This document shows positions 1 to 57,925 of a DNA stretch of 57,925 bases, piece after piece. The stretch is taken from positions 1-57,925 of IMG/VR virus record IMGVR_UViG_3300009160_000051; one strand, given 5' to 3'. Positions within the stretch are counted from its first letter, which is position 1, and every line of letters begins with the position of its first letter. The notes beneath the pieces are model-generated. The model made no database searches. It was not told where the DNA came from and saw only the letters and a list, made by a program, of their open reading frames with translations. The stretch comes from a virus. Its lineage: Duplodnaviria > Caudoviricetes. A program made the translations under genes and the position numbers.

Positions 1-10
1 GCTGCTTGTG

Positions 11-277
11 TCATAGGGTGCCTTTCAATGCACTGATTTCGTCATCAGTTAAACCGAGTTTTTTGAGTTTAGCTAGGGCAGATGCTTTATTTGTGGCTGC
101 ATTTTGTTGGTCAGAAATAGCTTTAGCTTGCAATCTAGTTAGTTCAGCATTAATCTGAGCATCTGTTACAGGAGCAGTTGTTGGTTTAATCCAAGTCACT
201 ACACCTGTGTCATTATTAAGTACATATTCAGCACCTTCAACCAAAGAAGAAATTGCTGTGGCTTTATCAATAATCAT
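11..277 (-). CDS. small tail-fibre-associated (chaperone-like) protein
   Basis: 88 aa ORF coupled by an ATGA overlap to the upstream fibre gene; position matches the other small partner ORFs in this cluster. Confidence 0.55.
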   Translation of the reverse strand: MIIDKATAISSLVEGAEYVLNNDTGVVTWIKPTTAPVTDAQINAELTRLQAKAISDQQNAATNKASALAKLKKLGLTDDEISALKGTL

Positions 278-1266
278 CCTGCAATCTCCATAAGAATAAT
301 AGTGTCTGTGTTAGCAATAGGTCTAAATTGTGAAGAAGCGTTACTTACATAACCATAAACTGTGTAAGTTGTTGCTGATGTAGTTGCTGGGGAATCATAA
401 AAATTAACCGCAATACTAAAACCTACGTTGCCACCCGGATTGTCATACATTGCATTTGGGTTAGCAGTTTTTAAATTAGTAGTGTTATTTCTATAAATAG
501 TTGCATAGGATTGGGCGTTGTCCTGACCATCTTGGGTCATACTAAATGTAGCCATTACATAAATTTTGCTAGTAGAAAACCTAGGGGTAATGCTTGCAGT
601 CAAACCTAATGAAGCAGGTGAAGTAGCAGTAATGGTTGTGTTTGACATAGTGTTGTTAGCACCAACTACTTGAATAATAGTTCCTGTCGGTGCCCATGCA
701 CCACTTGCTGCCATCTTAGCTGCTGTTACAGAACCATCTAACAGATACGCACTTGTTACTGCACCGCTAGTTGCGGGAATAGCTCCTACTACGCTAGATA
801 CATAAAAGCTCTCTGTAGTAATCAAGTCACCAGAAGATGCACCACTAGCCAGCACTACAGTAGTTCCGTTAGAAGCTGTGTAATCAGCAGAACCTAGCAA
901 TACACCGTTACGGTACACGCTAATATAGCCAGCAGTGTAGCTAGGAGGAGTAAAGGTTGTCTGACCAGCTGTGGCAGTAAATTCGGTTACGGTTCTATAG
1001 GCAGTTGTAGTTACACCAGATGCAGGGATACCTAAGTAACGTACAGATATATTGGCTGTAGCACTTGGAGGTGCAGCACTGAATGTGAGGGTTAAACCTG
1101 AAACAGAATAAGTGGTAGGATCTTGTAAGACACCTGAAACTGCTACAAGGATAGATGCAGTATTGGCAGGTGCAGCACTTAATGTGAAGGCTGTCTGTGA
1201 TCCAGTGCCACTGAACTGGTCGGTAAGGAATGCTACCGATGTGGGTTGATTACCAATATAGCTCAT
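274..1266 (-). CDS. tail fibre / virion surface protein
   Basis: Ser/Thr/Gly-rich beta-type 330 aa; N-terminus MSYIG.PTS shared with 2340..3692; C-terminal IIQVV...DSPATTSATTY...MEIAG module shared with 1608..2150 and 56763..57269. Confidence 0.7.
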   Translation of the reverse strand: MSYIGNQPTSVAFLTDQFSGTGSQTAFTLSAAPANTASILVAVSGVLQDPTTYSVSGLTLTFSAAPPSATANISVRYLGIPASGVTTTAYRTVTEFTATAGQTTFTPPSYTAGYISVYRNGVLLGSADYTASNGTTVVLASGASSGDLITTESFYVSSVVGAIPATSGAVTSAYLLDGSVTAAKMAASGAWAPTGTIIQVVGANNTMSNTTITATSPASLGLTASITPRFSTSKIYVMATFSMTQDGQDNAQSYATIYRNNTTNLKTANPNAMYDNPGGNVGFSIAVNFYDSPATTSATTYTVYGYVSNASSQFRPIANTDTIILMEIAG

Positions 1267-1269
1267 AGA

Positions 1270-1611
1270 TTATTCCCAAACAGGAGTAGGTTCGACAGGG
1301 AAGTCGGGGGTTACTTGTGGTTGCGTAACTAAACCACGTAAGATGCCACGATAGGTTACAAAGTCAGCTGCATTAGCAAGACCTACATCGGAGAGTACAG
1401 ACCAATCTGAAGCAGCTAAGAGTGCTTTAGCTTGTTCTTTGCAACTAGCCTTAGCTACTGTGTCTTGTGTAGATTGCCATAAAGCATCGAGTTCAGCCTG
1501 TGTTGGTTTTGGTGATGCATCCAACCATGTTAAACCAGTATAAGAAGCTCCACTTAAGGACCATTGTTTTCCGACATAATTTTTTAAAAGTATTTGTGAG
1601 TAATCAATCAT
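1270..1611 (-). CDS. phage tail assembly chaperone-like protein
   Basis: LLAASDW...D...YRGILRGL...FP..P resembles the Phage_tail_APC-type signature; lies directly after a fibre gene. Confidence 0.65.
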   Translation of the reverse strand: MIDYSQILLKNYVGKQWSLSGASYTGLTWLDASPKPTQAELDALWQSTQDTVAKASCKEQAKALLAASDWSVLSDVGLANAADFVTYRGILRGLVTQPQVTPDFPVEPTPVWE

Positions 1612-2150
1612 GCTGAAATCTCCATTGCAGTAATAGAAGATACAACCCTTTGGTCATAGTCTGTTGATGTTCTATCAGACTGTGTTCTATTAATGTATAC
1701 TGGCTGTCCAGCTTCATTCCATTGCCCAGACCACGCTTGCAGTTTATATGTAACTGCAGAAGTTGTTGCTGGGGAATCTAAATAAATTGCAACGCCTGTA
1801 TCCGTTGATTGACCTATTGCTGCAGAAATAGCTAATGTAGAATTAACTCTACCAGAAGAGGCATCACCCTTAAATATTTCTGTTCCATTTCTTAATAGAA
1901 ATACATAACCATGATTTGCATTGCCAGCAGTATTGTATGCAACAGAAATAAAAAGAAGAATCTTGCTGCTTGAACTTGACGGAGTAATAGTTACCGACAT
2001 ACCAGTAATATCAGTTTTTGTTTCTGATGAGATTACTTGTGTATCAGTTTTAGTTGCTTGTACAACTTGTAAAGTAGAACCTGCCGGCAGATTAGCTTTT
2101 GCAGGCACACCACTAGCCAAGCTGTTTGAGTTGATTTGACTAATAGCCAT
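1608..2150 (-). CDS. short tail fibre / virion surface protein
   Basis: GSTLQVVQ...TPSSSSSKIL...DSPATTSAVTY...MEISA module, paralogous to two other genes. Confidence 0.65.
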   Translation of the reverse strand: MAISQINSNSLASGVPAKANLPAGSTLQVVQATKTDTQVISSETKTDITGMSVTITPSSSSSKILLFISVAYNTAGNANHGYVFLLRNGTEIFKGDASSGRVNSTLAISAAIGQSTDTGVAIYLDSPATTSAVTYKLQAWSGQWNEAGQPVYINRTQSDRTSTDYDQRVVSSITAMEISA

Positions 2151-2338
2151 TATGCGTTCTCCGCTGGTAGGGGGACATTGCCTTCAGCCAGCCACTTAAG
2201 GTAGGCTTGGTAGTCGGTGTTGTCTAGATTAAACGGAAAAGACATCAATACACCGTTTTCTTCTTTGCAAGCTCCACACACTACTTCGGTAGTTGTGTTG
2301 TCAGAAAAATGTGTTGTTTTCTTTAATAATTTATACAT
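2150..2338 (-). CDS. small tail-fibre-associated protein
   Basis: ATG (MYKL) just after the stop of 2340..3692; NTDYQAYLKWLAEGN.P.PA motif typical of small ORFs following phage fibre genes. Confidence 0.6.
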   Translation of the reverse strand: MYKLLKKTTHFSDNTTTEVVCGACKEENGVLMSFPFNLDNTDYQAYLKWLAEGNVPLPAENA

Positions 2339-2339
2339 T

Positions 2340-3692
2340 TTATAACTCCGCACTAAAAGCTATTGAACCACTTGCATTATTGGTTTGATACATACCACAT
2401 TGACCAGCAGTAGCAGATGTATCTCCTGAGTTATACATAACTGCTATTTTTGTTGTAGTTCCGCTATCAAGCGTAAAACTATTAAATGTATGAGCAGTTC
2501 CAGCTTGATAAAAAACATAATATCCTGACCCTGTAGTTGCTACTAATGTTGGTACAGTTCTCATTTCGGTTGGGAAAAATGTCATACATTGAATAAATGT
2601 TGATGCATATCTATCACCAACACCAAGTCTTTGCCCTGTACCATTTGCATATCTGATGTAATATCGTTGGCAAAGAAGTGTTTCGGTACCAATGCTTCTG
2701 TAATCGAAAGTCGTTGCCTGTGTGCCTAGCTCAAGCTGAACTCCAGTAATTTGCCATGTGTTTCCATTGGTAGCAAATAGGTTTGTTTGACCGCTGACTG
2801 TGTAGTAATAGTTACCACTTACACCATTCGCTTGCCAAGTATTTGCTGTTAATCCGCTTGCAGAAGCTAAACCAAAATCTAAGTCAATACCACGATCATT
2901 GGTGCTTCCCCAAGTTCCACTTGTTGGACCCACAACAGTTATTGTTTTGTATTCCCAAGTGTTAGCAGTATTAATTGTGTATGAAAAACCAAAAGCATAC
3001 AGATTGTTTCCAGTTTGCATTGCACCACCAAATGTTCCTGTTACGGAACTACGCACCCAAAATGACAAAGTGACAGTTTTTGCGTCAGCAGTACCCCAGC
3101 CAAGGTCTGCCATGTTATAACCTTCAACATACTGACGAACGATGGCAAAATTAGTTCCAAGACTTGTTGCTTGGCTTGTAATTGTTGCTAATAACGAATT
3201 TTTAAAACCTGCGGGAGCGACAGATGATTGTTGGATAGTCATTGCCCCTGAGGTATTTTGGTAAGATGACCAACGATCTAATGTATAGTTATCTGAAATA
3301 GTACCGTTAAACGCTCTTTGATTTATTACCATCGCACCGTTGATAATACGGTTCTTGAAGCTAATACCTAAGTCTTGCTGTACATCAGCATTCAATGTGC
3401 TCCAGCTAACTGTGCCTTGGCTCGGTGTGATTGCCTGAGTCGTGGTGCTTAGATAGCGGACATAGACGTTGCTTGTACCAGCTGACGGGGCAGAGGTGAA
3501 GGTAATAGTCGTGCCACTAATAGTGTAAGCATCATTAGGTACTTGAACTACGTTATTAACTACTGCTTGAATGTCGTTAACGGAAGCTACTGTGCGTGAT
3601 AAGGTAAACGCAGTTGCTGAACCTGTGCCGTTAAAGTAGTCAGTACCTGAAATAAAGTTCTGACTTGTAGGAGTAGAACCGATGTAAGACAT
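2340..3692 (-). CDS. tail fibre with carbohydrate-binding-like domain
   Basis: KNRIINGAM...DRW...TLSFWVRSS...ITGVQLELG...CQRYY pattern of jelly-roll fibre domains. Confidence 0.7.
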   Translation of the reverse strand: MSYIGSTPTSQNFISGTDYFNGTGSATAFTLSRTVASVNDIQAVVNNVVQVPNDAYTISGTTITFTSAPSAGTSNVYVRYLSTTTQAITPSQGTVSWSTLNADVQQDLGISFKNRIINGAMVINQRAFNGTISDNYTLDRWSSYQNTSGAMTIQQSSVAPAGFKNSLLATITSQATSLGTNFAIVRQYVEGYNMADLGWGTADAKTVTLSFWVRSSVTGTFGGAMQTGNNLYAFGFSYTINTANTWEYKTITVVGPTSGTWGSTNDRGIDLDFGLASASGLTANTWQANGVSGNYYYTVSGQTNLFATNGNTWQITGVQLELGTQATTFDYRSIGTETLLCQRYYIRYANGTGQRLGVGDRYASTFIQCMTFFPTEMRTVPTLVATTGSGYYVFYQAGTAHTFNSFTLDSGTTTKIAVMYNSGDTSATAGQCGMYQTNNASGSIAFSAEL

Positions 3693-4018
3693 TATGCAAT
3701 CTCCAATAGAGAAGCAATAACGTCAGCACTAGATGCAGCAGAAGAAACTACCTTGAGTACATCAGCAGCCTCTAAGCAAAGCTTTTGATCTCCTCCGATA
3801 GGTACTAAAGAACCACCGACAGGTACTGTTGCACCCTTAACCAAGTAGTAATCTACAGCAGAAGAAGTAACATACACATCACAAGTAATAGGTGATGTTG
3901 TAGTGTTACCAATCGACATGCCGATGACAGTAGTTTGTGTTGACGAAGGGCAAGTATAAATCGTAGCAGCAGATGTGCCGACAGACTTGCTGAAGTAATT
4001 TTTAAAAGTATTAGCCAT
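3692..4018 (-). CDS. small virion structural protein
   Basis: 108 aa beta-rich, MANTFKN start, located in the tail module; resembles 19419..19751. Confidence 0.55.
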   Translation of the reverse strand: MANTFKNYFSKSVGTSAATIYTCPSSTQTTVIGMSIGNTTTSPITCDVYVTSSAVDYYLVKGATVPVGGSLVPIGGDQKLCLEAADVLKVVSSAASSADVIASLLEIA

Positions 4019-4030
4019 GTGAGTTTGTCC

Positions 4031-5788
4031 TTATCCTAGTGCAATTGCTAAAGCTACTGCTGTTCCTGCTGGGTCACCAGAAGTAATAGTTGTAAATGAT
4101 ATAGTCCCAGATCCGTTTGTTTGTAACACTTGCCCGTTTGTACCATCAGTAGTAGGCAATGTGAATGCACCTACGAAAGAAGTTAAGTTACTGTCGTATG
4201 CTTGTATATCACTTCCGATAGTCAAGCCTAAAGATGTCTTTAGCGTGGCTCCAGATTCAGCTACAAAGTTAGTACCGTTACCGATAATGACTGCATTGTC
4301 AGTTGGAGTTAGTCCAGCTACATCAGCCAACTGTGCATCATAAGCCTGTACATCAGTACCAATTACTAAGCCCAAAGAAGTCTTCAGGGTAGCACCAGAC
4401 TCCACAACGAAGTTAGTACCATTGCCGATTATAACACCGTTATCTGTAGGTGTTAGTCCCGCTACGTCAGCTAACTGTGCATCGTAGCCTTGTACATCGG
4501 TACCGATAGCTAAACCTAAGAAGGAACGAGCAGAAGATCCACCTGCACCTAGGGTAGTTAAGTCTGCATCAAAAGCCTGTACATCGGTACCGATCACTAA
4601 GCCTAAAGCTGTTCTTGCTGCACCTGCTGAAGTAGCACCTGTACCACCATTAGCGATAGGCAGAGTGCCAGTGATATCAGCAGTACTGATATTCAAGTCA
4701 TCCCAAGAAGTATTAGTTCCGTCAGACTTTAAGTACTTACCTGATGCTGTTGTTTGTGCTGGTAGAAGATTGTTGATTGCAGCAGTAGCAGTAGAAGCAC
4801 CAGTACCACCGTCAGCAATAGCCAAGTCAGTAATGCCAGTGATAGATCCACCAGTAACACTTACGTTACTAGAATCTTGAGTAGCAATAGTACCAAGACC
4901 TAGAGATGTTCTAGCAGTAGCACCTGACTCAGCAACAAAGGCAGTACCATTACCTACAATAAAATTATTGTCAGTGGGAGTTAAAGCTGCAATAGCAGCC
5001 AAGTCAGCATCATAAGCCTGTACGTTAGTACCAATTACTAAACCTAAAGTTGTACGTGCTGTAGCTGCATCTGCATCATCAATTAAACTACGACCAAAGG
5101 TAGTGAGGTCTGCTACAGAAGCAGTACCTGATCCAGTAAAGTATGGGAGTTTATCTGCTGCAGAAGTTAGACCAGCTAAAGCTGCTAGCTCAGCATCATA
5201 GGCTTGTACATTAGTACCGATGGCTAAGCCAAGAGTAGTTCTTGCTGTAGCTGCATCTGCATCATCTACAAGAGTTCTACCAAATGCGGAGAAGTCAGCT
5301 ACTGCTGCTGTTCCTGAGCCAGTAAAGTATGGTAGCTTATTAGCTGCTGATGTAAGACCTGCAATTGCAGTTAAGTCAGCATCAAGAGGTTGCTTGCCAT
5401 CTATCTGAGTTTGAATAGCAGAGGTAACACCATCAACAAAGTTTAACTCAGTAGCTGTTGGAGTAAGGAGAGTACCATTCAGATCCAATGCATCGATGTA
5501 TGCAGTACCATCAATGTACAAATCTTTATACTGGTATGTAGCAGAACCCAAGTCTACAGTATTAGTAGTCTTAGGAATGGCACCACCTGTTGCTACTACG
5601 ATATCCTGAGCAGGACCAATCTTAGTGATAGGTGCACCTTCAGAAGTACTTCCGTCATGCGTATGACCTGAAGCTGCAACAAAGGCAGCAGCAACAGCAT
5701 CAAATTCTGCATCTAAATCCGATGCATTAATAATGTTACCGTCAGCAATATTGTTGACTGTATCGGCACGATTATAACCTGTAGACAT
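4031..5788 (-). CDS. long tail fibre with internal repeats
   Basis: Repeated AR..LGL.IGT(D/N)VQAYDA.L units; follows the nozzle gene. Confidence 0.75.
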
Positions 5789-5797
5789 ATCTTTACC

Positions 5798-7777
5798 TTA
5801 TCGTCTGTCGAATGTTGCGTATTCTAAAGTTGCAGCATCAAGTGAGAATGGAGGATCTATACTCTCTGAAATAAACTGCAATGACACTGTAAATCCAGAA
5901 CCCACTACCTGTGTTTGAAATAACTTCTTTAATTTAGTTCCGTATCTAGCAGTACCGTAGGTAGCTGTAGGAGATCCATAAAAACCTACTGCACCTGTAT
6001 CATTTGATAGTGTTATCGTGTCAGGTTGTATCACACCTTCATCGTCAAAGTCAAGCTTTAAGTTAGCTGAAGTAGTTACGCTACCCGTAGGATCTGTATA
6101 CAAAAACATCTTATAAAATGTCTTACGTAATCTTGGGTCTGTCATTGGTACAAACGGAGTAGAGAATGTAGCTACAATGTCAGAACCATTAAAACTATTA
6201 CCTGACTCCATCCGATATACAAAGCCATCTGTATGAGCAAAGACTACTGTCTCAACTCTTGAGAAGTAATCACTGTCTGCTACAAAGGCTCTGATACCCC
6301 GTAACTCAGCCCAAGAGATTTCACCTGTCTCGTTACCGATGATCTGAGTACCTAAGATACCAACAGCATTCTGTGTAGTAACAGCAGTACTAAATCCAAA
6401 TAAACGATACTGTGACTTCTCTCGAATAACTACACTACAGAATGAAGTAGATGATCCAATGAAGCTAGTCACCTCACTCTGAATAGACTTCGATACTACA
6501 GCTAAACTAAAGTCACCAATCTTGTCTGTTGCACTTAATAGTCTTAGACCATCAGGACCTAAGAACATAATGTCAGAGCCAATCTCTTGGATGGTATCTG
6601 TATCAATACACCCAATGTTTAATGTGATTGGCTGTAGCTGAAAGTCAGCTAGTGTGTTTCCTACAAGCCGTGTAATCTTTTGTTGACTAAAGATAATCAA
6701 CTGTTCACGGAAAACAATCAATCCAGTGATTGCGCTACCTAGGTTAATATTGCCTGCACCATTAGCAGTACTAAAATCATTGTCAGTAAAAGGTGCAGTA
6801 AAAGTAAGTATGTCCCCTTTAGCAAAGAACATCTGATTCTTAAACCAGCAAATATGTTCTGCAGCTTGTACGTCACTTGGTGCAGAGTTTAATGCAGTGA
6901 AAGTAGTATTGTCATAAATGAAGGGGGCATTGACACTATCAACACCTGCAATCTTTTCTGTAGTACCAATACGATACTTCTCAAATCTATTCTTTGAACT
7001 ACCTGTTCTGTCAGCAGTTACAAATGTGATAGCTGCATTGTCTGCTGGACTAGATGCGAGGCTAGGGTTAATACTTAATGTTGCACCACCAGAAGTAACT
7101 GTTGCATCTGCTAGAACTGTGTAGATTAAATTTACACCTGCAATAGTAAATGTATCACCAGCTTGAGGTGCAGAAGTTAAACCATCTACAATTAAACTAG
7201 CACCTGTCTGTGCACCACCATTAACTAAGACAGTACCGTAGGTAGGAACATTTATCCTAGTCCACCCAGATCCTGTACTTTTAAATACAGAGTTATTACG
7301 TACTGCAATAGTGCTACCACGCCAAGCTGCTACACCAATAATATCACCAGCATTGCTAGTCACAGTTAATATAGCAGCATTAGCTGGGCTAGATGCAAGG
7401 CTAGTGGTTAAGGTTAATGTTGCACGTTTATATGTAGAGTTATATGAAACACCACCTGCTGCAATAGTATATGTACCTGTTACACCTGCAATAGTAAAGG
7501 TAGTACCTTCTGCAGGTGATGTATACAGACTACCTACTATAAGTGTAGTACCTGTCTGTCCACTACCGTGTACTCTTGGTGTACCATACGATGGAACATT
7601 AGCTGTGTCGTACTTAGTAAAGCCTTCAATCCTACGATAGCCACCCTCAATGGATGGTTCAAAATTACGTAGTACCCTAGCACTACCCGGCAAAGATATA
7701 CCGTGCTGTAGTGGAGGCAAGTTTGTTACTAGACCACCCCTAAACTCAAACGGGTACGTCTGCCATTTATCTGCCAT
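5798..7777 (-). CDS. tail tubular protein B / nozzle (head-closure, P22 gp10-like)
   Basis: FRGGL...NFEP...GGYRRI.G N-terminus, beta-propeller-like body, located after the adaptor gene. Confidence 0.7.
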   Translation of the reverse strand: MADKWQTYPFEFRGGLVTNLPPLQHGISLPGSARVLRNFEPSIEGGYRRIEGFTKYDTANVPSYGTPRVHGSGQTGTTLIVGSLYTSPAEGTTFTIAGVTGTYTIAAGGVSYNSTYKRATLTLTTSLASSPANAAILTVTSNAGDIIGVAAWRGSTIAVRNNSVFKSTGSGWTRINVPTYGTVLVNGGAQTGASLIVDGLTSAPQAGDTFTIAGVNLIYTVLADATVTSGGATLSINPSLASSPADNAAITFVTADRTGSSKNRFEKYRIGTTEKIAGVDSVNAPFIYDNTTFTALNSAPSDVQAAEHICWFKNQMFFAKGDILTFTAPFTDNDFSTANGAGNINLGSAITGLIVFREQLIIFSQQKITRLVGNTLADFQLQPITLNIGCIDTDTIQEIGSDIMFLGPDGLRLLSATDKIGDFSLAVVSKSIQSEVTSFIGSSTSFCSVVIREKSQYRLFGFSTAVTTQNAVGILGTQIIGNETGEISWAELRGIRAFVADSDYFSRVETVVFAHTDGFVYRMESGNSFNGSDIVATFSTPFVPMTDPRLRKTFYKMFLYTDPTGSVTTSANLKLDFDDEGVIQPDTITLSNDTGAVGFYGSPTATYGTARYGTKLKKLFQTQVVGSGFTVSLQFISESIDPPFSLDAATLEYATFDRR

Positions 7778-8499
7778 TAGTAAACCCTAAAGCCAGCAAT
7801 AGTACGTTTGTTAGTTGCTAGTGCAGTTCCTCTTACGTAGTCATACCGATTGATCAGCATGATACGCATGTGCTTAATACCATCTTCAAACTTTGCCTTA
7901 GCAATAGCTGCTGCTTGTTCATTACTACGGAACATATAAGCATAGTACATAGCCCCTTCGTCAATGATATGACGGTACATTTCAGGGATTATAGGGGTAT
8001 CTGTCGCATTCTCTAAAGCAGTAGTACTAGCATAGTATTCATATGCCAGAACAAAAGCTTCTTTAGGTGGAGGTACTAATCCAAATGTACGGTTAGGAGC
8101 TTGGAATACATATTGTGGTACATCACGGACACTAGTGTCGGTTGTGTACTCTTGGTCAGCAAACTTCTCTAAGTAATCTTCATAAGCAATGATACGAAGT
8201 TTAACTGTGTCGTTATTAAATGTAGAACTCTTCTTAATGCGGAAAGTATCGAAGTCAATAGTTTTTGCATTAGCAGGATAAGCATAGCGAGTAGTACCCG
8301 CAGTGAGTGTAGTTTCCTGTGTAGTATGATTCCAGTGCCATTGAAACTGCAACTGGTTGATATCTTGTATTGCTGAGTTTACTGCATCTTTAGCATGTGA
8401 ATAGAATCCTTTAGCACTAGCAAAGTTAGCACTTGTCAACTCTACTTCATTAAGACGTTTATTAACGTCATTAACTAAACCTAAGAAGTTATAAGCCAC
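7777..8499 (-). CDS. tail tubular protein A / head-tail adaptor
   Basis: FLGLVNDV..RLNEV N-terminus, P.IPE.YRH.I motif; 240 aa directly after the capsid genes. Confidence 0.7.
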   Translation of the reverse strand: MAYNFLGLVNDVNKRLNEVELTSANFASAKGFYSHAKDAVNSAIQDINQLQFQWHWNHTTQETTLTAGTTRYAYPANAKTIDFDTFRIKKSSTFNNDTVKLRIIAYEDYLEKFADQEYTTDTSVRDVPQYVFQAPNRTFGLVPPPKEAFVLAYEYYASTTALENATDTPIIPEMYRHIIDEGAMYYAYMFRSNEQAAAIAKAKFEDGIKHMRIMLINRYDYVRGTALATNKRTIAGFRVY

Positions 8500-8517
8500 G
8501 CTATTGCCTTTATTCTA

Positions 8518-8550
8518 AAGAAAGAAAGATGGGGGCTTTTGACCCCCACC
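8518..8550 (-). terminator. rho-independent terminator after the capsid operon
   Basis: Minus strand GGTGGGGGTC-AAAA-GCCCCCATC followed by TTTCTTT. Confidence 0.8.
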
Positions 8551-8566
8551 CTTATACATCAACTAC

Positions 8567-8974
8567 TTAAGCTAATTGCTCACGATCAACAGAAGATGCA
8601 GCATCTGCAGCTTTGTTTACGTCAACAACGATTGCAAAAACACGACCAGTGATAATGCCGGGTGAACCAGAGATAGAAGTTAATACATCAATGGTGTCAG
8701 CAGCAGGAATCAAACCAGCAGTACTGCCAGCCTTAACTGTGTTGATAGTAGCAGCATCAAAGCTAGTAGCAGACATGAAAGTAGTAGTACCATCTGTCAC
8801 TGCGACAGTATAGGTAGTAACATCAGGAACTGCAACTGTGTTTTGAAAACCAGCAGCCAATACCATAGTACCAGCAGGAACAGAGATTCCTACAGTAGTA
8901 CCAGAAGTAGCAGGCAAGCTAACAAACTTCTCGATTTTGTACGCATGATTACGTACTGATTGAACTAAAGCCAT
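8567..8974 (-). CDS. probable capsid decoration / minor capsid protein
   Basis: 135 aa beta-rich ORF right after the MCP gene, strong RBS (AGGAG), before the terminator. Confidence 0.55.
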   Translation of the reverse strand: MALVQSVRNHAYKIEKFVSLPATSGTTVGISVPAGTMVLAAGFQNTVAVPDVTTYTVAVTDGTTTFMSATSFDAATINTVKAGSTAGLIPAADTIDVLTSISGSPGIITGRVFAIVVDVNKAADAASSVDREQLA

Positions 8975-8991
8975 TTCTATTTCTCCTTAAA

Positions 8992-10062
8992 TTAAGCTGC
9001 GTTGTAACGGGCAACAGCGATTGCTTCTGGACGAAGAATCTTGCGACCATACAAGTGCATACCACGTACAATGTCAGCGAAGCTGTCTGGATCACGATAG
9101 CTTTCTGTCTTGGTGATTTGTTGAGCAGATGCAACAGCAGCATCTTGACCTGCAACGATAATACCGTAGTTAGAGGACTGAGCAGAAGAACCAGCTGTAC
9201 CGGGACCAGTACCAACTTTAGGTAGGTTGTTAGAAACGTATACACGGAAACCATGTAAGTTGTTCAAAATCAAACCATTCTGCAAGCCAGATCCACCGAA
9301 GTCACCATTCAATAAACGGCTATCTTCATCTTTCAACAACTCGATAAATACTGGATCAAGAACAATCCAACGACCTTGTGAGTCAACTAACTGTGTATCC
9401 AACAAGCGACCCATACGAGCAATCACTTGCAATGGAGATACAGTAGCTGTTGGCAATGCTGTTGCACCGGGAAGGCGTGGAGCCAAAGGAATAGAATCAC
9501 CTGTGGAACCAGCAGATGTCAATTGACCAAAAGATGGACGGCTTAACTTCATTGTGGACAACAACTCATCTGAACCAGCTTCTGTCAAAGCCTTAGTACC
9601 GGGGTAAGTAGTACGGACTGTGTCAGACTGAACGTGCTTAGCAGACTGGCTGTAGCCAGAGAGGTAACCCAAAACGTCTTGGTCATACTGGTCACGCAAG
9701 CGATAAGCTGCACGATCAGAAGCCATGCTCATGAAGTTAACGTGGCTATGGGCTGCTTCGATATCGTCAATCTTGAATGCGAAGTAGTTAGCTTGGTCAA
9801 CAGTCAATGTGAAGTCTTCGTCATTCAGGTCTTGTGCAGTGATTTGTGTACCACGAGCATATGACTGAACTGAAACTTCTGGCTCTTTGATGATCTTTAC
9901 AGAGTCACCCATGTTAGCGATCTCACCGAAGTAGTCGCTGTTAGTGATAGCTTCAACAGTAGAAGCTTTACGGAATGCAAGTTGTACTTGCTTGGAATAG
10001 ATTACTGGGCTAAAATTACCATTAGGTAAATTGCCGTAACCTGCTGCTGATGAAAATGCCAT
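8992..10062 (-). CDS. major capsid protein (HK97 fold, P22/T7-like coat)
   Basis: FSP.IYSK...N.DY.GEI...GDSVKI and DIVRG.HLYG.K.LRPEA motifs; strong RBS; follows the scaffold gene. Confidence 0.9.
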   Translation of the reverse strand: MAFSSAAGYGNLPNGNFSPVIYSKQVQLAFRKASTVEAITNSDYFGEIANMGDSVKIIKEPEVSVQSYARGTQITAQDLNDEDFTLTVDQANYFAFKIDDIEAAHSHVNFMSMASDRAAYRLRDQYDQDVLGYLSGYSQSAKHVQSDTVRTTYPGTKALTEAGSDELLSTMKLSRPSFGQLTSAGSTGDSIPLAPRLPGATALPTATVSPLQVIARMGRLLDTQLVDSQGRWIVLDPVFIELLKDEDSRLLNGDFGGSGLQNGLILNNLHGFRVYVSNNLPKVGTGPGTAGSSAQSSNYGIIVAGQDAAVASAQQITKTESYRDPDSFADIVRGMHLYGRKILRPEAIAVARYNAA

Positions 10063-10336
10063 TTTAGATTTCTCCTAAATTGAATGAATGTATTGCTACA
10101 AAATACGCTTACATATATTCATGGAGCCTCGTCTATTAGGTGCATATAACTTAGAGTTCTAGATCCGCTAAGGTATATGGGCTAACGCTGTAGGGTAGTC
10201 CGTTGAAATACAATGCTGCGTTATACATACTACTAAGGTTTGTGCCTGACTTAGATGGTTGGCTTAGCTAAAGCGGCATCATTAGGCGATTTAAGAAGGG
10301 CAAGTAAGCGTAGGCTTACCTGTCCCTTTGTACTAC

Positions 10337-10365
10337 AGTTATAAACTAAAACTTCTATTTGTCAA
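10337..10365 (-). promoter_or_regulatory. sigma70-like late promoter for the capsid operon
   Basis: Minus strand TTGACA-N16-TATAACT directly after the scaffold stop codon. Confidence 0.6.
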
Positions 10366-10368
10366 GAC

Positions 10369-11256
10369 TTATCTGGCAGAACCAGATTTGTCATAAATAA
10401 ACTTACCTGACTGAATAGCAGCTACAATAGCCTCTTGGTACTTCTCGTATTCTGCTGAAGACATGCGTTCTACGTCAGATTCACGGAAAGTACCCTGTGC
10501 ATCTGAGGCATCAAAGCCTGTACGCTTAGCTCCCTTGATTTCCTTGGCAGCTTCTTTATCGTCAGACTTCTTAGCCTTCTTAGTACCGATACCCTTGTCT
10601 GCTTTATACAGATCAATGGCACGAGCAGCTGATACGGCATCTGCTTCATTAGCATATAGGGCATCCTGAATCCACTTAGGCTGCTCATCTACCCAGTCAT
10701 GAAACTCAGATTGCTCACGAATCTCATCAAAGTCTGGGTGCAAACGCATTAAATCTGCTTCTGCTTTTTCCCGTAGAGTCTGAGCTTGCATCTCATCAAG
10801 CTGTTTAAAACGCTCTTCAATGGAGGCATTCTGTTCTTTAGCCTTCTTGATGGCAATTGTTTCTACAATCTTAGCCACATCAGGGAACTCTTTTGCCCAC
10901 TTGTCTAACTCTTCTTCAGAGGTAGGTAGTCTCATTTGCTTAGCTGTAGATGACTGTAGTTGTTCTTGCAGTGCATCAATCTGCTTTTGCAGATCCGTCT
11001 GTTGCTTCTGAGTGTGCCTACGTAAATCTCCGTACCGCTTCTTAAAGCTTTTCTCTTCTGCACTTAGGTTAGAATCATCTTCTTCCCCTTCAGCCGTTGC
11101 TTTTTGGGCTACGTCTGTTGCCTGTGCAGCAGCAGTATTCTCTTCTGTTAACTTCTTTAATTCTTCTTCTTCTTGTTTGATCCGAGCTTCACTGGCATTA
11201 CGTGTTGCAAATCCAGACATGACTTTCTTAGGTGTTTCTACTTGTGTAAGTTCCAT
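10369..11256 (-). CDS. capsid scaffolding protein
   Basis: Acidic coiled coil, FKKRYGDLRRH, HPDF..I.....F..W and MS..EYEK motifs; upstream of MCP. Confidence 0.8.
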   Translation of the reverse strand: MELTQVETPKKVMSGFATRNASEARIKQEEEELKKLTEENTAAAQATDVAQKATAEGEEDDSNLSAEEKSFKKRYGDLRRHTQKQQTDLQKQIDALQEQLQSSTAKQMRLPTSEEELDKWAKEFPDVAKIVETIAIKKAKEQNASIEERFKQLDEMQAQTLREKAEADLMRLHPDFDEIREQSEFHDWVDEQPKWIQDALYANEADAVSAARAIDLYKADKGIGTKKAKKSDDKEAAKEIKGAKRTGFDASDAQGTFRESDVERMSSAEYEKYQEAIVAAIQSGKFIYDKSGSAR

Positions 11257-11327
11257 ACTTTCCTCGTTGTTGGGGCTAACAGTTGCCAGACTAGCTGGGG
11301 TATTAGGTAGCCATGATTAAGGGGGTA

Positions 11328-12680
11328 TTATGTTTTACGTACTGCTAGCCCCTTTCTGGCAGTAGCTTTCTTTTCTTTGGGTTTCTTGACTGTTTTACGA
11401 GGACCCATTAATGGCTTGTTACTATATTTTACCATAGTTGTAGAACTATTACCTATCAATCCACCCTCTGCTTTACCGATTGTTTCTGCTTCAGTATAGC
11501 CAGCAGGGATAGGTGCCTCTGGTTTGTTATCTTTAAATGGGATCAAGCGGCTATCACCTGTTGCATTTACAAACTTCTTAAGGTCATACTGAGATGGACT
11601 TACTGCAGTTAAGTCTACATTGGTAGTGCCCATTAAGTCACTACCATCCCCTGTGTTGCCATAGTCTATGCCTGTGTCCCCTGCATTTCTTTTCTGCCCA
11701 TACATGTTTGGATCATAGATAGGTGTTGGGAATACTTCATCAAGGATACTACTAGTAATTACTTTTGAGGCAAGCTTCTTACCTGCTTTTTCTAAGTCCG
11801 TATCTACTTGGATAGGTTTGTAGATCTCTCCCGGAGAGTAGGAGGCTGCAAGGTTTTGTGCAACAGCATCTTGACCGATACCTTGATTTGTTAATGTAGC
11901 AATATCTTGTGCTGCAAATTTATCAATTCCCTCACGAGACAGTGTGTCTGCCATCTGTGCATCACTAACTCCTCCGGACTGAGTACGTAAGCTTTCTGCC
12001 TGTGCTGCAGCGAACTCAGCATCTGCCTGAGCAGATGGAAGAGTAGGTTGACCAAAACCTAATTCACTCTTAAAAGCATCATAGCCTTGAGATACGCCTT
12101 GAGAAACACCTCCAGTAACACCGCCTACAACAGCACCTTTACCTGTGTTCTTTAGTACATCTTCAAAATTACCACCAGCAGCTACTGTTTTTGCAGCACC
12201 AGAAGCAGCACCCATAGTAGCACCCGCAGCTACAGCACCACCAAAGCCACCACCTGCAGCTTCAGAGATGCCGGGAGCAAACTGCCCACCTGCATAAGCA
12301 ATACCAAAAGAGGTTGCTATCTGTACAGGGCTACCCCCGTTAATAGCAGTATTAGCTGCAGCAATATAAGGAATGAGATAGTATTGTTGTGTAGCAATAG
12401 CAGCTACAGTAGCTACCGTACCTACGTCTACTTGTTGCAGTACCTCTTTATCAAACTTCTCACCAATATCCCCAAGAGCAGGACCGGGGTCTATCTTTGC
12501 TAGATCTTCACCTACTTGCTCTGTCCAGTTATCTGCTTTATCAAATGTATCACTTACAACATCAACAATATCAGATACTATAGGAATGCCGCCACCGCCA
12601 CCACCATACAGCTTAATCCTACCATTACCATAATGCTCAAACGCCCCCAGTGGGAGCATGCTGTCTAGGGTATATCTCAT
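11328..12680 (-). CDS. probable internal virion (ejection) protein, Gly/Ala-rich
   Basis: N-terminal leader ending in GGGGGG, glycine-zipper hydrophobic segments, basic C-terminal tail. Confidence 0.5.
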   Translation of the reverse strand: MRYTLDSMLPLGAFEHYGNGRIKLYGGGGGGIPIVSDIVDVVSDTFDKADNWTEQVGEDLAKIDPGPALGDIGEKFDKEVLQQVDVGTVATVAAIATQQYYLIPYIAAANTAINGGSPVQIATSFGIAYAGGQFAPGISEAAGGGFGGAVAAGATMGAASGAAKTVAAGGNFEDVLKNTGKGAVVGGVTGGVSQGVSQGYDAFKSELGFGQPTLPSAQADAEFAAAQAESLRTQSGGVSDAQMADTLSREGIDKFAAQDIATLTNQGIGQDAVAQNLAASYSPGEIYKPIQVDTDLEKAGKKLASKVITSSILDEVFPTPIYDPNMYGQKRNAGDTGIDYGNTGDGSDLMGTTNVDLTAVSPSQYDLKKFVNATGDSRLIPFKDNKPEAPIPAGYTEAETIGKAEGGLIGNSSTTMVKYSNKPLMGPRKTVKKPKEKKATARKGLAVRKT

Positions 12681-14071
12681 TTACCGATCTCCATAGTCCA
12701 GTTGAATGTACCGTTATCTTCTTGCACAGACATTGGATATTGTAATTTCTTAAGCATATTTAACAAACTTTGATTTGTAGTAGTAGACTGAATGCGGGTT
12801 GTTCCTACATTTTGTAAAGTTTGAATGCCTGCTTTGATAGAGTCCTGTAATTTCTTTGGGTCATCCTTGGTAAACAGATGCACTTGCATTGTAGTTGGGT
12901 CTACTGGTACACCAACAAAGACAGTGTCAGAGAATCTAGCTACTGCAGCTTTCTTTTGAGCAGCACGAATAGCTAATGCACGTAAGAATACGTCTGGTTT
13001 ACCTTTGTATCCTTCTGCAGCTAGACTGTCAGTAACAATTGTAGAAGAAGATAAACCTTCAGTAGAAGGATGCAACAAGGTCTGGTCTATATCTATCTTT
13101 CGATTCTGCATATTCTTTGCAGTCTCTTGAATCTTAGACATCTGTTCTGGAGTTAGGGTAGGTGATTCAGTCGGAATAGCTTCAGGTGTCTGTTGCATTG
13201 CAGGAGTAGCAGGTTGTTCTACAGGAGCTTGTTCCATAGGCATTACATCACCACCTACAGCCATCTTCCTATCTTCACCTTCCATCTCACTCATAATGTC
13301 ATCTAGCTCTGATTCAAACTCAGAAGTATCTTCTTCTTCTGAACCATCTTCACCATTAGACATCTGACCCATGTCTTCCATCTGCATCAAGCCCTTCTTA
13401 GCAGCTTGTCGCATTTGCATGAGTCTCTCTAAGCCAATGTATCTTACTACGTCAGCTGGAAATACAAATTCACCTTCACTTAATTGTGCAGGTACATCAT
13501 CTCTTACTTCTTCTTTCATAGCACCGACAGGTACTTTGTTGCCACTAACAGGATCGACTGTGCCACCTTCTTGTAGCATACCGCCTTCTTTGAGCATACG
13601 TTGTGTTTGTGATCTCACTTGTCCACCTTTAGCCATGCCTGCTTGTTCTTTAGTTACGCCTTCTTCATCAGGATTCTTACCCGTCTTACGCATGTAATCT
13701 TCTTTCCATGCTGTTGGGTGATCTTTTGATTTAAGCATTTCTCCTGTCTTTGGATCAGAAGAACCCCAGTGATACTTGTTGTTATCATAAGGATCTCGTT
13801 CAGGTCTTACTCCTGCCTTCCATGCTTTTCTATAGTCGTACTCAGCAATATTTAAATCTGGTTCTTCGCCATACTCTTTTTTGTATTCTTTAAACCAGCC
13901 AGTTTCTCTGATGCCTTTTTGAAATTCTGCTTCTTCTTTACTGATTACAGCACCACCTGCCTGAAAAGTAGGCATCTTAATCATAGAAGAAGTAGGCTGC
14001 TGATGACCAATAGGTTCAGAGCTATCCAGTGTTACCTGCTGCATGTCTATCTTATTCAGCATTGACTTCAT
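12677..14071 (-). CDS. multidomain head-module protein with DVPA.LSEGEFV domain
   Basis: Between portal and scaffold; five hydrophobic-x-x-GG motifs; DDVPAQLSEGEFVFPADVV segment. Confidence 0.6.
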   Translation of the reverse strand: MKSMLNKIDMQQVTLDSSEPIGHQQPTSSMIKMPTFQAGGAVISKEEAEFQKGIRETGWFKEYKKEYGEEPDLNIAEYDYRKAWKAGVRPERDPYDNNKYHWGSSDPKTGEMLKSKDHPTAWKEDYMRKTGKNPDEEGVTKEQAGMAKGGQVRSQTQRMLKEGGMLQEGGTVDPVSGNKVPVGAMKEEVRDDVPAQLSEGEFVFPADVVRYIGLERLMQMRQAAKKGLMQMEDMGQMSNGEDGSEEEDTSEFESELDDIMSEMEGEDRKMAVGGDVMPMEQAPVEQPATPAMQQTPEAIPTESPTLTPEQMSKIQETAKNMQNRKIDIDQTLLHPSTEGLSSSTIVTDSLAAEGYKGKPDVFLRALAIRAAQKKAAVARFSDTVFVGVPVDPTTMQVHLFTKDDPKKLQDSIKAGIQTLQNVGTTRIQSTTTNQSLLNMLKKLQYPMSVQEDNGTFNWTMEIGK

Positions 14072-14279
14072 CCCTTAAGTACTTCAATTGACGTAGGGCA
14101 TGGATAGCCCCTTGTGCTTTATGCAATTCAACCATGTCAGCTGATTGCTCTAGCTTCTTTTGATACAGTTCAATATAAAAATCAAGGGACTCTGTGTAAG
14201 CATCCCATTGAGTCTTAGTATTTACAAACCCCTTAAGCTTGGGGAGGAACGGCTTGTTGTTGAGCTTGAGGTTGGACAT
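14052..14279 (-). CDS. small protein downstream of portal
   Basis: 75 aa with an AQG.I..LR.L..LRD helix, a pattern common after podovirus portal genes; start uncertain (overlaps portal end). Confidence 0.6.
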   Translation of the reverse strand: MSNLKLNNKPFLPKLKGFVNTKTQWDAYTESLDFYIELYQKKLEQSADMVELHKAQGAIHALRQLKYLRDEVNAE

Positions 14280-16338
14280 TACCTGTGAATCCTTGTTCTT
14301 GTGGAGATGGGACTTGACCTATGCCGATGTTACCACCGCCTGTGCCTGCTGTATCTGATACACCCGGTACTGCTGGTGGACCACCTGCTGGTGCCATTGG
14401 TGCTGGAGGTTGCCCTTGTTGCATTAAAGCTGCTTGACGAGTTGCCTCATCTAAACTGTTAGTCACCTTGTCTGGATCAAGATCCATTGACTTAGCAATC
14501 TCACGAATGATGTAAGGGAACTTAGCGTATGGTGCAAGTGCAGGAGAGCTAGCTACTTGAACAAACTGCATCAAGCGTTGACTACGTACTTCATTAGCCA
14601 TCAAGCTTTCTGTACCACGAGCTTTAACTTCTAAGTCACCACGAGCATCTGGATCAAAGTCAAACTGCATGTTAAAGCTAAAGAATGCTTCACCTAGTGG
14701 ACGGAGTAAGTAGTCATCTACGTTCTTGATAACAGTCTTGATACCACCTGCAGCTGCATTCATTAGCATGCTGATACCACTGGCAGTACGACCTACTCCT
14801 GCTACACCTGTCTGACCATGTGCAAAGGAAGGCATACCTGTAGATTCATCTGCAAGTACACGAGCCTTATCAAATAACTGTAGGTTCTCTTGAGATACGT
14901 TAGGGAACTTAGTACCAAAGATAGCCTGACCGGGTGCTCCACCTTGTCTACGGAATACTTTGCCGGGGTAGACAGATAAGTCTTGACCGGGAGTTAAGTT
15001 GGTTTCATCAACTTCAAATACAAGGTTGCCAGATAAGACCGCATTATCTACCGCCATACGCATGAAACCGTTCATTAAGGTCTGGGTATCGTCCATGTTT
15101 TCTGCGATACCTATGCCAAACATAGAGTAGGGGTTTAGTTCGTAGGGGACAGCATAATACGGGATCTTAGCTGGCTTAAAGGGATTCAATACCATGCGAA
15201 GAATACGACCATTACAATACCAGATGTTGGCTTGTAACTCATCAGCAATAGCTAATTCTTTAGGGATCTTAACATCATTCTGTTCTAGTAACTCACGCTC
15301 TACTGAACCCCAGTACTCTAATACTTCAAAGCGATCAATGCCTTCGCTTACTTGGTAATCATTTAAATCATCTTCCCAGTACTTCTTAACATAAGATTCA
15401 CCACGAGAGATGACATCATCAATAACTTTACTACGGAAGAAAGGACGTTTCTTTAAAGCACGTACTTGACTACGAGACATCTTGTGTCTCTCGATAATGT
15501 ACTGTGACTCATCCATGTTAGTAGCATCAGGATCAGGATAGAAATTCCAGATACTTACATGTGATGTGGATGGTACTGTCTTGATGGTAGGGGTGTAATC
15601 ACCACCTTCATTCCAGTTAGCATACTCTTTATCAATAGCAAAAGGACCCTTCATGATACCTGTACCAAAGAGTGCCATCTCAAAAGCTGTAGATCTTAGC
15701 TGCTTACTTGCATTGCTTTCTTCAAGCTGATCTTTAATCTTCTTCTCCATCTTCTTAGCAGCAACCATAGCTGGGCTAAAGGTAGCAGAAGAAGGCGTTA
15801 GACCGGGACCTGAGTTAAGGTTATCTATGCCTGACAGTTCATCAGTAAGAGGACCTAGTCTATCTTGAAGTGTCTTGTATGTAGCACCGGGAGGTAGATC
15901 TTTACCATCGCCTTTGTATCCGTAAGGAGAAAAGTCAGGAGAAGCTTCACGAACTTTAGCTTCATTCATATCAAAGCTAACGTCTTCTTCTACACCTTCA
16001 GGTAATGTAGTAGGATCTACGCTGATAGGGAAACTGTTGTTAGAGAACAGTACATCAATAATCTGACCATAGGCAGCTAGAGTCTTAGTCTTAGTTACCT
16101 TGATAAAGACACGGCTCTTCTCTGTCTCTGTGAATTGGACATCAGGACCATACAAGCCACGATAGTTACGATAGGCACGAAGCCATCTCTCTTCATCGTT
16201 ACGTCTTGCAGTCTCAGCCTTAGTGTACTTATCCATCAATAACTGTACGATAGGACCAGCTACTGCATCCTCTTCGTTGATGTTAGACACATCACCTAAG
16301 TTAATTGACTCGTCTTCTAGGAACTTTTTTTCTATCAT
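14233..16338 (-). CDS. portal (head-tail connector) protein
   Basis: 701 aa directly after TerL; RWLRAYRNYRG.Y, FYPDP, G.RTASG.SML motifs. Confidence 0.9.
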   Translation of the reverse strand: MIEKKFLEDESINLGDVSNINEEDAVAGPIVQLLMDKYTKAETARRNDEERWLRAYRNYRGLYGPDVQFTETEKSRVFIKVTKTKTLAAYGQIIDVLFSNNSFPISVDPTTLPEGVEEDVSFDMNEAKVREASPDFSPYGYKGDGKDLPPGATYKTLQDRLGPLTDELSGIDNLNSGPGLTPSSATFSPAMVAAKKMEKKIKDQLEESNASKQLRSTAFEMALFGTGIMKGPFAIDKEYANWNEGGDYTPTIKTVPSTSHVSIWNFYPDPDATNMDESQYIIERHKMSRSQVRALKKRPFFRSKVIDDVISRGESYVKKYWEDDLNDYQVSEGIDRFEVLEYWGSVERELLEQNDVKIPKELAIADELQANIWYCNGRILRMVLNPFKPAKIPYYAVPYELNPYSMFGIGIAENMDDTQTLMNGFMRMAVDNAVLSGNLVFEVDETNLTPGQDLSVYPGKVFRRQGGAPGQAIFGTKFPNVSQENLQLFDKARVLADESTGMPSFAHGQTGVAGVGRTASGISMLMNAAAGGIKTVIKNVDDYLLRPLGEAFFSFNMQFDFDPDARGDLEVKARGTESLMANEVRSQRLMQFVQVASSPALAPYAKFPYIIREIAKSMDLDPDKVTNSLDEATRQAALMQQGQPPAPMAPAGGPPAVPGVSDTAGTGGGNIGIGQVPSPQEQGFTGNVQPQAQQQAVPPQA

Positions 16339-16347
16339 TCTTTACCT

Positions 16348-17922
16348 TCAATATCCAAATGTTGGATCAGCTACCGTTATTCCAGATTTCTGGTGCATCG
16401 GATTAAAATCAAATAAGCTACTTCTAGGTCTACTCATTATACCGTAACGCATAGCATCGTAGAGGTGATCCTCTGACTTCGTATCAATATCCTCTGGATT
16501 GTGTTTATCCAAAGGCAGGATAGGAAGTTGTGCAATTAGATTAGTACAGTTGCTAGTTATAACCAGTCTTGGCTCTTCTGTAAAGTCATCTACCTGTAAT
16601 CGTCTATGTATTTCATTCTTACCTGCTACACGACTACCAGCACTACGGTCTGATGGTCGCCATCTACACCCTTGCATGATCATTTGCTCTGCAAGTGATG
16701 GACCTGTATCACCACGCTTGTGCCAACAGGAACTATCCAGTACACCATAGCGAATAGTCCCATCATTCTGCTCAGCTTCTAGTACTTTTACTGCTAAATC
16801 CTTGGCAAGTACCTTACTAACGTACAATTCCCTGTAGATTACCAGCTGTTCGCTAGGACTTACAGCAAACCAGACAACGGCTGAGTAAGAACCGTAACCA
16901 TAGTCACACGCTCTGAACTTAACCCAGTTTTTAGGTATGTCCATCGGGTCAATAACATGAATCTGACGGTTAAACTCTGGAAAAGCTGCACCTTCTGATA
17001 CATCCCAGTTACCTTCCAACAATTGCTTACGTTGATGCTCTGGTAAAGAGAGAAGCATCGTCTCATAATCACCCTGATCAGCAAGATACGGGTTATCTGT
17101 CAGCATTGCAGGTATAAACCTACGCTTAAACAGGGGTTGACCATCCTTACTATGACCTTTAGGGTAGGCTAATGTTTGCCCTGTCTCAATATCTGTAGCC
17201 CAAAACGCTTTTCCTGCAGGTGATGGGTCAATAAACATCTTTTTAACCCATGCATGACCCGGTCCACCGGGGTTAGTTGTAGCTCTCATGAAGATTGGTA
17301 GGTCTGGAGCAGTACTACGTAGACGAGAACGCATATAGTTCCACGCAAATGGGGTAGACCACTGCGTTAACTCGTCAAATCCTACCCAACTAAACGCTAA
17401 ACCTTGGTATCTGAGTACGTCTTCGTCTCTATCAAGGTATGAAAACCACAATCTAGCCCCACTTGGAGCTACCCACTGCATCTTTCTTTCTGACCACTTG
17501 ATACCCGGATAGATCTTCGGGTACATTTCCTGTGATTTCCAGATTAATTCTCGAAGTTCTTCAGTAGTATGACGTAACAGAAGACCGCTAAAAGCATTAT
17601 GCCCCATATATCGTAGGGGGTCAGCAAGCATAGCATAAGATTTTCCTCCTCCTGCTGCACCTCCGTACAATACTTCACGTTCTGGTGCTGCTAAAAAGTA
17701 AGTCTGTGGTCCTACATTCGGTTTAAAGATAATGTTCTGACCTTCTAAGTCAGTAATATGCATTATCTCTTCTTCTTCACTTGACTGCATCAGCTGTATC
17801 GGTGCTGGTGTCTCTTTTACTTCCGAGTCTTTGTTCGAGCTTCTCCGCTTCTTCAATCGCTTTTTTGTACCTTGTAGCCCATCCTCTGAGCGTAGAAGCT
17901 TTTGTCTTGTTTCGCTGCTCAT
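16348..17922 (-). CDS. terL: terminase large subunit
   Basis: Walker A YGGAAGGGKS, Walker B WVGFDE, TTNPGG, nuclease DYGY and DHLYDA.RY; true start may be 17790 or 17763. Confidence 0.95.
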   Translation of the reverse strand: MSSETRQKLLRSEDGLQGTKKRLKKRRSSNKDSEVKETPAPIQLMQSSEEEEIMHITDLEGQNIIFKPNVGPQTYFLAAPEREVLYGGAAGGGKSYAMLADPLRYMGHNAFSGLLLRHTTEELRELIWKSQEMYPKIYPGIKWSERKMQWVAPSGARLWFSYLDRDEDVLRYQGLAFSWVGFDELTQWSTPFAWNYMRSRLRSTAPDLPIFMRATTNPGGPGHAWVKKMFIDPSPAGKAFWATDIETGQTLAYPKGHSKDGQPLFKRRFIPAMLTDNPYLADQGDYETMLLSLPEHQRKQLLEGNWDVSEGAAFPEFNRQIHVIDPMDIPKNWVKFRACDYGYGSYSAVVWFAVSPSEQLVIYRELYVSKVLAKDLAVKVLEAEQNDGTIRYGVLDSSCWHKRGDTGPSLAEQMIMQGCRWRPSDRSAGSRVAGKNEIHRRLQVDDFTEEPRLVITSNCTNLIAQLPILPLDKHNPEDIDTKSEDHLYDAMRYGIMSRPRSSLFDFNPMHQKSGITVADPTFGY

Positions 17923-18208
17923 TTTTTATTCTTTTTAGTAATCCAGCGTGTGATATCTCTCTGCCTGTTATCTTGGTTAACCATGCTGCCACTTGCCTAG
18001 ACGGATATTGCTTTAAGTATTTCTTTGCTTGCTCTAGTGATTCTAATTCCAAAGGAATGGGATCTAACATTGTCTCATCTGTCTCGGATACTTTGTACCC
18101 AAAAGGTACCCATATCTTAGCAATCCTTGGGATTGAAACATATTCCCCAGTACTCTTAGCTTCTTCAGGCTGGGGTAGTATCCACTTTCCAACCGCAGCA
18201 CGTACCAT
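17777..18208 (-). CDS. DNA-binding-like protein upstream of TerL
   Basis: IPRI...PFGY...P.P.ELE.L...R.VAAWL HTH-like segment. Confidence 0.6.
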   Translation of the reverse strand: MVRAAVGKWILPQPEEAKSTGEYVSIPRIAKIWVPFGYKVSETDETMLDPIPLELESLEQAKKYLKQYPSRQVAAWLTKITGREISHAGLLKRIKNEQRNKTKASTLRGWATRYKKAIEEAEKLEQRLGSKRDTSTDTADAVK

Positions 18209-18210
18209 AG

Positions 18211-18585
18211 TTAATCTTGTTCAGGTTCTTTTTCTTTAGGTGGAAGAATCATTAAACCGTTAGTAGCTTCGACTTGTACCTTCTCTGTCTTAACTAAACC
18301 TACACGATCTAAAAGATCCTTAGCTGCTGACAGTTTATCACGTAATCCTAATTCTGTTGGGTCTACCATGCCAGATACAATTGACATAGCAGCACGAGGA
18401 GCATTACGTGCCATGTATAGTTGAGTACGTTCCATGATCTCATCTTTAAGTCCTTTAATGATTTCAGAAGTAGGACTATTGGCTGAGTAGCCAGCTAGTT
18501 CTTTTGCACGTACAACATCTCCATGAGCTTGTTCAAATAGAACCTCAAGGAACATAGACTGTTTTTCTGTTAGCTCTCTTGCCAT
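18211..18585 (-). CDS. terS: probable terminase small subunit
   Basis: LTEKQ..FL....A..AGYS N-terminal HTH typical of TerS; upstream of TerL. Confidence 0.6.
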   Translation of the reverse strand: MARELTEKQSMFLEVLFEQAHGDVVRAKELAGYSANSPTSEIIKGLKDEIMERTQLYMARNAPRAAMSIVSGMVDPTELGLRDKLSAAKDLLDRVGLVKTEKVQVEATNGLMILPPKEKEPEQD

Positions 18586-18986
18586 TAGTCTTCTTCACTT
18601 TCATATTCTTTACGTTCCCATGCTTGGCATACACGTAAGTTATGGCAGATAAAATCAAACTTAGTACACCAACCCTTACCGCCACCATCTGCATCGAAAT
18701 GATTAAAAGGAACACTCTCCATTGCTTCTTGTTGTTCTGGTGTATTATCAAAGTACTCACAGTTAGCACATAGCATACGTCTTGCTTCTGGTTCTTCTAC
18801 ACCCCAGATATCTGCCATCATGACCCAGTACTCTTTATTATCTCCGGGTTTGGGAGAAGCTACTTCAGGACCTAGATTCCAATCCTTAATAGTTTTTTCT
18901 AGATTTATTTTATTTTGCTTTGGATCTACAGAGGGAATTACCTCATAGCAACAATCCATCTCGGGGGACATTAGACCTTTTTTCAT
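18585..18986 (-). CDS. Cys-rich putative metal-binding protein
   Basis: CANC...WC....C....C..W motif. Confidence 0.55.
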   Translation of the reverse strand: MKKGLMSPEMDCCYEVIPSVDPKQNKINLEKTIKDWNLGPEVASPKPGDNKEYWVMMADIWGVEEPEARRMLCANCEYFDNTPEQQEAMESVPFNHFDADGGGKGWCTKFDFICHNLRVCQAWERKEYESEED

Positions 18987-19234
18987 ACTGTTTTCCTAAA
19001 TGGTTTGACCTTCTTTGCTACTGTCTTTGGCTGGGCTACAAACTGCTTACCAGCTTTAGTACCCTCACGCTTAGCCTTAGTTGTTGCTGCGTATTCTGCA
19101 GAGCTTAATGCCTTAATTGCTTTCTCAGGTAAGTAACGCTCCCCTGTCTCAGAAGACTTCTTACCAGACTTAGTAGTCCACTTTTGTTTACCCCAAGCCT
19201 TTAAGGATTCCTGTGGTTTCTTTAGTGCACTCAC
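18983..19234 (-). CDS. small basic protein (DUF5872-like)
   Basis: SLK.W.KQKW.TKSGK.S..TGERYLP.KAI motif; GTG start. Confidence 0.65.
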   Translation of the reverse strand: MSALKKPQESLKAWGKQKWTTKSGKKSSETGERYLPEKAIKALSSAEYAATTKAKREGTKAGKQFVAQPKTVAKKVKPFRKTV

Positions 19235-19416
19235 TTGTATCCTCCACCAGCAGCTTTATACTTCTTAGCTACTAGCTGTGCTTTTCTAGCAGACCACTCT
19301 CCAGCACCAGTTCCCTGCGTAGCTGAAGACTTTACTGCTGACACAATACGCTTGCGTAGTTCAGGCTTTGTGTAGTTACATGCAGCATTAACGGTTGATT
19401 TCTTTTTAGTTGCCAT
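19231..19416 (-). CDS. small basic protein
   Basis: YTKP.LRKRI...WSARKAQL..K.YK..GGGYK. Confidence 0.65.
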   Translation of the reverse strand: MATKKKSTVNAACNYTKPELRKRIVSAVKSSATQGTGAGEWSARKAQLVAKKYKAAGGGYK

Positions 19417-19418
19417 AG

Positions 19419-19751
19419 TTATAGAGCCGTAGCGAAGTCTTCAAATAGTTTAATTGTTACTGTAACACTAGAATCAACACTAGCTAACCCACGAATCTGA
19501 TCGGTTGCAATAAGATACAAAGGTTCTTCAATTTGTAATACACTATTAGGTACTAGTACCGTATCTTTCATAATGTAGTACCAAGTGGTATTGACAGAGT
19601 CATACCATTCAATTGAGACTTGTTTAGAAGAACTTGTAGTGTTAGCTACAATAATACTAGTAACTGCAGAATTCCATCTTGTAGGTACTGTGTAGATATC
19701 GCTGTTAGATGTCGTTAAGACTTTTCCAAGTGTTCTATTTTTAGTTGGCAT
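19419..19751 (-). CDS. small virion structural protein
   Basis: beta-rich, YT.P...I.VAN pattern similar to 3692..4018. Confidence 0.55.
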   Translation of the reverse strand: MPTKNRTLGKVLTTSNSDIYTVPTRWNSAVTSIIVANTTSSSKQVSIEWYDSVNTTWYYIMKDTVLVPNSVLQIEEPLYLIATDQIRGLASVDSSVTVTIKLFEDFATAL

Positions 19752-19756
19752 AGTCT

Positions 19757-20533
19757 TTACGCAGCAGTATTACTAATTAAAACACCTTGCAAAATTAAAC
19801 CCACAGAATGTGTTCCACTAGCGGTAGAAAATTGCCATTGGATATCTGTCTTTTGCGTGTAAGGGAATGGATTATTGCGTATTACTTGATATTTTGAATC
19901 CCATGCTGTTTGCAATACAGTAAGGGTTACAGGGTTGGTTTGGGCATTATTTGTGCTTTTTACTTGATAATTGATTGCATTACCAGCCGCAGCGTCACCA
20001 TTAAAAGCATTGATTGACCCAAGATACATTGTGTACCCATTTGGTACAGAGTACACAGCGGCTTGTGACCTTCCTACACCTGCTGAAATTTGAGAATAAG
20101 TAATACCACCATTTTTTGCCGTGATCGAACCTACGTTAGTAGTTTGACCTGTACCTGTGCTAGTCAGAATCATGCTATTAATACGTAGAAACTGGTTTGT
20201 TGTAGTTACATTCGATGTTCCATTTAGAGTTACCGTTTCAGATAGCAGATTCCAACTGGAGTCTAGCCCATTAATTAGAACAGTAGCTCTTGTATTATCA
20301 GAAGCAGACGTACTGGCAAGAGTCATAGTTACTGCAGATGCAGGAAAAGCGAATTGTGTAGTTCCTGTTAATTCCCACAGTGTGTAAAATGTAGTTTTAA
20401 CATTATCTGAAAAGGCAAAAATATTAACCTGACTAACATCGGCTACTTTACCACGAGCAACCTGCATCTCCCAAGGGGCTGCAAGGGAAGATCCAGTATT
20501 ACTAGCTAATGGTGGATAGGATGTAATACTCAC
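19757..20533 (-). CDS. putative virion structural protein
   Basis: 258 aa Ser/Thr-rich beta protein (I.GLD..W....ETVTLNGT..V.T...FLRIN). Confidence 0.55.
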   Translation of the reverse strand: MSITSYPPLASNTGSSLAAPWEMQVARGKVADVSQVNIFAFSDNVKTTFYTLWELTGTTQFAFPASAVTMTLASTSASDNTRATVLINGLDSSWNLLSETVTLNGTSNVTTTNQFLRINSMILTSTGTGQTTNVGSITAKNGGITYSQISAGVGRSQAAVYSVPNGYTMYLGSINAFNGDAAAGNAINYQVKSTNNAQTNPVTLTVLQTAWDSKYQVIRNNPFPYTQKTDIQWQFSTASGTHSVGLILQGVLISNTAA

Positions 20534-20977
20534 TTACTTCTTCTTCACTTTGCGTGCTTCAGATAAAGCAATGGCAATAGCCTGCTTTGGATTCTTAACT
20601 ACAGGACCACCCTTACCAGAGTGTAATGACTTGTCTTTGAACTCGCCCATAACTTTACCGACCTTAGCAGTTTGCTTTTTAGTCAAACCCTTGCTCGCTG
20701 TCGCTACGCCACCATCAGCCATCTTCTTAGTTTTTACTGGGGAGAATTTAGTAACACCTGCCTTAGCAGCTTTAGAACCAGATTTTTTAATCACAGAACC
20801 ACCTTTACGCATTCCGGGAGTTGATAGAGTAGCAGACTTCTTTTGTTGTATCGCATTTTGTAAATCTTGAATCTGCTTATTTAACCTAGAGTCAGGAACA
20901 GATCTACCCGCTGCAGCTTTCTTAGCAGCAATTAATTCCTGAGTTAAAGAGTTAATTTCTAAATCATCTTGAGTCAT
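20534..20977 (-). CDS. Lys-rich protein with xxxGG tags and a DUF6496-like C-terminus
   Basis: MRKGG, MADGG; KVM.EFK...LHSG...V.NPKQAIAIALSEA. Confidence 0.65.
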   Translation of the reverse strand: MTQDDLEINSLTQELIAAKKAAAGRSVPDSRLNKQIQDLQNAIQQKKSATLSTPGMRKGGSVIKKSGSKAAKAGVTKFSPVKTKKMADGGVATASKGLTKKQTAKVGKVMGEFKDKSLHSGKGGPVVKNPKQAIAIALSEARKVKKK

Positions 20978-20980
20978 GAC

Positions 20981-21265
20981 TTAGCACTTCTTCTTGCTCA
21001 TACCACCTTTGTTCATCTTTGGCTTACCTACGGCAATCATCACTGCCAGTGTAGGTTTCTTAGAAGCTGTTTTCTTAGCTGGTGCTTTCTTAGCTACTGC
21101 ACCACCTTTAGCCATTTTAGTCTTCTTAGCTTCTTCAGCAGCCTTCTCTTTAGCCTTAGATTCTTTGTACTTAGCGATATCTTTCTCTGCTTGGGCATTC
21201 TCTTCTTTAGTACCCATTACATTCTCTTTAATACGGGTAAAGAAGTTATCTGATTTAGATGGCAT
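20981..21265 (-). CDS. Lys-rich protein with xxxGG tags
   Basis: MAKGG, MNKGG. Confidence 0.65.
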   Translation of the reverse strand: MPSKSDNFFTRIKENVMGTKEENAQAEKDIAKYKESKAKEKAAEEAKKTKMAKGGAVAKKAPAKKTASKKPTLAVMIAVGKPKMNKGGMSKKKC

Positions 21266-21266
21266 G

Positions 21267-21446
21267 TTATTTTCCTAATGTCTTTAATGTCTTAGCTAGT
21301 CGAGCACGTTGCCCCATCTTACCGGGTGCTTTAGCTGCCTTGTCTAGTTTTTTAGCAGGGATAGTTTCACCCTCTTTTACTTTTAAGGACTTACGCAAAG
21401 CACCGGGTTTCTTGATAGCTTCTTGAATCCAGTTCTTAGTAGCCAT
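21267..21446 (-). CDS. small basic protein (59 aa, not in the ORF track)
   Basis: Translates as MATKNWIQEAIKKPGALRKSL...GKMGQRARLAKTLKTLGK; fills the gap between neighbours exactly. Confidence 0.75.
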   Translation of the reverse strand: MATKNWIQEAIKKPGALRKSLKVKEGETIPAKKLDKAAKAPGKMGQRARLAKTLKTLGK

Positions 21447-21450
21447 AGTA

Positions 21451-21876
21451 TTACTTCTTCTTCATAGCCATGCCACCACAAGCCATAGCAGGTTTAACAG
21501 AAGCACCACAGTTAGCATAGCCACCTTTGTTCATCTTAACTACAGAACCACCCTTAGCCATAGCTACTTTCTTTTTAGACACATAGCCACCACTCTTGTA
21601 ATCCAAAGATTGCTGTAGGTCTTTCTTTTCTTTCTCAGTCAAAGCACCCTTCTTAGCTGCAGGCTTATCTTTGCCCATAGCAGAAGCATAGGCTTCTTTA
21701 TCTGCAGCAGCTTCTTCTTTCTTAGTTAACTTCTTAGAAGCTTCTGCTTTCTTTTCTTTAGCAAATTCTTTCTGAGCCATTGCTGTCTCTTCATCATAGC
21801 CGGGGCTACCTGTGAATTTCTTAGCTGCCTTGTCCATTGCTTCTAATTGCTTAGTTAAAAATTTAGCGAGTGCCAT
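21451..21876 (-). CDS. Lys-rich protein with four xxxGG tags
   Basis: YKSGG, MAKGG, MNKGG, MACGG; RBS AAGGA. Confidence 0.65.
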   Translation of the reverse strand: MALAKFLTKQLEAMDKAAKKFTGSPGYDEETAMAQKEFAKEKKAEASKKLTKKEEAAADKEAYASAMGKDKPAAKKGALTEKEKKDLQQSLDYKSGGYVSKKKVAMAKGGSVVKMNKGGYANCGASVKPAMACGGMAMKKK

Positions 21877-21900
21877 TGCTGTGTTTCCTTTAGTTAAAAA

Positions 21901-22239
21901 TTACTTACCGTAAAACTTGTTGAGGGGATGACTACGTGATTTTGTTACCATACCACCGCTATTAAAGTCTTCTCTAAGATCTTTGTAGTCTGGTGCTTTA
22001 GTTTCAGCTTCGCCTGCTTTTCTTTTTTCTTTATTCTTTTCTCTACGGATCATTTCTTCATCAGCAGCAAGACGGTCATTGATTGACTTAGAAGCTGTAG
22101 AATTTGCTTCTAGCTCAGCTTTAGATTTCTTAGCCATTTCAACTTTCTTTGCAGCTAGCTCTACCTTACCCTGTTCTTCCTTCGGATACTTTTTAGAAAG
22201 CCTACCTACAAACTCCGCTGCTTTTTTTGATACTGGCAT
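21901..22239 (-). CDS. Lys/Glu-rich protein with an xxxGG tag
   Basis: FNSGGMV near the C-terminus. Confidence 0.6.
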   Translation of the reverse strand: MPVSKKAAEFVGRLSKKYPKEEQGKVELAAKKVEMAKKSKAELEANSTASKSINDRLAADEEMIRREKNKEKRKAGEAETKAPDYKDLREDFNSGGMVTKSRSHPLNKFYGK

Positions 22240-22266
22240 GTCCCTACTCCGTAATTAAAATTAAGA

Positions 22267-22536
22267 TTACCACTTAACCTTGTCAGCCCAGTATGCAGCT
22301 GATAGCTTACCCTTTGAAATATTCTTAGCGTGTCTTGCCTTGAATGACTTTTGTCTAGCTTTCTCTGCAGGTGTCGAAGGATTAGATCCAGCACCTGATA
22401 CACCTTGTTGTCCAAATCGGATAAGCTTCTCTGTACTGCCTTCCTTAGCTAGCACAGCATGTGACTTAGTAGGATGTTGGGGAGTTCTCTTCGGTTTATT
22501 ATAACCAGCAAACTCTTCCTTACCTTTTTTAATCAT
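22267..22536 (-). CDS. small basic protein
   Basis: NKPKRTP.HP.KSH.V...IRFG.QG...SFKARH...SAAYWA...W. Confidence 0.7.
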   Translation of the reverse strand: MIKKGKEEFAGYNKPKRTPQHPTKSHAVLAKEGSTEKLIRFGQQGVSGAGSNPSTPAEKARQKSFKARHAKNISKGKLSAAYWADKVKW

Positions 22537-22805
22537 ACGAACTTGTATCTCTTAGGTTTAAGAACTCTGGATTCACTCCAGCCTTCGGCTCTCATGGCAG
22601 CTTCGACATCTGCTAGTTTGAATTTCATTTGCTTGTGATGCTCCATAGCTGCCTTCACAAAGAATACATCACTATGGGGTACATGTATAGAGTCTAGTCT
22701 ATTGTTCCTAACTGCAGCATAGAAATCTTCCAATACGAAATCATCACGGAGAAGTGTCTTCTTTTTCTTTCGTTTAAGTACGGATAGGTTTACTTGTTTT
22801 TCCAT
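22533..22805 (-). CDS. hypothetical protein, first gene of the late operon
   Basis: 90 aa ORF with HVPHSDVFFV, coupled by an ATGA overlap to the next gene. Confidence 0.6.
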   Translation of the reverse strand: MEKQVNLSVLKRKKKKTLLRDDFVLEDFYAAVRNNRLDSIHVPHSDVFFVKAAMEHHKQMKFKLADVEAAMRAEGWSESRVLKPKRYKFV

Positions 22806-22906
22806 CTTTTGTCAACTGTTATTATTTTTCTGTTGTCTTGCTCTTGCCCTTGCTCGGATACAAGATCCTCGCATTTAGGAAGTACAGATGGTATGTACTT
22901 ATGTGT

Positions 22907-23097
22907 TCACTTTAAGTGAGGCATTTAAATGTCATTCAAAGGTAAATGAATTTTACTTGACAAATGTACATTTAACTGTATACATTTAACTGTTTTTATA
23001 TATCTATGTTATATAGTTATATATGTTTTTATAGTTTAACTATAACACTTTAACTGTATCACTTTAAGTGACTGTCTGTTAGACGTAGTTTAACCGT
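22907..23097. repeat. AT-rich short direct repeats with TTTAA core
   Basis: TCACTTTAAGTGA at 22907 and 23059; ACATTTAACTGT at 22968 and 22982; variants at 22921, 23033, 23047, 23087. Confidence 0.75.
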
Positions 23098-23180
23098 ACT
23101 TTGCTATTCTTGTCAAGCTTTTTCTGAACTATCTTCTCTATCATAACTAAAGTATCTAAAGACTAAAGTTCTATATACGA

Positions 23181-23209
23181 ATTATAGCATAAGTAAATTA
23201 AACTGTCTA
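23181..23209 (-). promoter_or_regulatory. sigma70 promoter facing the late genes
   Basis: Minus strand TAGACA-N17-TATAAT with extended -10 TG. Confidence 0.65.
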
Positions 23210-24166
23210 GAACAAGCTGTAAGCTGCTTTGCACAGTAGATAGTAGGTAGCTGTCACCTTCAGTGAGATCACTTGCTATGAGGCTTCCTATGCCCTCACA
23301 GAAGGTGTTACACACAAACCCTAGCATTGTATGTGAGTACATCATGTGATTACAGTTTACGTGAGGTAGGGCATGTGAGACACTGAAAGTGCATAGCATT
23401 GTTAGTGTGTACTAACCTATATAAATACCTGATCTGTGTAAGAAGCCATATACAACTAACGCACCACCCCCGCATGGCGCACGCCCGCCCCCAGATGTGC
23501 AGGTAATGCGATATGTGACACGCATCATGCAACACAGTGCAAATGCTATGCAAGGTGATGCATAAATCTGTATACAGATCAACGACTTACAGATTATATG
23601 CAACTGATAAAGTATCAGTTAGTGGGGTAATAGTGCCTAAAAAATAGGCAGTTTATGACTCTGTGAAACAGATATCCCCTTCGGTGTATGGTCACTTTTA
23701 ACCCAACACTCAAACTGTTATCACCTTTGGTGTTTCACTCATCCTGTTTTTCACCTTTGGTGTTTCACAATCATGTCGATTATTCCGTATTTCATCGACA
23801 TGTTTCACCTTCGGTGTTTTCACTTTAGCTACTTCACCTTTGGTGTTTTAGTGTCGAATGTTCGGCACAAAAATGTCATCCAAAGGCTCACATGGTTTTA
23901 ATAGACAGTCTTCAAGCGAAGCTTGAAAAAATATATTAAATAAAGAAAAGTGAAAACTGGCATGGAACTTTTACTAAAGTAACTTTTTCCCGATCAAAAA
24001 TTCCTCGTCAAACAATACCTTTAGCCTTTAGGCTAATTTAAGGGGAAGCCCCAGAAATAGTTTATCTTATTTACGAGAATATATTTACCCTTTACTGAAA
24101 GTGAAAGGGGATATAAATATATTCTCTTTTAAGTAAATAAGATAAACTAAATAAGGAAAAACCATC

Positions 24167-24319
24167 ATGGCAAAATCGATTCTCAGCATCAAAACTTCAC
24201 TCGAATCCTTCGGATTTTGGTATACCCTTCAACGATGTGGAGTATCTTTCGATACCCTATGGTTGATCTTTGTTGCTCACCAATCAAATAAATTTGATAG
24301 CAAGAAATACTCGGCTTAA
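24167..24319 (+). CDS. small early protein (50 aa, not in the ORF track)
   Basis: RBS AAGGA, MAKSILSIKTSLESFGFWY...KKYSA. Confidence 0.55.
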   Translation: MAKSILSIKTSLESFGFWYTLQRCGVSFDTLWLIFVAHQSNKFDSKKYSA

Positions 24320-24371
24320 ACTTTAGTTTACTTACAACTTTACTCACAACTATCCTGAAAGGATAAATATC

Positions 24372-25202
24372 ATGGCAAAATCAATCCGCTCCGCTTTACT
24401 GGCTAACGAAGTTAAGAACTTGGGCATCTTCCAAGCCAAAGGCTTAATCCCTGAAACTCCAGTCGTAGCAAACTGGAAAACAGAGCTTAACGCTCTGAAA
24501 CAAGCCGAGGTGAAAACATCAACTGTTAAAGTTGATAGCAAACTGAAACCTACGAAACAGTCGAAGACTGTACCAACCAAGAAAGCTGAAAAGCCTACCA
24601 AGGCAGAATTAGCGAAAGACTCTAAGAGTCGGCATCAATTCAGCGAGATTATGAATCGACAATTCGGTAGTGAGAAGGGTTATACCCTTGGTCAAGCTAT
24701 TGAACATTCAGCTAGTGTTTACACTAGTATCGTCAAACAAAAGCGTGGTCAGCTTGAAAAGCTGAATGAGATCGGTAAGGTACTGCAAGAGCTTCGCTCT
24801 GTTATCGGCAAATCGGATAAGGAATTCGGTCAAGCAGTTAAGGCAACAGCCTTAAAGAATATGTCTAGACAAGATCGTAGCGATGCTATGTGGTTATCCG
24901 AGAATTGGATTGAGGTGAAGGGCAAAATGAAAGAGTTAGATATTAACTCTTGTTCTGCTAGTTACCTTCGTCAGTTACTTCGTAAAGAAGCGAAATCTGC
25001 TGATAGCAAAGCTACTGTTAGCGAAGCTACTGAGTCAGATTCTGATTCTAGCGAAGCTAGTTCTACTGTCGAACCTTCGACACTACAACTCTCAGGGAAT
25101 GATGCTGAAAGCATTGCTAGTGCCGTTATCCATCTAGCTAAAGCTAAGGGCATTTCACTTGCTGAAATAGCTACGCTAATCCTTGCTGAATCTGCCGAAT
25201 AA
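24372..25202 (+). CDS. first large early protein, function unknown
   Basis: 276 aa, RBS AAGGA, helical core with QDRSDAMWLSENW; followed by a terminator. Confidence 0.8.
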   Translation: MAKSIRSALLANEVKNLGIFQAKGLIPETPVVANWKTELNALKQAEVKTSTVKVDSKLKPTKQSKTVPTKKAEKPTKAELAKDSKSRHQFSEIMNRQFGSEKGYTLGQAIEHSASVYTSIVKQKRGQLEKLNEIGKVLQELRSVIGKSDKEFGQAVKATALKNMSRQDRSDAMWLSENWIEVKGKMKELDINSCSASYLRQLLRKEAKSADSKATVSEATESDSDSSEASSTVEPSTLQLSGNDAESIASAVIHLAKAKGISLAEIATLILAESAE

Positions 25203-25236
25203 CCTTCGGTTAACTGTTGTATGTAGTATCGTCATT

Positions 25237-25256
25237 AGCCCCTAACGGGGCTTTTG
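25237..25256 (+). terminator. rho-independent terminator
   Basis: AGCCCC-TAAC-GGGGCT followed by TTT. Confidence 0.7.
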
Positions 25257-25411
25257 GCGTTAGTAGTACCCGTTTTGTGTAATGCAAATGTACTTGCTAT
25301 GCCCTGTGCCTTGTGATGTATATGCTGTATGTATGTGTCACGCCATGATGTTATGTATGTGTATGTATGGAACTGGCACAGGGTTCATGGCACTTAATTC
25401 GGAGATTATTT

Positions 25412-25534
25412 ATGCCAACTTATCAAGATTATGTAGCTTATGCTAAAGCCAAAGGCTTTATTCCTTTCACAGAAAAAACTTTCAATGCTTTTATTAAAGC
25501 GAAGATAAACCCCATCACTTCAACCTCACTTTAA
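25412..25534 (+). CDS. small early protein (40 aa)
   Basis: RBS GGAG; MPTYQDYVAYAKAKGF... Confidence 0.6.
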   Translation: MPTYQDYVAYAKAKGFIPFTEKTFNAFIKAKINPITSTSL

Positions 25535-25547
25535 TCGGAGATTAACC

Positions 25548-25721
25548 ATGACACATGTATTCGTAGTCACCTCGCATGTAGAGGTCGAGAAAAACAATTG
25601 GAGTAGCGAAATAGTCGGAGCTTTCACCCTACGGAAGGATGCGGAAGCACTTGCTAAAGCACTGGGCGAACAAGCCGAGTCCAATGAAACCATTGAGCTT
25701 CAAGAAGTTGCCCTTAACTAA
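25548..25721 (+). CDS. small early protein (57 aa)
   Basis: RBS GGAG; MTHVFVV...EIVGAF. Confidence 0.65.
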   Translation: MTHVFVVTSHVEVEKNNWSSEIVGAFTLRKDAEALAKALGEQAESNETIELQEVALN

Positions 25722-25734
25722 TCGGAGATTAACT

Positions 25735-25968
25735 ATGTTAAATGAAATTGAAATAGCAGATCTCAGCGTAGCTGATAAATCACATGGCAGTCTATGGGAC
25801 AGGGGTAGTGCTGATAGCTACTATGGTAGACCTCGTGATCCCCATTACTATCCACAGGGTACATACAATGGGGATCGTGTCACAGACCTTACCCCAGAGC
25901 AAGTAAGAGTGTACCTCGCAGGGTATGCATGGAATCAGAAGCATGGGGACAAGAAATCTTGGTACTAG
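25735..25968 (+). CDS. small early protein
   Basis: RBS GGAG before ATG 25735; DRGSADSYYGR..DPHY motif. Confidence 0.7.
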   Translation: MLNEIEIADLSVADKSHGSLWDRGSADSYYGRPRDPHYYPQGTYNGDRVTDLTPEQVRVYLAGYAWNQKHGDKKSWY

Positions 25969-25978
25969 TACATAGTAC

Positions 25979-26061
25979 TAAGGGAAAGTCCCTATTTACA
26001 AGCCAATCCCTATGCCTTGATACTGGAAATGTTTTATAGCGGTACTGTCGAATGTTCGTCA
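25979..26061 (+). promoter_or_regulatory. composite early promoter P1
   Basis: TAAGGG-N4-TCCCTA/TTTACA-N18-GATACT, then TGTCGAATGTTCGTCA 21 nt downstream. Confidence 0.75.
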
Positions 26062-26080
26062 CTAACTAAACGGAGTTTAT

Positions 26081-26800
26081 ATGTCATCACAAATCACCCT
26101 GTTATCCACAGTAGCTAACGCTAAGATCGAGAAAACGAATGCCGTTGTCGGTGGCAATCATCTGTATGCAGAAATGTCCCTGATGCCTAACAACACAATC
26201 TGTGCAGGTAGTAAGGCTGCACAGTGTATGACCCCATGCCTGAAGAATGCAGGTCGTGGTGTCTTCTCGAATGTTCAATTGTCCCGTCAAAGGAAGACTG
26301 ATTTTTGGATGTCCAATCCTACTGAATTCAAAGCACAATTAGTGACTGAATTAGAAGCCCTTGTAAAGAAGGCTAGCAAACAGGGTAAAACGGCTCGTGT
26401 AAGGCTTAATTGCTTCTCGGATATATCTTGGGAGCTTCAAGTTTGCAATCGTAATGGCAAGCCATTTAAGGGCATTCCACAGGCTTTCCCTGAAATCGAG
26501 TTCTACGATTACACCAAGCATGCATCACGATTAGGTAAGACACCTGAGAATTACTCACTCACATTCTCATACTCTGGTGTAGATACCTACAAGAATCAGG
26601 TCAAATTGGCACAGACTTCTAGTGCAAATATGGCAGTAGTTTTCCATGGTAAGGAATTGCCAGTCACTTTCATGTCCCGAAGGGTAATTGATGGTGACTT
26701 GCATGATGCTCGTATCGATGACCCGAAGGGTGTGATTGTGGGTCTTCGTGCTAAAGGACCTGCTCGTAAGGATGTATCAGGTTTTGTAGTGAGGGTATAA
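26081..26800 (+). CDS. gp88-like (radical-SAM-like Cys-motif) protein
   Basis: C-x7-C-x3-C, RLN..SDI, FYDYTK, LTFSYSG motifs of the GP88 family. Confidence 0.75.
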   Translation: MSSQITLLSTVANAKIEKTNAVVGGNHLYAEMSLMPNNTICAGSKAAQCMTPCLKNAGRGVFSNVQLSRQRKTDFWMSNPTEFKAQLVTELEALVKKASKQGKTARVRLNCFSDISWELQVCNRNGKPFKGIPQAFPEIEFYDYTKHASRLGKTPENYSLTFSYSGVDTYKNQVKLAQTSSANMAVVFHGKELPVTFMSRRVIDGDLHDARIDDPKGVIVGLRAKGPARKDVSGFVVRV

Positions 26801-26837
26801 GACCCGAATGTTGGTTCACATTTAATCGGAGATTAAT

Positions 26838-27173
26838 ATGATTATCGTTATTCGTACTCAATACATGGAGAATTACGGAGCACATGACTGGGATGGTGAG
26901 GGTGTGTGTCCACAATACTGGAAGTATAAGGGTGGCTCAGAGTACAAGGTTCGGAATATCCCTAGTGATGTTGACACATACCCTAGCATTGTAGGTATGG
27001 TAAGCAAGGATATCTCACGAAGTGATGACTATTGCAGAGAGTATGTACTGGAATGGTTCGTAGAATCAGATGACTATATGTCATGGTTCGAGAAGTCTCA
27101 GCTTGAGCATGATGGATCTATCACCTATGGTGAACCAGAGATTGACTATCGCAGTTTAACTTGCACTATTTAA
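26838..27173 (+). CDS. hypothetical early protein
   Basis: TQY.ENYGAHDWDG...YWK.KGG motif; RBS GGAG. Confidence 0.7.
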   Translation: MIIVIRTQYMENYGAHDWDGEGVCPQYWKYKGGSEYKVRNIPSDVDTYPSIVGMVSKDISRSDDYCREYVLEWFVESDDYMSWFEKSQLEHDGSITYGEPEIDYRSLTCTI

Positions 27174-27183
27174 CGGAGGATAT

Positions 27184-27381
27184 ATGGATATCACTAAAGC
27201 AATCGAGATCATCAAGGAGTACGGCAATGGCATAGGTGAGACAGACATGCTATGCATTCTGAATGCAATGCTAGATGACGAGGACATCTCTAACAGGGAT
27301 CGTGCTGCAAGGAACCTGTTTATGCACGAAGGTCGGAAGATGTTTGAATCTGTGAAAATTAAACTGGAGGTTGGTGTATGA
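27184..27381 (+). CDS. hypothetical early protein
   Basis: RBS GGAGG, coupled operon. Confidence 0.6.
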   Translation: MDITKAIEIIKEYGNGIGETDMLCILNAMLDDEDISNRDRAARNLFMHEGRKMFESVKIKLEVGV

Positions 27382-27572
27382 AAATCACAATCACAATCGA
27401 GCAATACAATGCCATCAGTCAACTGAAACAGTTTGCCCAGTGGTACATCGATGAGCACGAAGGTGCATCAGGTAGCCGTGAATCCATCGAGCAATGGGAA
27501 ACGGACAGGGATGAGGTTGAGAGGGGCATCAAGGCTCTCGATGAAATCGATTCCATGTTGCAGTACTCATGA
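27378..27572 (+). CDS. hypothetical early protein
   Basis: RBS GGAGG, ATGA overlap. Confidence 0.6.
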   Translation: MKITITIEQYNAISQLKQFAQWYIDEHEGASGSRESIEQWETDRDEVERGIKALDEIDSMLQYS

Positions 27573-27991
27573 AGATTACACCAGTAGCACCCGTCTACCC
27601 TGTGTCCAAGTTCAATAGGCACAGGGAACAAGCAGTCTATGCACCTAAACCCAAGGAGAAAATTGTGCAATATATTACACATAATGAGGATGATTCCATC
27701 AACACAAACATGACCTGCCTACGAGGTCACATCACTACTAGCTACGCTAATCTAGTGGATGCATTCGGTGAGCCATTGAAGGAAGGCTTCGATGACTACA
27801 AGTCAGATGCCGAGTGGGTAGTGCAGTTTGAGGATGGTCTTGTGGCTACAATTTATAACTATAAAAATGGTATCAATTACTGTGGCTCAGAGCATGGCAC
27901 ACCTACACATCGGATCCATGATTGGAACATAGGTGGACATGATGTAGCCGTAGTTGCCTACATTATTGATGCACTGAAGGAGTTAGCATGA
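27569..27991 (+). CDS. hypothetical early protein
   Basis: Y..LV..FG.P...K...EW...TIYNYK...W.IGG; alternative GTG start near 27665 after AAGGAG. Confidence 0.65.
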   Translation: MKITPVAPVYPVSKFNRHREQAVYAPKPKEKIVQYITHNEDDSINTNMTCLRGHITTSYANLVDAFGEPLKEGFDDYKSDAEWVVQFEDGLVATIYNYKNGINYCGSEHGTPTHRIHDWNIGGHDVAVVAYIIDALKELA

Positions 27992-28224
27992 ATGCAACAC
28001 AATTATTTAAACAAGCCAAAAGCAAGGCGGATCAATTGCCTATGATAGTTAGAACACCATTGCTCATAAGCTCAGTAATGATGGCTGATGTGGCTCAGTG
28101 GGTATCAAATCAAGACTATTCGATGAGCCTTGGCTACAACGGAGATAAAGCCGTTGCCATCCTTAAAACAGCCAACGATGCAATTGACATGATTGGCAAC
28201 TACATGCGAGAGGAAATACTGTGA
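27988..28224 (+). CDS. hypothetical early protein
   Basis: RBS AAGGAG, ATGA overlap. Confidence 0.6.
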   Translation: MNATQLFKQAKSKADQLPMIVRTPLLISSVMMADVAQWVSNQDYSMSLGYNGDKAVAILKTANDAIDMIGNYMREEIL

Positions 28225-28355
28225 CCAAGCAAGAGTTAATCAAAATGATTAGGGAACTAATCGAACCTGAGACTACCCCTGACCCTGACAATATGTCAGA
28301 CGGGGAGTTGTTAGACATTATCTACGATCTTGTAAGAGCAGAGGAGGGAGTATGA
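28221..28355 (+). CDS. small early protein (44 aa, GTG start)
   Basis: GTGA and ATGA overlaps with both neighbours; RBS GAGG. Confidence 0.55.
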   Translation: MTKQELIKMIRELIEPETTPDPDNMSDGELLDIIYDLVRAEEGV

Positions 28356-28552
28356 AAGTCAGAGACTTAGTTAAGTTGCTATTCGATTGTGATCAAGAGA
28401 AGACAGTCTTCCTATGGGAAGATTCCTACATTAGTCAGATCTCCACAGTAGATGAACTCACAGATAGGGTAGACCTGCAGACAAACGATCTTGCTAAGCA
28501 CGATGAATGGCTAAAGCAAACCAACAAGGAAATCAGGGAGGGGAATGTATGA
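28352..28552 (+). CDS. hypothetical early protein
   Basis: RBS GGAGG, coupled. Confidence 0.6.
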   Translation: MKVRDLVKLLFDCDQEKTVFLWEDSYISQISTVDELTDRVDLQTNDLAKHDEWLKQTNKEIREGNV

Positions 28553-28719
28553 AAAATACAATCGATGAGTTAGTTGCTCACAGAAATACTGCACTTGAAG
28601 TACTAGCACAGATAGCAGATGACACAGAAGATGTAGCTAGAACAGGAGATCATGCCTTGTTCTATGAACGGATGGTAGCGAATCTTGAGAGTATCCGTAG
28701 TGTATTAGACACACAATAG
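28549..28719 (+). CDS. hypothetical early protein
   Basis: ATGA overlap, RBS GGAGG. Confidence 0.55.
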   Translation: MKNTIDELVAHRNTALEVLAQIADDTEDVARTGDHALFYERMVANLESIRSVLDTQ

Positions 28720-28727
28720 GAGGATGT

Positions 28728-29093
28728 ATGAAAGTATATGTATACCGCAACTTACACAAGGACTGTTGGTCAATCAAGGCACTCGAAGGTAACAACAAGG
28801 GCAAGGTCGTATACCATGCACAGACTGTGACCCTATCGAACTGCACATTCAAGGTGTCCAAGGCAGGCAGAGAGCGTGTGCTGCGGGACAAGCGTAAGAA
28901 TGTACATGCAGGTGTAGCAGGTGAACTAATCAGGGTCAACATTCCCCTTAGCTACATGCCACAGATGACTGCAGTTACCTACAATCCATACAAGTATGAA
29001 TCATTTGTCCGTAAGTACAACGACTTCATGCCAGTACACAATGCTAGTTGGGTATACATGGCAGATGACAAAAGTGTAGGGGCTATCCTGTAA
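28728..29093 (+). CDS. conserved-type phage hypothetical protein
   Basis: VYRNLHK.CWS...F.V...GR..V....RKNVHA...YNPY motif. Confidence 0.7.
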   Translation: MKVYVYRNLHKDCWSIKALEGNNKGKVVYHAQTVTLSNCTFKVSKAGRERVLRDKRKNVHAGVAGELIRVNIPLSYMPQMTAVTYNPYKYESFVRKYNDFMPVHNASWVYMADDKSVGAIL

Positions 29094-29096
29094 GGA

Positions 29097-29179
29097 TAAG
29101 GGTTTGTCCCTATTGACAGCAGTTTAATGTAGCTACGATACTAGCAAGGCTTTATGGTTCTAGTGTCGAATGTTCGACA
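29097..29179 (+). promoter_or_regulatory. composite early promoter P2
   Basis: TAAGGG-N4-TCCCTA/TTGACA-N18-GATACT, then TGTCGAATGTTCGACA 21 nt downstream. Confidence 0.8.
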
Positions 29180-29195
29180 GTACAAGGAGATCGTT

Positions 29196-29618
29196 ATGAA
29201 ATTATGCAAAGTAGAAGTGGAAGTACCAGCAGGTCAGTACATCTTAGGTGACCCATGCTATGCAGTACCTGATAGTGAATGGATGGAGTTGCTAGAGTCT
29301 TGTGATTACTTTGATAATCCTATTGGCAAAATTACAAGGCACGATAAATCTTACTATCGTATCGTGGCATTCAGTACCCGTTGGGGTGATGGTTGCTACG
29401 ATGGTACAGATGGCAACATGTACCCTGTAGATGCAGGCTTGATAGGTCTGGTGCCTGTAGAGCTATTGGGCAGTGATGTCCATAACTTAAGGGGTGACCT
29501 GTCTAAGATTGTCACATTCGATAAGCCGACTAAGTGTAGCACTGATGGTTCAGGCAAGCTACGCTTCGGTCACATCACAATCGACACAGATCCTGCAGAT
29601 GAGGAGGAAGAAGAATGA
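29196..29618 (+). CDS. hypothetical early protein
   Basis: RBS AAGGAG; GDPCY...T..GDG.Y...VDAGLIG motif. Confidence 0.7.
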   Translation: MKLCKVEVEVPAGQYILGDPCYAVPDSEWMELLESCDYFDNPIGKITRHDKSYYRIVAFSTRWGDGCYDGTDGNMYPVDAGLIGLVPVELLGSDVHNLRGDLSKIVTFDKPTKCSTDGSGKLRFGHITIDTDPADEEEEE

Positions 29619-29827
29619 AAGGGCTACGACTAACCATAGAGATAACAGCAGACGATGGTCTTGCATTAGGCGAAGCAATCCAAGCAGTGGTAGATAAGAT
29701 AGGCACAGGAACTACGGACACTGCAAGTGCAACAGATGAGTGGTTCTACAGATACACACTAGAAAATCATGGGAGTATTGATGAGAATGAGGCTCAGGAA
29801 ATTGATGATGCATCTTGGAGGGCATGA
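29615..29827 (+). CDS. hypothetical early protein
   Basis: ATGA overlap, RBS GAGG. Confidence 0.55.
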   Translation: MKGLRLTIEITADDGLALGEAIQAVVDKIGTGTTDTASATDEWFYRYTLENHGSIDENEAQEIDDASWRA

Positions 29828-29922
29828 TGAGTAGGCTAGAGATTGGATGCAGTCTGATCTTCACAGGAATGGCAATAAGTGCCTGCCTTATGGCACTGTA
29901 TGTGATGGTGTTCATGCTATGA
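29824..29922 (+). CDS. very small membrane protein (32 aa)
   Basis: MMSRLEIGCSLIFTGMAISACLMALYVMVFML; ATGA overlaps at both ends; RBS GGAGG. Confidence 0.5.
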   Translation: MMSRLEIGCSLIFTGMAISACLMALYVMVFML

Positions 29923-30095
29923 AAAAAGATATTTGGTTAGTTGCAATGATAGTTTTATTCGGTATGACAATTCTGATTGGCGGTTTAACTGTAGGTTACA
30001 CAATAGGAGAATTACTATGGACAGCACAAGATCTACCAGAGGTAGCACAGACACTCAAATGTACGGATGTACCGAGGTTCAAGTGCATGGCATGA
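29919..30095 (+). CDS. small membrane protein
   Basis: Hydrophobic N-terminal helix, ATGA overlaps. Confidence 0.5.
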   Translation: MKKDIWLVAMIVLFGMTILIGGLTVGYTIGELLWTAQDLPEVAQTLKCTDVPRFKCMA

Positions 30096-30286
30096 TTGAG
30101 AACAACCTGTATGCCAAGCTACTAGGCAAGGATGCAGGTGACCTGATGCTAGCGATGAGCATACTCAGTGATGCACAGGAAGTAATGGCACATGGTGATA
30201 CCGAATGTGCAAGACAGTTTATTAACAAGTCGAAGTACATCTTGAGTGAATGTATGGACAGATTAAATGAGAGGGATAAGTCATGA
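30092..30286 (+). CDS. hypothetical early protein
   Basis: MSILSDAQE...ARQFIN..KY motif. Confidence 0.6.
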   Translation: MIENNLYAKLLGKDAGDLMLAMSILSDAQEVMAHGDTECARQFINKSKYILSECMDRLNERDKS

Positions 30287-30510
30287 GCAGAGAGATACAT
30301 TTTAATGGTCGTAAGCCAAGCAAGCAACAGGTAATGAAGCATGTCCGTAAGCTAGTGCAAGAAGGCTGGTATCACATCGAAGTATTTTGGGGTGAGAATT
30401 GGATAGAGCTTGAGAATATTAATGGTGACTGGTATGGCAGTGGATGGATCAGGGACATCTCTGGTCAGGACATAGCTAGGTTTGAATTGAATGAACGGAG
30501 GGTAGCATAA
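30283..30510 (+). CDS. hypothetical early protein
   Basis: GRKPS...WGENWI.L...W.G.GWI. Confidence 0.6.
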   Translation: MSREIHFNGRKPSKQQVMKHVRKLVQEGWYHIEVFWGENWIELENINGDWYGSGWIRDISGQDIARFELNERRVA

Positions 30511-30827
30511 TGGGTACATATGTATACAGAGTGACAGGTGTCAAGGTTAAGTGTAGCGATGGAGTGCTAGCTAATGTAGCTAAGTTTGCATACAAACCAT
30601 ACTGGGGTATGGGTTCTAATGTAGCTAACGCAAAGCTACACTTCAGGTCTGGTGCTACATCAAGTGATGCACAAGCATGGAAGGGCAAGATCACTGAGCG
30701 ATTCGTGATAGAAGATACAGTGTATCTGAATACAAGTAGACGAGGTACATTCTATGATGACTACCTAGGTTCCGATCAATACCCAGTACTCAAGGGTGTA
30801 ACAGTAGAGGAGAATGTAAATGGATGA
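30510..30827 (+). CDS. hypothetical early protein
   Basis: RBS GGAGG, TAATG overlap. Confidence 0.6.
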   Translation: MGTYVYRVTGVKVKCSDGVLANVAKFAYKPYWGMGSNVANAKLHFRSGATSSDAQAWKGKITERFVIEDTVYLNTSRRGTFYDDYLGSDQYPVLKGVTVEENVNG

Positions 30828-31101
30828 GCTAACACTCAAAGCAAACATGGCTATGGCATGGCAGTACGATGGCAGTGATGACTGGTGGCATGCAGTCACA
30901 GTCGATGGGGTTACATGGGACATCAATGTATGGGATGCCTGTGTGTATGGAGATGAGGAGCGATCAGGATTACAGATGACTGCATACCCCCTTACTACAG
31001 AGGGTACGACAGACACAATGAATTACATTCCATTGGAAATTAGTAGTATCACTATGAAAATTTCCCAGCTAAAACAAAAGGTTAAGGAGCTAGTGCAATG
31101 A
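30820..31101 (+). CDS. hypothetical early protein
   Basis: RBS GAGGAG, coupled. Confidence 0.55.
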   Translation: MDELTLKANMAMAWQYDGSDDWWHAVTVDGVTWDINVWDACVYGDEERSGLQMTAYPLTTEGTTDTMNYIPLEISSITMKISQLKQKVKELVQ

Positions 31102-31316
31102 GAACAGATCTATGCATATCGCATGACGATAACGATGGCATACACTACATCAACTTTGATCGCATCATAGGTGATGGGTTAGGTGTCGAGACAGGTGGGT
31201 ACATCTCGGTAAGGCAAGATGCAGATGGCAATGTGTATGTCATTTGCATTGACACAGAAGGTGATCTACTAGCAGAGGTAGCACTTCCAGTCAACGCTTT
31301 AATAGGAGGTAAGTAA
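31098..31316 (+). CDS. hypothetical early protein
   Basis: RBS AAGGAG, coupled. Confidence 0.55.
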   Translation: MRTDLCISHDDNDGIHYINFDRIIGDGLGVETGGYISVRQDADGNVYVICIDTEGDLLAEVALPVNALIGGK

Positions 31317-31504
31317 TGAGCAAGCAAGTATTGTGGGTAATTAAAGAGAAGCATACGGATCACATCTTCCCAACACTTAAGGAAGCTAGAGCTTCTACTG
31401 TAGGATTTGATGACTGGGTACATACTAGTACTAACATCCGTATCATTTCCCGTGTAGTACTAGATAGATTTCGTAAACGTAAACAGAAAGGAACTAATGG
31501 ATGA
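31316..31504 (+). CDS. hypothetical early protein
   Basis: RBS AGGAGG, coupled. Confidence 0.55.
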   Translation: MSKQVLWVIKEKHTDHIFPTLKEARASTVGFDDWVHTSTNIRIISRVVLDRFRKRKQKGTNG

Positions 31505-31967
31505 TGCACTTGAAGTGGTAATCCCTAATCACCCCCAAGCTAGGGAGCGTAACAAGTTTGGTGCTCCAGTTGATATCAAGACACATGACTGGGTACATAC
31601 CAACATAAAGTTTGTAGGTACAGCACAGCAGTATGCTACTATATATACTGCATTCAAAGGTACTAGCCCATTCACTAGCCTAGGATACAAGGCACAGGCT
31701 GATTGCCCCACTCATACCATCAGTAGATGGTCAGTAAGGGAATGTCCTGTAGCTAAGTACGATGGGGATAGTTTGTGGGTAGCATTGGAATCAAGGGGTA
31801 GTACACCCTATGTATTCCTGCAGCATGTAGCAGACACACAAAGTATTACAGTTGTAGGTACACATTTACCTGTGTATTCAATGAAGTGGAAGCAAACGAT
31901 TTATACTAAGGGTAATCCCCCATTGACAAAGCAATATGGGAAGCCTGATACTAGCAGTGCAATTTAA
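31497..31967 (+). CDS. hypothetical early protein
   Basis: 156 aa ORF in the operon. Confidence 0.55.
   Translation: MDDALEVVIPNHPQARERNKFGAPVDIKTHDWVHTNIKFVGTAQQYATIYTAFKGTSPFTSLGYKAQADCPTHTISRWSVRECPVAKYDGDSLWVALESRGSTPYVFLQHVADTQSITVVGTHLPVYSMKWKQTIYTKGNPPLTKQYGKPDTSSAI
31907..31952 (+). promoter_or_regulatory. composite early promoter P3
   Basis: TAAGGG-N4-CCCCCA/TTGACA-N18-GATACT inside the 3' end of 31497..31967. Confidence 0.75.
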
Positions 31968-31998
31968 TTTCAACCATACATATCTATAAGGAAATAAT

Positions 31999-32874
31999 AT
32001 GTTAATCAAATCAGCAAACGGCATTCCATCTTTACCTGAGTTCTTGGATTTCAATCCAGTGCGTGAGCAACAAACTCGCAATGGTATTGCAGTACCTAAC
32101 AAGTTTTGGACAATCAACCCACTCACTGACACAGTCATCGGAGATGGTAAGTCTGTGCATAACCCAAAGAACTTCCGTGTTGTATGGGATAACATGCGTG
32201 AAGGCTTAGCGATTGCTAAGTTAGACACAAGCAATGTGGATGTAGAGTTCAATGCCATGAACAATGGTGCTGCATTCTCAGCCAAGATTATTCTCAAGCA
32301 ATACAACTTCGAGAAGAAGTTAGGTGAGCCTGCAAAGATGGTGATGCATGTTCGTGACTCACATGACCAGTCAGTCAAGATGCAGATCAGTGCAATGATC
32401 TATCGCTTAGCTTGCTTGAATGGAATGATTGCTCCTCGTGAGAAGGTAGGTATCTCACAGAAGCACACTACATTCTATGACCCAGAGGTGATCGGTAAGG
32501 TAGCATCACAGTTCCCTGAGCGATTAGAGCGTGATGCAGAGGTGATGTATCAGATGCAAGGCATCAAAGTTAATCGTGACTTTGCATTGGACTTCTTCCG
32601 TAGGAATGTAGCTACCTACATGACCAAGACAGGTCAGAAGGTAAACAACAAATGGCTTGAGCGTATCATCGGTATCTACGATAGCTACGACACAATGCGT
32701 GGTACTGCATACCAAGTGTACAACACACTGACACACATCAGTACTCACGTTGAAGCACAGCGTGATGGTACCGAGGTGGAGCGTAAGCGTATCCGTATTG
32801 AACAGGACATCGAGTCTGTCATTCAGGGTGCTGAATTCCAGCAGTTGATTACCCCTGAGTTAGAGTACGCTTAA
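31999..32874 (+). CDS. DUF932-family protein
   Basis: DSHDQS...RLACLNGM...KHT...GTAYQVYN.LT....H motifs. Confidence 0.75.
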   Translation: MLIKSANGIPSLPEFLDFNPVREQQTRNGIAVPNKFWTINPLTDTVIGDGKSVHNPKNFRVVWDNMREGLAIAKLDTSNVDVEFNAMNNGAAFSAKIILKQYNFEKKLGEPAKMVMHVRDSHDQSVKMQISAMIYRLACLNGMIAPREKVGISQKHTTFYDPEVIGKVASQFPERLERDAEVMYQMQGIKVNRDFALDFFRRNVATYMTKTGQKVNNKWLERIIGIYDSYDTMRGTAYQVYNTLTHISTHVEAQRDGTEVERKRIRIEQDIESVIQGAEFQQLITPELEYA

Positions 32875-32879
32875 TGATA

Positions 32880-32906
32880 GGGGAGGGTAACACCTCCCTT
32901 ATTTTT
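32880..32906 (+). terminator. rho-independent terminator
   Basis: GGGAGG-GTAACA-CCTCCC followed by TTATTTTT. Confidence 0.75.
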
Positions 32907-32931
32907 CTTCAATGAAATCAAGGAGTTACGA

Positions 32932-33279
32932 GTGAAAAAAGTTAAGGATTCATGCACATTAACAGATAGAATAGAGCAATTTGCAGCTAAGAAATACATA
33001 GCTATCAAAGATAAGTACGATGTAGAAGATGGTATACAAAGTATACGCAATACAATCGATGATCTAAATTCATTCATTGATCTGTATGTGGACTCACCTA
33101 CTGTACTCACAGAGGATGAGGTGTGGAACTACCTAGAGGGTATCAAGTCCGTGCTCACACTGCGAGTAGAGCAGCTATGGAATGCATATATACAGCGTGA
33201 ACACTTGGATGGATACGGTGACATAGATGAAGTGATGGCATGCAAGGCACTACCACAGAAGAAAGCTAAAAAGAAATGA
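32932..33279 (+). CDS. hypothetical protein
   Basis: RBS AAGGAG, GTG start. Confidence 0.55.
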   Translation: MKKVKDSCTLTDRIEQFAAKKYIAIKDKYDVEDGIQSIRNTIDDLNSFIDLYVDSPTVLTEDEVWNYLEGIKSVLTLRVEQLWNAYIQREHLDGYGDIDEVMACKALPQKKAKKK

Positions 33280-33491
33280 ACATCACCATCAAGGTAACTA
33301 AAGAACATAAGGATGGATCTGCTGATGCACAGGTAACCTTTGACAAGGAAGCACTAGAGTACATGGTTGAGTATGCAGTAGTAGGTATGCTCAAGGAATA
33401 CTGTGACAAGAAAGAGAAGGAATGGAAACCCGATGCCGAAACAAAGCCAACAAGAAAAACCAGCACCAAGAAAGTACATCGAGGGACATGA
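33276..33491 (+). CDS. hypothetical protein
   Basis: KEHKDGSAD motif, ATGA overlap. Confidence 0.55.
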   Translation: MNITIKVTKEHKDGSADAQVTFDKEALEYMVEYAVVGMLKEYCDKKEKEWKPDAETKPTRKTSTKKVHRGT

Positions 33492-33627
33492 CATGTCTCT
33501 TGAGGAGGTAGCTCAAGTGTTTGGTGTGCATAGGAACAGCATACACGACACAGAGAAACGAGCACTTCGTAAGTTCAAGGCAGGCATAGAAGCACGAGGG
33601 TACAAGCTAGAGGATTTCTTTAGATGA
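33433..33627 (+). CDS. small sigma70 region-4-like HTH protein
   Basis: MSLEEVAQVFGVHRNSIHDTEKRALRKFK resembles TL.EVG..F.VTRERIRQIE.KALRKL. Confidence 0.7.
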   Translation: MPKQSQQEKPAPRKYIEGHDMSLEEVAQVFGVHRNSIHDTEKRALRKFKAGIEARGYKLEDFFR

Positions 33628-33842
33628 GTTGGCTAGTAAAGAGTCTCTTGATTTTTGTGTTTGCATTTGGGATTTTAGTGGGACATACGATGGGTAGGAT
33701 GGAGTGGTCACACTCAGAATGTAATGACATCCCAGATCATACGGCTTGGCTGTCAGTACGGGATGGTATCTATAGATGTTTTTGGATTCAGAATAGCTAC
33801 CCGTGGAGGGTTAAACTACAAGGAGTTATTGATGTCAGATAA
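33624..33842 (+). CDS. small membrane-anchored protein
   Basis: N-terminal hydrophobic helix. Confidence 0.5.
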   Translation: MSWLVKSLLIFVFAFGILVGHTMGRMEWSHSECNDIPDHTAWLSVRDGIYRCFWIQNSYPWRVKLQGVIDVR

Positions 33843-34197
33843 TGTTGGGGATATTAACAGTGATGCCAAGGGTACTGGTGCTAGGTACATCAGTGGCAAG
33901 GCAGACCTTAGTCTCATACCTCTGAGTACATTAGAGGAAGAGGCAAGGGTATGGATGTATGGTACTAAGAAGTACAAGGCATTCAACTGGATGAAGGGTA
34001 TGCCTTGGTCTGTGCCGCTTGGCTGTGCGTTAAGGCACATAGCTGCATGGCAGGAAGGCGAGGACCTAGACCAAGAGTCTGGACACCATCACCTTGCACA
34101 TGCAATGTGTAACCTGCGTATGCTCATGCTATACAGCAAAGCCTACAAGGAAGGCGATGACAGACCTCCGAAGGAATACTTTAGTGAAGGCAGTTAA
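33832..34197 (+). CDS. dATP/dGTP diphosphohydrolase-domain protein (DUF5664-like)
   Basis: G.R...GK..LSLIP...V..YG..KY...NW.KG...RH..AW..GE.LD.ESG..HLAHA.CN. Confidence 0.8.
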   Translation: MSDNVGDINSDAKGTGARYISGKADLSLIPLSTLEEEARVWMYGTKKYKAFNWMKGMPWSVPLGCALRHIAAWQEGEDLDQESGHHHLAHAMCNLRMLMLYSKAYKEGDDRPPKEYFSEGS

Positions 34198-34399
34198 GTG
34201 GATAGGAACTATACTGTGCTTGACTGGTATATGTCTAACCAGTTTTAACGTGTACCCACTCAACATATTCCTAAGCCTGATTGGTAGTGGGCTATGGACA
34301 TGGGCAGGGTACATGCAGAAAGATATGCCACTCATCTTGGTCGAAGCAGTGGCTGTAGTTTTATACACAACAGGAGCAATTACATGGATGATGCAATGA
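34184..34399 (+). CDS. small multi-pass membrane protein
   Basis: KW.GT......LTS.N.YP.N...W pattern, three hydrophobic stretches. Confidence 0.6.
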   Translation: MKAVKWIGTILCLTGICLTSFNVYPLNIFLSLIGSGLWTWAGYMQKDMPLILVEAVAVVLYTTGAITWMMQ

Positions 34400-34602
34400 A
34401 GGATGCAATGAAGCTAACTAAGATGCCACAGTTTGTACCACCTAAGCCTAAGCGTACTAAGCCCAAGGCAGAGGAGCCAGTGGTAGTCAAGGACTATGTA
34501 GCACTAACAGATGAGCAGATTGAATCCTGCCGTAAGGGTCAGGACATCTTTGACTTTGCTCGTGACATTGAAGAACTAGTACGACTTAACAATCAGATAT
34601 AG
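34396..34602 (+). CDS. hypothetical protein
   Basis: LTDEQI...FARDIE motif. Confidence 0.55.
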   Translation: MKDAMKLTKMPQFVPPKPKRTKPKAEEPVVVKDYVALTDEQIESCRKGQDIFDFARDIEELVRLNNQI

Positions 34603-34605
34603 GAG

Positions 34606-34890
34606 ATGCATATGAAATATACTTTTGACTTAGTACCAGAGCAGTTAGATGAGATCCTTATTACCAATCTTAAACAGATGTATGAGTACTGCATCAAATC
34701 AATCCTCCATGCAGAGCATCGTCACCATGAAGACCTTGAAGAACTATTCAAAAGATACGATGCCATGAATGTTATCCTTGAGTACTACATGATCTACAAA
34801 GACTGGGTAAAGTACACAAGAGAATGGCAAGATGCGATCACAAAGGTAAGGGATGAATTCTATGCGAACAAAGATAGCAAAACTGATTGA
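34606..34890 (+). CDS. hypothetical protein
   Basis: RBS AGGAG. Confidence 0.55.
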   Translation: MHMKYTFDLVPEQLDEILITNLKQMYEYCIKSILHAEHRHHEDLEELFKRYDAMNVILEYYMIYKDWVKYTREWQDAITKVRDEFYANKDSKTD

Positions 34891-35767
34891 TGAGTACTAC
34901 GAATCACTAGACTTTAGATCACTAGCACCAGTAACACAGAAGGACTATCGTTACTGTATCAACACCCTGCTTGCTACATCTGTACGTGGTAAGCTAATCT
35001 CCACGATGTACCTTGAATCCTTAGATACCCCTCGTGCTCAGGCTGCTTACAACAGATGGGCTGAGAGGGGTGTTCCCTTTGCTAACCACACTCATGCTGT
35101 ATCCAGTAAGCTGTACAACTTTGGAATACAGCTAGGCTATACACAGATCAATCCGTTCAGCAAGGTATCTAAACACGCTCACAGGGCACGTAAGGTGGTG
35201 TGGACAAGGGAGCATATCAAGTTGTTCTTGGACACCGCCTATGGACGTTTTAGATGGCGTAGCGTGGGTCTTATAGTACAGATGGCATACGAGTGGTGCC
35301 AGAGGCTAGGCGATATGGCTAACCTGCAATGGGATAACTACGATGCACAGGCTAGGGTCTTATACCTAGAACAGTCTAAGCGTAGGGCTAAGGTTGAGTT
35401 ACCTACAACAGATGAGTTGCATGAGATGTTAATGCAGCAGAAGGATGACGTAGACTTTCAGTCTTACATTGCACCGTACTGTATGGACAGAAGGATAGTA
35501 GCTAAGCCTTATGACAAGCACCAGTTATCACAGGTAGCTAGGCAGATCATCAAGGCTGCAGGTTTGCCTAATGAGCTACAGATCATGGACATGAGACGTA
35601 CTGGTACGATGGAGATGGTAGATGCCGGAGTACCCTTGCCTCAGATCATGAGTATTACTGGGCACAGTTGTCCTAGCTCAGTAAGACCTTACATAAAAAA
35701 TACATTGACAAGTGCAAGAAAAGCTGCTAAGCTTCGCTTTACTACACCCGCCAGTGATACAGTATAA
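34853..35767 (+). CDS. int: tyrosine recombinase / integrase
   Basis: Catalytic R (QRLGD), K (QSKR), DMRRTG, TGH, Y (VRPY). Confidence 0.9.
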   Translation: MNSMRTKIAKLIDEYYESLDFRSLAPVTQKDYRYCINTLLATSVRGKLISTMYLESLDTPRAQAAYNRWAERGVPFANHTHAVSSKLYNFGIQLGYTQINPFSKVSKHAHRARKVVWTREHIKLFLDTAYGRFRWRSVGLIVQMAYEWCQRLGDMANLQWDNYDAQARVLYLEQSKRRAKVELPTTDELHEMLMQQKDDVDFQSYIAPYCMDRRIVAKPYDKHQLSQVARQIIKAAGLPNELQIMDMRRTGTMEMVDAGVPLPQIMSITGHSCPSSVRPYIKNTLTSARKAAKLRFTTPASDTV

Positions 35768-35777
35768 GGATACTGAT

Positions 35778-35903
35778 ATGAGTTTCAAAGTCTATACACA
35801 TGATGGTAAGGCACCACACGAGGCTTGGTTCTTTACAATAGATCAGCTACTCAAGAGTATGCTATCTAATCCTACTCACACCTACCATAGGATAAACAAA
35901 TGA
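35778..35903 (+). CDS. small hypothetical protein
   Basis: RBS AAGGA before MSFKVY. Confidence 0.5.
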   Translation: MSFKVYTHDGKAPHEAWFFTIDQLLKSMLSNPTHTYHRINK

Positions 35904-35904
35904 C

Positions 35905-36126
35905 ATGGCATGGAAGTGTCCACCCCTACACCTAACTAACTGGAATAACTTTTGGAAATGGAAAGAACAGATGAATGCAAATGAACTAGCAAATTTATTA
36001 GAGACGGACTGTTGGTACAAACTAATTACAAGAGAAGAGATAGCTACCATGCTACGCAAACAACATGAAGAGATTGAGTACTGGAAACGGATGTTTGATA
36101 AGGCTATGGAGGCACAAGAGAAATGA
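35905..36126 (+). CDS. hypothetical protein
   Basis: MNANELA...ATMLRKQ..EIE coiled segment. Confidence 0.55.
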   Translation: MAWKCPPLHLTNWNNFWKWKEQMNANELANLLETDCWYKLITREEIATMLRKQHEEIEYWKRMFDKAMEAQEK

Positions 36127-36353
36127 TTAATGAACACGACATAGCAGACCACGAGTGTGCACTGTATGACCTACACAAAGGTGATCACTTCGTGATTGTA
36201 GATGAAGACCTAAAGGTACCACCTGCACATGATGCAGTAGACCTAACTGCCAAGTACTGGTTCGGTCACATCGATGGCATGTACAGTTACTGTAAGGATA
36301 TGGAAGGTAACGTAGTACACTTTGCAGCATGGACTAAGGTAAAGAAAGCATGA
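36123..36353 (+). CDS. hypothetical protein
   Basis: LY.L......F.HIDGMYSYC...G.V.H.AAW. Confidence 0.6.
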   Translation: MINEHDIADHECALYDLHKGDHFVIVDEDLKVPPAHDAVDLTAKYWFGHIDGMYSYCKDMEGNVVHFAAWTKVKKA

Positions 36354-36532
36354 CCAAACTACAGACATACAGGCTGAGCTATTGCATACTAACTGCAGCA
36401 GTTGTATGGTGGTCAATTAGCATTACGAAAGATACAAGTTGCTTTGAACTCATGGCATGGTGCTTCTTCATAATCCTTGCTATGAATTGTTGGGTAGCTG
36501 ACATGCTTACGAAAGATAAAGATGGATGCTAA
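36350..36532 (+). CDS. small membrane protein
   Basis: Two hydrophobic helices, ATGA overlap. Confidence 0.5.
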   Translation: MTKLQTYRLSYCILTAAVVWWSISITKDTSCFELMAWCFFIILAMNCWVADMLTKDKDGC

Positions 36533-37292
36533 GAAACATGTAGTAGATTTAAACTTGTCCCTTGGACAGTCATACCGTGGCAGTTGTCCTGTATGTAAAA
36601 GATACAACACCTTTACTGCAATCAATGACAATGGCAAGTTGATGTGGAATTGTTATTCCCTCAATTGCAAAGCAACAGGTATGACTACCACTCACCTATC
36701 AGCAGAGGAACTACGCAAGGTAATGTTCTTAGAAGTACTACACAAGGACTTACCTATCCAGTTTGATTTACCTGACTGGGTTGTAGTGGACTATGACAAG
36801 TTACACTTACAGAATCTCTGTCGTAGGTATGAACTAGATCCACATTGGCTAGACTTGAGGTACGACATACGAGAAGATCGTATCGTATTCCCGATTAGGT
36901 TTGAAGGTAAGCTAGCTGATGCAGCAGGCAGGGCAGGGCATGCAGGTGTAACACCTAAGTGGAGAAGGTATGGTGAAGCACGAACACCCTATGTAGTGGG
37001 TGATACAGATGTAGCTATAGTCGTAGAGGATTGTATAAGTGCAGCAGTTGTAGATACGATAGGTGGCACAGGCTTCGCCCTCTTAGGTACTGCACTTCTA
37101 GAAGAACACAAGGTATTACTTGCCAAGTACCGTAAGGTTGTGGTAGCATTAGATCCTGATGCAATGAGTAAGACACTAGCGTACACCAGAGATCTTAAGG
37201 CAATTGGAATTAAAGCAATTGCATTGAAGTTACTGGATGATATTAAGTACCGTGTCCCAGATGATATAGATAGTTTGAAGAAGTTATTATAG
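36522..37292 (+). CDS. DNA primase (zinc finger + TOPRIM)
   Basis: CPVC...WNCY...C zinc finger; VVED..SA and LDPDA TOPRIM motifs. Confidence 0.88.
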   Translation: MDAKKHVVDLNLSLGQSYRGSCPVCKRYNTFTAINDNGKLMWNCYSLNCKATGMTTTHLSAEELRKVMFLEVLHKDLPIQFDLPDWVVVDYDKLHLQNLCRRYELDPHWLDLRYDIREDRIVFPIRFEGKLADAAGRAGHAGVTPKWRRYGEARTPYVVGDTDVAIVVEDCISAAVVDTIGGTGFALLGTALLEEHKVLLAKYRKVVVALDPDAMSKTLAYTRDLKAIGIKAIALKLLDDIKYRVPDDIDSLKKLL

Positions 37293-37300
37293 GAGAAAGC

Positions 37301-38524
37301 ATGGAACTTACCTTGATTAGAAGTCTGATGGATAAAGGCTTCTACGATGAGACAAGAGGTAACAGGTGTCCTGAGAAGTTGTTCACTAAAGATGTAAGAA
37401 AGATCAAAGCCATCATCGATTCAGCGATGGATCAGTATCAAAGAGATTTAACAGTAGACGAAGTACAAGCACTATTCTTTGCAGCAAACCCCACCCTCAC
37501 TACAGCACAGAAGCAAGCATACGAATTGCAGTTCAATAAGATTCGTAAGGAAGATATTATGGGTGCTGATGTTGCAACAGAAGTACTAAGCAACATGTTC
37601 CGGCAGGTAGTAGGTGAAGAGGTAGCTAACCTTGGATTCCAGTATGTCAATGGTGACCAGACTACGATGGAACCACTGAGACATATCCTTGATATGTACC
37701 AAGATGATTTCACACCAAGCATTCGTATCAAGTACGTAGACAATAGCATTGAGAACTTGATAGAGAGTGCAGCAAACAATACTAAGTGGCAGTTTAATAT
37801 CCCATCACTACACCATTCAGTCAATGGCTTAGACAATGGAATGTTATTTGTGATCGGTGCACGTAGTAACGTAGGTAAGTCTAGCTTTCACTCCACCTTA
37901 TGTGCAGGTCCTAATGGATGGGCATATCAAGGTGCAAAGATACTTGTGCTATGTAACGAAGAAAAGCCGGAGCGTGTAGCATCACGTTACATGACTGCTT
38001 GTACGGGCATGACGATCCAGCAGATCGTGTCTGACAAGATCACTGCACACAGATCATACGATCCCATCAAGGATAACTTGAAGTTTGTAGATGCAACTGG
38101 CAAGACAATGAAGTGGGCTGAGTCAGTCATCAAGAAGCACAAGCCTGACATTGTGGTACTGGACATTGGTAGCAAGTTCTCAGAGGATGGTGCTTCAACT
38201 AATAACCATGAGACACTCAAAGCTAATGCAGTCTATGCTCGTAACATCGGTAAGATCTATGGCTGCTTAGTTGTGTATTGCACACAGCTATCGGCAGAAG
38301 CAGAAGGTAAGATTGTATTGTCACAAGCAATGATTGAAGGCAGTAAGACTGGCTTAGCAGGTGAGTCAGACTTGATGATCCTCATTGCACGTAACCCACC
38401 AATGAATGATCAGACAGAGGATGATGGTATGCGTTACTTAAACATTGTGAAGAACAAGATCAGTGGCATACATCGTATTGTGAATTGTGAGTTTGACTAT
38501 CACACTGGTGCGTACTCATCATGA
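37301..38524 (+). CDS. replicative SF4 (DnaB-like) helicase
   Basis: Walker A GARSNVGKS, NEE, VVLD, TQLS, IVKNK. Confidence 0.9.
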   Translation: MELTLIRSLMDKGFYDETRGNRCPEKLFTKDVRKIKAIIDSAMDQYQRDLTVDEVQALFFAANPTLTTAQKQAYELQFNKIRKEDIMGADVATEVLSNMFRQVVGEEVANLGFQYVNGDQTTMEPLRHILDMYQDDFTPSIRIKYVDNSIENLIESAANNTKWQFNIPSLHHSVNGLDNGMLFVIGARSNVGKSSFHSTLCAGPNGWAYQGAKILVLCNEEKPERVASRYMTACTGMTIQQIVSDKITAHRSYDPIKDNLKFVDATGKTMKWAESVIKKHKPDIVVLDIGSKFSEDGASTNNHETLKANAVYARNIGKIYGCLVVYCTQLSAEAEGKIVLSQAMIEGSKTGLAGESDLMILIARNPPMNDQTEDDGMRYLNIVKNKISGIHRIVNCEFDYHTGAYSS

Positions 38525-40566
38525 TCATCACACTTGACGTTGAGAACACAATCAGCAATAGGAACAATAAGAAACACTTAGATCCCTTTGAGACTGGCAA
38601 TACACTAGTGATGGTTGGATACAAAGAGTTAGATGGTGTATCTCACATCTATACATTCGATCACTCCGAAGTTAAGGAAGATGGAGAGAAGAACCATAAG
38701 GACTTACAGGCTGTACTAGATAAGACTACCCTGATGATTGGGCATAACATCTCATACGATTTGTTATGGCTGTGGGAGTCTGGCTTTAAGTACGATGGAG
38801 AAGTCTTTGATACCATGCTAGGTGAGTACGTCTTACTGCGTGGTGTATCTATGCCATTGGACTTAGGCTCAGTTGCCATGAGGCACAAGTGTGAGGTACT
38901 TAAGCAAGACACACTGAAGGATTACTTCAAGCGTGGGTATAGCACTCGTGATATTCCACATGCAGAGTTATCACTGTACCTTGAACATGACTTAGGTTCC
39001 ACTGAAGGTATCTACAAATCTATTGTAGCTAAGCTAGAGACACCTGCTGATTCAGGATTACGTCAGACAATCGAGATGACTAACGAAGTTTCAATTGTGC
39101 TAGCTCGTATCTATCAGACAGGTATCAAGGTAGATCTCGATGCACTGGATGCAGTACGTCTTGAGTTTGAGACAGAGCGAGATGACATAGTCAAGCTGCT
39201 GCAGTCTCATGTACGTACACTCATGGGTGATACACCTATCAACCTCAATAGCCCTGAGCAGTTGTCATGGGTTGTGTACAGTCGTAAGCCTCGCAACAAA
39301 GCTGCATGGTCTACTGCTATCACACCTTACATGAAAGACACAGAGTTTAAAGAGGCAGTCAAGAAACACTTTGACTATGTGTACAGAACTAAGGCAGTTA
39401 AGTGTGCACCCTGTGATGGTAAGGGATTTAACTACAAGACTAAGAAGGATGGTAGCCCATTCAAGAAGTCTACTAAGTGTGTTACATGTAACGGTGGTGG
39501 CTTTGAATTCAAGGCAACTAAGGATGTAGCAGGATTGAAGTTCACTGCACCTAATGCTAAGTGGGCTAGTGCTAATGGCTTTGGTACATCCAAGGGTAAC
39601 CTTGAAACACTTGAGCGTGTGGCACTGTCTAAGAGTATGCCGGATGCAGTAGAGTTCTTAGGTAAGTTACGTAGACTATCAGCATTGGATAGCTACCTCA
39701 GTAACTTCGTAGAAGGCATCTCTACATTCATCAAGCCTGATGGTCTGTTACATGTACGGTTGAATCAGCACATCACTGCAACTGGTAGGTTCAGTGGGTC
39801 TAATCCTAACATGCAGAACATGCCTCGTGGTGGTACGTTCCCAGTTAAGCGTGTGTTCATATCTCGCTGGGAAGGGGGCAAGATTATGGAAGCAGACTTT
39901 GCACAGCTAGAGTTTCGTGTAGCTGCATTCCTATCCCAAGATCCTGTAGCCATGAAGGAAGTAGAGGATGGCTTTGATGTGCACTCGTATACGGCTAAGG
40001 TTATTACGGATGCAGGTCAGCCTACCTCTAGGCAGGTAGCTAAGACACACACCTTTGCCCCACTGTACGGTGCTACTGGGTATGGCAGGACACCTTCTGA
40101 AGCTGCGTACTACACACACTTCATGGAGAAGTATCAGGGCATAGCTAACTGGCACAAGGTACTAGCCAAGCAAGCATTGAATTATAAGTACATTAAAATC
40201 CCTAGCAACAGGGAGTTTGCATTCACTGAAGTACAGAGGAAACGTGATGGCACTGTGACACACTTCACTGCTATCAAGAACTATCCAGTTCAATCCTTTG
40301 CTACTGCAGACATCGTACCTTTGGCACTAGTCGAGATCTACAAAAGACTAGTCCAGTACAAGAGCAAGGTAGTAAATTCTGTCCACGATTCTATCGTTAT
40401 AGATGTTCACCCAGATGAGATAGGGGATATGGTCAGAGTAATAGATGAAGTACAGGCAGAACTTGTTGAATTGATTAATAAAAAGTGGTCAATTAATTTC
40501 AATGTTCCCCTTGCACTTGAGTCCAAATTGGGTGATAATTGGTTAGAGCAAAAAGATGTACGTTAA
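38521..40566 (+). CDS. polA: DNA polymerase family A with DnaJ-like zinc-finger insertion
   Basis: 3'-5' exonuclease DVE, GHNISYD; TGRFS..PN.QN; motif A DFAQLE; motif B RQVAKTHTFAPLYG; motif C VHDS; CAPCDGKG and CVTCNGGG. Confidence 0.95.
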   Translation: MIITLDVENTISNRNNKKHLDPFETGNTLVMVGYKELDGVSHIYTFDHSEVKEDGEKNHKDLQAVLDKTTLMIGHNISYDLLWLWESGFKYDGEVFDTMLGEYVLLRGVSMPLDLGSVAMRHKCEVLKQDTLKDYFKRGYSTRDIPHAELSLYLEHDLGSTEGIYKSIVAKLETPADSGLRQTIEMTNEVSIVLARIYQTGIKVDLDALDAVRLEFETERDDIVKLLQSHVRTLMGDTPINLNSPEQLSWVVYSRKPRNKAAWSTAITPYMKDTEFKEAVKKHFDYVYRTKAVKCAPCDGKGFNYKTKKDGSPFKKSTKCVTCNGGGFEFKATKDVAGLKFTAPNAKWASANGFGTSKGNLETLERVALSKSMPDAVEFLGKLRRLSALDSYLSNFVEGISTFIKPDGLLHVRLNQHITATGRFSGSNPNMQNMPRGGTFPVKRVFISRWEGGKIMEADFAQLEFRVAAFLSQDPVAMKEVEDGFDVHSYTAKVITDAGQPTSRQVAKTHTFAPLYGATGYGRTPSEAAYYTHFMEKYQGIANWHKVLAKQALNYKYIKIPSNREFAFTEVQRKRDGTVTHFTAIKNYPVQSFATADIVPLALVEIYKRLVQYKSKVVNSVHDSIVIDVHPDEIGDMVRVIDEVQAELVELINKKWSINFNVPLALESKLGDNWLEQKDVR

Positions 40567-40590
40567 TAAACTTTATATATAAGGAATGAT

Positions 40591-41484
40591 ATGTCAGAAA
40601 TTACATTAGCAAACAGCAGTAACTTCGCAATGATGGCAGATGCAATGGGCATGGGTGCAGACCTAGCCAAGCCAAAGAAGCAGAACAATCTTGCACGTTT
40701 AAAGCTTGATCACAAAGGTATCATGGGTGAGCAAGTTGTAAGTGGTAAGAAGAAGAAGGTTGAGATCGTAGCTGCAGGTAGCTATGTACTTGATCGTACT
40801 AACATGGAGCCAGTGTATGGCACTGATGTAACGATTCGTTTATTCAATCAGCGTTTTATGTACAAGAAATATATTCAAGGTAATGGCGATGTTAAGTCTA
40901 AGTATGTAAAGACTATCATGGCTAAGGATCTGAATGGTGACTTGCGTGATAACGATGGTGGCTTTAATTGTGGTAAGCCATCAGGTTGGATCGAAGACTA
41001 TGCTGCATTGCCACAGGAAACTAAGACACTGCTCAAGGCTATCAAGCGTGTACGTGTACTGTTCGGTGAAGTTACTATGAAGGATGCAGTCAATGCTAAG
41101 GGCGAGGCTGTAGACGGAACGGTAGCTGTACCATTTATTTGGGAGATTGATAATCGTGATGCATTCAAAACACTTGGTGCACCTATTGCACAGATGGCAA
41201 AGCAGAATCGTATCCTGCCACAGCACAATATTACGTTGGGTTCAGACGAGCAGTCTCTACCTACTGGTGCAGTATATTTCTTGCCTACTGCTGTACTGGA
41301 TCTATCTAAGACAAACGACTTGAATGATGCAGATCAAGCTATGTTTGCAGACTTCAATGCTTGGATTGATAACTACAATGAATACATTGTTAAAGAGTTC
41401 AACAAGTTATCTGTATCAGCACCAGTAGATGCAGCGTTAGCTGATGTGGTTAATGAGTTTGTAGACGTAGAAGTAGAAGCCTAA
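40591..41484 (+). CDS. putative ssDNA-binding / annealing protein
   Basis: Between PolA and the exonuclease, acidic C-terminal tail, strong RBS. Confidence 0.5.
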   Translation: MSEITLANSSNFAMMADAMGMGADLAKPKKQNNLARLKLDHKGIMGEQVVSGKKKKVEIVAAGSYVLDRTNMEPVYGTDVTIRLFNQRFMYKKYIQGNGDVKSKYVKTIMAKDLNGDLRDNDGGFNCGKPSGWIEDYAALPQETKTLLKAIKRVRVLFGEVTMKDAVNAKGEAVDGTVAVPFIWEIDNRDAFKTLGAPIAQMAKQNRILPQHNITLGSDEQSLPTGAVYFLPTAVLDLSKTNDLNDADQAMFADFNAWIDNYNEYIVKEFNKLSVSAPVDAALADVVNEFVDVEVEA

Positions 41485-42332
41485 TGAATCATCCTGCCGA
41501 ATTAAAGATACATCAGTATCTCAGTAAGGTAAGGCACGGAGATAGTACACTTAGCCCTGAAGTTGTAGAGCAGGTAGTTGAGGATGTTCGTGCTGCCCTT
41601 ACTCGGCAGTTTGTAGACAAACGTGACAATGCATTTAGCTATCGCATGTCTAACGTGGGCAGGGAATACTGCCAGTTATGGTTCGATAAGAATGAACCTG
41701 AAGCTGCAGTACCCCACTCTACAAACTTTATTATCAACATGATGATGGGTGACATAGCAGAAGCAGTGTTTAAAGGGCTTCTAACACAGGCAGGAGTAGC
41801 GTATAGCGATGGGGATATGGTGACCCTCACTGCAGGTGATCACACGATCTACGGTACACCAGATTTGATTACAGAGGGTGCTGTAGATGACGTTAAATCT
41901 GCTAGCCCTTGGTCTTATACCAATAAGTTTGTTGACTTTGAAACCCTCAATGCCAATGATTCATTCGGCTATGTAGGTCAGCTTGCTGGCTATGCTAAGG
42001 CAATGGATGTGAAGGCAGGTGGGTGGTGGGTAATCAACAAGGCTAACGGTGAGTTCAAGTACGTACCTGCTGATGGCATTGATGTAGATGCTGAGGTCAA
42101 GAAGATTGCAGCTAAAGGTGATGAGCTTAAGGCTAATACTTTTAGACGTTGCTTTGAAGCTGAGAAAGAAACCTATCGTAAGAAAGAAACAGGTAACTTA
42201 ATCTTAGGTAAGGAATGTAGTTGGTGTTCTTATAGGTACAAGTGTTGGGAAGGTTTAGAAGAACGACCATCCCTAGTATCTAAAGCTGCTAACCCACCAA
42301 TGGTGTCTTACATAAAGATTGCTGAGGCATAA
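41484..42332 (+). CDS. PD-(D/E)XK Cas4-like exonuclease
   Basis: GTPDL...DDVKS, GY..QL..Y, CSWCSYRYKCW. Confidence 0.8.
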   Translation: MNHPAELKIHQYLSKVRHGDSTLSPEVVEQVVEDVRAALTRQFVDKRDNAFSYRMSNVGREYCQLWFDKNEPEAAVPHSTNFIINMMMGDIAEAVFKGLLTQAGVAYSDGDMVTLTAGDHTIYGTPDLITEGAVDDVKSASPWSYTNKFVDFETLNANDSFGYVGQLAGYAKAMDVKAGGWWVINKANGEFKYVPADGIDVDAEVKKIAAKGDELKANTFRRCFEAEKETYRKKETGNLILGKECSWCSYRYKCWEGLEERPSLVSKAANPPMVSYIKIAEA

Positions 42333-42788
42333 GTGGCATTTGGTAAGAAGAACTTTATGCCTGCTCATGTCAAGGGATATCGCAGTGGTCTTGAAGCGAT
42401 AGTACAAGCAGACTTAGAAGAAGCTTCTATAGATGTAGAGTATGAGTCCATTAAGATTGAGTGGGAAGACTTGTGTTATAGAAGGTACACACCCGACTTC
42501 CTACTTCCTAATGGCATCATCATTGAAACAAAGGGATTGTTCACGGCTGAAGATAGACGTAAGCATACCCTAGTAAAGAAGCAACATCCAAATCTAGACA
42601 TTAGATTTGTATTCAGTAGTAGCAAACGTAAGTTAAGTAAGCAATCTAAGACTACGTATGCAGAGTGGTGCACCAAGCAAGGCTTCTTGTATGCAGATAA
42701 AAAGATACCTGAAGATTGGCTAGTAGAAAAACCTAAAAAAGAAATGCCTCTAAAATTTAATCCATACAAAGGAACCAAGCATGACTAA
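42333..42788 (+). CDS. endonuclease I / Holliday junction resolvase (T7 gp3-like)
   Basis: YRSGLE...YTPDF.LPNGIIIETKG.F...DR.KH...HP.LDIRFVF. Confidence 0.92.
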   Translation: MAFGKKNFMPAHVKGYRSGLEAIVQADLEEASIDVEYESIKIEWEDLCYRRYTPDFLLPNGIIIETKGLFTAEDRRKHTLVKKQHPNLDIRFVFSSSKRKLSKQSKTTYAEWCTKQGFLYADKKIPEDWLVEKPKKEMPLKFNPYKGTKHD

Positions 42789-43110
42789 CCCTATCAAGAA
42801 GGATGACATTGTCCTTATCATTCGACCTAACTTTGAAGGAAAGCAATGGAATGGCACAGTAGATCTGAACATGATCTGTATGCCATCGGATAGTCTAGAC
42901 GAAGAAGCATACACAGAGATTGTAGGTTTAGCTCAGGGCGTAGTGACTTGCTTTCATTTACTTAACACAGATGAGAAGTTTGGTAAGATTGTGTCTGACA
43001 AGATGGATGAGATGGTTAACTCTGGTGAACTAAAGTTTGATCCGCAGTCAGGTCTGTTTGATTCAACCTTTGATCTCACACAGTGGACACCAACACAGGG
43101 GAATGCATAA
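42781..43110 (+). CDS. hypothetical protein
   Basis: 109 aa in the replication operon. Confidence 0.6.
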   Translation: MTNPIKKDDIVLIIRPNFEGKQWNGTVDLNMICMPSDSLDEEAYTEIVGLAQGVVTCFHLLNTDEKFGKIVSDKMDEMVNSGELKFDPQSGLFDSTFDLTQWTPTQGNA

Positions 43111-43520
43111 TGGAAACACGCAAATCAATAGACGAATGTTCCGGTGAGGAGTGGAATGCTGCAGCTAAAGGGCATTGGGATTTCCTTAAGAAAGACATTA
43201 AGAAAGACAGAGTGTACGAAGAAGATCCTGTGTATTCAAAGTACGATGAAGATATCTTTGAGGGTAGTTTGTTTGATGAGGCAGATGAGGATCAAGGAGA
43301 TGTAGAGTCTGTGTACTTGATGCTTAAGGAAGAGGATGCCTTTGAACAAATCGTACAAGTGTTAGGACCATGGGATGCTATCAGCTTCTGTCATGGCACA
43401 GTGTTATCGATTCTGTTAGATAAAGAAAGCCACACTAGCTCTAGAGAAATTGAGAAAGCCAAGACATACCTTAGCCGTATGGCTCGACTGATCAATGAGA
43501 CTGAAGGGGTTAACTGGTGA
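43110..43520 (+). CDS. hypothetical protein, possibly degenerate DUF3310-like
   Basis: FCHG.V...L...IEKAK.YL.R resembles the DUF3310 C-terminus. Confidence 0.45.
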   Translation: METRKSIDECSGEEWNAAAKGHWDFLKKDIKKDRVYEEDPVYSKYDEDIFEGSLFDEADEDQGDVESVYLMLKEEDAFEQIVQVLGPWDAISFCHGTVLSILLDKESHTSSREIEKAKTYLSRMARLINETEGVNW

Positions 43521-43708
43521 GTACATCTTCCCCTATCTTTGTTGAGGTCAGGTTTGAATTAGTCTTAGACTACGACACTGCACCTCCTACTTATCAAGAC
43601 CCTGAATATCTTCAAGAGGTATTGCAAGAAGCAATTAAAGATGCTGTGTATGACTTAGGTGCAGAAGAAGTCAACGAGTTCTTTATAGAACTGGAGACGG
43701 ATATATGA
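43517..43708 (+). CDS. small acidic protein
   Basis: GTGA overlap, coupled. Confidence 0.55.
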   Translation: MSTSSPIFVEVRFELVLDYDTAPPTYQDPEYLQEVLQEAIKDAVYDLGAEEVNEFFIELETDI

Positions 43709-44151
43709 CTTCTCCCATCCGCAAACGATTTGATAGAGAACTATTCAACGAAACAGATGGGACAGCAAGAGATTCAGCCAAGAAGTATTGGATATCTTTA
43801 GGACATACAGTAGAGGATCATCCTGATAGATACGCAGTAGATTTAATTGTAGATACAGGACTAGAGACATTCTATTGTGAAGTAGAGATAAAGAAAGTAT
43901 GGAAGGGTGTAGAGTTTAAGTACGATACACTACAGATACCAGAACGTAAGTCTAAGTTTGCTAAGCTGGATAAGCCTGCATACTTTATGATATTTAATAA
44001 TGAACGTAGTCATGCATTCATATGTAGTCACACAGACCTGTTAGATTCCCCCGTAGTTGAGGTGCCTAACAAGTATGTGTACAAAGGGGAGATGTTCTTC
44101 CAAGTACCGATAGCTAAACTACAATTAGTGGAGATACCAAGTGGCACGTAA
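43705..44151 (+). CDS. putative PD-(D/E)XK nuclease-fold protein
   Basis: VDL....EVE.K..W...IPERK pattern. Confidence 0.55.
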   Translation: MTSPIRKRFDRELFNETDGTARDSAKKYWISLGHTVEDHPDRYAVDLIVDTGLETFYCEVEIKKVWKGVEFKYDTLQIPERKSKFAKLDKPAYFMIFNNERSHAFICSHTDLLDSPVVEVPNKYVYKGEMFFQVPIAKLQLVEIPSGT

Positions 44152-44722
44152 ACATGATCAGACAGCAGAAGACAGGATAGATAATCTCCTGCTGGATAGT
44201 CACATGTTCTTTCTTCATGGTGACATAGAGGAGGAGAACATAGATCGTTGTATCAAATGGATTGAATATGAAAACATTGATCCAAAAGATAAGCTACTCA
44301 CTCTCTATGTAAACACAGGTGGTGGTGAGTTGTATCAAGCACTAGCACTGATTGATATCATGAAAGCAAGTAAGCATCCTATCCGTACCATAGGACTAGG
44401 CAGCATCATGAGTGGTGGCTTCTTGATCTTTGTGTGTGGCACTAAGGGTGAGCGATACATTGCACCTAATGCAGGCATCATGTGTCATCAACTATCAGAT
44501 GACATTAACAACAAGTATCACGATATCAAGTCAGCATTCAAAGAAGTAGAGAACTGCAATGCAAGAATGATTAAGATACTGCGTGAAGCAACAGGCTTGA
44601 GTGCATTAAAGATACAAGCTAAACTCTTACCAGCAAGTGATGTATACTTGACTGCTAAGGAATTGATTCAACTTAAGGCAGCAGACTATATACTAGGAGA
44701 AGATAATGGCACAGGTGCCTGA
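44141..44722 (+). CDS. clpP: ClpP-like serine protease
   Basis: LYVNTGGG, G.IMSGG (Ser), IMCHQ (His), DVYLTA.E (Asp). Confidence 0.85.
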   Translation: MARKHDQTAEDRIDNLLLDSHMFFLHGDIEEENIDRCIKWIEYENIDPKDKLLTLYVNTGGGELYQALALIDIMKASKHPIRTIGLGSIMSGGFLIFVCGTKGERYIAPNAGIMCHQLSDDINNKYHDIKSAFKEVENCNARMIKILREATGLSALKIQAKLLPASDVYLTAKELIQLKAADYILGEDNGTGA

Positions 44723-45065
44723 TGAAGTGTTAGATAATAGTTTAGTAAAACTAAAGAGAGCACTTGGTATTGCCACTTGTGCTATGGTTGCAGCTAAAGA
44801 TTCTGAATGGTTTGACCATCGACCAGAGATCGAGTATGCTTTGTGGCAGGTGCAAGAGAATTTGTGTGATGCTATACTGGATCTTGAAGAAGAAGTAGAA
44901 CACTTTGAAATGTTCGGATCAGCAGATAGAATGAATGCTCTTGAAGAAGCAGCACAGTTAGTAGAAAGATTTAACGATGCACCCGTAGTAATACCACCCA
45001 CTGAAAGTTTTGCAACGGTCATAGCTAGGGCAATCAGGCAACTAGCTACCAACAAGGAGAGTTAA
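44706..45065 (+). CDS. hypothetical protein
   Basis: RBS AGGAG; ALEEAA...IA.AIR motif. Confidence 0.55.
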   Translation: MAQVPDEVLDNSLVKLKRALGIATCAMVAAKDSEWFDHRPEIEYALWQVQENLCDAILDLEEEVEHFEMFGSADRMNALEEAAQLVERFNDAPVVIPPTESFATVIARAIRQLATNKES

Positions 45066-45066
45066 C

Positions 45067-45327
45067 ATGAAACTAGTAATTGCTATAGCAGTAGCAGTCG
45101 CAACAGTAGGTTGCTCGTCTAGCTACTATGGTACCGAGACTAAGTTGTATGTACCTAAAAGAGCACAGCCTATGGGAAGACAAGAAGTTATTCAAGCTAT
45201 CACTGACTGTGAAGCTGCTATGACTAGACCTATTCTGATTATGGGTAAACAAAGAATCAATGATTGGGATACCGACATTGTCTTGAATGTTACCTGTGCC
45301 CCTATGAGACAGGCATACTATAAATAA
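45067..45327 (+). CDS. small lipoprotein
   Basis: MK plus hydrophobic stretch plus VGC lipobox-like site; two further Cys. Confidence 0.6.
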   Translation: MKLVIAIAVAVATVGCSSSYYGTETKLYVPKRAQPMGRQEVIQAITDCEAAMTRPILIMGKQRINDWDTDIVLNVTCAPMRQAYYK

Positions 45328-45359
45328 TTCCAATAAAAACAAAGAGATACAAAGGCAGT

Positions 45360-45387
45360 TGCTTTAGGTGGAATTTTAAGTATAACT
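45360..45387 (+). promoter_or_regulatory. possible promoter for the RNR gene
   Basis: TTGCTT-N16-TATAACT, same spacing as the capsid promoter. Confidence 0.45.
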
Positions 45388-45401
45388 AAAGTCCCCCCAC
45401 G

Positions 45402-45434
45402 GGAGTACAGATTCTACTGTGCTCCTATTTTTTT
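45402..45434 (+). terminator. terminator-like stem-loop upstream of RNR
   Basis: GGAGTACAG-ATTCTA-CTGTGCTCC followed by TATTTTTTT. Confidence 0.55.
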
Positions 45435-45463
45435 CAACAAAATCAACAACATAGGTATACTTC

Positions 45464-47371
45464 ATGACGAAATACACAATGACTCCCTACAATGACTTCA
45501 TTGCCAAGAGCAGGTACTCCCGTTACATAGACGATCTTGGCAGACGAGAGCATTGGAGTGAGACAGTAACAAGATACTTTGACTTTATGACAGAGCATCT
45601 AAAAGATAAAAAGAATTACACGCTGACTCCTGAGCTACGTGCAGAGTTAGAACAAGCAGTAAAAGATTTAGATGTAGTGCCATCCATGAGAGCCGTCATG
45701 ACCTCTGGACCAGCACTAGAGAGACAGAACGTAGCAGCATTTAATTGTTCCTACTTACCTATCGATGACCCTAAAGCATTCGATGAAGCCATGTATATAC
45801 TCCTGTGTGGTACAGGTGTAGGATTTAGTGTGGAGAAAAAGTATGTATCTAGATTACCTGAAGTCCCTGATCGCATGTTCAGTAGTCAAACTACTATTGT
45901 TGTTTCGGATTCTAAAGAAGGATGGGCTAAATCACTTAGACAACTCATTGCTCTTCTGTACTCTGGCGAAGTTCCACAGTACGACTTACATAAAGTCCGT
46001 GAGGCAGGTGCAAGGCTTAAGACCTTTGGAGGCAGGGCATCTGGACCAAAACCCTTGGAAGACTTATTTAAGTTCGTCATTCTCAAATTCAAAGCTGCAG
46101 CTGGTAGACGTTTATCTTCCCTCGAATGCCATGACATTCTGTGCAAGATCGGGGAAGTTGTTGTTGTGGGTGGAGTACGCAGGTCAGCAATGATATCCCT
46201 GTCTGATTTGACAGACGATAACATGGCACATGCTAAAGCAGGTAACTGGTGGGATGGTCAAGGGCAACGTGCCTTGGCTAACAACTCTGCTGTGTATGAG
46301 GAGAAACCAAGCATTGGACACTTCATGAGGGAGTGGACATCAATTTACGAATCACATTCAGGTGAGAGAGGAATATTCAGCCGTGATGCATCTCAAAGAC
46401 AAGCTGCAAAAAATGGAAGGCGTGACAGTACGTATGAGTTTGGTACTAATCCTTGCTCAGAAATTATTCTTAGACCTTATCAGTTCTGTAATCTTTCTAG
46501 TTGCATTGTGCGTAGCAGTGATAGCATTGATACTCTATCCACCAAGATTCGCTTGGCAACTATTCTCGGAACATTTCAAGCGACCTTAACAGACTTCCCG
46601 TATCTACGTAAGATCTGGCAGAAGAACACAGAAGAAGAAGCATTGCTTGGTGTGTCAATGACTGGTATCCTTGACAATGCTTTATTAAATAATCCAGATG
46701 ATCTGGAACTACCTAAACGATTGGAGACACTCCGTGATATTGCTATTGCTACTAATGCTGAATACGCTGCTGCCATTGGAATTAATCAGAGTGTGGCTGT
46801 CACAGCTGTTAAACCCGAAGGTACAGTGTCACAGCTTTGTAGTACTGCCTCTGGCATTCATCCTCAGCACAGTCAATATTACATACGTAGGGTACGTGCT
46901 GATAACAAGGACCCTTTAACACAGTTTATGATTCAGGCTGGATTCGTAGCAGAGCCATGCTTCATGAAACCTGAGAGCACTACTGTGTTTAGTTTCCCTG
47001 TGAAGGTTGCAGATGGTGCACTGTTACGTGAAGACTTATCTGCTATCCAACACTTGAAACTGTGGCTACTATTCCAACGTCACTACTGTGAACACAAGCC
47101 GTCTGTCACAATCTCTGTGAAGGAAGACGAGTGGATGCAGGTAGGTGCTTGGGTATATGAACACTTTGATGAGGTCACAGGGGTATCTTTCCTGCCTATG
47201 GATGGTGGCACATACAAGCAAGCCCCGTATGAAGAGTGTACAGAAGAGGAGTACAATAAGTTGAAGCTGTTAGTACCTGAGTCAGTAGACTGGGGTAACT
47301 TCAAAGAGTATGACGATAACGTAGAAGGTGCACAGATGTTGTCTTGCACTGCAGGTGGTTGCAGTATCTAA
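45464..47371 (+). CDS. nrdJ: ribonucleotide reductase, class II (adenosylcobalamin-dependent)
   Basis: FNCSY, GGVRRSA.I, TNPCSEI, VKPEGTVS, C-terminal CTAGGC; no small-subunit gene in the window. Confidence 0.88.
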   Translation: MTKYTMTPYNDFIAKSRYSRYIDDLGRREHWSETVTRYFDFMTEHLKDKKNYTLTPELRAELEQAVKDLDVVPSMRAVMTSGPALERQNVAAFNCSYLPIDDPKAFDEAMYILLCGTGVGFSVEKKYVSRLPEVPDRMFSSQTTIVVSDSKEGWAKSLRQLIALLYSGEVPQYDLHKVREAGARLKTFGGRASGPKPLEDLFKFVILKFKAAAGRRLSSLECHDILCKIGEVVVVGGVRRSAMISLSDLTDDNMAHAKAGNWWDGQGQRALANNSAVYEEKPSIGHFMREWTSIYESHSGERGIFSRDASQRQAAKNGRRDSTYEFGTNPCSEIILRPYQFCNLSSCIVRSSDSIDTLSTKIRLATILGTFQATLTDFPYLRKIWQKNTEEEALLGVSMTGILDNALLNNPDDLELPKRLETLRDIAIATNAEYAAAIGINQSVAVTAVKPEGTVSQLCSTASGIHPQHSQYYIRRVRADNKDPLTQFMIQAGFVAEPCFMKPESTTVFSFPVKVADGALLREDLSAIQHLKLWLLFQRHYCEHKPSVTISVKEDEWMQVGAWVYEHFDEVTGVSFLPMDGGTYKQAPYEECTEEEYNKLKLLVPESVDWGNFKEYDDNVEGAQMLSCTAGGCSI

Positions 47372-47432
47372 GTAACACTGGTTGTGGGGTACCAGCACAG
47401 AAACCCCACACACTTCTTATGAAAGAGATATC

Positions 47433-47690
47433 ATGAACCGCTATAGAATTGCAGAAGAATACCCAGACGTAAGGCTTATGATGCTAGAGCCTAGTTACTT
47501 TGACAAAGCTATTGTGGGTGTAGTACAGAGAACCAATCAGGTACAAGCCATTTGTTATGATGCAGATAAGTGCATTAAACTATTAGCTAAGTACGAGAAG
47601 ATATCGGAGGATGATGCAGTAGAGTACTTCGAGTACAACACACAGGGTTCATACGTAGGTGAACACACCCCTGTGTTTCTTTATCGATAG
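47433..47690 (+). CDS. hypothetical protein
   Basis: FD.AI.G...YD..K.I...A.EYFEYN..G.YVGE.TP motif. Confidence 0.7.
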   Translation: MNRYRIAEEYPDVRLMMLEPSYFDKAIVGVVQRTNQVQAICYDADKCIKLLAKYEKISEDDAVEYFEYNTQGSYVGEHTPVFLYR

Positions 47691-50600
47691 CGTTGGATGA
47701 TAGCTTCGTACTTGTATACTTGTCCGTAGTCTTTAGTAGCATCCATTGATTTACCATCATGCTCTGCAGCATATAGTTCATTTATAGCTCTACGGGCAAC
47801 GGCAGGTAACTTGTTAAAGCGTAGTTGATTTACACGATCACGATCCGATACAGTCATCTTAGCCTGTGTAATCTCTCGTGAGATACCTAGTGTCTCTTGC
47901 ATGGTAGTGATAGCAGCTAGTCTCTTCTGATCCAGTGTATAACCTTTGTATCTATCACTGTTAATCAAGTCAGTCATGCGTTTCTCTACCAAAGGTACTG
48001 ACTCTTTAATAAAGGCACGATCATATACTTTATCACCTGTGCTACCAAAGATCGCATACGGATCTAAGTTAAGTTTGACAAACTCTTTTTCAACTAGGGG
48101 TTTAGATGGGACAAGTCTCATACCAGTTAGTGTGTTAAAGAATTCACCAGCACGAACAGGTGCCTTGTTAGAGAAGTAAGGTTGGAACTCAGGCAACTCT
48201 TCTTTGAGTTCAGGTAACTTAGCCATCACCCTTTGAACAGCAGCTTGCTGGAATTTATCATCTGATGTAATCACATTAGGATCTCTAGCAATCTGTCCCT
48301 CAGCATCAAACAAATCTAGATACTCAAACACAGGCTTGCCGGGTGTAGTAAACCTACCCATGAAATCACCAAGCAATCTACCTAATGCAACAGATACTTT
48401 GTCTGCATCCTTACCCTCAGAACCCGCAATGTATTGTGGTAACTGGTCTAGCAAATAAGACTGAGTACCAGCAGGCATCTTCATACCTGCAATAGTAGAA
48501 GCTAGTTCTGATAGCTTAGCATCTTCAGGTCTACCTGTCTTTTGCTTAGCAATAAAATCCCCTACAGCTAAGTATGGACCTAGTGGGAATAGTGCTCTTG
48601 TGTCTGTCGTACTTCCATCAGCATTCTTAATGTTGTACCATTCTTCATCTTGATGATCCATACGATACTTGTATGCAGCATAGATAGCAGCAGTACCTAC
48701 AACACCTTTACTGGTCTTCTCTAAGCCTTGGTTTAACAGGGCATACCCACCCTCTTCACCTTTAGCTAACTTAGCTGCACCACTTGCCATATCCACAGCA
48801 CCTGATGCAGTACCCAGTGGGCTATGCCTATACTGGAATGCAATGGCATTAGACATGAATCTAGGGAAGGTTACGATTAAAGAACCACCGGGAAGCTTCT
48901 CAAAGAAACTAACAAAGTCATGTGCCAAGTTCTCTGAGACTGCTTCTAAGCTCTTGTCACCTGCTTTCTGTTGCTTAGGCATGTAGGAGAAGGTAGCCTT
49001 TAAAGTCTCGTCTGTGGCGTTTTTAAGTATGTCTACGGGGATGTCTTTGTTATTGGCTAACAGATCCATCATGTCTATACCCACACGGTTAAGCTGTCTC
49101 TGTACGCTTGATGCAAAGATAGCCCGTCTAAAGAAAGCATCCTGTGCTACGTTAAGTGTATTCACAGTACGTGCTACCTTACTGAGATCACTTGTTGTGC
49201 TCTCTTGAAGTGCACTGAATAGCTGGTTCTGTAAACGTGGGTTATTCTTAAGGATAGCATCTACAGTTTCTGCAGTTAAACCTGCATTAGACATATATCC
49301 AATAGTAGCAAAGGAGTCCTTGACTGTGTCTACTAAACCCTTGGAGATATCACCTTTTTGATATGTTCCTGTAGCCATACCTGTGATAGCTTTACCTGTG
49401 GTATAGATAGCACCATCGATTAAATTAGCTGCAGCATCCATTGTCATAGCACCACTAGTGCCTAACACGTTACGTATAGTAGTGCCAAGACCTGATACTA
49501 CAATAGCCTTAGACTCTCGCTCTAAACGATTGATAGCACGTAAGGCATTACCCATAATAGACGGGGCTTCAATGTCCTTACCATACAATTCATTGACTAG
49601 CTTCTCTGCTTCAGGATCTAGCTGTGCTACCTTCTTGAGAGTACGAGCAAGTGCAGAGTATCCCTGCATCACATTAGCTGCATCAGCTACAGTAGTACGA
49701 GTAGCCTTAGCAAAATCTTCTGGAGTTAAGTTAGCCTTCTTAAGTGCAGCATCGATGACATCATTGTCAATGTTATCCATTGAACTAAATACATTCTTAA
49801 CTGCATCACTTACCTTCTGCCCATTGACAGGTCTAAACTCAGGAGCTAGCATCATGACATACTTAGCTACATCAATAGCCTTACGATTAATGTCAGTACG
49901 GATTTGTGATTGAGTTAAGTCTGTAGGTGCAGATAAGTCATCGAGTATCTTACGACCTTCAAAAATATCAAACTCATTTAATAAATCTTCTTGTGATTTA
50001 TCAAAGGATTCATTTAACTTCTTAGTTGCAGGATCTACAATACCAGTTTTAGATTTCTTACCTGCAAGAATATCTTCTAGTTCTTTTTTAGTAGTAGTAA
50101 TCTTACCCTTAATTGCAGTAGCAGCTTCAGCACCACCACCGAATGCACTCAGTGCAGAGGCAATACCTAACTGTAGGTAGTCTAACTCATCCTTTTGAAC
50201 ACCAGTCTTACGCTTCACATCCTGATCAATTACATTCTGACCAGCACCGATAACTGTTTCAGCACCTGCTGCGGCACCAATGGTCTTTAGTTTAGAGCTA
50301 AGCACATTCTTGATTGCTTGTCTTGCTACTGCATACCTAGCACTAGCACCAATACCAGCACTAAGAATATTAGTAGGTTCACTGACTGCAGATAAAACAC
50401 TTTCTGCAAAAGGTCTAACACCCGGCTGTCCACCTGACTCATAGAAAGATGGAACAGCATCATACAAATTGTGAGCACGAGCAGCTTTAATTACATCCTC
50501 TGGCTTAGCATTGTTTAACCAGTTTAATTCAGGAACAGCATTCAGGGAAGTGTTCCACTCTACCTGTCTCATGGATGTCATGAAACGCTTAGCATAGTCC

Positions 50601-50950
50601 TCGTCAGATTCTTTAGGAAGTTGCTTACCTTCTTCACCGAAACGAGCTTCGGCATAATCACGAATGACTTTGAGATTCTCAGGTTGCTTATACAGGTCTT
50701 CAAACTTAATCTTAGATTCCTTACCTGCAGCACGTTCTTCTGGGGTACCCTTGATGCGTTGAATTTCTACATCAGACTGATACTTGTATTCTGCTGGTGG
50801 TTTAGCTACAGGTAAATCAAACTCAGAAGTAGGAATAGCTTCCCTAGTATTGTCTGTCTGTAAAGGAATAGCAGGTGCATTCTCAAATTCCTTTGGGGCA
50901 CCTTCTATCTGTACTTGTCCTGCTATAGGTAAATCGAATTCACTAGCCAT
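47681..50950 (-). CDS. large internal virion (ejection) protein
   Basis: 1089 aa, largely helical, last gene of the late block, a position typical of podovirus ejectosome proteins. Confidence 0.65.
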   Translation of the reverse strand: MASEFDLPIAGQVQIEGAPKEFENAPAIPLQTDNTREAIPTSEFDLPVAKPPAEYKYQSDVEIQRIKGTPEERAAGKESKIKFEDLYKQPENLKVIRDYAEARFGEEGKQLPKESDEDYAKRFMTSMRQVEWNTSLNAVPELNWLNNAKPEDVIKAARAHNLYDAVPSFYESGGQPGVRPFAESVLSAVSEPTNILSAGIGASARYAVARQAIKNVLSSKLKTIGAAAGAETVIGAGQNVIDQDVKRKTGVQKDELDYLQLGIASALSAFGGGAEAATAIKGKITTTKKELEDILAGKKSKTGIVDPATKKLNESFDKSQEDLLNEFDIFEGRKILDDLSAPTDLTQSQIRTDINRKAIDVAKYVMMLAPEFRPVNGQKVSDAVKNVFSSMDNIDNDVIDAALKKANLTPEDFAKATRTTVADAANVMQGYSALARTLKKVAQLDPEAEKLVNELYGKDIEAPSIMGNALRAINRLERESKAIVVSGLGTTIRNVLGTSGAMTMDAAANLIDGAIYTTGKAITGMATGTYQKGDISKGLVDTVKDSFATIGYMSNAGLTAETVDAILKNNPRLQNQLFSALQESTTSDLSKVARTVNTLNVAQDAFFRRAIFASSVQRQLNRVGIDMMDLLANNKDIPVDILKNATDETLKATFSYMPKQQKAGDKSLEAVSENLAHDFVSFFEKLPGGSLIVTFPRFMSNAIAFQYRHSPLGTASGAVDMASGAAKLAKGEEGGYALLNQGLEKTSKGVVGTAAIYAAYKYRMDHQDEEWYNIKNADGSTTDTRALFPLGPYLAVGDFIAKQKTGRPEDAKLSELASTIAGMKMPAGTQSYLLDQLPQYIAGSEGKDADKVSVALGRLLGDFMGRFTTPGKPVFEYLDLFDAEGQIARDPNVITSDDKFQQAAVQRVMAKLPELKEELPEFQPYFSNKAPVRAGEFFNTLTGMRLVPSKPLVEKEFVKLNLDPYAIFGSTGDKVYDRAFIKESVPLVEKRMTDLINSDRYKGYTLDQKRLAAITTMQETLGISREITQAKMTVSDRDRVNQLRFNKLPAVARRAINELYAAEHDGKSMDATKDYGQVYKYEAIIQRYR

Positions 50951-50968
50951 CTGACTTCCTTGTTGTTA

Positions 50969-52234
50969 TTATTGCCAGCTTGTACCATTCCAAGATTTGA
51001 TACTGCCATCAGCAGATTTATACTTTTGTCCCGGTACCAGCTTAGTGCCATCAATCTTGCCGTCTGCTGTTTTAGGAATAGCAATAGCTTCTTTAGATAC
51101 AGCTGCAGGTTTAGGTGGAGTAGCAGGTGTTTCTTCTTTCTTAATGGTAGGTTCTGTAGCTCCAGACTTCCAAGACTTTACCTTACCATCTTCAATGTTG
51201 GCATATGGTAATAGAGCATCCATTGAATTACGACCACCTATGATCTTGTTATCTTTGTCTAAGATACCTAAAGCAATAGCTTGTGCTTGGATTAGTTTAT
51301 TCTTATGCTCTTGATATCCTTTAACTGCTTCAGCATCACCAGAGATAACGATAGGTTCATTAGTCTGTGGGTCAATTCGTATAACACCCTTAACAACAAA
51401 TGGCTCTAAGCCAACACGTAGTGATGTATTAAACACAGAGTTAATCTGTGCTGCAGTACGAGGCTTACCATCATCCCCTTTTTCTTTATCAAACATGTTT
51501 TCAATGACAGCATTAGCACGTAGCTTAGCTAAAAGATTCTTGCTAGCAGTAGAGTTAATGTCTTCACCATTTGCAATACGATCACGTAACTGTGCTTGAA
51601 CATTTGCAAGGGTATCTGGGTTTTTAAACTGAGACAGATCAGCAGTACCTTCAATCTTAGCACCAGAATACTCTGGCATGTTACCTCTTAGTGCAGCCTT
51701 AGCACGTAACTCTTTTAGGTCTGCCCCAGTAGCTGTTGTAAACTCTTCTTGAGCTTGAGCATATGCAGGTGATTCAAATCCAAATGCACCTCTGACTACC
51801 TTCTGTGGTGCTTCTGCATCTGGCACAGCAACAGATGTAGCTTCTGTTATGTACTTATCAATAGCTTCTCTCTTTAATTCAGGAGTATCTTTAGCTAATC
51901 TAAATACTGTAGAGAAGTCAACTAGTTCTAAGTCTTTCTTTTCTTTTAAACTAGATACAACTTCTTTTGCTATTGCTGGTTTCTGTAGTAGTCCTACAAT
52001 CTGAGTAGGAGTAAAGCTACCACCTTTACTGTTAGTAAAGCCTGACAGCACTTCAGCAGTAGCCTTTAACTCATCTCGCTTAGTCCTAAGCTTTTCATCT
52101 TGCTCTCCTGCTGTCTTTTGTAATGTATCAAAGTCACGCAAAGCAGATTGACGAATCTCTTTATTTCGTTTATCAATGGCAGTAGCTGCACCCTCAGATG
52201 CTCCAGCTATTAATGCTCCAAAATCAAATCCCAT
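50969..52234 (-). CDS. internal virion protein
   Basis: MGFDFGALIAG.S.G N-terminus, helical, in the ejection cluster. Confidence 0.55.
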   Translation of the reverse strand: MGFDFGALIAGASEGAATAIDKRNKEIRQSALRDFDTLQKTAGEQDEKLRTKRDELKATAEVLSGFTNSKGGSFTPTQIVGLLQKPAIAKEVVSSLKEKKDLELVDFSTVFRLAKDTPELKREAIDKYITEATSVAVPDAEAPQKVVRGAFGFESPAYAQAQEEFTTATGADLKELRAKAALRGNMPEYSGAKIEGTADLSQFKNPDTLANVQAQLRDRIANGEDINSTASKNLLAKLRANAVIENMFDKEKGDDGKPRTAAQINSVFNTSLRVGLEPFVVKGVIRIDPQTNEPIVISGDAEAVKGYQEHKNKLIQAQAIALGILDKDNKIIGGRNSMDALLPYANIEDGKVKSWKSGATEPTIKKEETPATPPKPAAVSKEAIAIPKTADGKIDGTKLVPGQKYKSADGSIKSWNGTSWQ

Positions 52235-52235
52235 A

Positions 52236-52739
52236 TTATTCCACCATATCTTTCATCGGTTTAGCCATTAGACCTGTTGGTTTTTTAGGTTGTTCTTGAA
52301 CTGGCATTTCTGCCTTACTATTTTTACTTGCTAACATTTCTTGAACAGCTAGTTTAGCTTGACGTTGGGGGACAATATTCTCTTTGAGAATGTCTGTAAT
52401 GTTTTCTACATACGGAGTATTGTGCTCATCAGCTACAGCCATAATCAATTCTTCAATCACTGGCAGTACAAGAATACCTACGTCAATAGTATGTATGCCT
52501 TGCATAACACTAGTCTTCTGTAAGATACTAGCAATGTTACGAACAGGTAATCCAGACTCAACTAGATTTAATACTTCTTCATGATTCTCAGAAGTACCTA
52601 AAATTCTTTTAGTGTAGAACTCCATAGCATCTTCTATGGTAGTTAAGCTTGGAGGATTTTCCCAAGGTCTATTACCCGGCTCTGTCGTTAAAGACATACC
52701 GGGTATTGGTGCATTTACATACGAAGCATCTGCTGGCAT
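52236..52739 (-). CDS. virion-associated protein
   Basis: APIPGMSLT.EPG..PWE.PP motif, C-terminal GLMAK. Confidence 0.6.
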   Translation of the reverse strand: MPADASYVNAPIPGMSLTTEPGNRPWENPPSLTTIEDAMEFYTKRILGTSENHEEVLNLVESGLPVRNIASILQKTSVMQGIHTIDVGILVLPVIEELIMAVADEHNTPYVENITDILKENIVPQRQAKLAVQEMLASKNSKAEMPVQEQPKKPTGLMAKPMKDMVE

Positions 52740-52957
52740 TATTCTTTACCTCTTTGCTTTTTAGTTTCCATTCTTCTCTGTCTTAGTGCATACACAAACT
52801 CACCCACATTCTCGATAGCATCTCTTTGCTTACCTGTTTCTTTTTCTATCATTCCCTTGGGTGCTAATAGTCCTTTAGCCATATCAGCTTTGTCAGAAGT
52901 ATTGGACTTCTTACTCACGTACTCTTCAATTTTCTTTTTGTATATATCAAGGCTCAT
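52739..52957 (-). CDS. small protein
   Basis: 72 aa with KGLLAP, coupled to the next gene. Confidence 0.55.
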   Translation of the reverse strand: MSLDIYKKKIEEYVSKKSNTSDKADMAKGLLAPKGMIEKETGKQRDAIENVGEFVYALRQRRMETKKQRGKE

Positions 52958-53001
52958 TTTAAATACCTTTTAAATTTAAACTGTTCTGTCGTATTCGTCT
53001 G

Positions 53002-55131
53002 TTATCTGTCATATTCGTCTGTTATTTGATCAGAGGGCAAAGCACCAGAAGGGGTAAAGGTATCTCTCTCAAACAGACCACCAGCCCAGTTAATAATTCC
53101 CTTACCTGCGTTACCAGCAACACTGAAGATGTCACCTAAGAACTTACCACCTGTAGTGCCACTTAAAATGGTAGCAGCTGAAGTGCCAATGGTCTTAGTA
53201 ATCTCAGCATCCTTAGCCATAGTAGCTGCTAGGATTTGAGCATTAGCTGAGATCTCAGAAGTTGCAATCTTATTAACACGATCAGCAGCGGACTCAGCAG
53301 ACTTCCATGAGTATTCAATCTCATCACGGAACTGTTGCCACATGTTATTGTATTCTACCATAGTTACTTCCATTGCCTTGGTAGCATTGAACTCATTAGC
53401 TCTGTTAATAGCTGCAGTGTTAGCAGTAGAAATCTCTCTACGCCACTGAGCATTAGACTGATCAATCACTAAACGATTCTGTGCATTAAAGCTATCACGT
53501 TGATTCTGTACCTCAGCATTGAACTGCGAGACTGCATTTGTCTGCTGTGTATTAAACTGTGACATAGCATTTGTCTGTGTGGAGTTAAACTGTCCCACTT
53601 GTGTAGTCAAGTTAGCAAAGAACTGATCTGTCTGGTTCTGACTGCTAGCATTAAACTGACGAGAAGCATTCTCTGCAGCTGCATCTGTTAGGATAGACTG
53701 TACATTAGACTGTGCCTTGAACATCTCTGTCTGTTGCTCGTTAGCTAAGTTAGTCATGTCCATCTGTAGGAAAGACTGAGCATTAACTACAGCAGACTGT
53801 TGTCTATTGTTTAAGTTAGCAGTCTCTAAGTTAGCTATCTGTGCAGCATTAGCCATAACTAAAGCTTGATTGTTACTTAGATTAGCTAGGTCCATAGACT
53901 GAGCAAGTCTTGCATTCTCTAAAGCAATCTGCTGCTGGGCAGTAAAGTTTACATTAGCAATGTCAGCTACACGAGCAGCATTAGTTACACGAGTCTGAAA
54001 CTCTTGATCAAAGGATTGACCTAAGAATGCAGCACGTTGCTGTGCACTTAATACAGCTACTTGCTGTCTGTTAGATAGATTCTGTAATCCCATCTGCTGG
54101 TATGCTTGAGCATCTGCAGAAGCGATAGGTGTAGCAGCTTCGAGTGTAGCTTGAATGATAGCTTGACCTGCTAGGCTAGAAGCACCTAAACCTCTAGCTG
54201 CCATCTGTGCAGTAGCATTACGTAATGAAGCAGCAGCCCAAGCTGGAGGATTACCTGTTTCAAAGTTAGTCATCAGATTATCAAGCTGACCTTGAACTGT
54301 CATCTCTTTTGTAACTACTCCCTGTGCAGCTTCATTCTTAGCAAGGTTAGCTTCTACAGTAGCCATGTCTACAGCAGGACCAGTAACTAATTCACCAGTC
54401 TGTAGAGTACGACTTGGTGCATTCTGTACTTGTCCTGTGATACCTTGTGCAGCTTGTAGCTGACCTACCTGAGTTGCAGCAGGAGTAACTTGAGCAGCTT
54501 GAACCTGAGCCTGATCTGATACAGTACCCTGTGCAGCTTGAGTAGCAGCAGTTACAGCTTGCACTGTAGGTGCAGTAGATACAGATTGCATTGTAGCTGC
54601 AGGAGTTACAGTGGGTGCAGTAACTGTGGAGACTGTAGGTGCAGTAGCAGCAGTGACTGTGTTTGCCTGTGTAGGGGCTAACTGTGTATCAAGTGTCTGC
54701 CCAGCTTGAACTGCTTGTAATGCAGGTGCTACTTGAGCAACTTGGGGTTGAATAGGAATACCAGTAGTTGCATTGATAGTAGTCTTACCTGCAGGCGTAT
54801 TTGTTGTAGGTGTATTTGTCGGAGCAAAATTATCAACAGGACTAGGCATAGCACCTACAACAGAATCCGCAGGCATCCATTCACCTCTAGTTTCACTCCA
54901 AACAGTTCCCGGAGGAGGTCCATTACCCGGCTCAAATTTACTTACTGCCCCACCATCAGCCATCTTTACCATGCCACCACGAGCCATGAACTTCTCTACG
55001 ATAGTGCCATACTTCTGTGCATCAGAAGGAGTAGATTTAAGATACTCATCAAACATATTCATAGGACCTTCGTAACCCATCCTACGGGCTACTACTTCCT
55101 TTTGTTTTGATGTAAATGATTTATCTGCCAT
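53002..55131 (-). CDS. Ala/Gln/Asn-rich internal virion protein
   Basis: Long QFNA/NQQ coiled-coil repeats; MARGG and MADGG tags near the N-terminus. Confidence 0.65.
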   Translation of the reverse strand: MADKSFTSKQKEVVARRMGYEGPMNMFDEYLKSTPSDAQKYGTIVEKFMARGGMVKMADGGAVSKFEPGNGPPPGTVWSETRGEWMPADSVVGAMPSPVDNFAPTNTPTTNTPAGKTTINATTGIPIQPQVAQVAPALQAVQAGQTLDTQLAPTQANTVTAATAPTVSTVTAPTVTPAATMQSVSTAPTVQAVTAATQAAQGTVSDQAQVQAAQVTPAATQVGQLQAAQGITGQVQNAPSRTLQTGELVTGPAVDMATVEANLAKNEAAQGVVTKEMTVQGQLDNLMTNFETGNPPAWAAASLRNATAQMAARGLGASSLAGQAIIQATLEAATPIASADAQAYQQMGLQNLSNRQQVAVLSAQQRAAFLGQSFDQEFQTRVTNAARVADIANVNFTAQQQIALENARLAQSMDLANLSNNQALVMANAAQIANLETANLNNRQQSAVVNAQSFLQMDMTNLANEQQTEMFKAQSNVQSILTDAAAENASRQFNASSQNQTDQFFANLTTQVGQFNSTQTNAMSQFNTQQTNAVSQFNAEVQNQRDSFNAQNRLVIDQSNAQWRREISTANTAAINRANEFNATKAMEVTMVEYNNMWQQFRDEIEYSWKSAESAADRVNKIATSEISANAQILAATMAKDAEITKTIGTSAATILSGTTGGKFLGDIFSVAGNAGKGIINWAGGLFERDTFTPSGALPSDQITDEYDR

Positions 55132-55143
55132 AATGTGAAAACC

Positions 55144-55578
55144 CTAAGAGAATATTCTAGTACCAGCTTTGTCTATAATTAATGCTTGTTTACGTGGTTT
55201 AGTTTCAATAGTGTTAGGAACGCTTATATGAGTCCATGACGAAAATTCTTCTATGACTTGATCATACCCTATGTCAGATGCAATGATAGCCTCTACGACC
55301 TGTTTAGGGGTCATGCCGGGGACACGGATATCTGCAGCACAGCCTATACGATGTTGGCTGGAGTCTTTCGATCCAACAGAATCATTCACAGGCTTAGACC
55401 TAAAGCCGGAGTTTAACATAATAGGTTTATTAAGTAAAGATCTTACCTGTTCTAATAGGGCAGCTAGCCTAGTTAAGTTAGCTATCTCACTAGCGTTAGG
55501 AGTGTTATCTAAGTTCTTACGCTCAGCTACTTCAGAGCGAGTTAGTTCTTCAAGACTAAAGTGTTCACTTAGTTGCAT
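55144..55578 (-). CDS. endolysin, peptidase M15A family
   Basis: LSEHFSL.E, SGFR....N..VG....SQH..G.AAD, WTHIS. Confidence 0.9.
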   Translation of the reverse strand: MQLSEHFSLEELTRSEVAERKNLDNTPNASEIANLTRLAALLEQVRSLLNKPIMLNSGFRSKPVNDSVGSKDSSQHRIGCAADIRVPGMTPKQVVEAIIASDIGYDQVIEEFSSWTHISVPNTIETKPRKQALIIDKAGTRIFS

Positions 55579-55978
55579 CTTTATCCTTAGATCTCATGTC
55601 CATTATCTTCTCCAGAGTACGACCCCCGAAATAGAATGACATAATTAACATACCCCATTGACCTAGTAACTGTACATATTCTCCTGTAACTTCAATCTTT
55701 GCAGCAGACAAACCAGCAAAGATAAAGTACCCAGCAAGAATAGCAATCAAAGTCATAGGTCTAATGTTCTTAGATAGCCATGAGTCACTAGCCATGTCAG
55801 CTTGGAGTCTAGCTGTGAGTTCATGCTGCTCTGCCATATCTGCATTGATCTGGGCTAACTCACCATTCTGTTGCATCTCTAAGAGTTTTAGTTTAGCCTG
55901 CTCTGCCTGTGCTGGATCAGGGAATACTTTGTCTAAAATCTTACCACCAATATCTAGTAACGCACCTAATGGAAACAT
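55565..55978 (-). CDS. holin (3TM / GTA-holin-like)
   Basis: ILDKVFPDP...SWLSKNIRP...YFGGRTLEK; adjacent to the endolysin. Confidence 0.8.
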   Translation of the reverse strand: MFPLGALLDIGGKILDKVFPDPAQAEQAKLKLLEMQQNGELAQINADMAEQHELTARLQADMASDSWLSKNIRPMTLIAILAGYFIFAGLSAAKIEVTGEYVQLLGQWGMLIMSFYFGGRTLEKIMDMRSKDKDATK

Positions 55979-55987
55979 TATCTTCTC

Positions 55988-56440
55988 CTAAATTTTATAA
56001 CCCCAAGTGAGGTACCATGCAATAACTGCAGCAGCTGCAAAGCAATAGAACTGAACTCTACGAACTGCTTTGAGATCATGCTGATACTCTTCGTTGTTCT
56101 TTCTTTCAAGATTTTCTATATCTAATTTAATTTTGAGTACCGCTTCCCATTCTTTAGCACCATGTTTTTTAACAAAGTCTATCTTTAATCTTGCCTCTTC
56201 ATCAGAGATTTGTTTCTTATGCTTCCACTGATTTAGTGCTTTGAGCAATGCTTGCTCTTTCTTAAACTCTGCTTCTCTTCTTGCTCTATTTCTTTCTTGT
56301 GCTTGCTTCTGGGCTACATCGATAACATCATGCTGTATGTTCTCTATACTTTTAGATAAGCCCTTAGTTGCTTCTCTAGTAGAATCTAAAGATCCACTAA
56401 GAGCCTTTACTCCTTCGGATAAACCATATGGATCTGGCAT
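55988..56440 (-). CDS. coiled-coil protein with C-terminal TM helix
   Basis: Located in the lysis cluster; hydrophobic C-terminus. Confidence 0.55.
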   Translation of the reverse strand: MPDPYGLSEGVKALSGSLDSTREATKGLSKSIENIQHDVIDVAQKQAQERNRARREAEFKKEQALLKALNQWKHKKQISDEEARLKIDFVKKHGAKEWEAVLKIKLDIENLERKNNEEYQHDLKAVRRVQFYCFAAAAVIAWYLTWGYKI

Positions 56441-56446
56441 TATTCA

Positions 56447-56617
56447 TCAGTGTATTTTAAGTACGATGGTAAGTAGGGTCACAATGATAAAGCCTGCGGA
56501 GCCAACGAGGATCTGTTCAAGACGCTTTAGTCTGGCACAGATGGACTCGTAGCGTACCTCACAGATTTGCTCGTGGGCAGATAACGCTGCCTCGTTTTTG
56601 TCAATTAATTCGCTCAT
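56447..56617 (-). CDS. small coiled-coil plus TM protein (56 aa, not in the ORF track)
   Basis: MSELIDKNEAALSAHEQICEVRYESICARLKRLEQILVGSAGFIIVTLLTIVLKIH. Confidence 0.65.
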   Translation of the reverse strand: MSELIDKNEAALSAHEQICEVRYESICARLKRLEQILVGSAGFIIVTLLTIVLKIH

Positions 56618-56766
56618 TGTGTGTCTTTTATAGCTTCCGCTTCTGCAGCAGCTTTATTATATTCAACAACATTTTCATCTTTGTCGTATGCAATATCACC
56701 TCGAATAGTAGCTACTGTTGGGTTTAATTTGCGGATTGCTTCATCTAATTTCCATAATTCAATCAT
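56614..56766 (-). CDS. small tail-fibre-associated protein (50 aa)
   Basis: MIELWKLDEAIRKLNPTVATIRGDIAYDKDEN...; ATGA overlaps at both ends. Confidence 0.55.
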   Translation of the reverse strand: MIELWKLDEAIRKLNPTVATIRGDIAYDKDENVVEYNKAAAEAEAIKDTQ

Positions 56767-57269
56767 GGTGCTATCTCCATTACAGTAATAGAACTTGCCG
56801 TACTGTCTTGGTTTATTCCAACAGTTCCAACAGTATTAGTTTTAAAGTAAATTTCGTAAGTAATAGCACTTGTTCCGCCTGAAGCATTTGTAATCTCTAT
56901 TGGAATTCCAACTCTAAATGGGTTGGAAAAACTAGCGTTTGAATACATTGTGCTATATCCATTTGCACCAGCTAGATTTGAACCATTTTTGTAAATAGTA
57001 AAATATCCACCGCCATTTGAAGCACTTTGACTAGCTGATATAGAGCAAGTTATAAGCATTGTGCTAGATGCAGATTTTGGGGTAATAGTTACCGCATAAC
57101 CTGTAGCAGTAAAACTGCTATTTGTAGTTGAAGCATAAGTGTAGTTTAAGTATTGAGCAACTTGAATGATGCTACCTGAAACTGCTTGTGCCGCAGGTAA
57201 AGTTCCAGTAGTTACGCTAGAAGCAGATACCGAACCAATCATTCCCGACTGTACTTGTGTTAACGCCAT
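56763..57269 (-). CDS. short tail fibre / virion surface protein
   Basis: GSIIQV...TPKSASS..LI...TSAITY...SSITVMEIA module. Confidence 0.65.
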   Translation of the reverse strand: MALTQVQSGMIGSVSASSVTTGTLPAAQAVSGSIIQVAQYLNYTYASTTNSSFTATGYAVTITPKSASSTMLITCSISASQSASNGGGYFTIYKNGSNLAGANGYSTMYSNASFSNPFRVGIPIEITNASGGTSAITYEIYFKTNTVGTVGINQDSTASSITVMEIAP

Positions 57270-57628
57270 TATGCTGCTCCTTCATCTGCTAGAACCCAAG
57301 ACAAAGTAGGTTCATCCCAATTATATTTTTTGCCGTCAGTTGGATGTGCTGTTGGTGCTTCCCATAGCCAAGTAGATTCATTTAGTACCCAACTTGCGTA
57401 GGGTGATGGTGCATAAAACACATCGTTCTGATAGTCGTAAGTAAAACCTACTCCAGCGTAATTACCACGCAATGGTGTACCATTTAATTTATGGATATTA
57501 CCAAGTGTGTTATATGAAGTCTGAATCCAAGTACCGGGACTGGAATCAACAAATGTTTGAAAAAACTCTGGTTCGGCTACAATAACTTGTGTAACCTTAC
57601 CATCTAATACTTTTGCAAAATGACTCAT
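57269..57628 (-). CDS. tail-associated hypothetical protein
   Basis: MSHFAK...WIQTSYN...RGNYAG.G..YD...D.F..P.PY.SW...W.AP pattern, commonly after Gly-rich fibre genes. Confidence 0.65.
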   Translation of the reverse strand: MSHFAKVLDGKVTQVIVAEPEFFQTFVDSSPGTWIQTSYNTLGNIHKLNGTPLRGNYAGVGFTYDYQNDVFYAPSPYASWVLNESTWLWEAPTAHPTDGKKYNWDEPTLSWVLADEGAA

Positions 57629-57925
57629 GATATATATGTTCCAGAAGTTGTGAACGTATGATAAGTGTATCCACCAGATGATGTAATAGTCCCGCCTGAT
57701 CCACGAGTAGAACCAGCATAGCGAATAATTACCACACCTGATCCGCCATTTCCAGCTACACGGTTGCCACCGCTTAATGAACAGTTTCCACCACCACCGC
57801 CACCCGTGTTAGCTGTACCAGCACTTCCAACTGCACTATTAGTTCCGCCATTACCACCGCCGCCATTACCACCAAGGGGTGCAGTTGCTGTCGTTGCATC
57901 AGTACCGCCACCGCCACCGCCAGCA
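57625..57925 (-). CDS. glycine-rich tail protein (partial, 5' end outside the window)
   Basis: ...NTGGGGGG...GNGGSGVVIIRY...YTYHTFTTSGTY then stop; frame open to the window edge. Confidence 0.75.
   Translation of the reverse strand, partial: AGGGGGGTDATTATAPLGGNGGGGNGGTNSAVGSAGTANTGGGGGGNCSLSGGNRVAGNGGSGVVIIRYAGSTRGSGGTITSSGGYTYHTFTTSGTYIS

Follow-up and report, generated by a model that had tools for sequence, protein, structure and literature searches.

Background

The capsid targeting sequence of phage T4 and the cargo-loading peptides of encapsulins are short peptides of glycine and hydrophobic residues, often terminal, which are carried by otherwise unrelated cargo proteins. Adenovirus-type cysteine proteases cut at (M/I/L)-X-G-G|X sites and thereby yield basic core peptides. 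In work on MuF polymorphic toxins, head proteins with variable effector ends have reportedly been described. Tape measure proteins are known to be processed as well, gpH of phage lambda to gpH* and gpHC and pb2 of phage T5 to pb2* and pb2C, and the protein exits the particle before the DNA.

The cut in T5 pb2 has been mapped after R1127 by mass spectrometry (PMC10038345). Proteolytic maturation of gpH, also claimed in a first reading of our locus made from the sequence only, agrees with PMC12617516, the relevant passages of which give both the site and the protease as unknown. Residues 818–849 of gpH contact the gpI plug (PMC12617516, PMC10721106). In podophage P22 the host enzyme OpdA removes 20 residues from the ejection protein gp7 (annotation, NC_002371). 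Finally, polyvalent proteins (Iyer et al. 2017, PMC5512222) contain several unrelated enzyme domains that vary between relatives, and their processing into units has been proposed (PMC5512222).

In the sea, phages of the HMO-2011 type reportedly rank among the most abundant virus groups (PMC9038755); virion proteomics for this group was not found in the part of the literature covered.

The portal-adjacent protein and its module

The window, i.e. the whole stretch of DNA analysed here (57,925 nt), is the entire genome of an HMO-2011-type marine podophage, with a podophage gene set including a SU10-type portal, about 70% identical to its counterparts in HMO-2011 and CRP-1, and an adaptor. The sequence-only reading had placed a GEFV-domain protein between portal and scaffold, and this arrangement is a constant one, as the portal lies directly upstream of the gene with the GEFV module in 56/56 loci and scaffold/major capsid protein genes lie downstream of it in 34/34.

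From its N-terminus the 464-aa protein of the window consists of a leader, a tag, an N-domain (aa 43–146), a tag, the GEFV module, another tag, a linker and a GNAT-like C-domain (about aa 330–464), the N- and C-domains being the folded parts in the AF2 model. The GNAT-like assignment comes from Foldseek, with 12 matches at E ≤ 1e-3 (best 5e96, 2e-4); no match to the protein was obtained with Pfam, PHROG or NCBIfam, of which Pfam and NCBIfam were scanned at E ≤ 10. A head protein of the MuF/SPP1 gp7 type was considered and rejected, since Pfam detected neither a MuF nor a metallopeptidase (MPTase) domain in the 464-aa protein.

The module comprises about 95 residues in the order double-GG, GEFVFP, helix, acidic stretch and GG. 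It is found in more than 3000 protein clusters (3106 at E ≤ 1e-3, with 3450 proteins) and is matched by no solved structure and by no entry of Pfam, NCBIfam or PHROGs; AF2 shows only a helix plus disorder (pLDDT 30–47). In 61 module homologues the tag cores are 90–100% and the linkers 30–70% conserved, and the spacing from tag to GEFV is fixed. The FQAGG copy before the N-domain is poorly conserved (16–27%) because many homologues do not have this leader.

Of the 51 longest representatives, 23 have recognised fused domains, namely lysozyme (6), L5_gp82 (6), LPD23 (4), LysM (2) and single cases of ART-PolyVal, methyltransferase, HNH, RTX and TMP_3, some of them below the Pfam cut-off. With a gene placed among virion genes beside the portal, and with LPD23 or ART-PolyVal in its relatives, the module protein has the appearance of a polyvalent protein that is internal or ejected, and its co-linearity with the C-terminal part of lambda gpH points the same way. 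It differs from that concept in its unstructured constant part, which is absent from the passages of PMC5512222 that describe these proteins, and in sharing its tag with other proteins. The 450-aa protein is the counterpart of the parts that follow the module in fused relatives: its aa 351–418 match the post-module regions of 8 long family members, and at its position HMO-2011 has gp49, a single 762-aa protein. A weak PHROG match of the 450-aa protein is to an internal virion protein.

Table 1. Coordinates of the portal-adjacent genes, the module elements and the tag carriers in the window
Feature	Position	Strand	Tag copies	Details
Major capsid protein	8992-10062	-		Downstream of GEFV pair; with scaffold spans 8992..11256
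Scaffold-like protein	10369-11256	-		Downstream of GEFV pair
450-aa Gly/Ala-rich protein	11328..12680	-	1	KAEGGLI, tag at 11460-11474
464-aa portal-adjacent polyvalent protein	12677..14071	-	5	ORF; AF2 domains
GEFV module, aa 146-274 of 464-aa protein	13250..13636	-		Homologue alignment
Module, N-side tags	13622-13636; 13580-13594; 13562-13576	-		MAKGG; LKEGG; LQEGG
Module, remainder	13460-13480; 13250-13264	-		SEGEFVF; helix and acidic stretch; MAVGG
FQAGG tag before N-domain, aa 36-40	13952..13966	-		Regex
Portal protein, SU10/N4-type	14233..16338	-		Pfam SU10_portal 6e-25; directly upstream of GEFV gene
147-aa Lys-rich protein	20534..20977	-	2	MRKGG 20798-20812, MADGG 20708-20722; C-terminal DUF6496 domain
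94-aa Lys-rich protein	20981..21265	-	2	MAKGG 21101-21115, MNKGG 21002-21016; C-terminus ...KKKC
141-aa protein, helical N-part	21451..21876	-	4	C-terminal YKSGG, MAKGG, MNKGG, MACGG (21472-21600); ANCGAS motif
112-aa Lys/Glu-rich protein	21901..22239	-	1	FNSGG 21952-21966, near C-terminus
709-aa protein	53002..55131	-	2	Double tag MARGG/MADGG 54949-54987 in variable N-terminal extension

Enrichment of the tag

The tag is seven residues long with the consensus [M/F/Y/L]-A-x-G-G-[hydrophobic]-[V/A/M]. A regex scan recovered all 17 copies that the sequence-only reading had listed, each in the ORF named for it (Table 1), and the x-V said usually to follow was present in 11/17. The same regex also matches KAAGG in a 61-aa ORF (19231-19416) and ORF 32871-33110, which is antisense to + strand replication genes and is taken to be spurious.

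As a null model for the window, 300 within-protein, composition-preserving shuffles were used. In the 42 portal-strand proteins (10553 aa) this regex was found 18 times versus 4.4 ± 2.0 expected, M..GG 11 times versus 1.5 and [MFYL]..GG[^G][VAIM] 15 times versus 2.5, and each of these counts was reached in 0/300 shuffles. The GG dipeptide alone was not enriched in this set (76 vs 64.6; 23/300 shuffles reach 76), nor was there enrichment in the 40 replication-strand proteins (6827 aa), with 0, 1 and 0 matches to the three patterns.

As the regex was picked after seeing the data, independent replications weigh more. Strict tags in portal-strand proteins numbered 15 in HMO-2011 (4.4 expected), 12 in G002 (4.3 expected), 9 in CRP-1 (4.8 expected; 4/100 shuffles reach 9) and 9 in HTVC115P (4.2 expected; 5/100 shuffles reach 9), and DNAP-strand proteins of these four contained 0–1. 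The comparison of late and early proteins, run here and in these related complete genomes, found the tag confined to portal-strand (structural-operon) proteins, which are presumably late judging from strand and operon position. The 80 IMG/VR loci with a GEFV module contain 353 tags versus 107 expected. These sequence counts support a motif that is real and selected at the protein level.

In the module-bearing genomes of the window, HMO-2011, CRP-1 and HTVC115P several proteins each carry tags, and both module and tags are missing from HTVC033P, RHph_N3_13 and CHOED. Among 80 HTVC033P-type loci, which represent a sister lineage, no GEFV-like protein was found and tags are depleted (27 vs 52.8 expected); proteins with at least two tags number 0 there versus 101 in the 80 module loci. 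These 80 module-less loci are essentially one clade, since their portals are 81–92% identical, and the tag-positive genomes belong to related lineages, so that the co-occurrence of tag and module rests on few independent lineages. At this level a third component would explain it equally well as a GEFV module that acts as the tag reader.

Carriers and placement

Carriers match different families or none in profile searches, and on the sequence evidence the tag is a short linear motif, the motif being conserved and the carriers not. Comparison of the window with HMO-2011/CRP-1 shows no conservation of the carriers, yet syntenic small proteins of those phages are tagged. The body of the 709-aa protein (aa ~225–680) is conserved in 27 phage records, module-less relatives included, and its tagged N-part is not; the HMO-2011 and CRP-1 orthologues nevertheless have double tags. 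For the 141-aa protein, 120 of 159 homologues were examined, with 2 tags in 60, 3 in 56 and 4 in 4, and C[GS]AS is present in 120/120. Small genes neighbouring the carriers resemble phrog_220 (a 'minor head protein and DNA pilot' segment) and DUF6496.

According to the sequence-only reading, tags sit at domain boundaries in disordered, Lys-rich linkers. The first part holds for the 464-aa protein, where five of five tags have pLDDT <50 or lie at domain edges (AF2), and only 6/104 tags were located inside a recognised non-module domain. Lys-rich flanks are a feature of the small proteins and not of the 464-aa protein, the tags of module proteins being flanked by acidic residues. Tag positions 0, 1, +5 and +6 are specifically conserved, and conservation includes the residues flanking GG on either side.

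Most small carriers have the tag C-terminally and many copies are internal. Carriers with several tags number 43, with a median length of 147 aa; their consensus is KKK-[MYLF]-A-K-G-G-M-[AV]-KKK, the commonest tag spacing is 11 residues, and the tags are biased to the C-terminal half. A tag within the last 20 residues, with the consensus ...KKMKRGGLASKK-COOH, is found in 57/150 module proteins versus 5.0 ± 2.2 expected, and in 41/71 of those with at least 600 aa; gp49 of HMO-2011 and gp49 of CRP-1 are without it.

Possible functions of the tag

The reading we tentatively favour, while granting it somewhat less than an even chance, is that the tag is a recognition and docking peptide shared by internal, ejected proteins, the linker copies of which may also be cleavage sites. 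HMO-2011-type podophages would have an internal (ejection) protein akin to a tape measure, and the tag would be common to the proteins assembling with it. This internal protein, presumably encoded by the gene right after the portal, would combine the constant unstructured module with variable enzyme domains, GNAT-like here and lysozyme/LysM, ADP-ribosyltransferase, methyltransferase or others elsewhere. We infer that the tagged proteins are present in the virion, where docking would be the main role of their tags. One common partner in the particle could hold the polyvalent protein, the 709-aa protein and the small basic proteins by their Lys-flanked copies, which frequently stand in tandem, about 11 residues apart, or a few residues before a C-terminus. 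Such a multivalent, terminal layout is typical of anchors. Copies in inter-domain linkers might, like the one in the T5 tape measure protein, also be sites at which the maturing precursor is cut. In comparison with the T4 and encapsulin targeting peptides, the tag of the window is mostly internal or tandem, and the motif also occurs in tail-lumen proteins, where there is no capsid shell.

A pure processing signal seems to us unlikely, yet it deserves the closest attention among the alternatives. Tags would then be endoproteolytic sites ([hydrophobic or basic] | A-x-G-G...) with no role in docking, and a host protease, a phage protease or the GEFV module would cut precursors into modules and short basic peptides. 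R1127 of T5 pb2 lies in ...FVPR|AEGGMMYPGVSYQMGEHGTEVVTP, and hence the mapped cut is inside such a tag (VPR|AEGGMM); it is for this reason that linker tags are perhaps cleavage sites. The cut in lambda gpH falls close to the first tag of that protein: the computed fragment is 13.0 kDa for a cut after residue 730 and 12.2 kDa after 737, between which F733|A734 would fall, as compared with the ~14 kDa reported. Moreover, tags flank nearly every domain in disordered linkers, and the domains fused in module proteins would be expected in different compartments (e.g. lysozyme/LysM versus GNAT/ART/methyltransferase). P22 gp7, also a podophage ejection protein, is trimmed next to GG by a host enzyme, at ...YPE|KGGKGG, but this is a single N-terminal site in another register and without a GEFV element, and gp7, gp20 and gp16 of P22 have no comparable tag set. 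Adenovirus-type sites likewise place a hydrophobic residue ahead of G-G in basic proteins associated with DNA; however, this residue is two before GG there and three before GG here, and the cut follows GG, whereas that in T5 is two residues before it. No gene for an adenovirus-type cysteine protease was found.

What counts against processing as the sole function is, first, that the tags have no co-conserved protease: apart from a ClpP-like gene, in 1/5 complete module-bearing genomes, and an M15 peptidase beside a holin, no protease-like gene is present, and Pfam and PHROG scans found no prohead protease family. Second, many tags are located a few to ~18 residues from the C-terminus or in 11-residue arrays and would release only tiny peptides. 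Third, conservation extends to both sides of GG, and none of 129 sites has an ORF beginning with M-A-x-G-G, which argues that the product N-terminus is not independently selected. The original proposal of a cleavage or docking signal has indirect support from the T5 cut and from the excess of C-terminal tags, and its corollary, that polyproteins are cut into basic peptides, is awkward for the tags close to the C-terminus.

It is improbable that the tags are DNA-condensing repeats, i.e. Lys-flanked G-G hairpins that bind nucleic acid in protamine-like proteins packed with the genome, the tags in module proteins being a separate matter. The small, Lys-rich carriers, their ~11-residue period (in extended form near one DNA turn) and the neighbouring small genes resembling the phrog_220 segment and DUF6496 would fit, but the same motif has acidic flanks in module proteins and recurs in the tip-end part of tape measure proteins. 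Furthermore, family searches matched no DNA-binding family, and Lys runs alone would bind DNA, so that the conserved hydrophobic-x-x-G-G core needs another explanation. Least probable of all is a motif with no dedicated reader, a flexible hinge or turn favoured in the low-complexity linkers of one lineage by descent and repeat expansion, which would suit the disordered, low-complexity surroundings, the copy number of 2 to 4 within one family and the relatedness of tag-positive genomes, but not the failure of composition-keeping shuffles to reproduce the motif, its specifically conserved positions, its recurrence in non-homologous carriers and in the lambda and T5 tape measure proteins, or its depletion in the sister lineage.

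If the docking reading is right, a shared tag would let sequence alone list packed or injected proteins, including acetyltransferases, ADP-ribosyltransferases and lysozymes, and a tag that is sufficient for loading would be a simple means of bringing cargo into phage particles.

Relation to tape measure proteins

The F/YATGG next to a GEFV segment that the sequence-only reading gave for lambda-type tape measure proteins is indeed present in lambda gpH, as FATGG...GEFVF...YATGG at residues 733–785. The elements are co-linear with those of the window, LKEGGMLQEGGTVDP...SEGEFVFPADVVRYIG...helix...MAVGG here and FATGGFTGTGGKYEP...RGEFVFTKEATSRIG...YATGG in gpH, the C-terminal end of which reads ...MRDGGLFSGGGR. 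In hhalign the module and gpH align over 50 columns with 32% identity and E 0.002 at a probability of only 13.7%. Since neither the module nor the whole protein matches a curated tape measure family (Pfam, NCBIfam, E ≤ 10), the link to lambda rests on this weak co-linear profile match. In T5 pb2, RAEGGMM is followed after 10 residues by GEHGTEVVTP; at position 0 this tag has R and not a hydrophobic residue, and the 'GE' element of T5 is unlike GEFV. The C-terminal region of tape measure proteins, as far as the published structures describe it, and the module of the window are alike in being unresolved or disordered.

Tape measure genes belong to a tail module, whereas the gene of this podophage lies between portal and scaffold. 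A length-determining protein of a long tail was ruled out for the module protein by the podophage gene set and by this position.

With little confidence we also raise a broader interpretation, in which tag and GEFV module together would be a general, portable internal-protein signal shared by the ejection proteins of podophages and the tape measure proteins of siphophages, with docking and self-processing triggered by assembly. If true, this would offer an explanation for the cleavage of lambda gpH and of T5 pb2, would mark proteins threaded out ahead of the DNA, and would load arbitrary enzymes into particles across thousands of marine phage lineages. A shared tag would also point to a testable position for the cut in the lambda tape measure protein, the site of which has long been sought. 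Among 21 lambda proteins scanned it was found in gpH only, whereas in the window it is spread over several proteins. One relative gave a sub-threshold match to TMP_3.

Distribution of the tag

The window is the entire virus record (57,925 bases), and its portal shares ~70% identity with the portals of Puniceispirillum phage HMO-2011 and Roseobacter phage CRP-1. Replication genes (DnaB-like helicase, family A DNA polymerase, endonuclease I, ribonucleotide reductase) occupy the plus strand and a single long block, which includes the portal, the minus strand. The two best sigma-70-like sites of the minus strand lie immediately upstream of this block; none of the terminator-like sites that the scan listed for that strand falls between 22805 and 17471, and three weak ones lie lower in the block. 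Judged by these sites and by the place of their genes, which is a purely positional argument, the tagged proteins would be late ones. A tyrosine integrase gene (Phage_integrase, 1.3e-16) is present in what otherwise looks like a lytic podophage genome.

Positions of features in the window, with the gene order of the minus-strand block
Feature	Order in block	Position	Strand
Sigma-70-like sites		23209-23181; 23116-23087	-
Block containing the portal		~22805 down to 11, then 57628 to 47681	-
Small genes	1		-
89-aa basic protein		22267-22536	-
112-aa tag carrier		21901-22239	-
141-aa tag carrier		21451-21876	-
94-aa tag carrier		20981-21265	-
147-aa tag carrier		20534-20977	-
Small and large terminase	2		-
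Weak terminator-like sites		17471-17454; 16895-16877; 13069-13056	-
SU10-type portal	3	14233-16338	-
75-aa ORF	4	14052-14279	-
464-aa protein (GEFV protein)	5	12677-14071	-
C-domain of the GEFV protein		12680-13084	-
450-aa protein	5	11328-12680	-
Scaffold-like protein, major capsid protein	6		-
Adaptor, nozzle, fibres	7		-
Holin, M15 peptidase	8		-
709-aa protein	9	53002-55131	-
421- and 1089-aa proteins	9		-
Stand-alone L5_gp82-like gene		28728-29093	+
Tyrosine integrase		34853-35767	+
ClpP-like serine protease		44141-44722	+

All 17 copies of the Gly-Gly motif counted in the sequence-only reading (the tag, consensus [M/F/Y/L]-A-x-G-G-[hydrophobic]-[V/A/M]) are present where that reading placed them; the x-V described as usually following them is found in 11 and missing from the other 6. 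The enrichment test it proposed was positive for the portal-strand proteins only. In detail, 42 portal-strand and 40 replication-strand proteins were compared with 300 shuffles which kept the composition of each protein. The pattern of the sequence-only reading matched 18 times in the portal-strand set (4.4 +/- 2.0 expected), M..GG 11 times (1.5 expected) and [MFYL]..GG[^G][VAIM] 15 times (2.5 expected), numbers that none of the 300 shuffles reached, and the replication-strand set gave 0, 1 and 0 matches, respectively. The GG dipeptide alone is not enriched in the portal-strand proteins (76 versus 64.6 expected). Methionine, which makes up 2.6% of residues, is found three positions ahead of 11 out of 65 GG pairs.

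Because the pattern had been fitted to the window, the test was repeated on other genomes. Strict tags in portal-strand proteins numbered 15 in HMO-2011 (4.4 expected), 12 in G002 (4.3 expected), 9 in CRP-1 (4.8 expected; reached by 4 of 100 shuffles) and 9 in HTVC115P (4.2 expected; reached by 5 of 100); the polymerase-strand proteins of these four genomes contain 0-1.

A compositional artefact can be rejected, as the within-protein shuffles fail to give the observed counts. In-frame Shine-Dalgarno sequences (K-G-G from AAGGAGG) are likewise rejected, since GGA-GGN codons occur in none of 24 tags, the Gly-Gly codons of which are GGT-GGT in 11 and GGT-GGC in 6. Internal translation starts or fused N-termini do not account for the tags either: in none of 129 M-[ASNTG]-x-G-G sites from module-bearing genomes is the methionine the first of its open frame. 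At the DNA level, ATGGCNNNNGGNGG has 8 matches where 0.18 are expected; all of them lie in frame on the coding strand, and the F/Y/L variants of the tag are encoded by other codons, so that a DNA motif was set aside and the protein-level reading is preferred.

Proteins that carry the tag

Conservation extends to the motif and not to its carriers. In tblastn, the window's small tagged proteins match nothing in HMO-2011 or CRP-1, where small proteins at the equivalent place bear tags of their own (FNRGGMV, MAYGGMS, MMRGGMA, FKKGGMA, YNKGGYA etc.). A survey of 80 IMG/VR loci found via the GEFV module (described below) yielded 43 distinct non-module proteins with at least two tags (median 147 aa) and the consensus KKK-[M/Y/L/F]-A-K-G-G-M-[A/V]-KKK; their tags favour the C-terminal half, are most commonly spaced by 11 residues and in some proteins form tandem arrays of at least 8 copies. 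Among small carriers, the last tag usually lies a few to ~18 residues from the C-terminus.

Of the 159 homologues of the 141-aa protein, the 120 listed ones were examined: 60 have two tags, 56 three and 4 four, and in all 120 a C[GS]AS motif directly follows the last tag. Cysteine is the last residue of the 94-aa protein, as it is in small tagged proteins of two IMG/VR loci. The C-terminal part of the 147-aa carrier is a DUF6496 domain (1.4e-8), which Pfam lists without a function. The basic protein of 89 aa (phrog_7595) is similar to part of phrog_220, "minor head protein and DNA pilot"; HMO-2011 and CRP-1 both have a conserved version of it, and it has no counterpart in the examined stretches of three module-less relatives.

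The GEFV module

In the 464-aa protein, the stretch of residues ~146-274, with a double tag, a GEFVF core, a helix and a further tag, is what stays constant across a very large family (3450 proteins in one database and, in a second, 3106 clusters at 50% identity, 298 of them at E <= 1e-30). The module is ~65-80% identical between clusters that are otherwise unrelated, occurs at any place within proteins that range from 130 to 1600 aa, sometimes as two or three copies. The two tags of its double tag precede GEFV by 34 and 40 residues, and a further tag follows it at a distance of 64-73; 150 module representatives contain 698 tags versus 216 expected. Across 61 homologues of the 464-aa protein, conservation is 90-100% in the tag cores and 30-70% in the surrounding linkers.

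Fused domains were recognisable in 23 of the 51 longest of these 150 representatives, some by matches below Pfam's own cut-off: phage tail lysozyme and L5_gp82 (6 each), LPD23 (4), LysM (2) and one each of ART-PolyVal, methyltransferase, HNH, RTX, DUF4214 and TMP_3. The window also has a stand-alone L5_gp82-like gene on its replication strand. In 17 domain-bearing module proteins, only 6 of 104 tags fall inside a non-module domain.

The gene context is constant, with the portal directly before the GEFV gene in all 56 loci with enough upstream DNA and a scaffold or capsid gene after it in 34 of 34. The 75-aa ORF, which overlaps the end of the portal gene and the beginning of the GEFV gene, is kept in 74 of 80 module loci and in one module-less rhizobiophage; HTVC115P has a 45-aa double-tag peptide at the matching site.

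In the AlphaFold2 (AF2) model of the 464-aa protein, residues 43-146 (N-domain) and ~330-464 (C-domain) are folded. The latter has a GNAT acetyltransferase fold (Foldseek against the PDB, best E 2e-4); it also matched two "Internal virion protein A" entries of a viral structure library (E ~3e-3). The module has a pLDDT of 30-47 within the whole protein and of 60 when modelled alone, with moderate confidence limited to the helix following GEFV, and neither model gave a module fold usable for structure search. From its low pLDDT the module appears to be a long, highly conserved binding region rather than a globular enzyme, and the models argue mildly against the earlier idea that the module itself might be a protease.

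No match to the module was found in Pfam, NCBIfam or PHROGs, and the PDB, searched by sequence and by profile, gave chance matches only (E>0.9). The ESM Atlas returned unnamed viral clusters, the nearest named one being a crAss cargo protein at a chance-level score of 0.82. The motif strings of tag and GEFV core retrieved no phage literature as far as titles and abstract openings tell, and the passages retrieved from HMO-2011 papers hold nothing relevant on proteomics or motifs. Known precedents include targeting peptides, tape-measure cleavage and polyvalent packaged proteins (PMC5512222); neither the GEFV module nor a tag common to the particle-associated proteins of a phage was found in the curated libraries and the literature searched.

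Co-occurrence of tags and module

In the window, HMO-2011, CRP-1 and HTVC115P, the module is accompanied by tags on several further proteins. The gp72 of HTVC115P, encoded next to the portal, ends ...DGEFVFTAKAV...MMAKGGLL; the 45-aa protein beside it has the sequence KKKMMGGGMM...KKKMMHGGAI. No tags were found in the module-less relatives of the same portal type (HTVC033P, RHph_N3_13, CHOED). The 80 module loci contain 353 strict tags versus 107 expected and 101 multi-tag proteins; 80 HTVC033P-type loci, which as close kin of each other amount to few independent contrasts, contain no GEFV-like protein, 27 strict tags versus 52.8 expected and no protein with two tags. The 709-aa protein fits this pattern: its body, though not its double-tag N-terminal extension, is conserved across 27 phage records, some of them module-less.

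Proposed docking and cleavage

A tag lies in the last 20 residues of 57 of 150 module proteins (5.0 +/- 2.2 expected), including 41 of the 71 of at least 600 aa; a typical end is ...KKMKRGGLASKK-COOH. Such C-terminal and arrayed tags, the linker positions, the T5 site described below and the lack of a conserved protease lead us to favour, tentatively and at somewhat less than even chances, a single recognition peptide that would serve mainly for docking, with maturation cleavage at some linker copies.

That the tags are a processing signal alone appears rather unlikely. Linker tags do separate domains expected to act in different compartments, and T5 pb2 offers an analogy, but cutting at the C-terminal tags of module proteins and small carriers would free scraps only and no conserved protease was found. 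The ClpP-like gene among the replication genes (CLP_protease in Pfam, 9e-29, with a lesser match to a ClpP-related head maturation protease model) was rejected as conserved reader, being present in one of five complete module genomes and absent from HMO-2011, CRP-1, HTVC115P and G002. DNA-condensing units are an improbable explanation of the tags, and a hinge without a dedicated reader is slightly more improbable still.

Among tape measure proteins, lambda gpH contains ...FHFATGGFTGTGGKYEPAGIVHRGEFVFTKEATSRIGVGNLYRLMRGYATGGYVG... and has the C-terminus ...MRDGGLFSGGGR; double tag, GEFVF core and helix are co-linear with the module, although the profile match is weak (E 0.002, probability 13.7%). 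Cleavage in the Gly-rich C-terminal part of gpH is reported to give gpH* and a gpHC of ~14 kDa, with site and catalyst stated as not known and residues ~690-817 as unresolved (PMC12617516); residues 818-849 rest on the gpI plug (PMC12617516, PMC10721106). T5 pb2 contains ...NSFVPR(1127)AEGGMMYPGVSYQMGEHGTEVVTP..., and mass spectrometry placed its cleavage after R1127 (PMC10038345), i.e. within a tag, two residues ahead of GG. The gpH sequence and its reported cleavage thus bear out what the sequence-only reading took as established, namely F/YATGG beside GEFV in lambda-type tape measure proteins and proteolytic maturation of gpH. Its proposal of a cleavage signal gains from T5 pb2 one experimentally anchored precedent.

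In phage P22, the annotation of gp7 (9369-10058) states that host OpdA removes 20 residues from its N-terminus, and the cut (...SYPE|KGGKGGADK) falls directly before a GG pair.

Follow-up and report, generated by a model that had tools for sequence, protein, structure and literature searches.

The first early gene of a freshwater HMO-2011-type phage, together with the region upstream of it, is covered by a carpet of short DNA hairpins. We found this carpet in a stretch of 57,925 nucleotides, hereafter called the window, where it forms a conserved zone of ~1.7 kb with a weaker tail of ~2.5 kb at the start of the rightward early arm. Here, both DNA strands are laid out such that dozens of short hairpins can form once the duplex opens, and these hairpins persist by paired substitutions in their two arms, even where the overlapped gene pays with amino-acid changes. 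With a probability of about 0.75, we regard the carpet as a property of the DNA itself that is linked to a single-stranded or supercoil-extruded state.

Hairpin content of the carpet

An earlier note, made from the sequence alone, had described more than 30 mini-hairpins, dominated by GAA/TTC triloops, between positions 23602 and 25252. The carpet is real and stronger than was claimed. Counting perfect Watson-Crick stems of at least 4 bp with loops of 3–5 nt, some centres of which overlap as alternative pairings, we obtained 60 hairpins. All 14 GAA/TTC hairpins that had been listed were recovered as exact strings at their positions, as were the TAAA/TTTA loops at 23971, 24021, 24317, 24712 and 25135 and the other stems at 23602, 23634, 24242, 24481, 24518, 24618, 24675 and 24931; one further stem, listed at 24840, lies at 24838. 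The carpet and the elements in and around it are the following.

23460..23510, + strand: C-rich block, read by eye, unusual in this 39% G+C region and conserved in relatives
23602..25252, unstranded: core hairpin carpet, 60 perfect centres with stems of 4–8 bp and loops of 3–5 nt, 14 with GAA/TTC triloops
23675..23851, + strand: iteron-like direct repeats TCACC-TTY-GGTG(TTTCAC), four exact copies and one with one mismatch
23925..24160, + strand: A+T-rich promoter region, with a putative sigma-70-like early promoter near 23948–23985, read by eye from the alignment
24058–24149: imperfect 92-nt palindrome within the A+T-rich promoter region
24167..24319, + strand: 50-aa ORF within a ~205-bp insertion, in which the ribosome-binding site and the beginning of the 276-aa gene are duplicated
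24372..25202, + strand: first sizeable early gene (276 aa), encoding a conserved protein, with hairpins written through the coding sequence
25067..25082, unstranded: 16-bp palindrome TGTCGAA-NN-TTCGNCA, one of four copies (others at 23852, 26046 and 29164)
25237..25258, + strand: terminator-like hairpin AGCCCC-TAAC-GGGGCT followed by a T-run, which closes the first transcription unit and is conserved in relatives
25253..27991, + strand: weaker tail, in which the early genes that follow still show an excess of hairpins (z of about 2–3.6 per gene)
25531, 25719, 26067 and 26822: ribosome-binding-site hairpins with GGA in the loop, inside the weaker tail

Hairpin density reaches 36.3/kb in 23602–25252 compared to 15.3/kb window-wide (887 hairpins in the whole window), and 42.5% of the bases of the carpet lie inside perfect hairpins, compared to 16.5% elsewhere. 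When a 1651-nt frame was slid along the record at 100-nt steps, this segment scored highest, with z values of 4.4, 4.7 and 5.3 for stems of at least 4, 5 and 6 bp, respectively. Moreover, 14 of the 29 GAA/TTC triloop hairpins of the window fall within the carpet, which represents 2.85% of the sequence.

The earlier note had proposed that a sliding-window count be set against codon-preserving shuffles of 24372..25202, and the excess holds under this control. The ORF contains 33 hairpins versus 10.7 ± 3.0 in synonymous-codon permutations (0 of 2000 reach 33), including 10 stems of at least 6 bp versus 1.1 and eight GAA/TTC loops versus 0.5; with a z of 8.1 against synonymous permutation, the 276-aa gene is an extreme outlier among the genes of the window. 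The count for the whole carpet compares with 21.7 ± 4.8 in dinucleotide shuffles (0 of 1000 reach 60), and that for its non-coding part, 23602–24371, is 23 versus 12.2 (6 of 1000).

The excess is limited to spacers of 2–7 nt (5.2-fold at a spacer of 3, 0.74-fold at 0 and ~1-fold at 10 or more), and the enrichment grows with stem length, the longest stem being 8 bp. Closing pairs of the 5'-C..G-3' type are found in 29 of the 60 carpet hairpins and in 166 of 750 elsewhere (p 2.5e-5), and GNA/TNC triloops in 16 of 33 versus 46 of 279 (p 8e-5). C-GAA-G and its reverse complement C-TTC-G both occur, five times each, thus making up 10 of the 33 carpet triloop hairpins; over the zones of eight relatives, GNA or TNC loops account for 139 of 275 triloops. 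Both carpet strands fold as single-stranded DNA beyond their shuffles (z −3.9 and −4.3, compared to −1.2 for the neighbouring gene). Because of the spacer-length enrichment, the closing-pair and loop bias and this single-strand folding, we conclude that the carpet is made of hairpins and not of plain palindromes. The build of these hairpins is that of a DNA mini-hairpin known for its extra stability: a stem of 4–8 bp closed by a 5'-C..G-3' pair, and a G-N-A triloop. Hairpins of the GCGAAGC type are reported to be resistant to nucleases and to single-strand-binding protein (SSB), and to be found at the G4 origin and in ssiA (as CCGAAGG), bound by the RepB' primase. Physiological supercoiling is reported to suffice in phage N4 for the extrusion of small hairpins that have a G..A loop closed by a C:G pair.

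The density had also been said to drop after a terminator near 25252. This terminator is present (see above), but the drop is only partial, since 25253–26080, although it contains no GAA/TTC loop, still holds 19 hairpins versus 9.7 expected (7 of 1000), an excess to which ribosome-binding-site hairpins contribute.

Elements of another kind lie inside the carpet. Iteron-like repeat matches with at most one mismatch number eight window-wide, versus 0.39 expected, and cluster at 23675–23851; among relatives their stem is fixed and their loop variable (TTT/TTC/GAA), and they are probably sequence-specific protein sites. The TGTCGAA-NN-TTCGNCA palindrome gives eight strand-matches versus 0.02 expected and is probably a sequence-specific operator. 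As a cause of the whole carpet, sequence-specific protein sites were rejected, the stems being unrelated. The putative early promoter reads in relatives as TTGACA, a spacer of ~17 nt, then TACTAT/TATAGT, and consensus promoter and terminator scans gave counts at shuffle level. The ~205-bp insertion is found in the window and in relative L006 and is absent from L004, L005, L007 and L009; a contig of run X5 skips 24177–24393.

Covariation and conservation among relatives

The carpet is kept in all eight homologous genes examined, with compensatory changes; the earlier note had suggested looking for synonymous changes of this kind in relatives. In the homologue alignment, 84.8% of stem cells are paired, compared to 28–42% when the partner is slid, and 23 pairs changed on both sides, compared to 6–9 (0 of 500 shuffles reach 23). 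Even between closely related sequences, double changes that restore pairing are more frequent than independence predicts (6 versus 0.7 for L014/L015 and 2 versus 0.2 for L004/L008). Among the non-paired cells of the ORF (146 column pairs, nine genes), G:T was observed 50 times and A:C 51 times, and upstream of the ORF 15 and 13 times, respectively. G:T is thus no commoner than A:C, and the constraint therefore acts on the DNA and not on the mRNA. The earlier suggestion of selection or bias on DNA structure, as opposed to a protein-binding sequence or an mRNA fold, is supported by this equality and by the covarying stems at kept positions. The match of loop and closing pair to C-GNA-G, the restriction to 2–7-nt spacers and the lack of any flanking consensus when the 14 GAA/TTC hairpins are aligned on the loop (at most 0.7 bit outside loop and closing pair) point the same way.

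Many hairpins hold their position and loop class among genes that share only 56–85% amino-acid identity; C-GAA-G is found in nine of nine genes at alignment column 706, and a hairpin in nine of nine at columns 608, 760 and 825. Lineage-specific hairpins turn over among relatives. In some cases a loop is exactly inverted, as TTTA/TAAA when the close relatives L004 and L005 are compared, and TTC/GAA at the first iteron-like repeat. Substitution is slower at stem sites than on average over the gene (0.119 versus 0.189, window versus L004), and 30 of 43 third-codon positions vary in stems versus 52 of 68 elsewhere, a difference that is not significant. The cultured phages HMO-2011 and CRP-1 carry the carpet at the same genomic place; it is absent from the pelagiphage HTVC033P, which is of the same phage type. 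Among named phages, neither the region nor the 276-aa protein has a close DNA or protein match.

The family of the 276-aa protein gave no Pfam, PHROG or PDB sequence match, and its structure model was too poor for a fold search (pLDDT 48.8). The protein atlas had pointed to DUF3102 (score 0.91, 29% of cluster members), but Pfam scans of eight homologues did not bear this out. CRP-1 gp01 is a possible distant homologue, as judged from profile comparison (hhalign probability 52%, E 1.4e-4), and the comparison with HMO-2011 gp74 was not significant.

A putative replication origin beside the carpet

Our best explanation, put forward tentatively, is an origin or priming role, in which the carpet provides folded single strands beside an iteron-type replication origin. 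This origin would consist of the iteron-like repeats and the A+T-rich stretch, which the carpet flanks. Its unwinding, or strong negative supercoiling of the region, would allow the strands to fold locally; such folding may slow re-annealing and leave structures resistant to SSB and nucleases, at which the phage DnaB-like helicase and DnaG-like primase could start synthesis, in the manner known from the single-strand initiation signals of plasmid RSF1010 and phage G4. The perfect carpet is probably kept and extended in part by template switching, in which hairpins template the copying of this often single-stranded DNA.

Several observations are consistent with this proposal. As in iteron-type origins, a cluster of direct repeats (five copies in 23675–23851) lies beside an A+T-rich stretch (23925–24160). 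The initiation hairpins of RSF1010 adjoin iterons and an A+T-rich stretch. The cumulative GC-skew minimum falls at 23–24 kb, which counts for an origin and is confounded with the switch of transcription direction. The phage encodes a DnaB-like helicase, and in HMO-2011 and CRP-1 the syntenic position carries a gene annotated as primase. The carpet also offers stable GNA/GNNA mini-loop hairpins in single-stranded DNA, the feature of ssiA/ssiB of RSF1010 and of the G4 complementary-strand origin, where such hairpins are described as excluding SSB and marking primase entry. In those systems an origin has one or two defined hairpins, whereas the carpet extends over 1.7 kb; its link to a primase is hypothetical.

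Other observations speak against an origin. The carpet runs only rightward from the repeats, the leftward arm being at background (per-gene z −1.7 to 2.3). No initiator protein family was found, the 276-aa protein having no family match, and DnaA boxes with at most one mismatch number 14 versus 17.8 expected, with none in 23000–24400. It should be noted that described origin and priming signals, with their one or two hairpins, are far fewer and smaller than the carpet, that stem third-codon positions are no more conserved than others and that HTVC033P is without the zone.

Alternative readings of the carpet

We consider it unlikely that the carpet serves the entry phase as first-injected DNA, which was the idea of the earlier note. 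On this reading the genome would be linear and N4-like with the carpet as its leading end, and the hairpins would extrude under gyrase supercoiling, or in DNA unwound soon after ejection, and would help to start transcription, to hold the DNA or to protect it; nuclease armour, a decoy or an entry ratchet, which the note had named as examples, are speculative. The gene layout mirrors that of N4, in that early and replication genes point rightward and structural ones leftward; at its end the leftward arm encodes, in this order, proteins of 1089, 421, 167 and 709 aa, compared to gp50, gp51 (644 aa), gp52 (150 aa) and gp53 in N4, and the portal is distantly similar to that of N4 (26% over 213 aa, E 6e-11), whereas terminase and capsid proteins have no BLAST-level match to it. 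The excess lies on one side only and declines along the early arm. In N4, the same scan recovered early-promoter hairpins of the same build (GTTGC-TTC-GCAAC at 90 and AAGAAGC-TCC-GCTTCTT at 557), and the first 5 kb show a mild excess of stems of at least 5 bp (7–11/kb versus about 5; gp15 z 5.4). Against an entering end, contigs cross 22000–27000 unbroken, including one of 57,289 bases from run X1, the likely source sample, and the window ends, both within a Gly-rich coding repeat, show no terminal repeat; this evidence on genome ends comes from assembled contigs only, in which pile-ups of starts and ends cannot show. Moreover, by our own arithmetic, a stretch of 1.65 kb cannot hold nearly as many supercoils as 60 hairpins would take up.

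The hairpin-promoter platform that the earlier note had offered is not supported. Carpet hairpins share with the N4 early promoters, as these are described, the 5–7 bp stem, the 3-nt loop with a 5' G and a 3' A, the C:G closing pair (C-GAA-G or C-TTC-G in 10 of 33 triloops) and the setting in a podovirus early arm of the same layout. However, N4 is described as having three such hairpins, ahead of genes, with a conserved −17 to +1 sequence, read by an injected polymerase of 3500 aa, whereas the carpet has dozens of hairpins on both strands, with unrelated stems and flanks, most of them inside a coding gene (33 in one ORF) and not ahead of early genes. No conserved −17 to +1 sequence emerged from the 14 aligned hairpins, and putative sigma-70-like early promoters are visible in relatives. 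No virion RNA polymerase was found: PF00940 had no match, though the control genomes were silent too, and the 1089-aa protein at the gp50 position gave no Pfam, PHROG or PDB sequence match, its all-helical model (pLDDT 61, a modest confidence) having no PDB fold match at E ≤ 0.001.

Structured DNA is known from the first-entering part of other genetic elements. The injection-stop (iss) region of the T5 first-step-transfer DNA is described as conserved and crowded with repeats, inverted repeats and palindromes, which favours an entry function. In contrast to the carpet, which is mostly coding and without DnaA-box enrichment, it is described as untranslated, placed in the terminal repeat and carrying an ordered array of DnaA boxes. 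Conjugative plasmids carry in their leading region Frpo-type promoters that act while single-stranded, long imperfect hairpins that rebuild a −35/−10 promoter, whereas the carpet consists of mini-hairpins of 11–21 nt without promoter boxes.

The carpet might also be a mutational by-product without function of its own, which we find doubtful. In a region that is often single-stranded, template switching across transient hairpins would perfect and lengthen near-palindromes, and selection would merely remove what the protein cannot bear. The exact loop inversions between close relatives, the turnover of lineage-specific hairpins and the lack of extra conservation at synonymous sites in stems would all follow, as would the climb of enrichment with stem length, expected from arm extension, and the joint change of both arms far above independent mutation even at 8–11% divergence. 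A by-product accounts less well for the hairpins that keep position and loop class across diverged genes (column 706 among them), for the slower change of stem sites and for stems that never exceed 8 bp. Hairpins are not in excess in the capsid gene, which is highly expressed (10 versus 13.9), and a local cause of single-strandedness would still be required.

An anti-defence role appears very unlikely. Self-folding leading or early DNA might make poor CRISPR spacers or nuclease substrates, or a decoy for hairpin-sensing systems. The evidence for this is indirect: mini-hairpins are reported to resist nucleases and SSB, and the Lamassu DdmABC system to sense hairpin-forming phage palindromes, which shows that such sequences count in defence but would turn palindromes into a liability and not a shield.

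Highly improbable, finally, is a function at the RNA level, where hairpins folded in the early mRNA would affect its stability, its escape from Rho and RNases, or translation. The core excess does coincide with the first transcription unit and weakens past its terminator, the phage uses RNA hairpins at downstream ribosome-binding sites, and two 151-nt metatranscriptome contigs map to 25022–25335, which is weak support, too little to call transcription and possibly DNA carry-over. Against it stand the lack of wobble tolerance in and upstream of the ORF, the enrichment of both the loop motif and its complement, a loop and closing pair that fit DNA and not RNA optima, and covarying hairpins upstream of the putative early promoter; Rfam gave no match (best E-value 0.81).

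Meaning for this phage group

The earlier note knew of no description of such a carpet in this phage group; in agreement, no literature on HMO-2011 with hairpins was found, and the main comparative paper does not contain 'RNA polymerase', 'promoter' or 'secondary structure'. At somewhat less than even odds, we would see here a previously unrecognised genome segment, in which a selected array of dozens of DNA mini-hairpins, on both strands, is superimposed on an early coding gene and the leader of that gene and would work as a single-stranded or supercoil-extruded platform for the start of replication or the first minutes of infection, in a widespread aquatic phage group that includes the abundant marine phages HMO-2011 and CRP-1.

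Stable DNA mini-hairpins are known as isolated landmarks, for example in priming signals or as the promoters of N4, whereas here dozens occupy 1.7 kb over a conserved coding gene. Their arms co-evolve even at the cost of amino-acid replacements, which makes this a clear natural case of DNA secondary structure set against the genetic code. Were the carpet a mutational by-product, it would document template switching with unusual clarity, and at a defined locus. If it marks an origin or an entering end, it would give a first handle on how the cycle starts in a phage group without a known RNA polymerase of its own, and would also be relevant to defence systems that sense hairpin-forming phage DNA. 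As the carpet occurs in the cultured and globally abundant phages HMO-2011 and CRP-1, these readings can be tested at the bench.

Layout of the record and hairpin excess

The record, an entire viral record of 57,925 bases (99% by completeness estimate), encodes a DNA polymerase 60-62% identical to its counterparts in Puniceispirillum phage HMO-2011 and Roseobacter phage CRP-1. Because of this identity, and because near-identical DNA is found in freshwater metagenomes, the window is, judged by sequence, an HMO-2011-type podovirus from freshwater. Its leftward arm runs from ~23.4 kb through small genes and then terminase, portal, capsid and tail genes, ending with genes for 709, 167, 421 and 1089 aa, and its rightward arm, from ~24.2 kb, carries early genes, integrase, helicase, polymerase and ribonucleotide reductase. 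The carpet of mini-hairpins lies at the beginning of the rightward arm, and assembled contigs run across it. The record's start and end (1-20 and 57700-57925; minus strand) both fall within a Gly-rich, GGT/GGC-repetitive coding stretch, owing to which two assemblies break there. No terminal repeat was found at the window ends, which are not evidence for a physical genome end.

We counted as a hairpin any perfect stem of at least 4 pairs with a loop of 3-5 nt. The stretch 23602-25252 holds 60 hairpin centres (36/kb vs 15/kb window-wide), the top density among same-size windows of the record, together with 14 of the record's 29 GAA/TTC triloop hairpins; every hairpin listed in the earlier note was found in place. 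Dinucleotide shuffles of the region gave 21.7±4.8 hairpins, and none of 1000 reached 60. When synonymous codons were permuted within the ORF of the 276-aa protein (24372-25202), the 33 hairpins observed compared with 10.7±3.0 expected (0/2000), those with stems of at least 6 pairs with 1.1 (10 observed) and those with GAA/TTC loops with 0.5 (8 observed), confirming the excess density and loop bias against both codon-preserving shuffles and the rest of the record. Moreover, the same permutation applied to all ORFs of at least 80 aa showed this gene to be the extreme outlier (z 8.1), the following early genes being mildly raised (z about 2-3.6) and the leftward genes all at background (z -1.7 to 2.3).

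Elements in and around the zone
23460-23510: conserved C-rich block, left of the ORF
Left of the ORF: A+T-rich stretch in which relatives show a sigma-70-like promoter
Left of the ORF: imperfect 92-nt palindrome
23675-23851: five iteron-like repeats, TCACC-TTY-GGTG (8 window matches vs 0.39 expected)
23852-23867, 25067-25082, 26046-26061, 29164-29179: four copies, in the early arm, of the 16-bp palindrome TGTCGAA-NN-TTCGNCA (8 strand-matches vs 0.02 expected)
24372-25202, plus strand: ORF of the 276-aa protein
25237-25258: terminator-like hairpin
25531, 25719, 26822: start hairpins with GGA loop, TTAATC-GGA-GATTAA
26067: start hairpin with GGA loop, TAAAC-GGA-GTTTA

Of the four palindrome copies, the first precedes the early promoter region, the second falls within the 276-aa gene towards its 3' end, the third precedes the neighbouring GP88 gene and the fourth lies where ORF 29154-29618 begins; the motif is probably the operator of some regulator. 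Since repeats and putative operator palindromes sit among the mini-hairpins, the carpet is mixed, with a few sequence-specific sites, one terminator and a bulk of mini-hairpins of unrelated sequence. The fall in density proposed to follow the terminator is partial: GAA/TTC loops are gone in 25253-26080, but 19 hairpins remain there vs 9.7 expected. A number of them belong to ribosome-binding sites and have GGA as their loop, and part of the excess arises because an RNA-level translation-start cassette recurs there. In this repeated cassette, a hairpin with a stem of 5-6 bp stands directly before the ATG and carries the Shine-Dalgarno GGAG in its loop.

Two further observations concern the surroundings. 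An insertion of ~205 bp (24167-24371), which copies the ribosome-binding site and first codons of the 276-aa gene to give a 50-aa ORF, is present in the window and one relative (L006) and missing from four others (L004, L005, L007 and L009); a contig of sequencing run X5 skips 24177-24393. On the leftward side, a second non-coding stretch (22900-23130) contains recurring words similar to TTTAACTGT and, close to sigma-70-like boxes, two hairpins of the form ACTTTAAGTGA; this stretch may control the leftward arm.

Structure and covariation of the hairpins

For stems of at least 5 pairs, enrichment depended on the spacer between the arms, at 0.74x, 1.4x, 4.4x, 5.2x, 3.8x and 4.3x for spacers of 0, 1, 2, 3, 4 and 5 nt, and ~1x from 10 nt upward, which is the signature of single-strand stem-loops. 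Plain palindromes or sites for dimeric proteins do not have such a profile. A 5'-C..G-3' closing pair occurs in 29/60 carpet hairpins vs 166/750 elsewhere (p 2.5e-5), and G-N-A loops or their complement in 16/33 carpet triloops vs 46/279 elsewhere (p 8e-5); the same combination characterizes the extra-stable DNA mini-hairpin of the literature. When the 14 GAA/TTC hairpins are aligned by their loops, they have nothing in common outside loop and closing pair. Taken as single-stranded DNA, the ORF folds better than its shuffles on either strand (z -3.9 and -4.3), unlike the gene beside it (z -1.2).

Homologues of the 276-aa protein were found in six IMG/VR loci at 74-85% identity and in three more at 56-65%. 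With L009, a partial near-copy of L004, omitted, all nine genes analysed (the window and eight homologues) carry 33-48 hairpins/kb. Many hairpins keep their alignment position while their stems differ among relatives. For example, GACTC-TAA-GAGTC, GATAC-GAA-GTATC and GTCATC-GAA-GATGAC occupy one position, the protein changing from S-K-S to T-K-Y to S-K-M, and elsewhere a constant GAA loop is carried by the stems CTAGC, CTACC, TTAGC or TAAC. We scored 25 non-overlapping window hairpins (131 pairs) over nine sequences, the structure being drawn from one aligned sequence. Cells were paired in 84.8% of cases vs 28-42% with the partner slid, and 23 pairs had changed on both sides vs 6-9 with the partner slid, a number matched by 0/500 shuffles. 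The 17 non-coding hairpins behave alike (14/81 pairs changed on both sides among four relatives). Compensatory changes, of which the earlier note had suggested seeking synonymous ones in relatives, are present, and double restoring changes exceed the independent-mutation expectation even between close sequences (6 vs 0.7 at 11% divergence; 2 vs 0.2 at 7.6%).

An mRNA structure would tolerate G-U and not A-C. Among non-Watson-Crick aligned pairs, the ORF has 50 G:T and 51 A:C, and the part upstream has 15 and 13, in related rows whose effective sample is smaller. Both loop orientations are enriched (C-GAA-G and C-TTC-G, five each), and the 275 triloops in the zones of eight relatives include 82 GNA and 57 TNC. 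Exact loop inversions occur as well (TTTA/TAAA between L004 and L005; TTC/GAA in the first repeat among relatives), a known outcome of hairpin formation in DNA. An Rfam search of the region gave no match. Because G:T is no commoner than A:C, both orientations are enriched and Rfam is silent, the comparison indicates that the constraint acts at the DNA level; this agrees with the earlier proposal of selection on DNA structure rather than on a protein-binding sequence or mRNA fold, as do the unrelated stems.

Occurrence in other phages

HMO-2011 and CRP-1 have a matching dense zone where their rightward arm begins, with 30-37 hairpins per kb-bin vs about 14. Their first sizeable early genes are likewise rich in hairpins: HMO-2011 gp74 has 25 vs 9.2 (stems of at least 5 pairs, 17 vs 2.2), and CRP-1 gp01, by its sequence possibly a remote relative of the 276-aa protein, has 22 vs 8.5. 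The more distant pelagiphage HTVC033P (polymerase 41% identical), which belongs to this phage type too, is without the zone. Its annotation lists no integrase; the window, HMO-2011 and CRP-1 each have one.

We also scanned the 74 of 80 GP88-homologue loci that reach 6 kb (six shorter ones were left out). Ten contained a 1-kb window with at least 17 stems of at least 5 pairs, seven from the window's own clade and three from distant phages, in which the hairpin-dense kilobase lies upstream of the GP88 gene.

Hairpin-dense zones in three distant phages
L032, 2600-4400: 33% G+C
L058, 4500-6300: 61% G+C
L082, 6000-7800: 30% G+C

Of these, L032 was inspected for ORFs. Its zone lies between divergent arms and favours TTT loops; the early-gene strand is free of long ORFs there, and three minus-strand ORFs of 63-110 aa overlap the zone. 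Phage N4 shows a mild excess only, in its first 5 kb. Its gp15 (L094 4603-5412), an RNA polymerase II subunit, has 10 stems of at least 5 pairs vs 2.6 under synonymous permutation (z 5.4).

Possible roles of the carpet

The zone consists of DNA-level hairpins on both strands, kept by coupled changes of the two sides of the stem, where the early arm begins beside iteron-like repeats. The reading that we favour is an origin-flanking role (probability about 0.35). The zone would act when the duplex opens: locally folded strands would remain apart, their structures would withstand single-strand-binding protein and nucleases, and the phage helicase and primase would begin from them, by analogy with the G4 origin and RSF1010 ssiA. 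Against this role count the large extent of the zone, its position on one side only, the failure to identify an initiator and the lack of such a zone in HTVC033P.

A role in the entry phase, with the carpet as the first-injected DNA proposed in the earlier note, is unlikely. The gene layout mirrors that of N4, including the last four leftward genes (47681-55131, minus strand), which correspond in order and rough size to N4 gp53-gp52-gp51-gp50; beyond layout, BLAST-level similarity is limited to portal and polymerase. The 1089-aa protein sits at the position of the N4 virion polymerase. It has no sequence match and no known family, although hundreds of metagenome relatives exist, and its all-helical model (pLDDT 61, moderate confidence) has no structural match at E<=0.001; it is likely to be an ejection protein. 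No virion RNA polymerase candidate was found in the window. The idea of a hairpin-promoter platform is not supported, as neither such a polymerase nor a common promoter sequence among the 14 aligned hairpins was found. Unlike the T5 injection-stop region, which has DnaA boxes, the window shows no enrichment of such boxes.

That the hairpins are a by-product of template switching is equally unlikely as the main account, yet this process may well contribute whatever the main function. Explanations that we have not thought of take a small share, anti-defence is very unlikely, and an RNA role is more improbable still.

As the earlier note had supposed, our literature search brought up no account in this phage group: no paper was found joining HMO-2011-type phages with DNA hairpins, including 'palindrom' papers by title or abstract opening, and the main text of the principal comparative paper on the group nowhere uses the terms 'RNA polymerase', 'promoter' or 'secondary structure'. 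The single mini-hairpin is an element of a known kind. We found no description of a dense carpet of them written through a conserved gene, and the chance that this is more than a variation on that known kind is fair.
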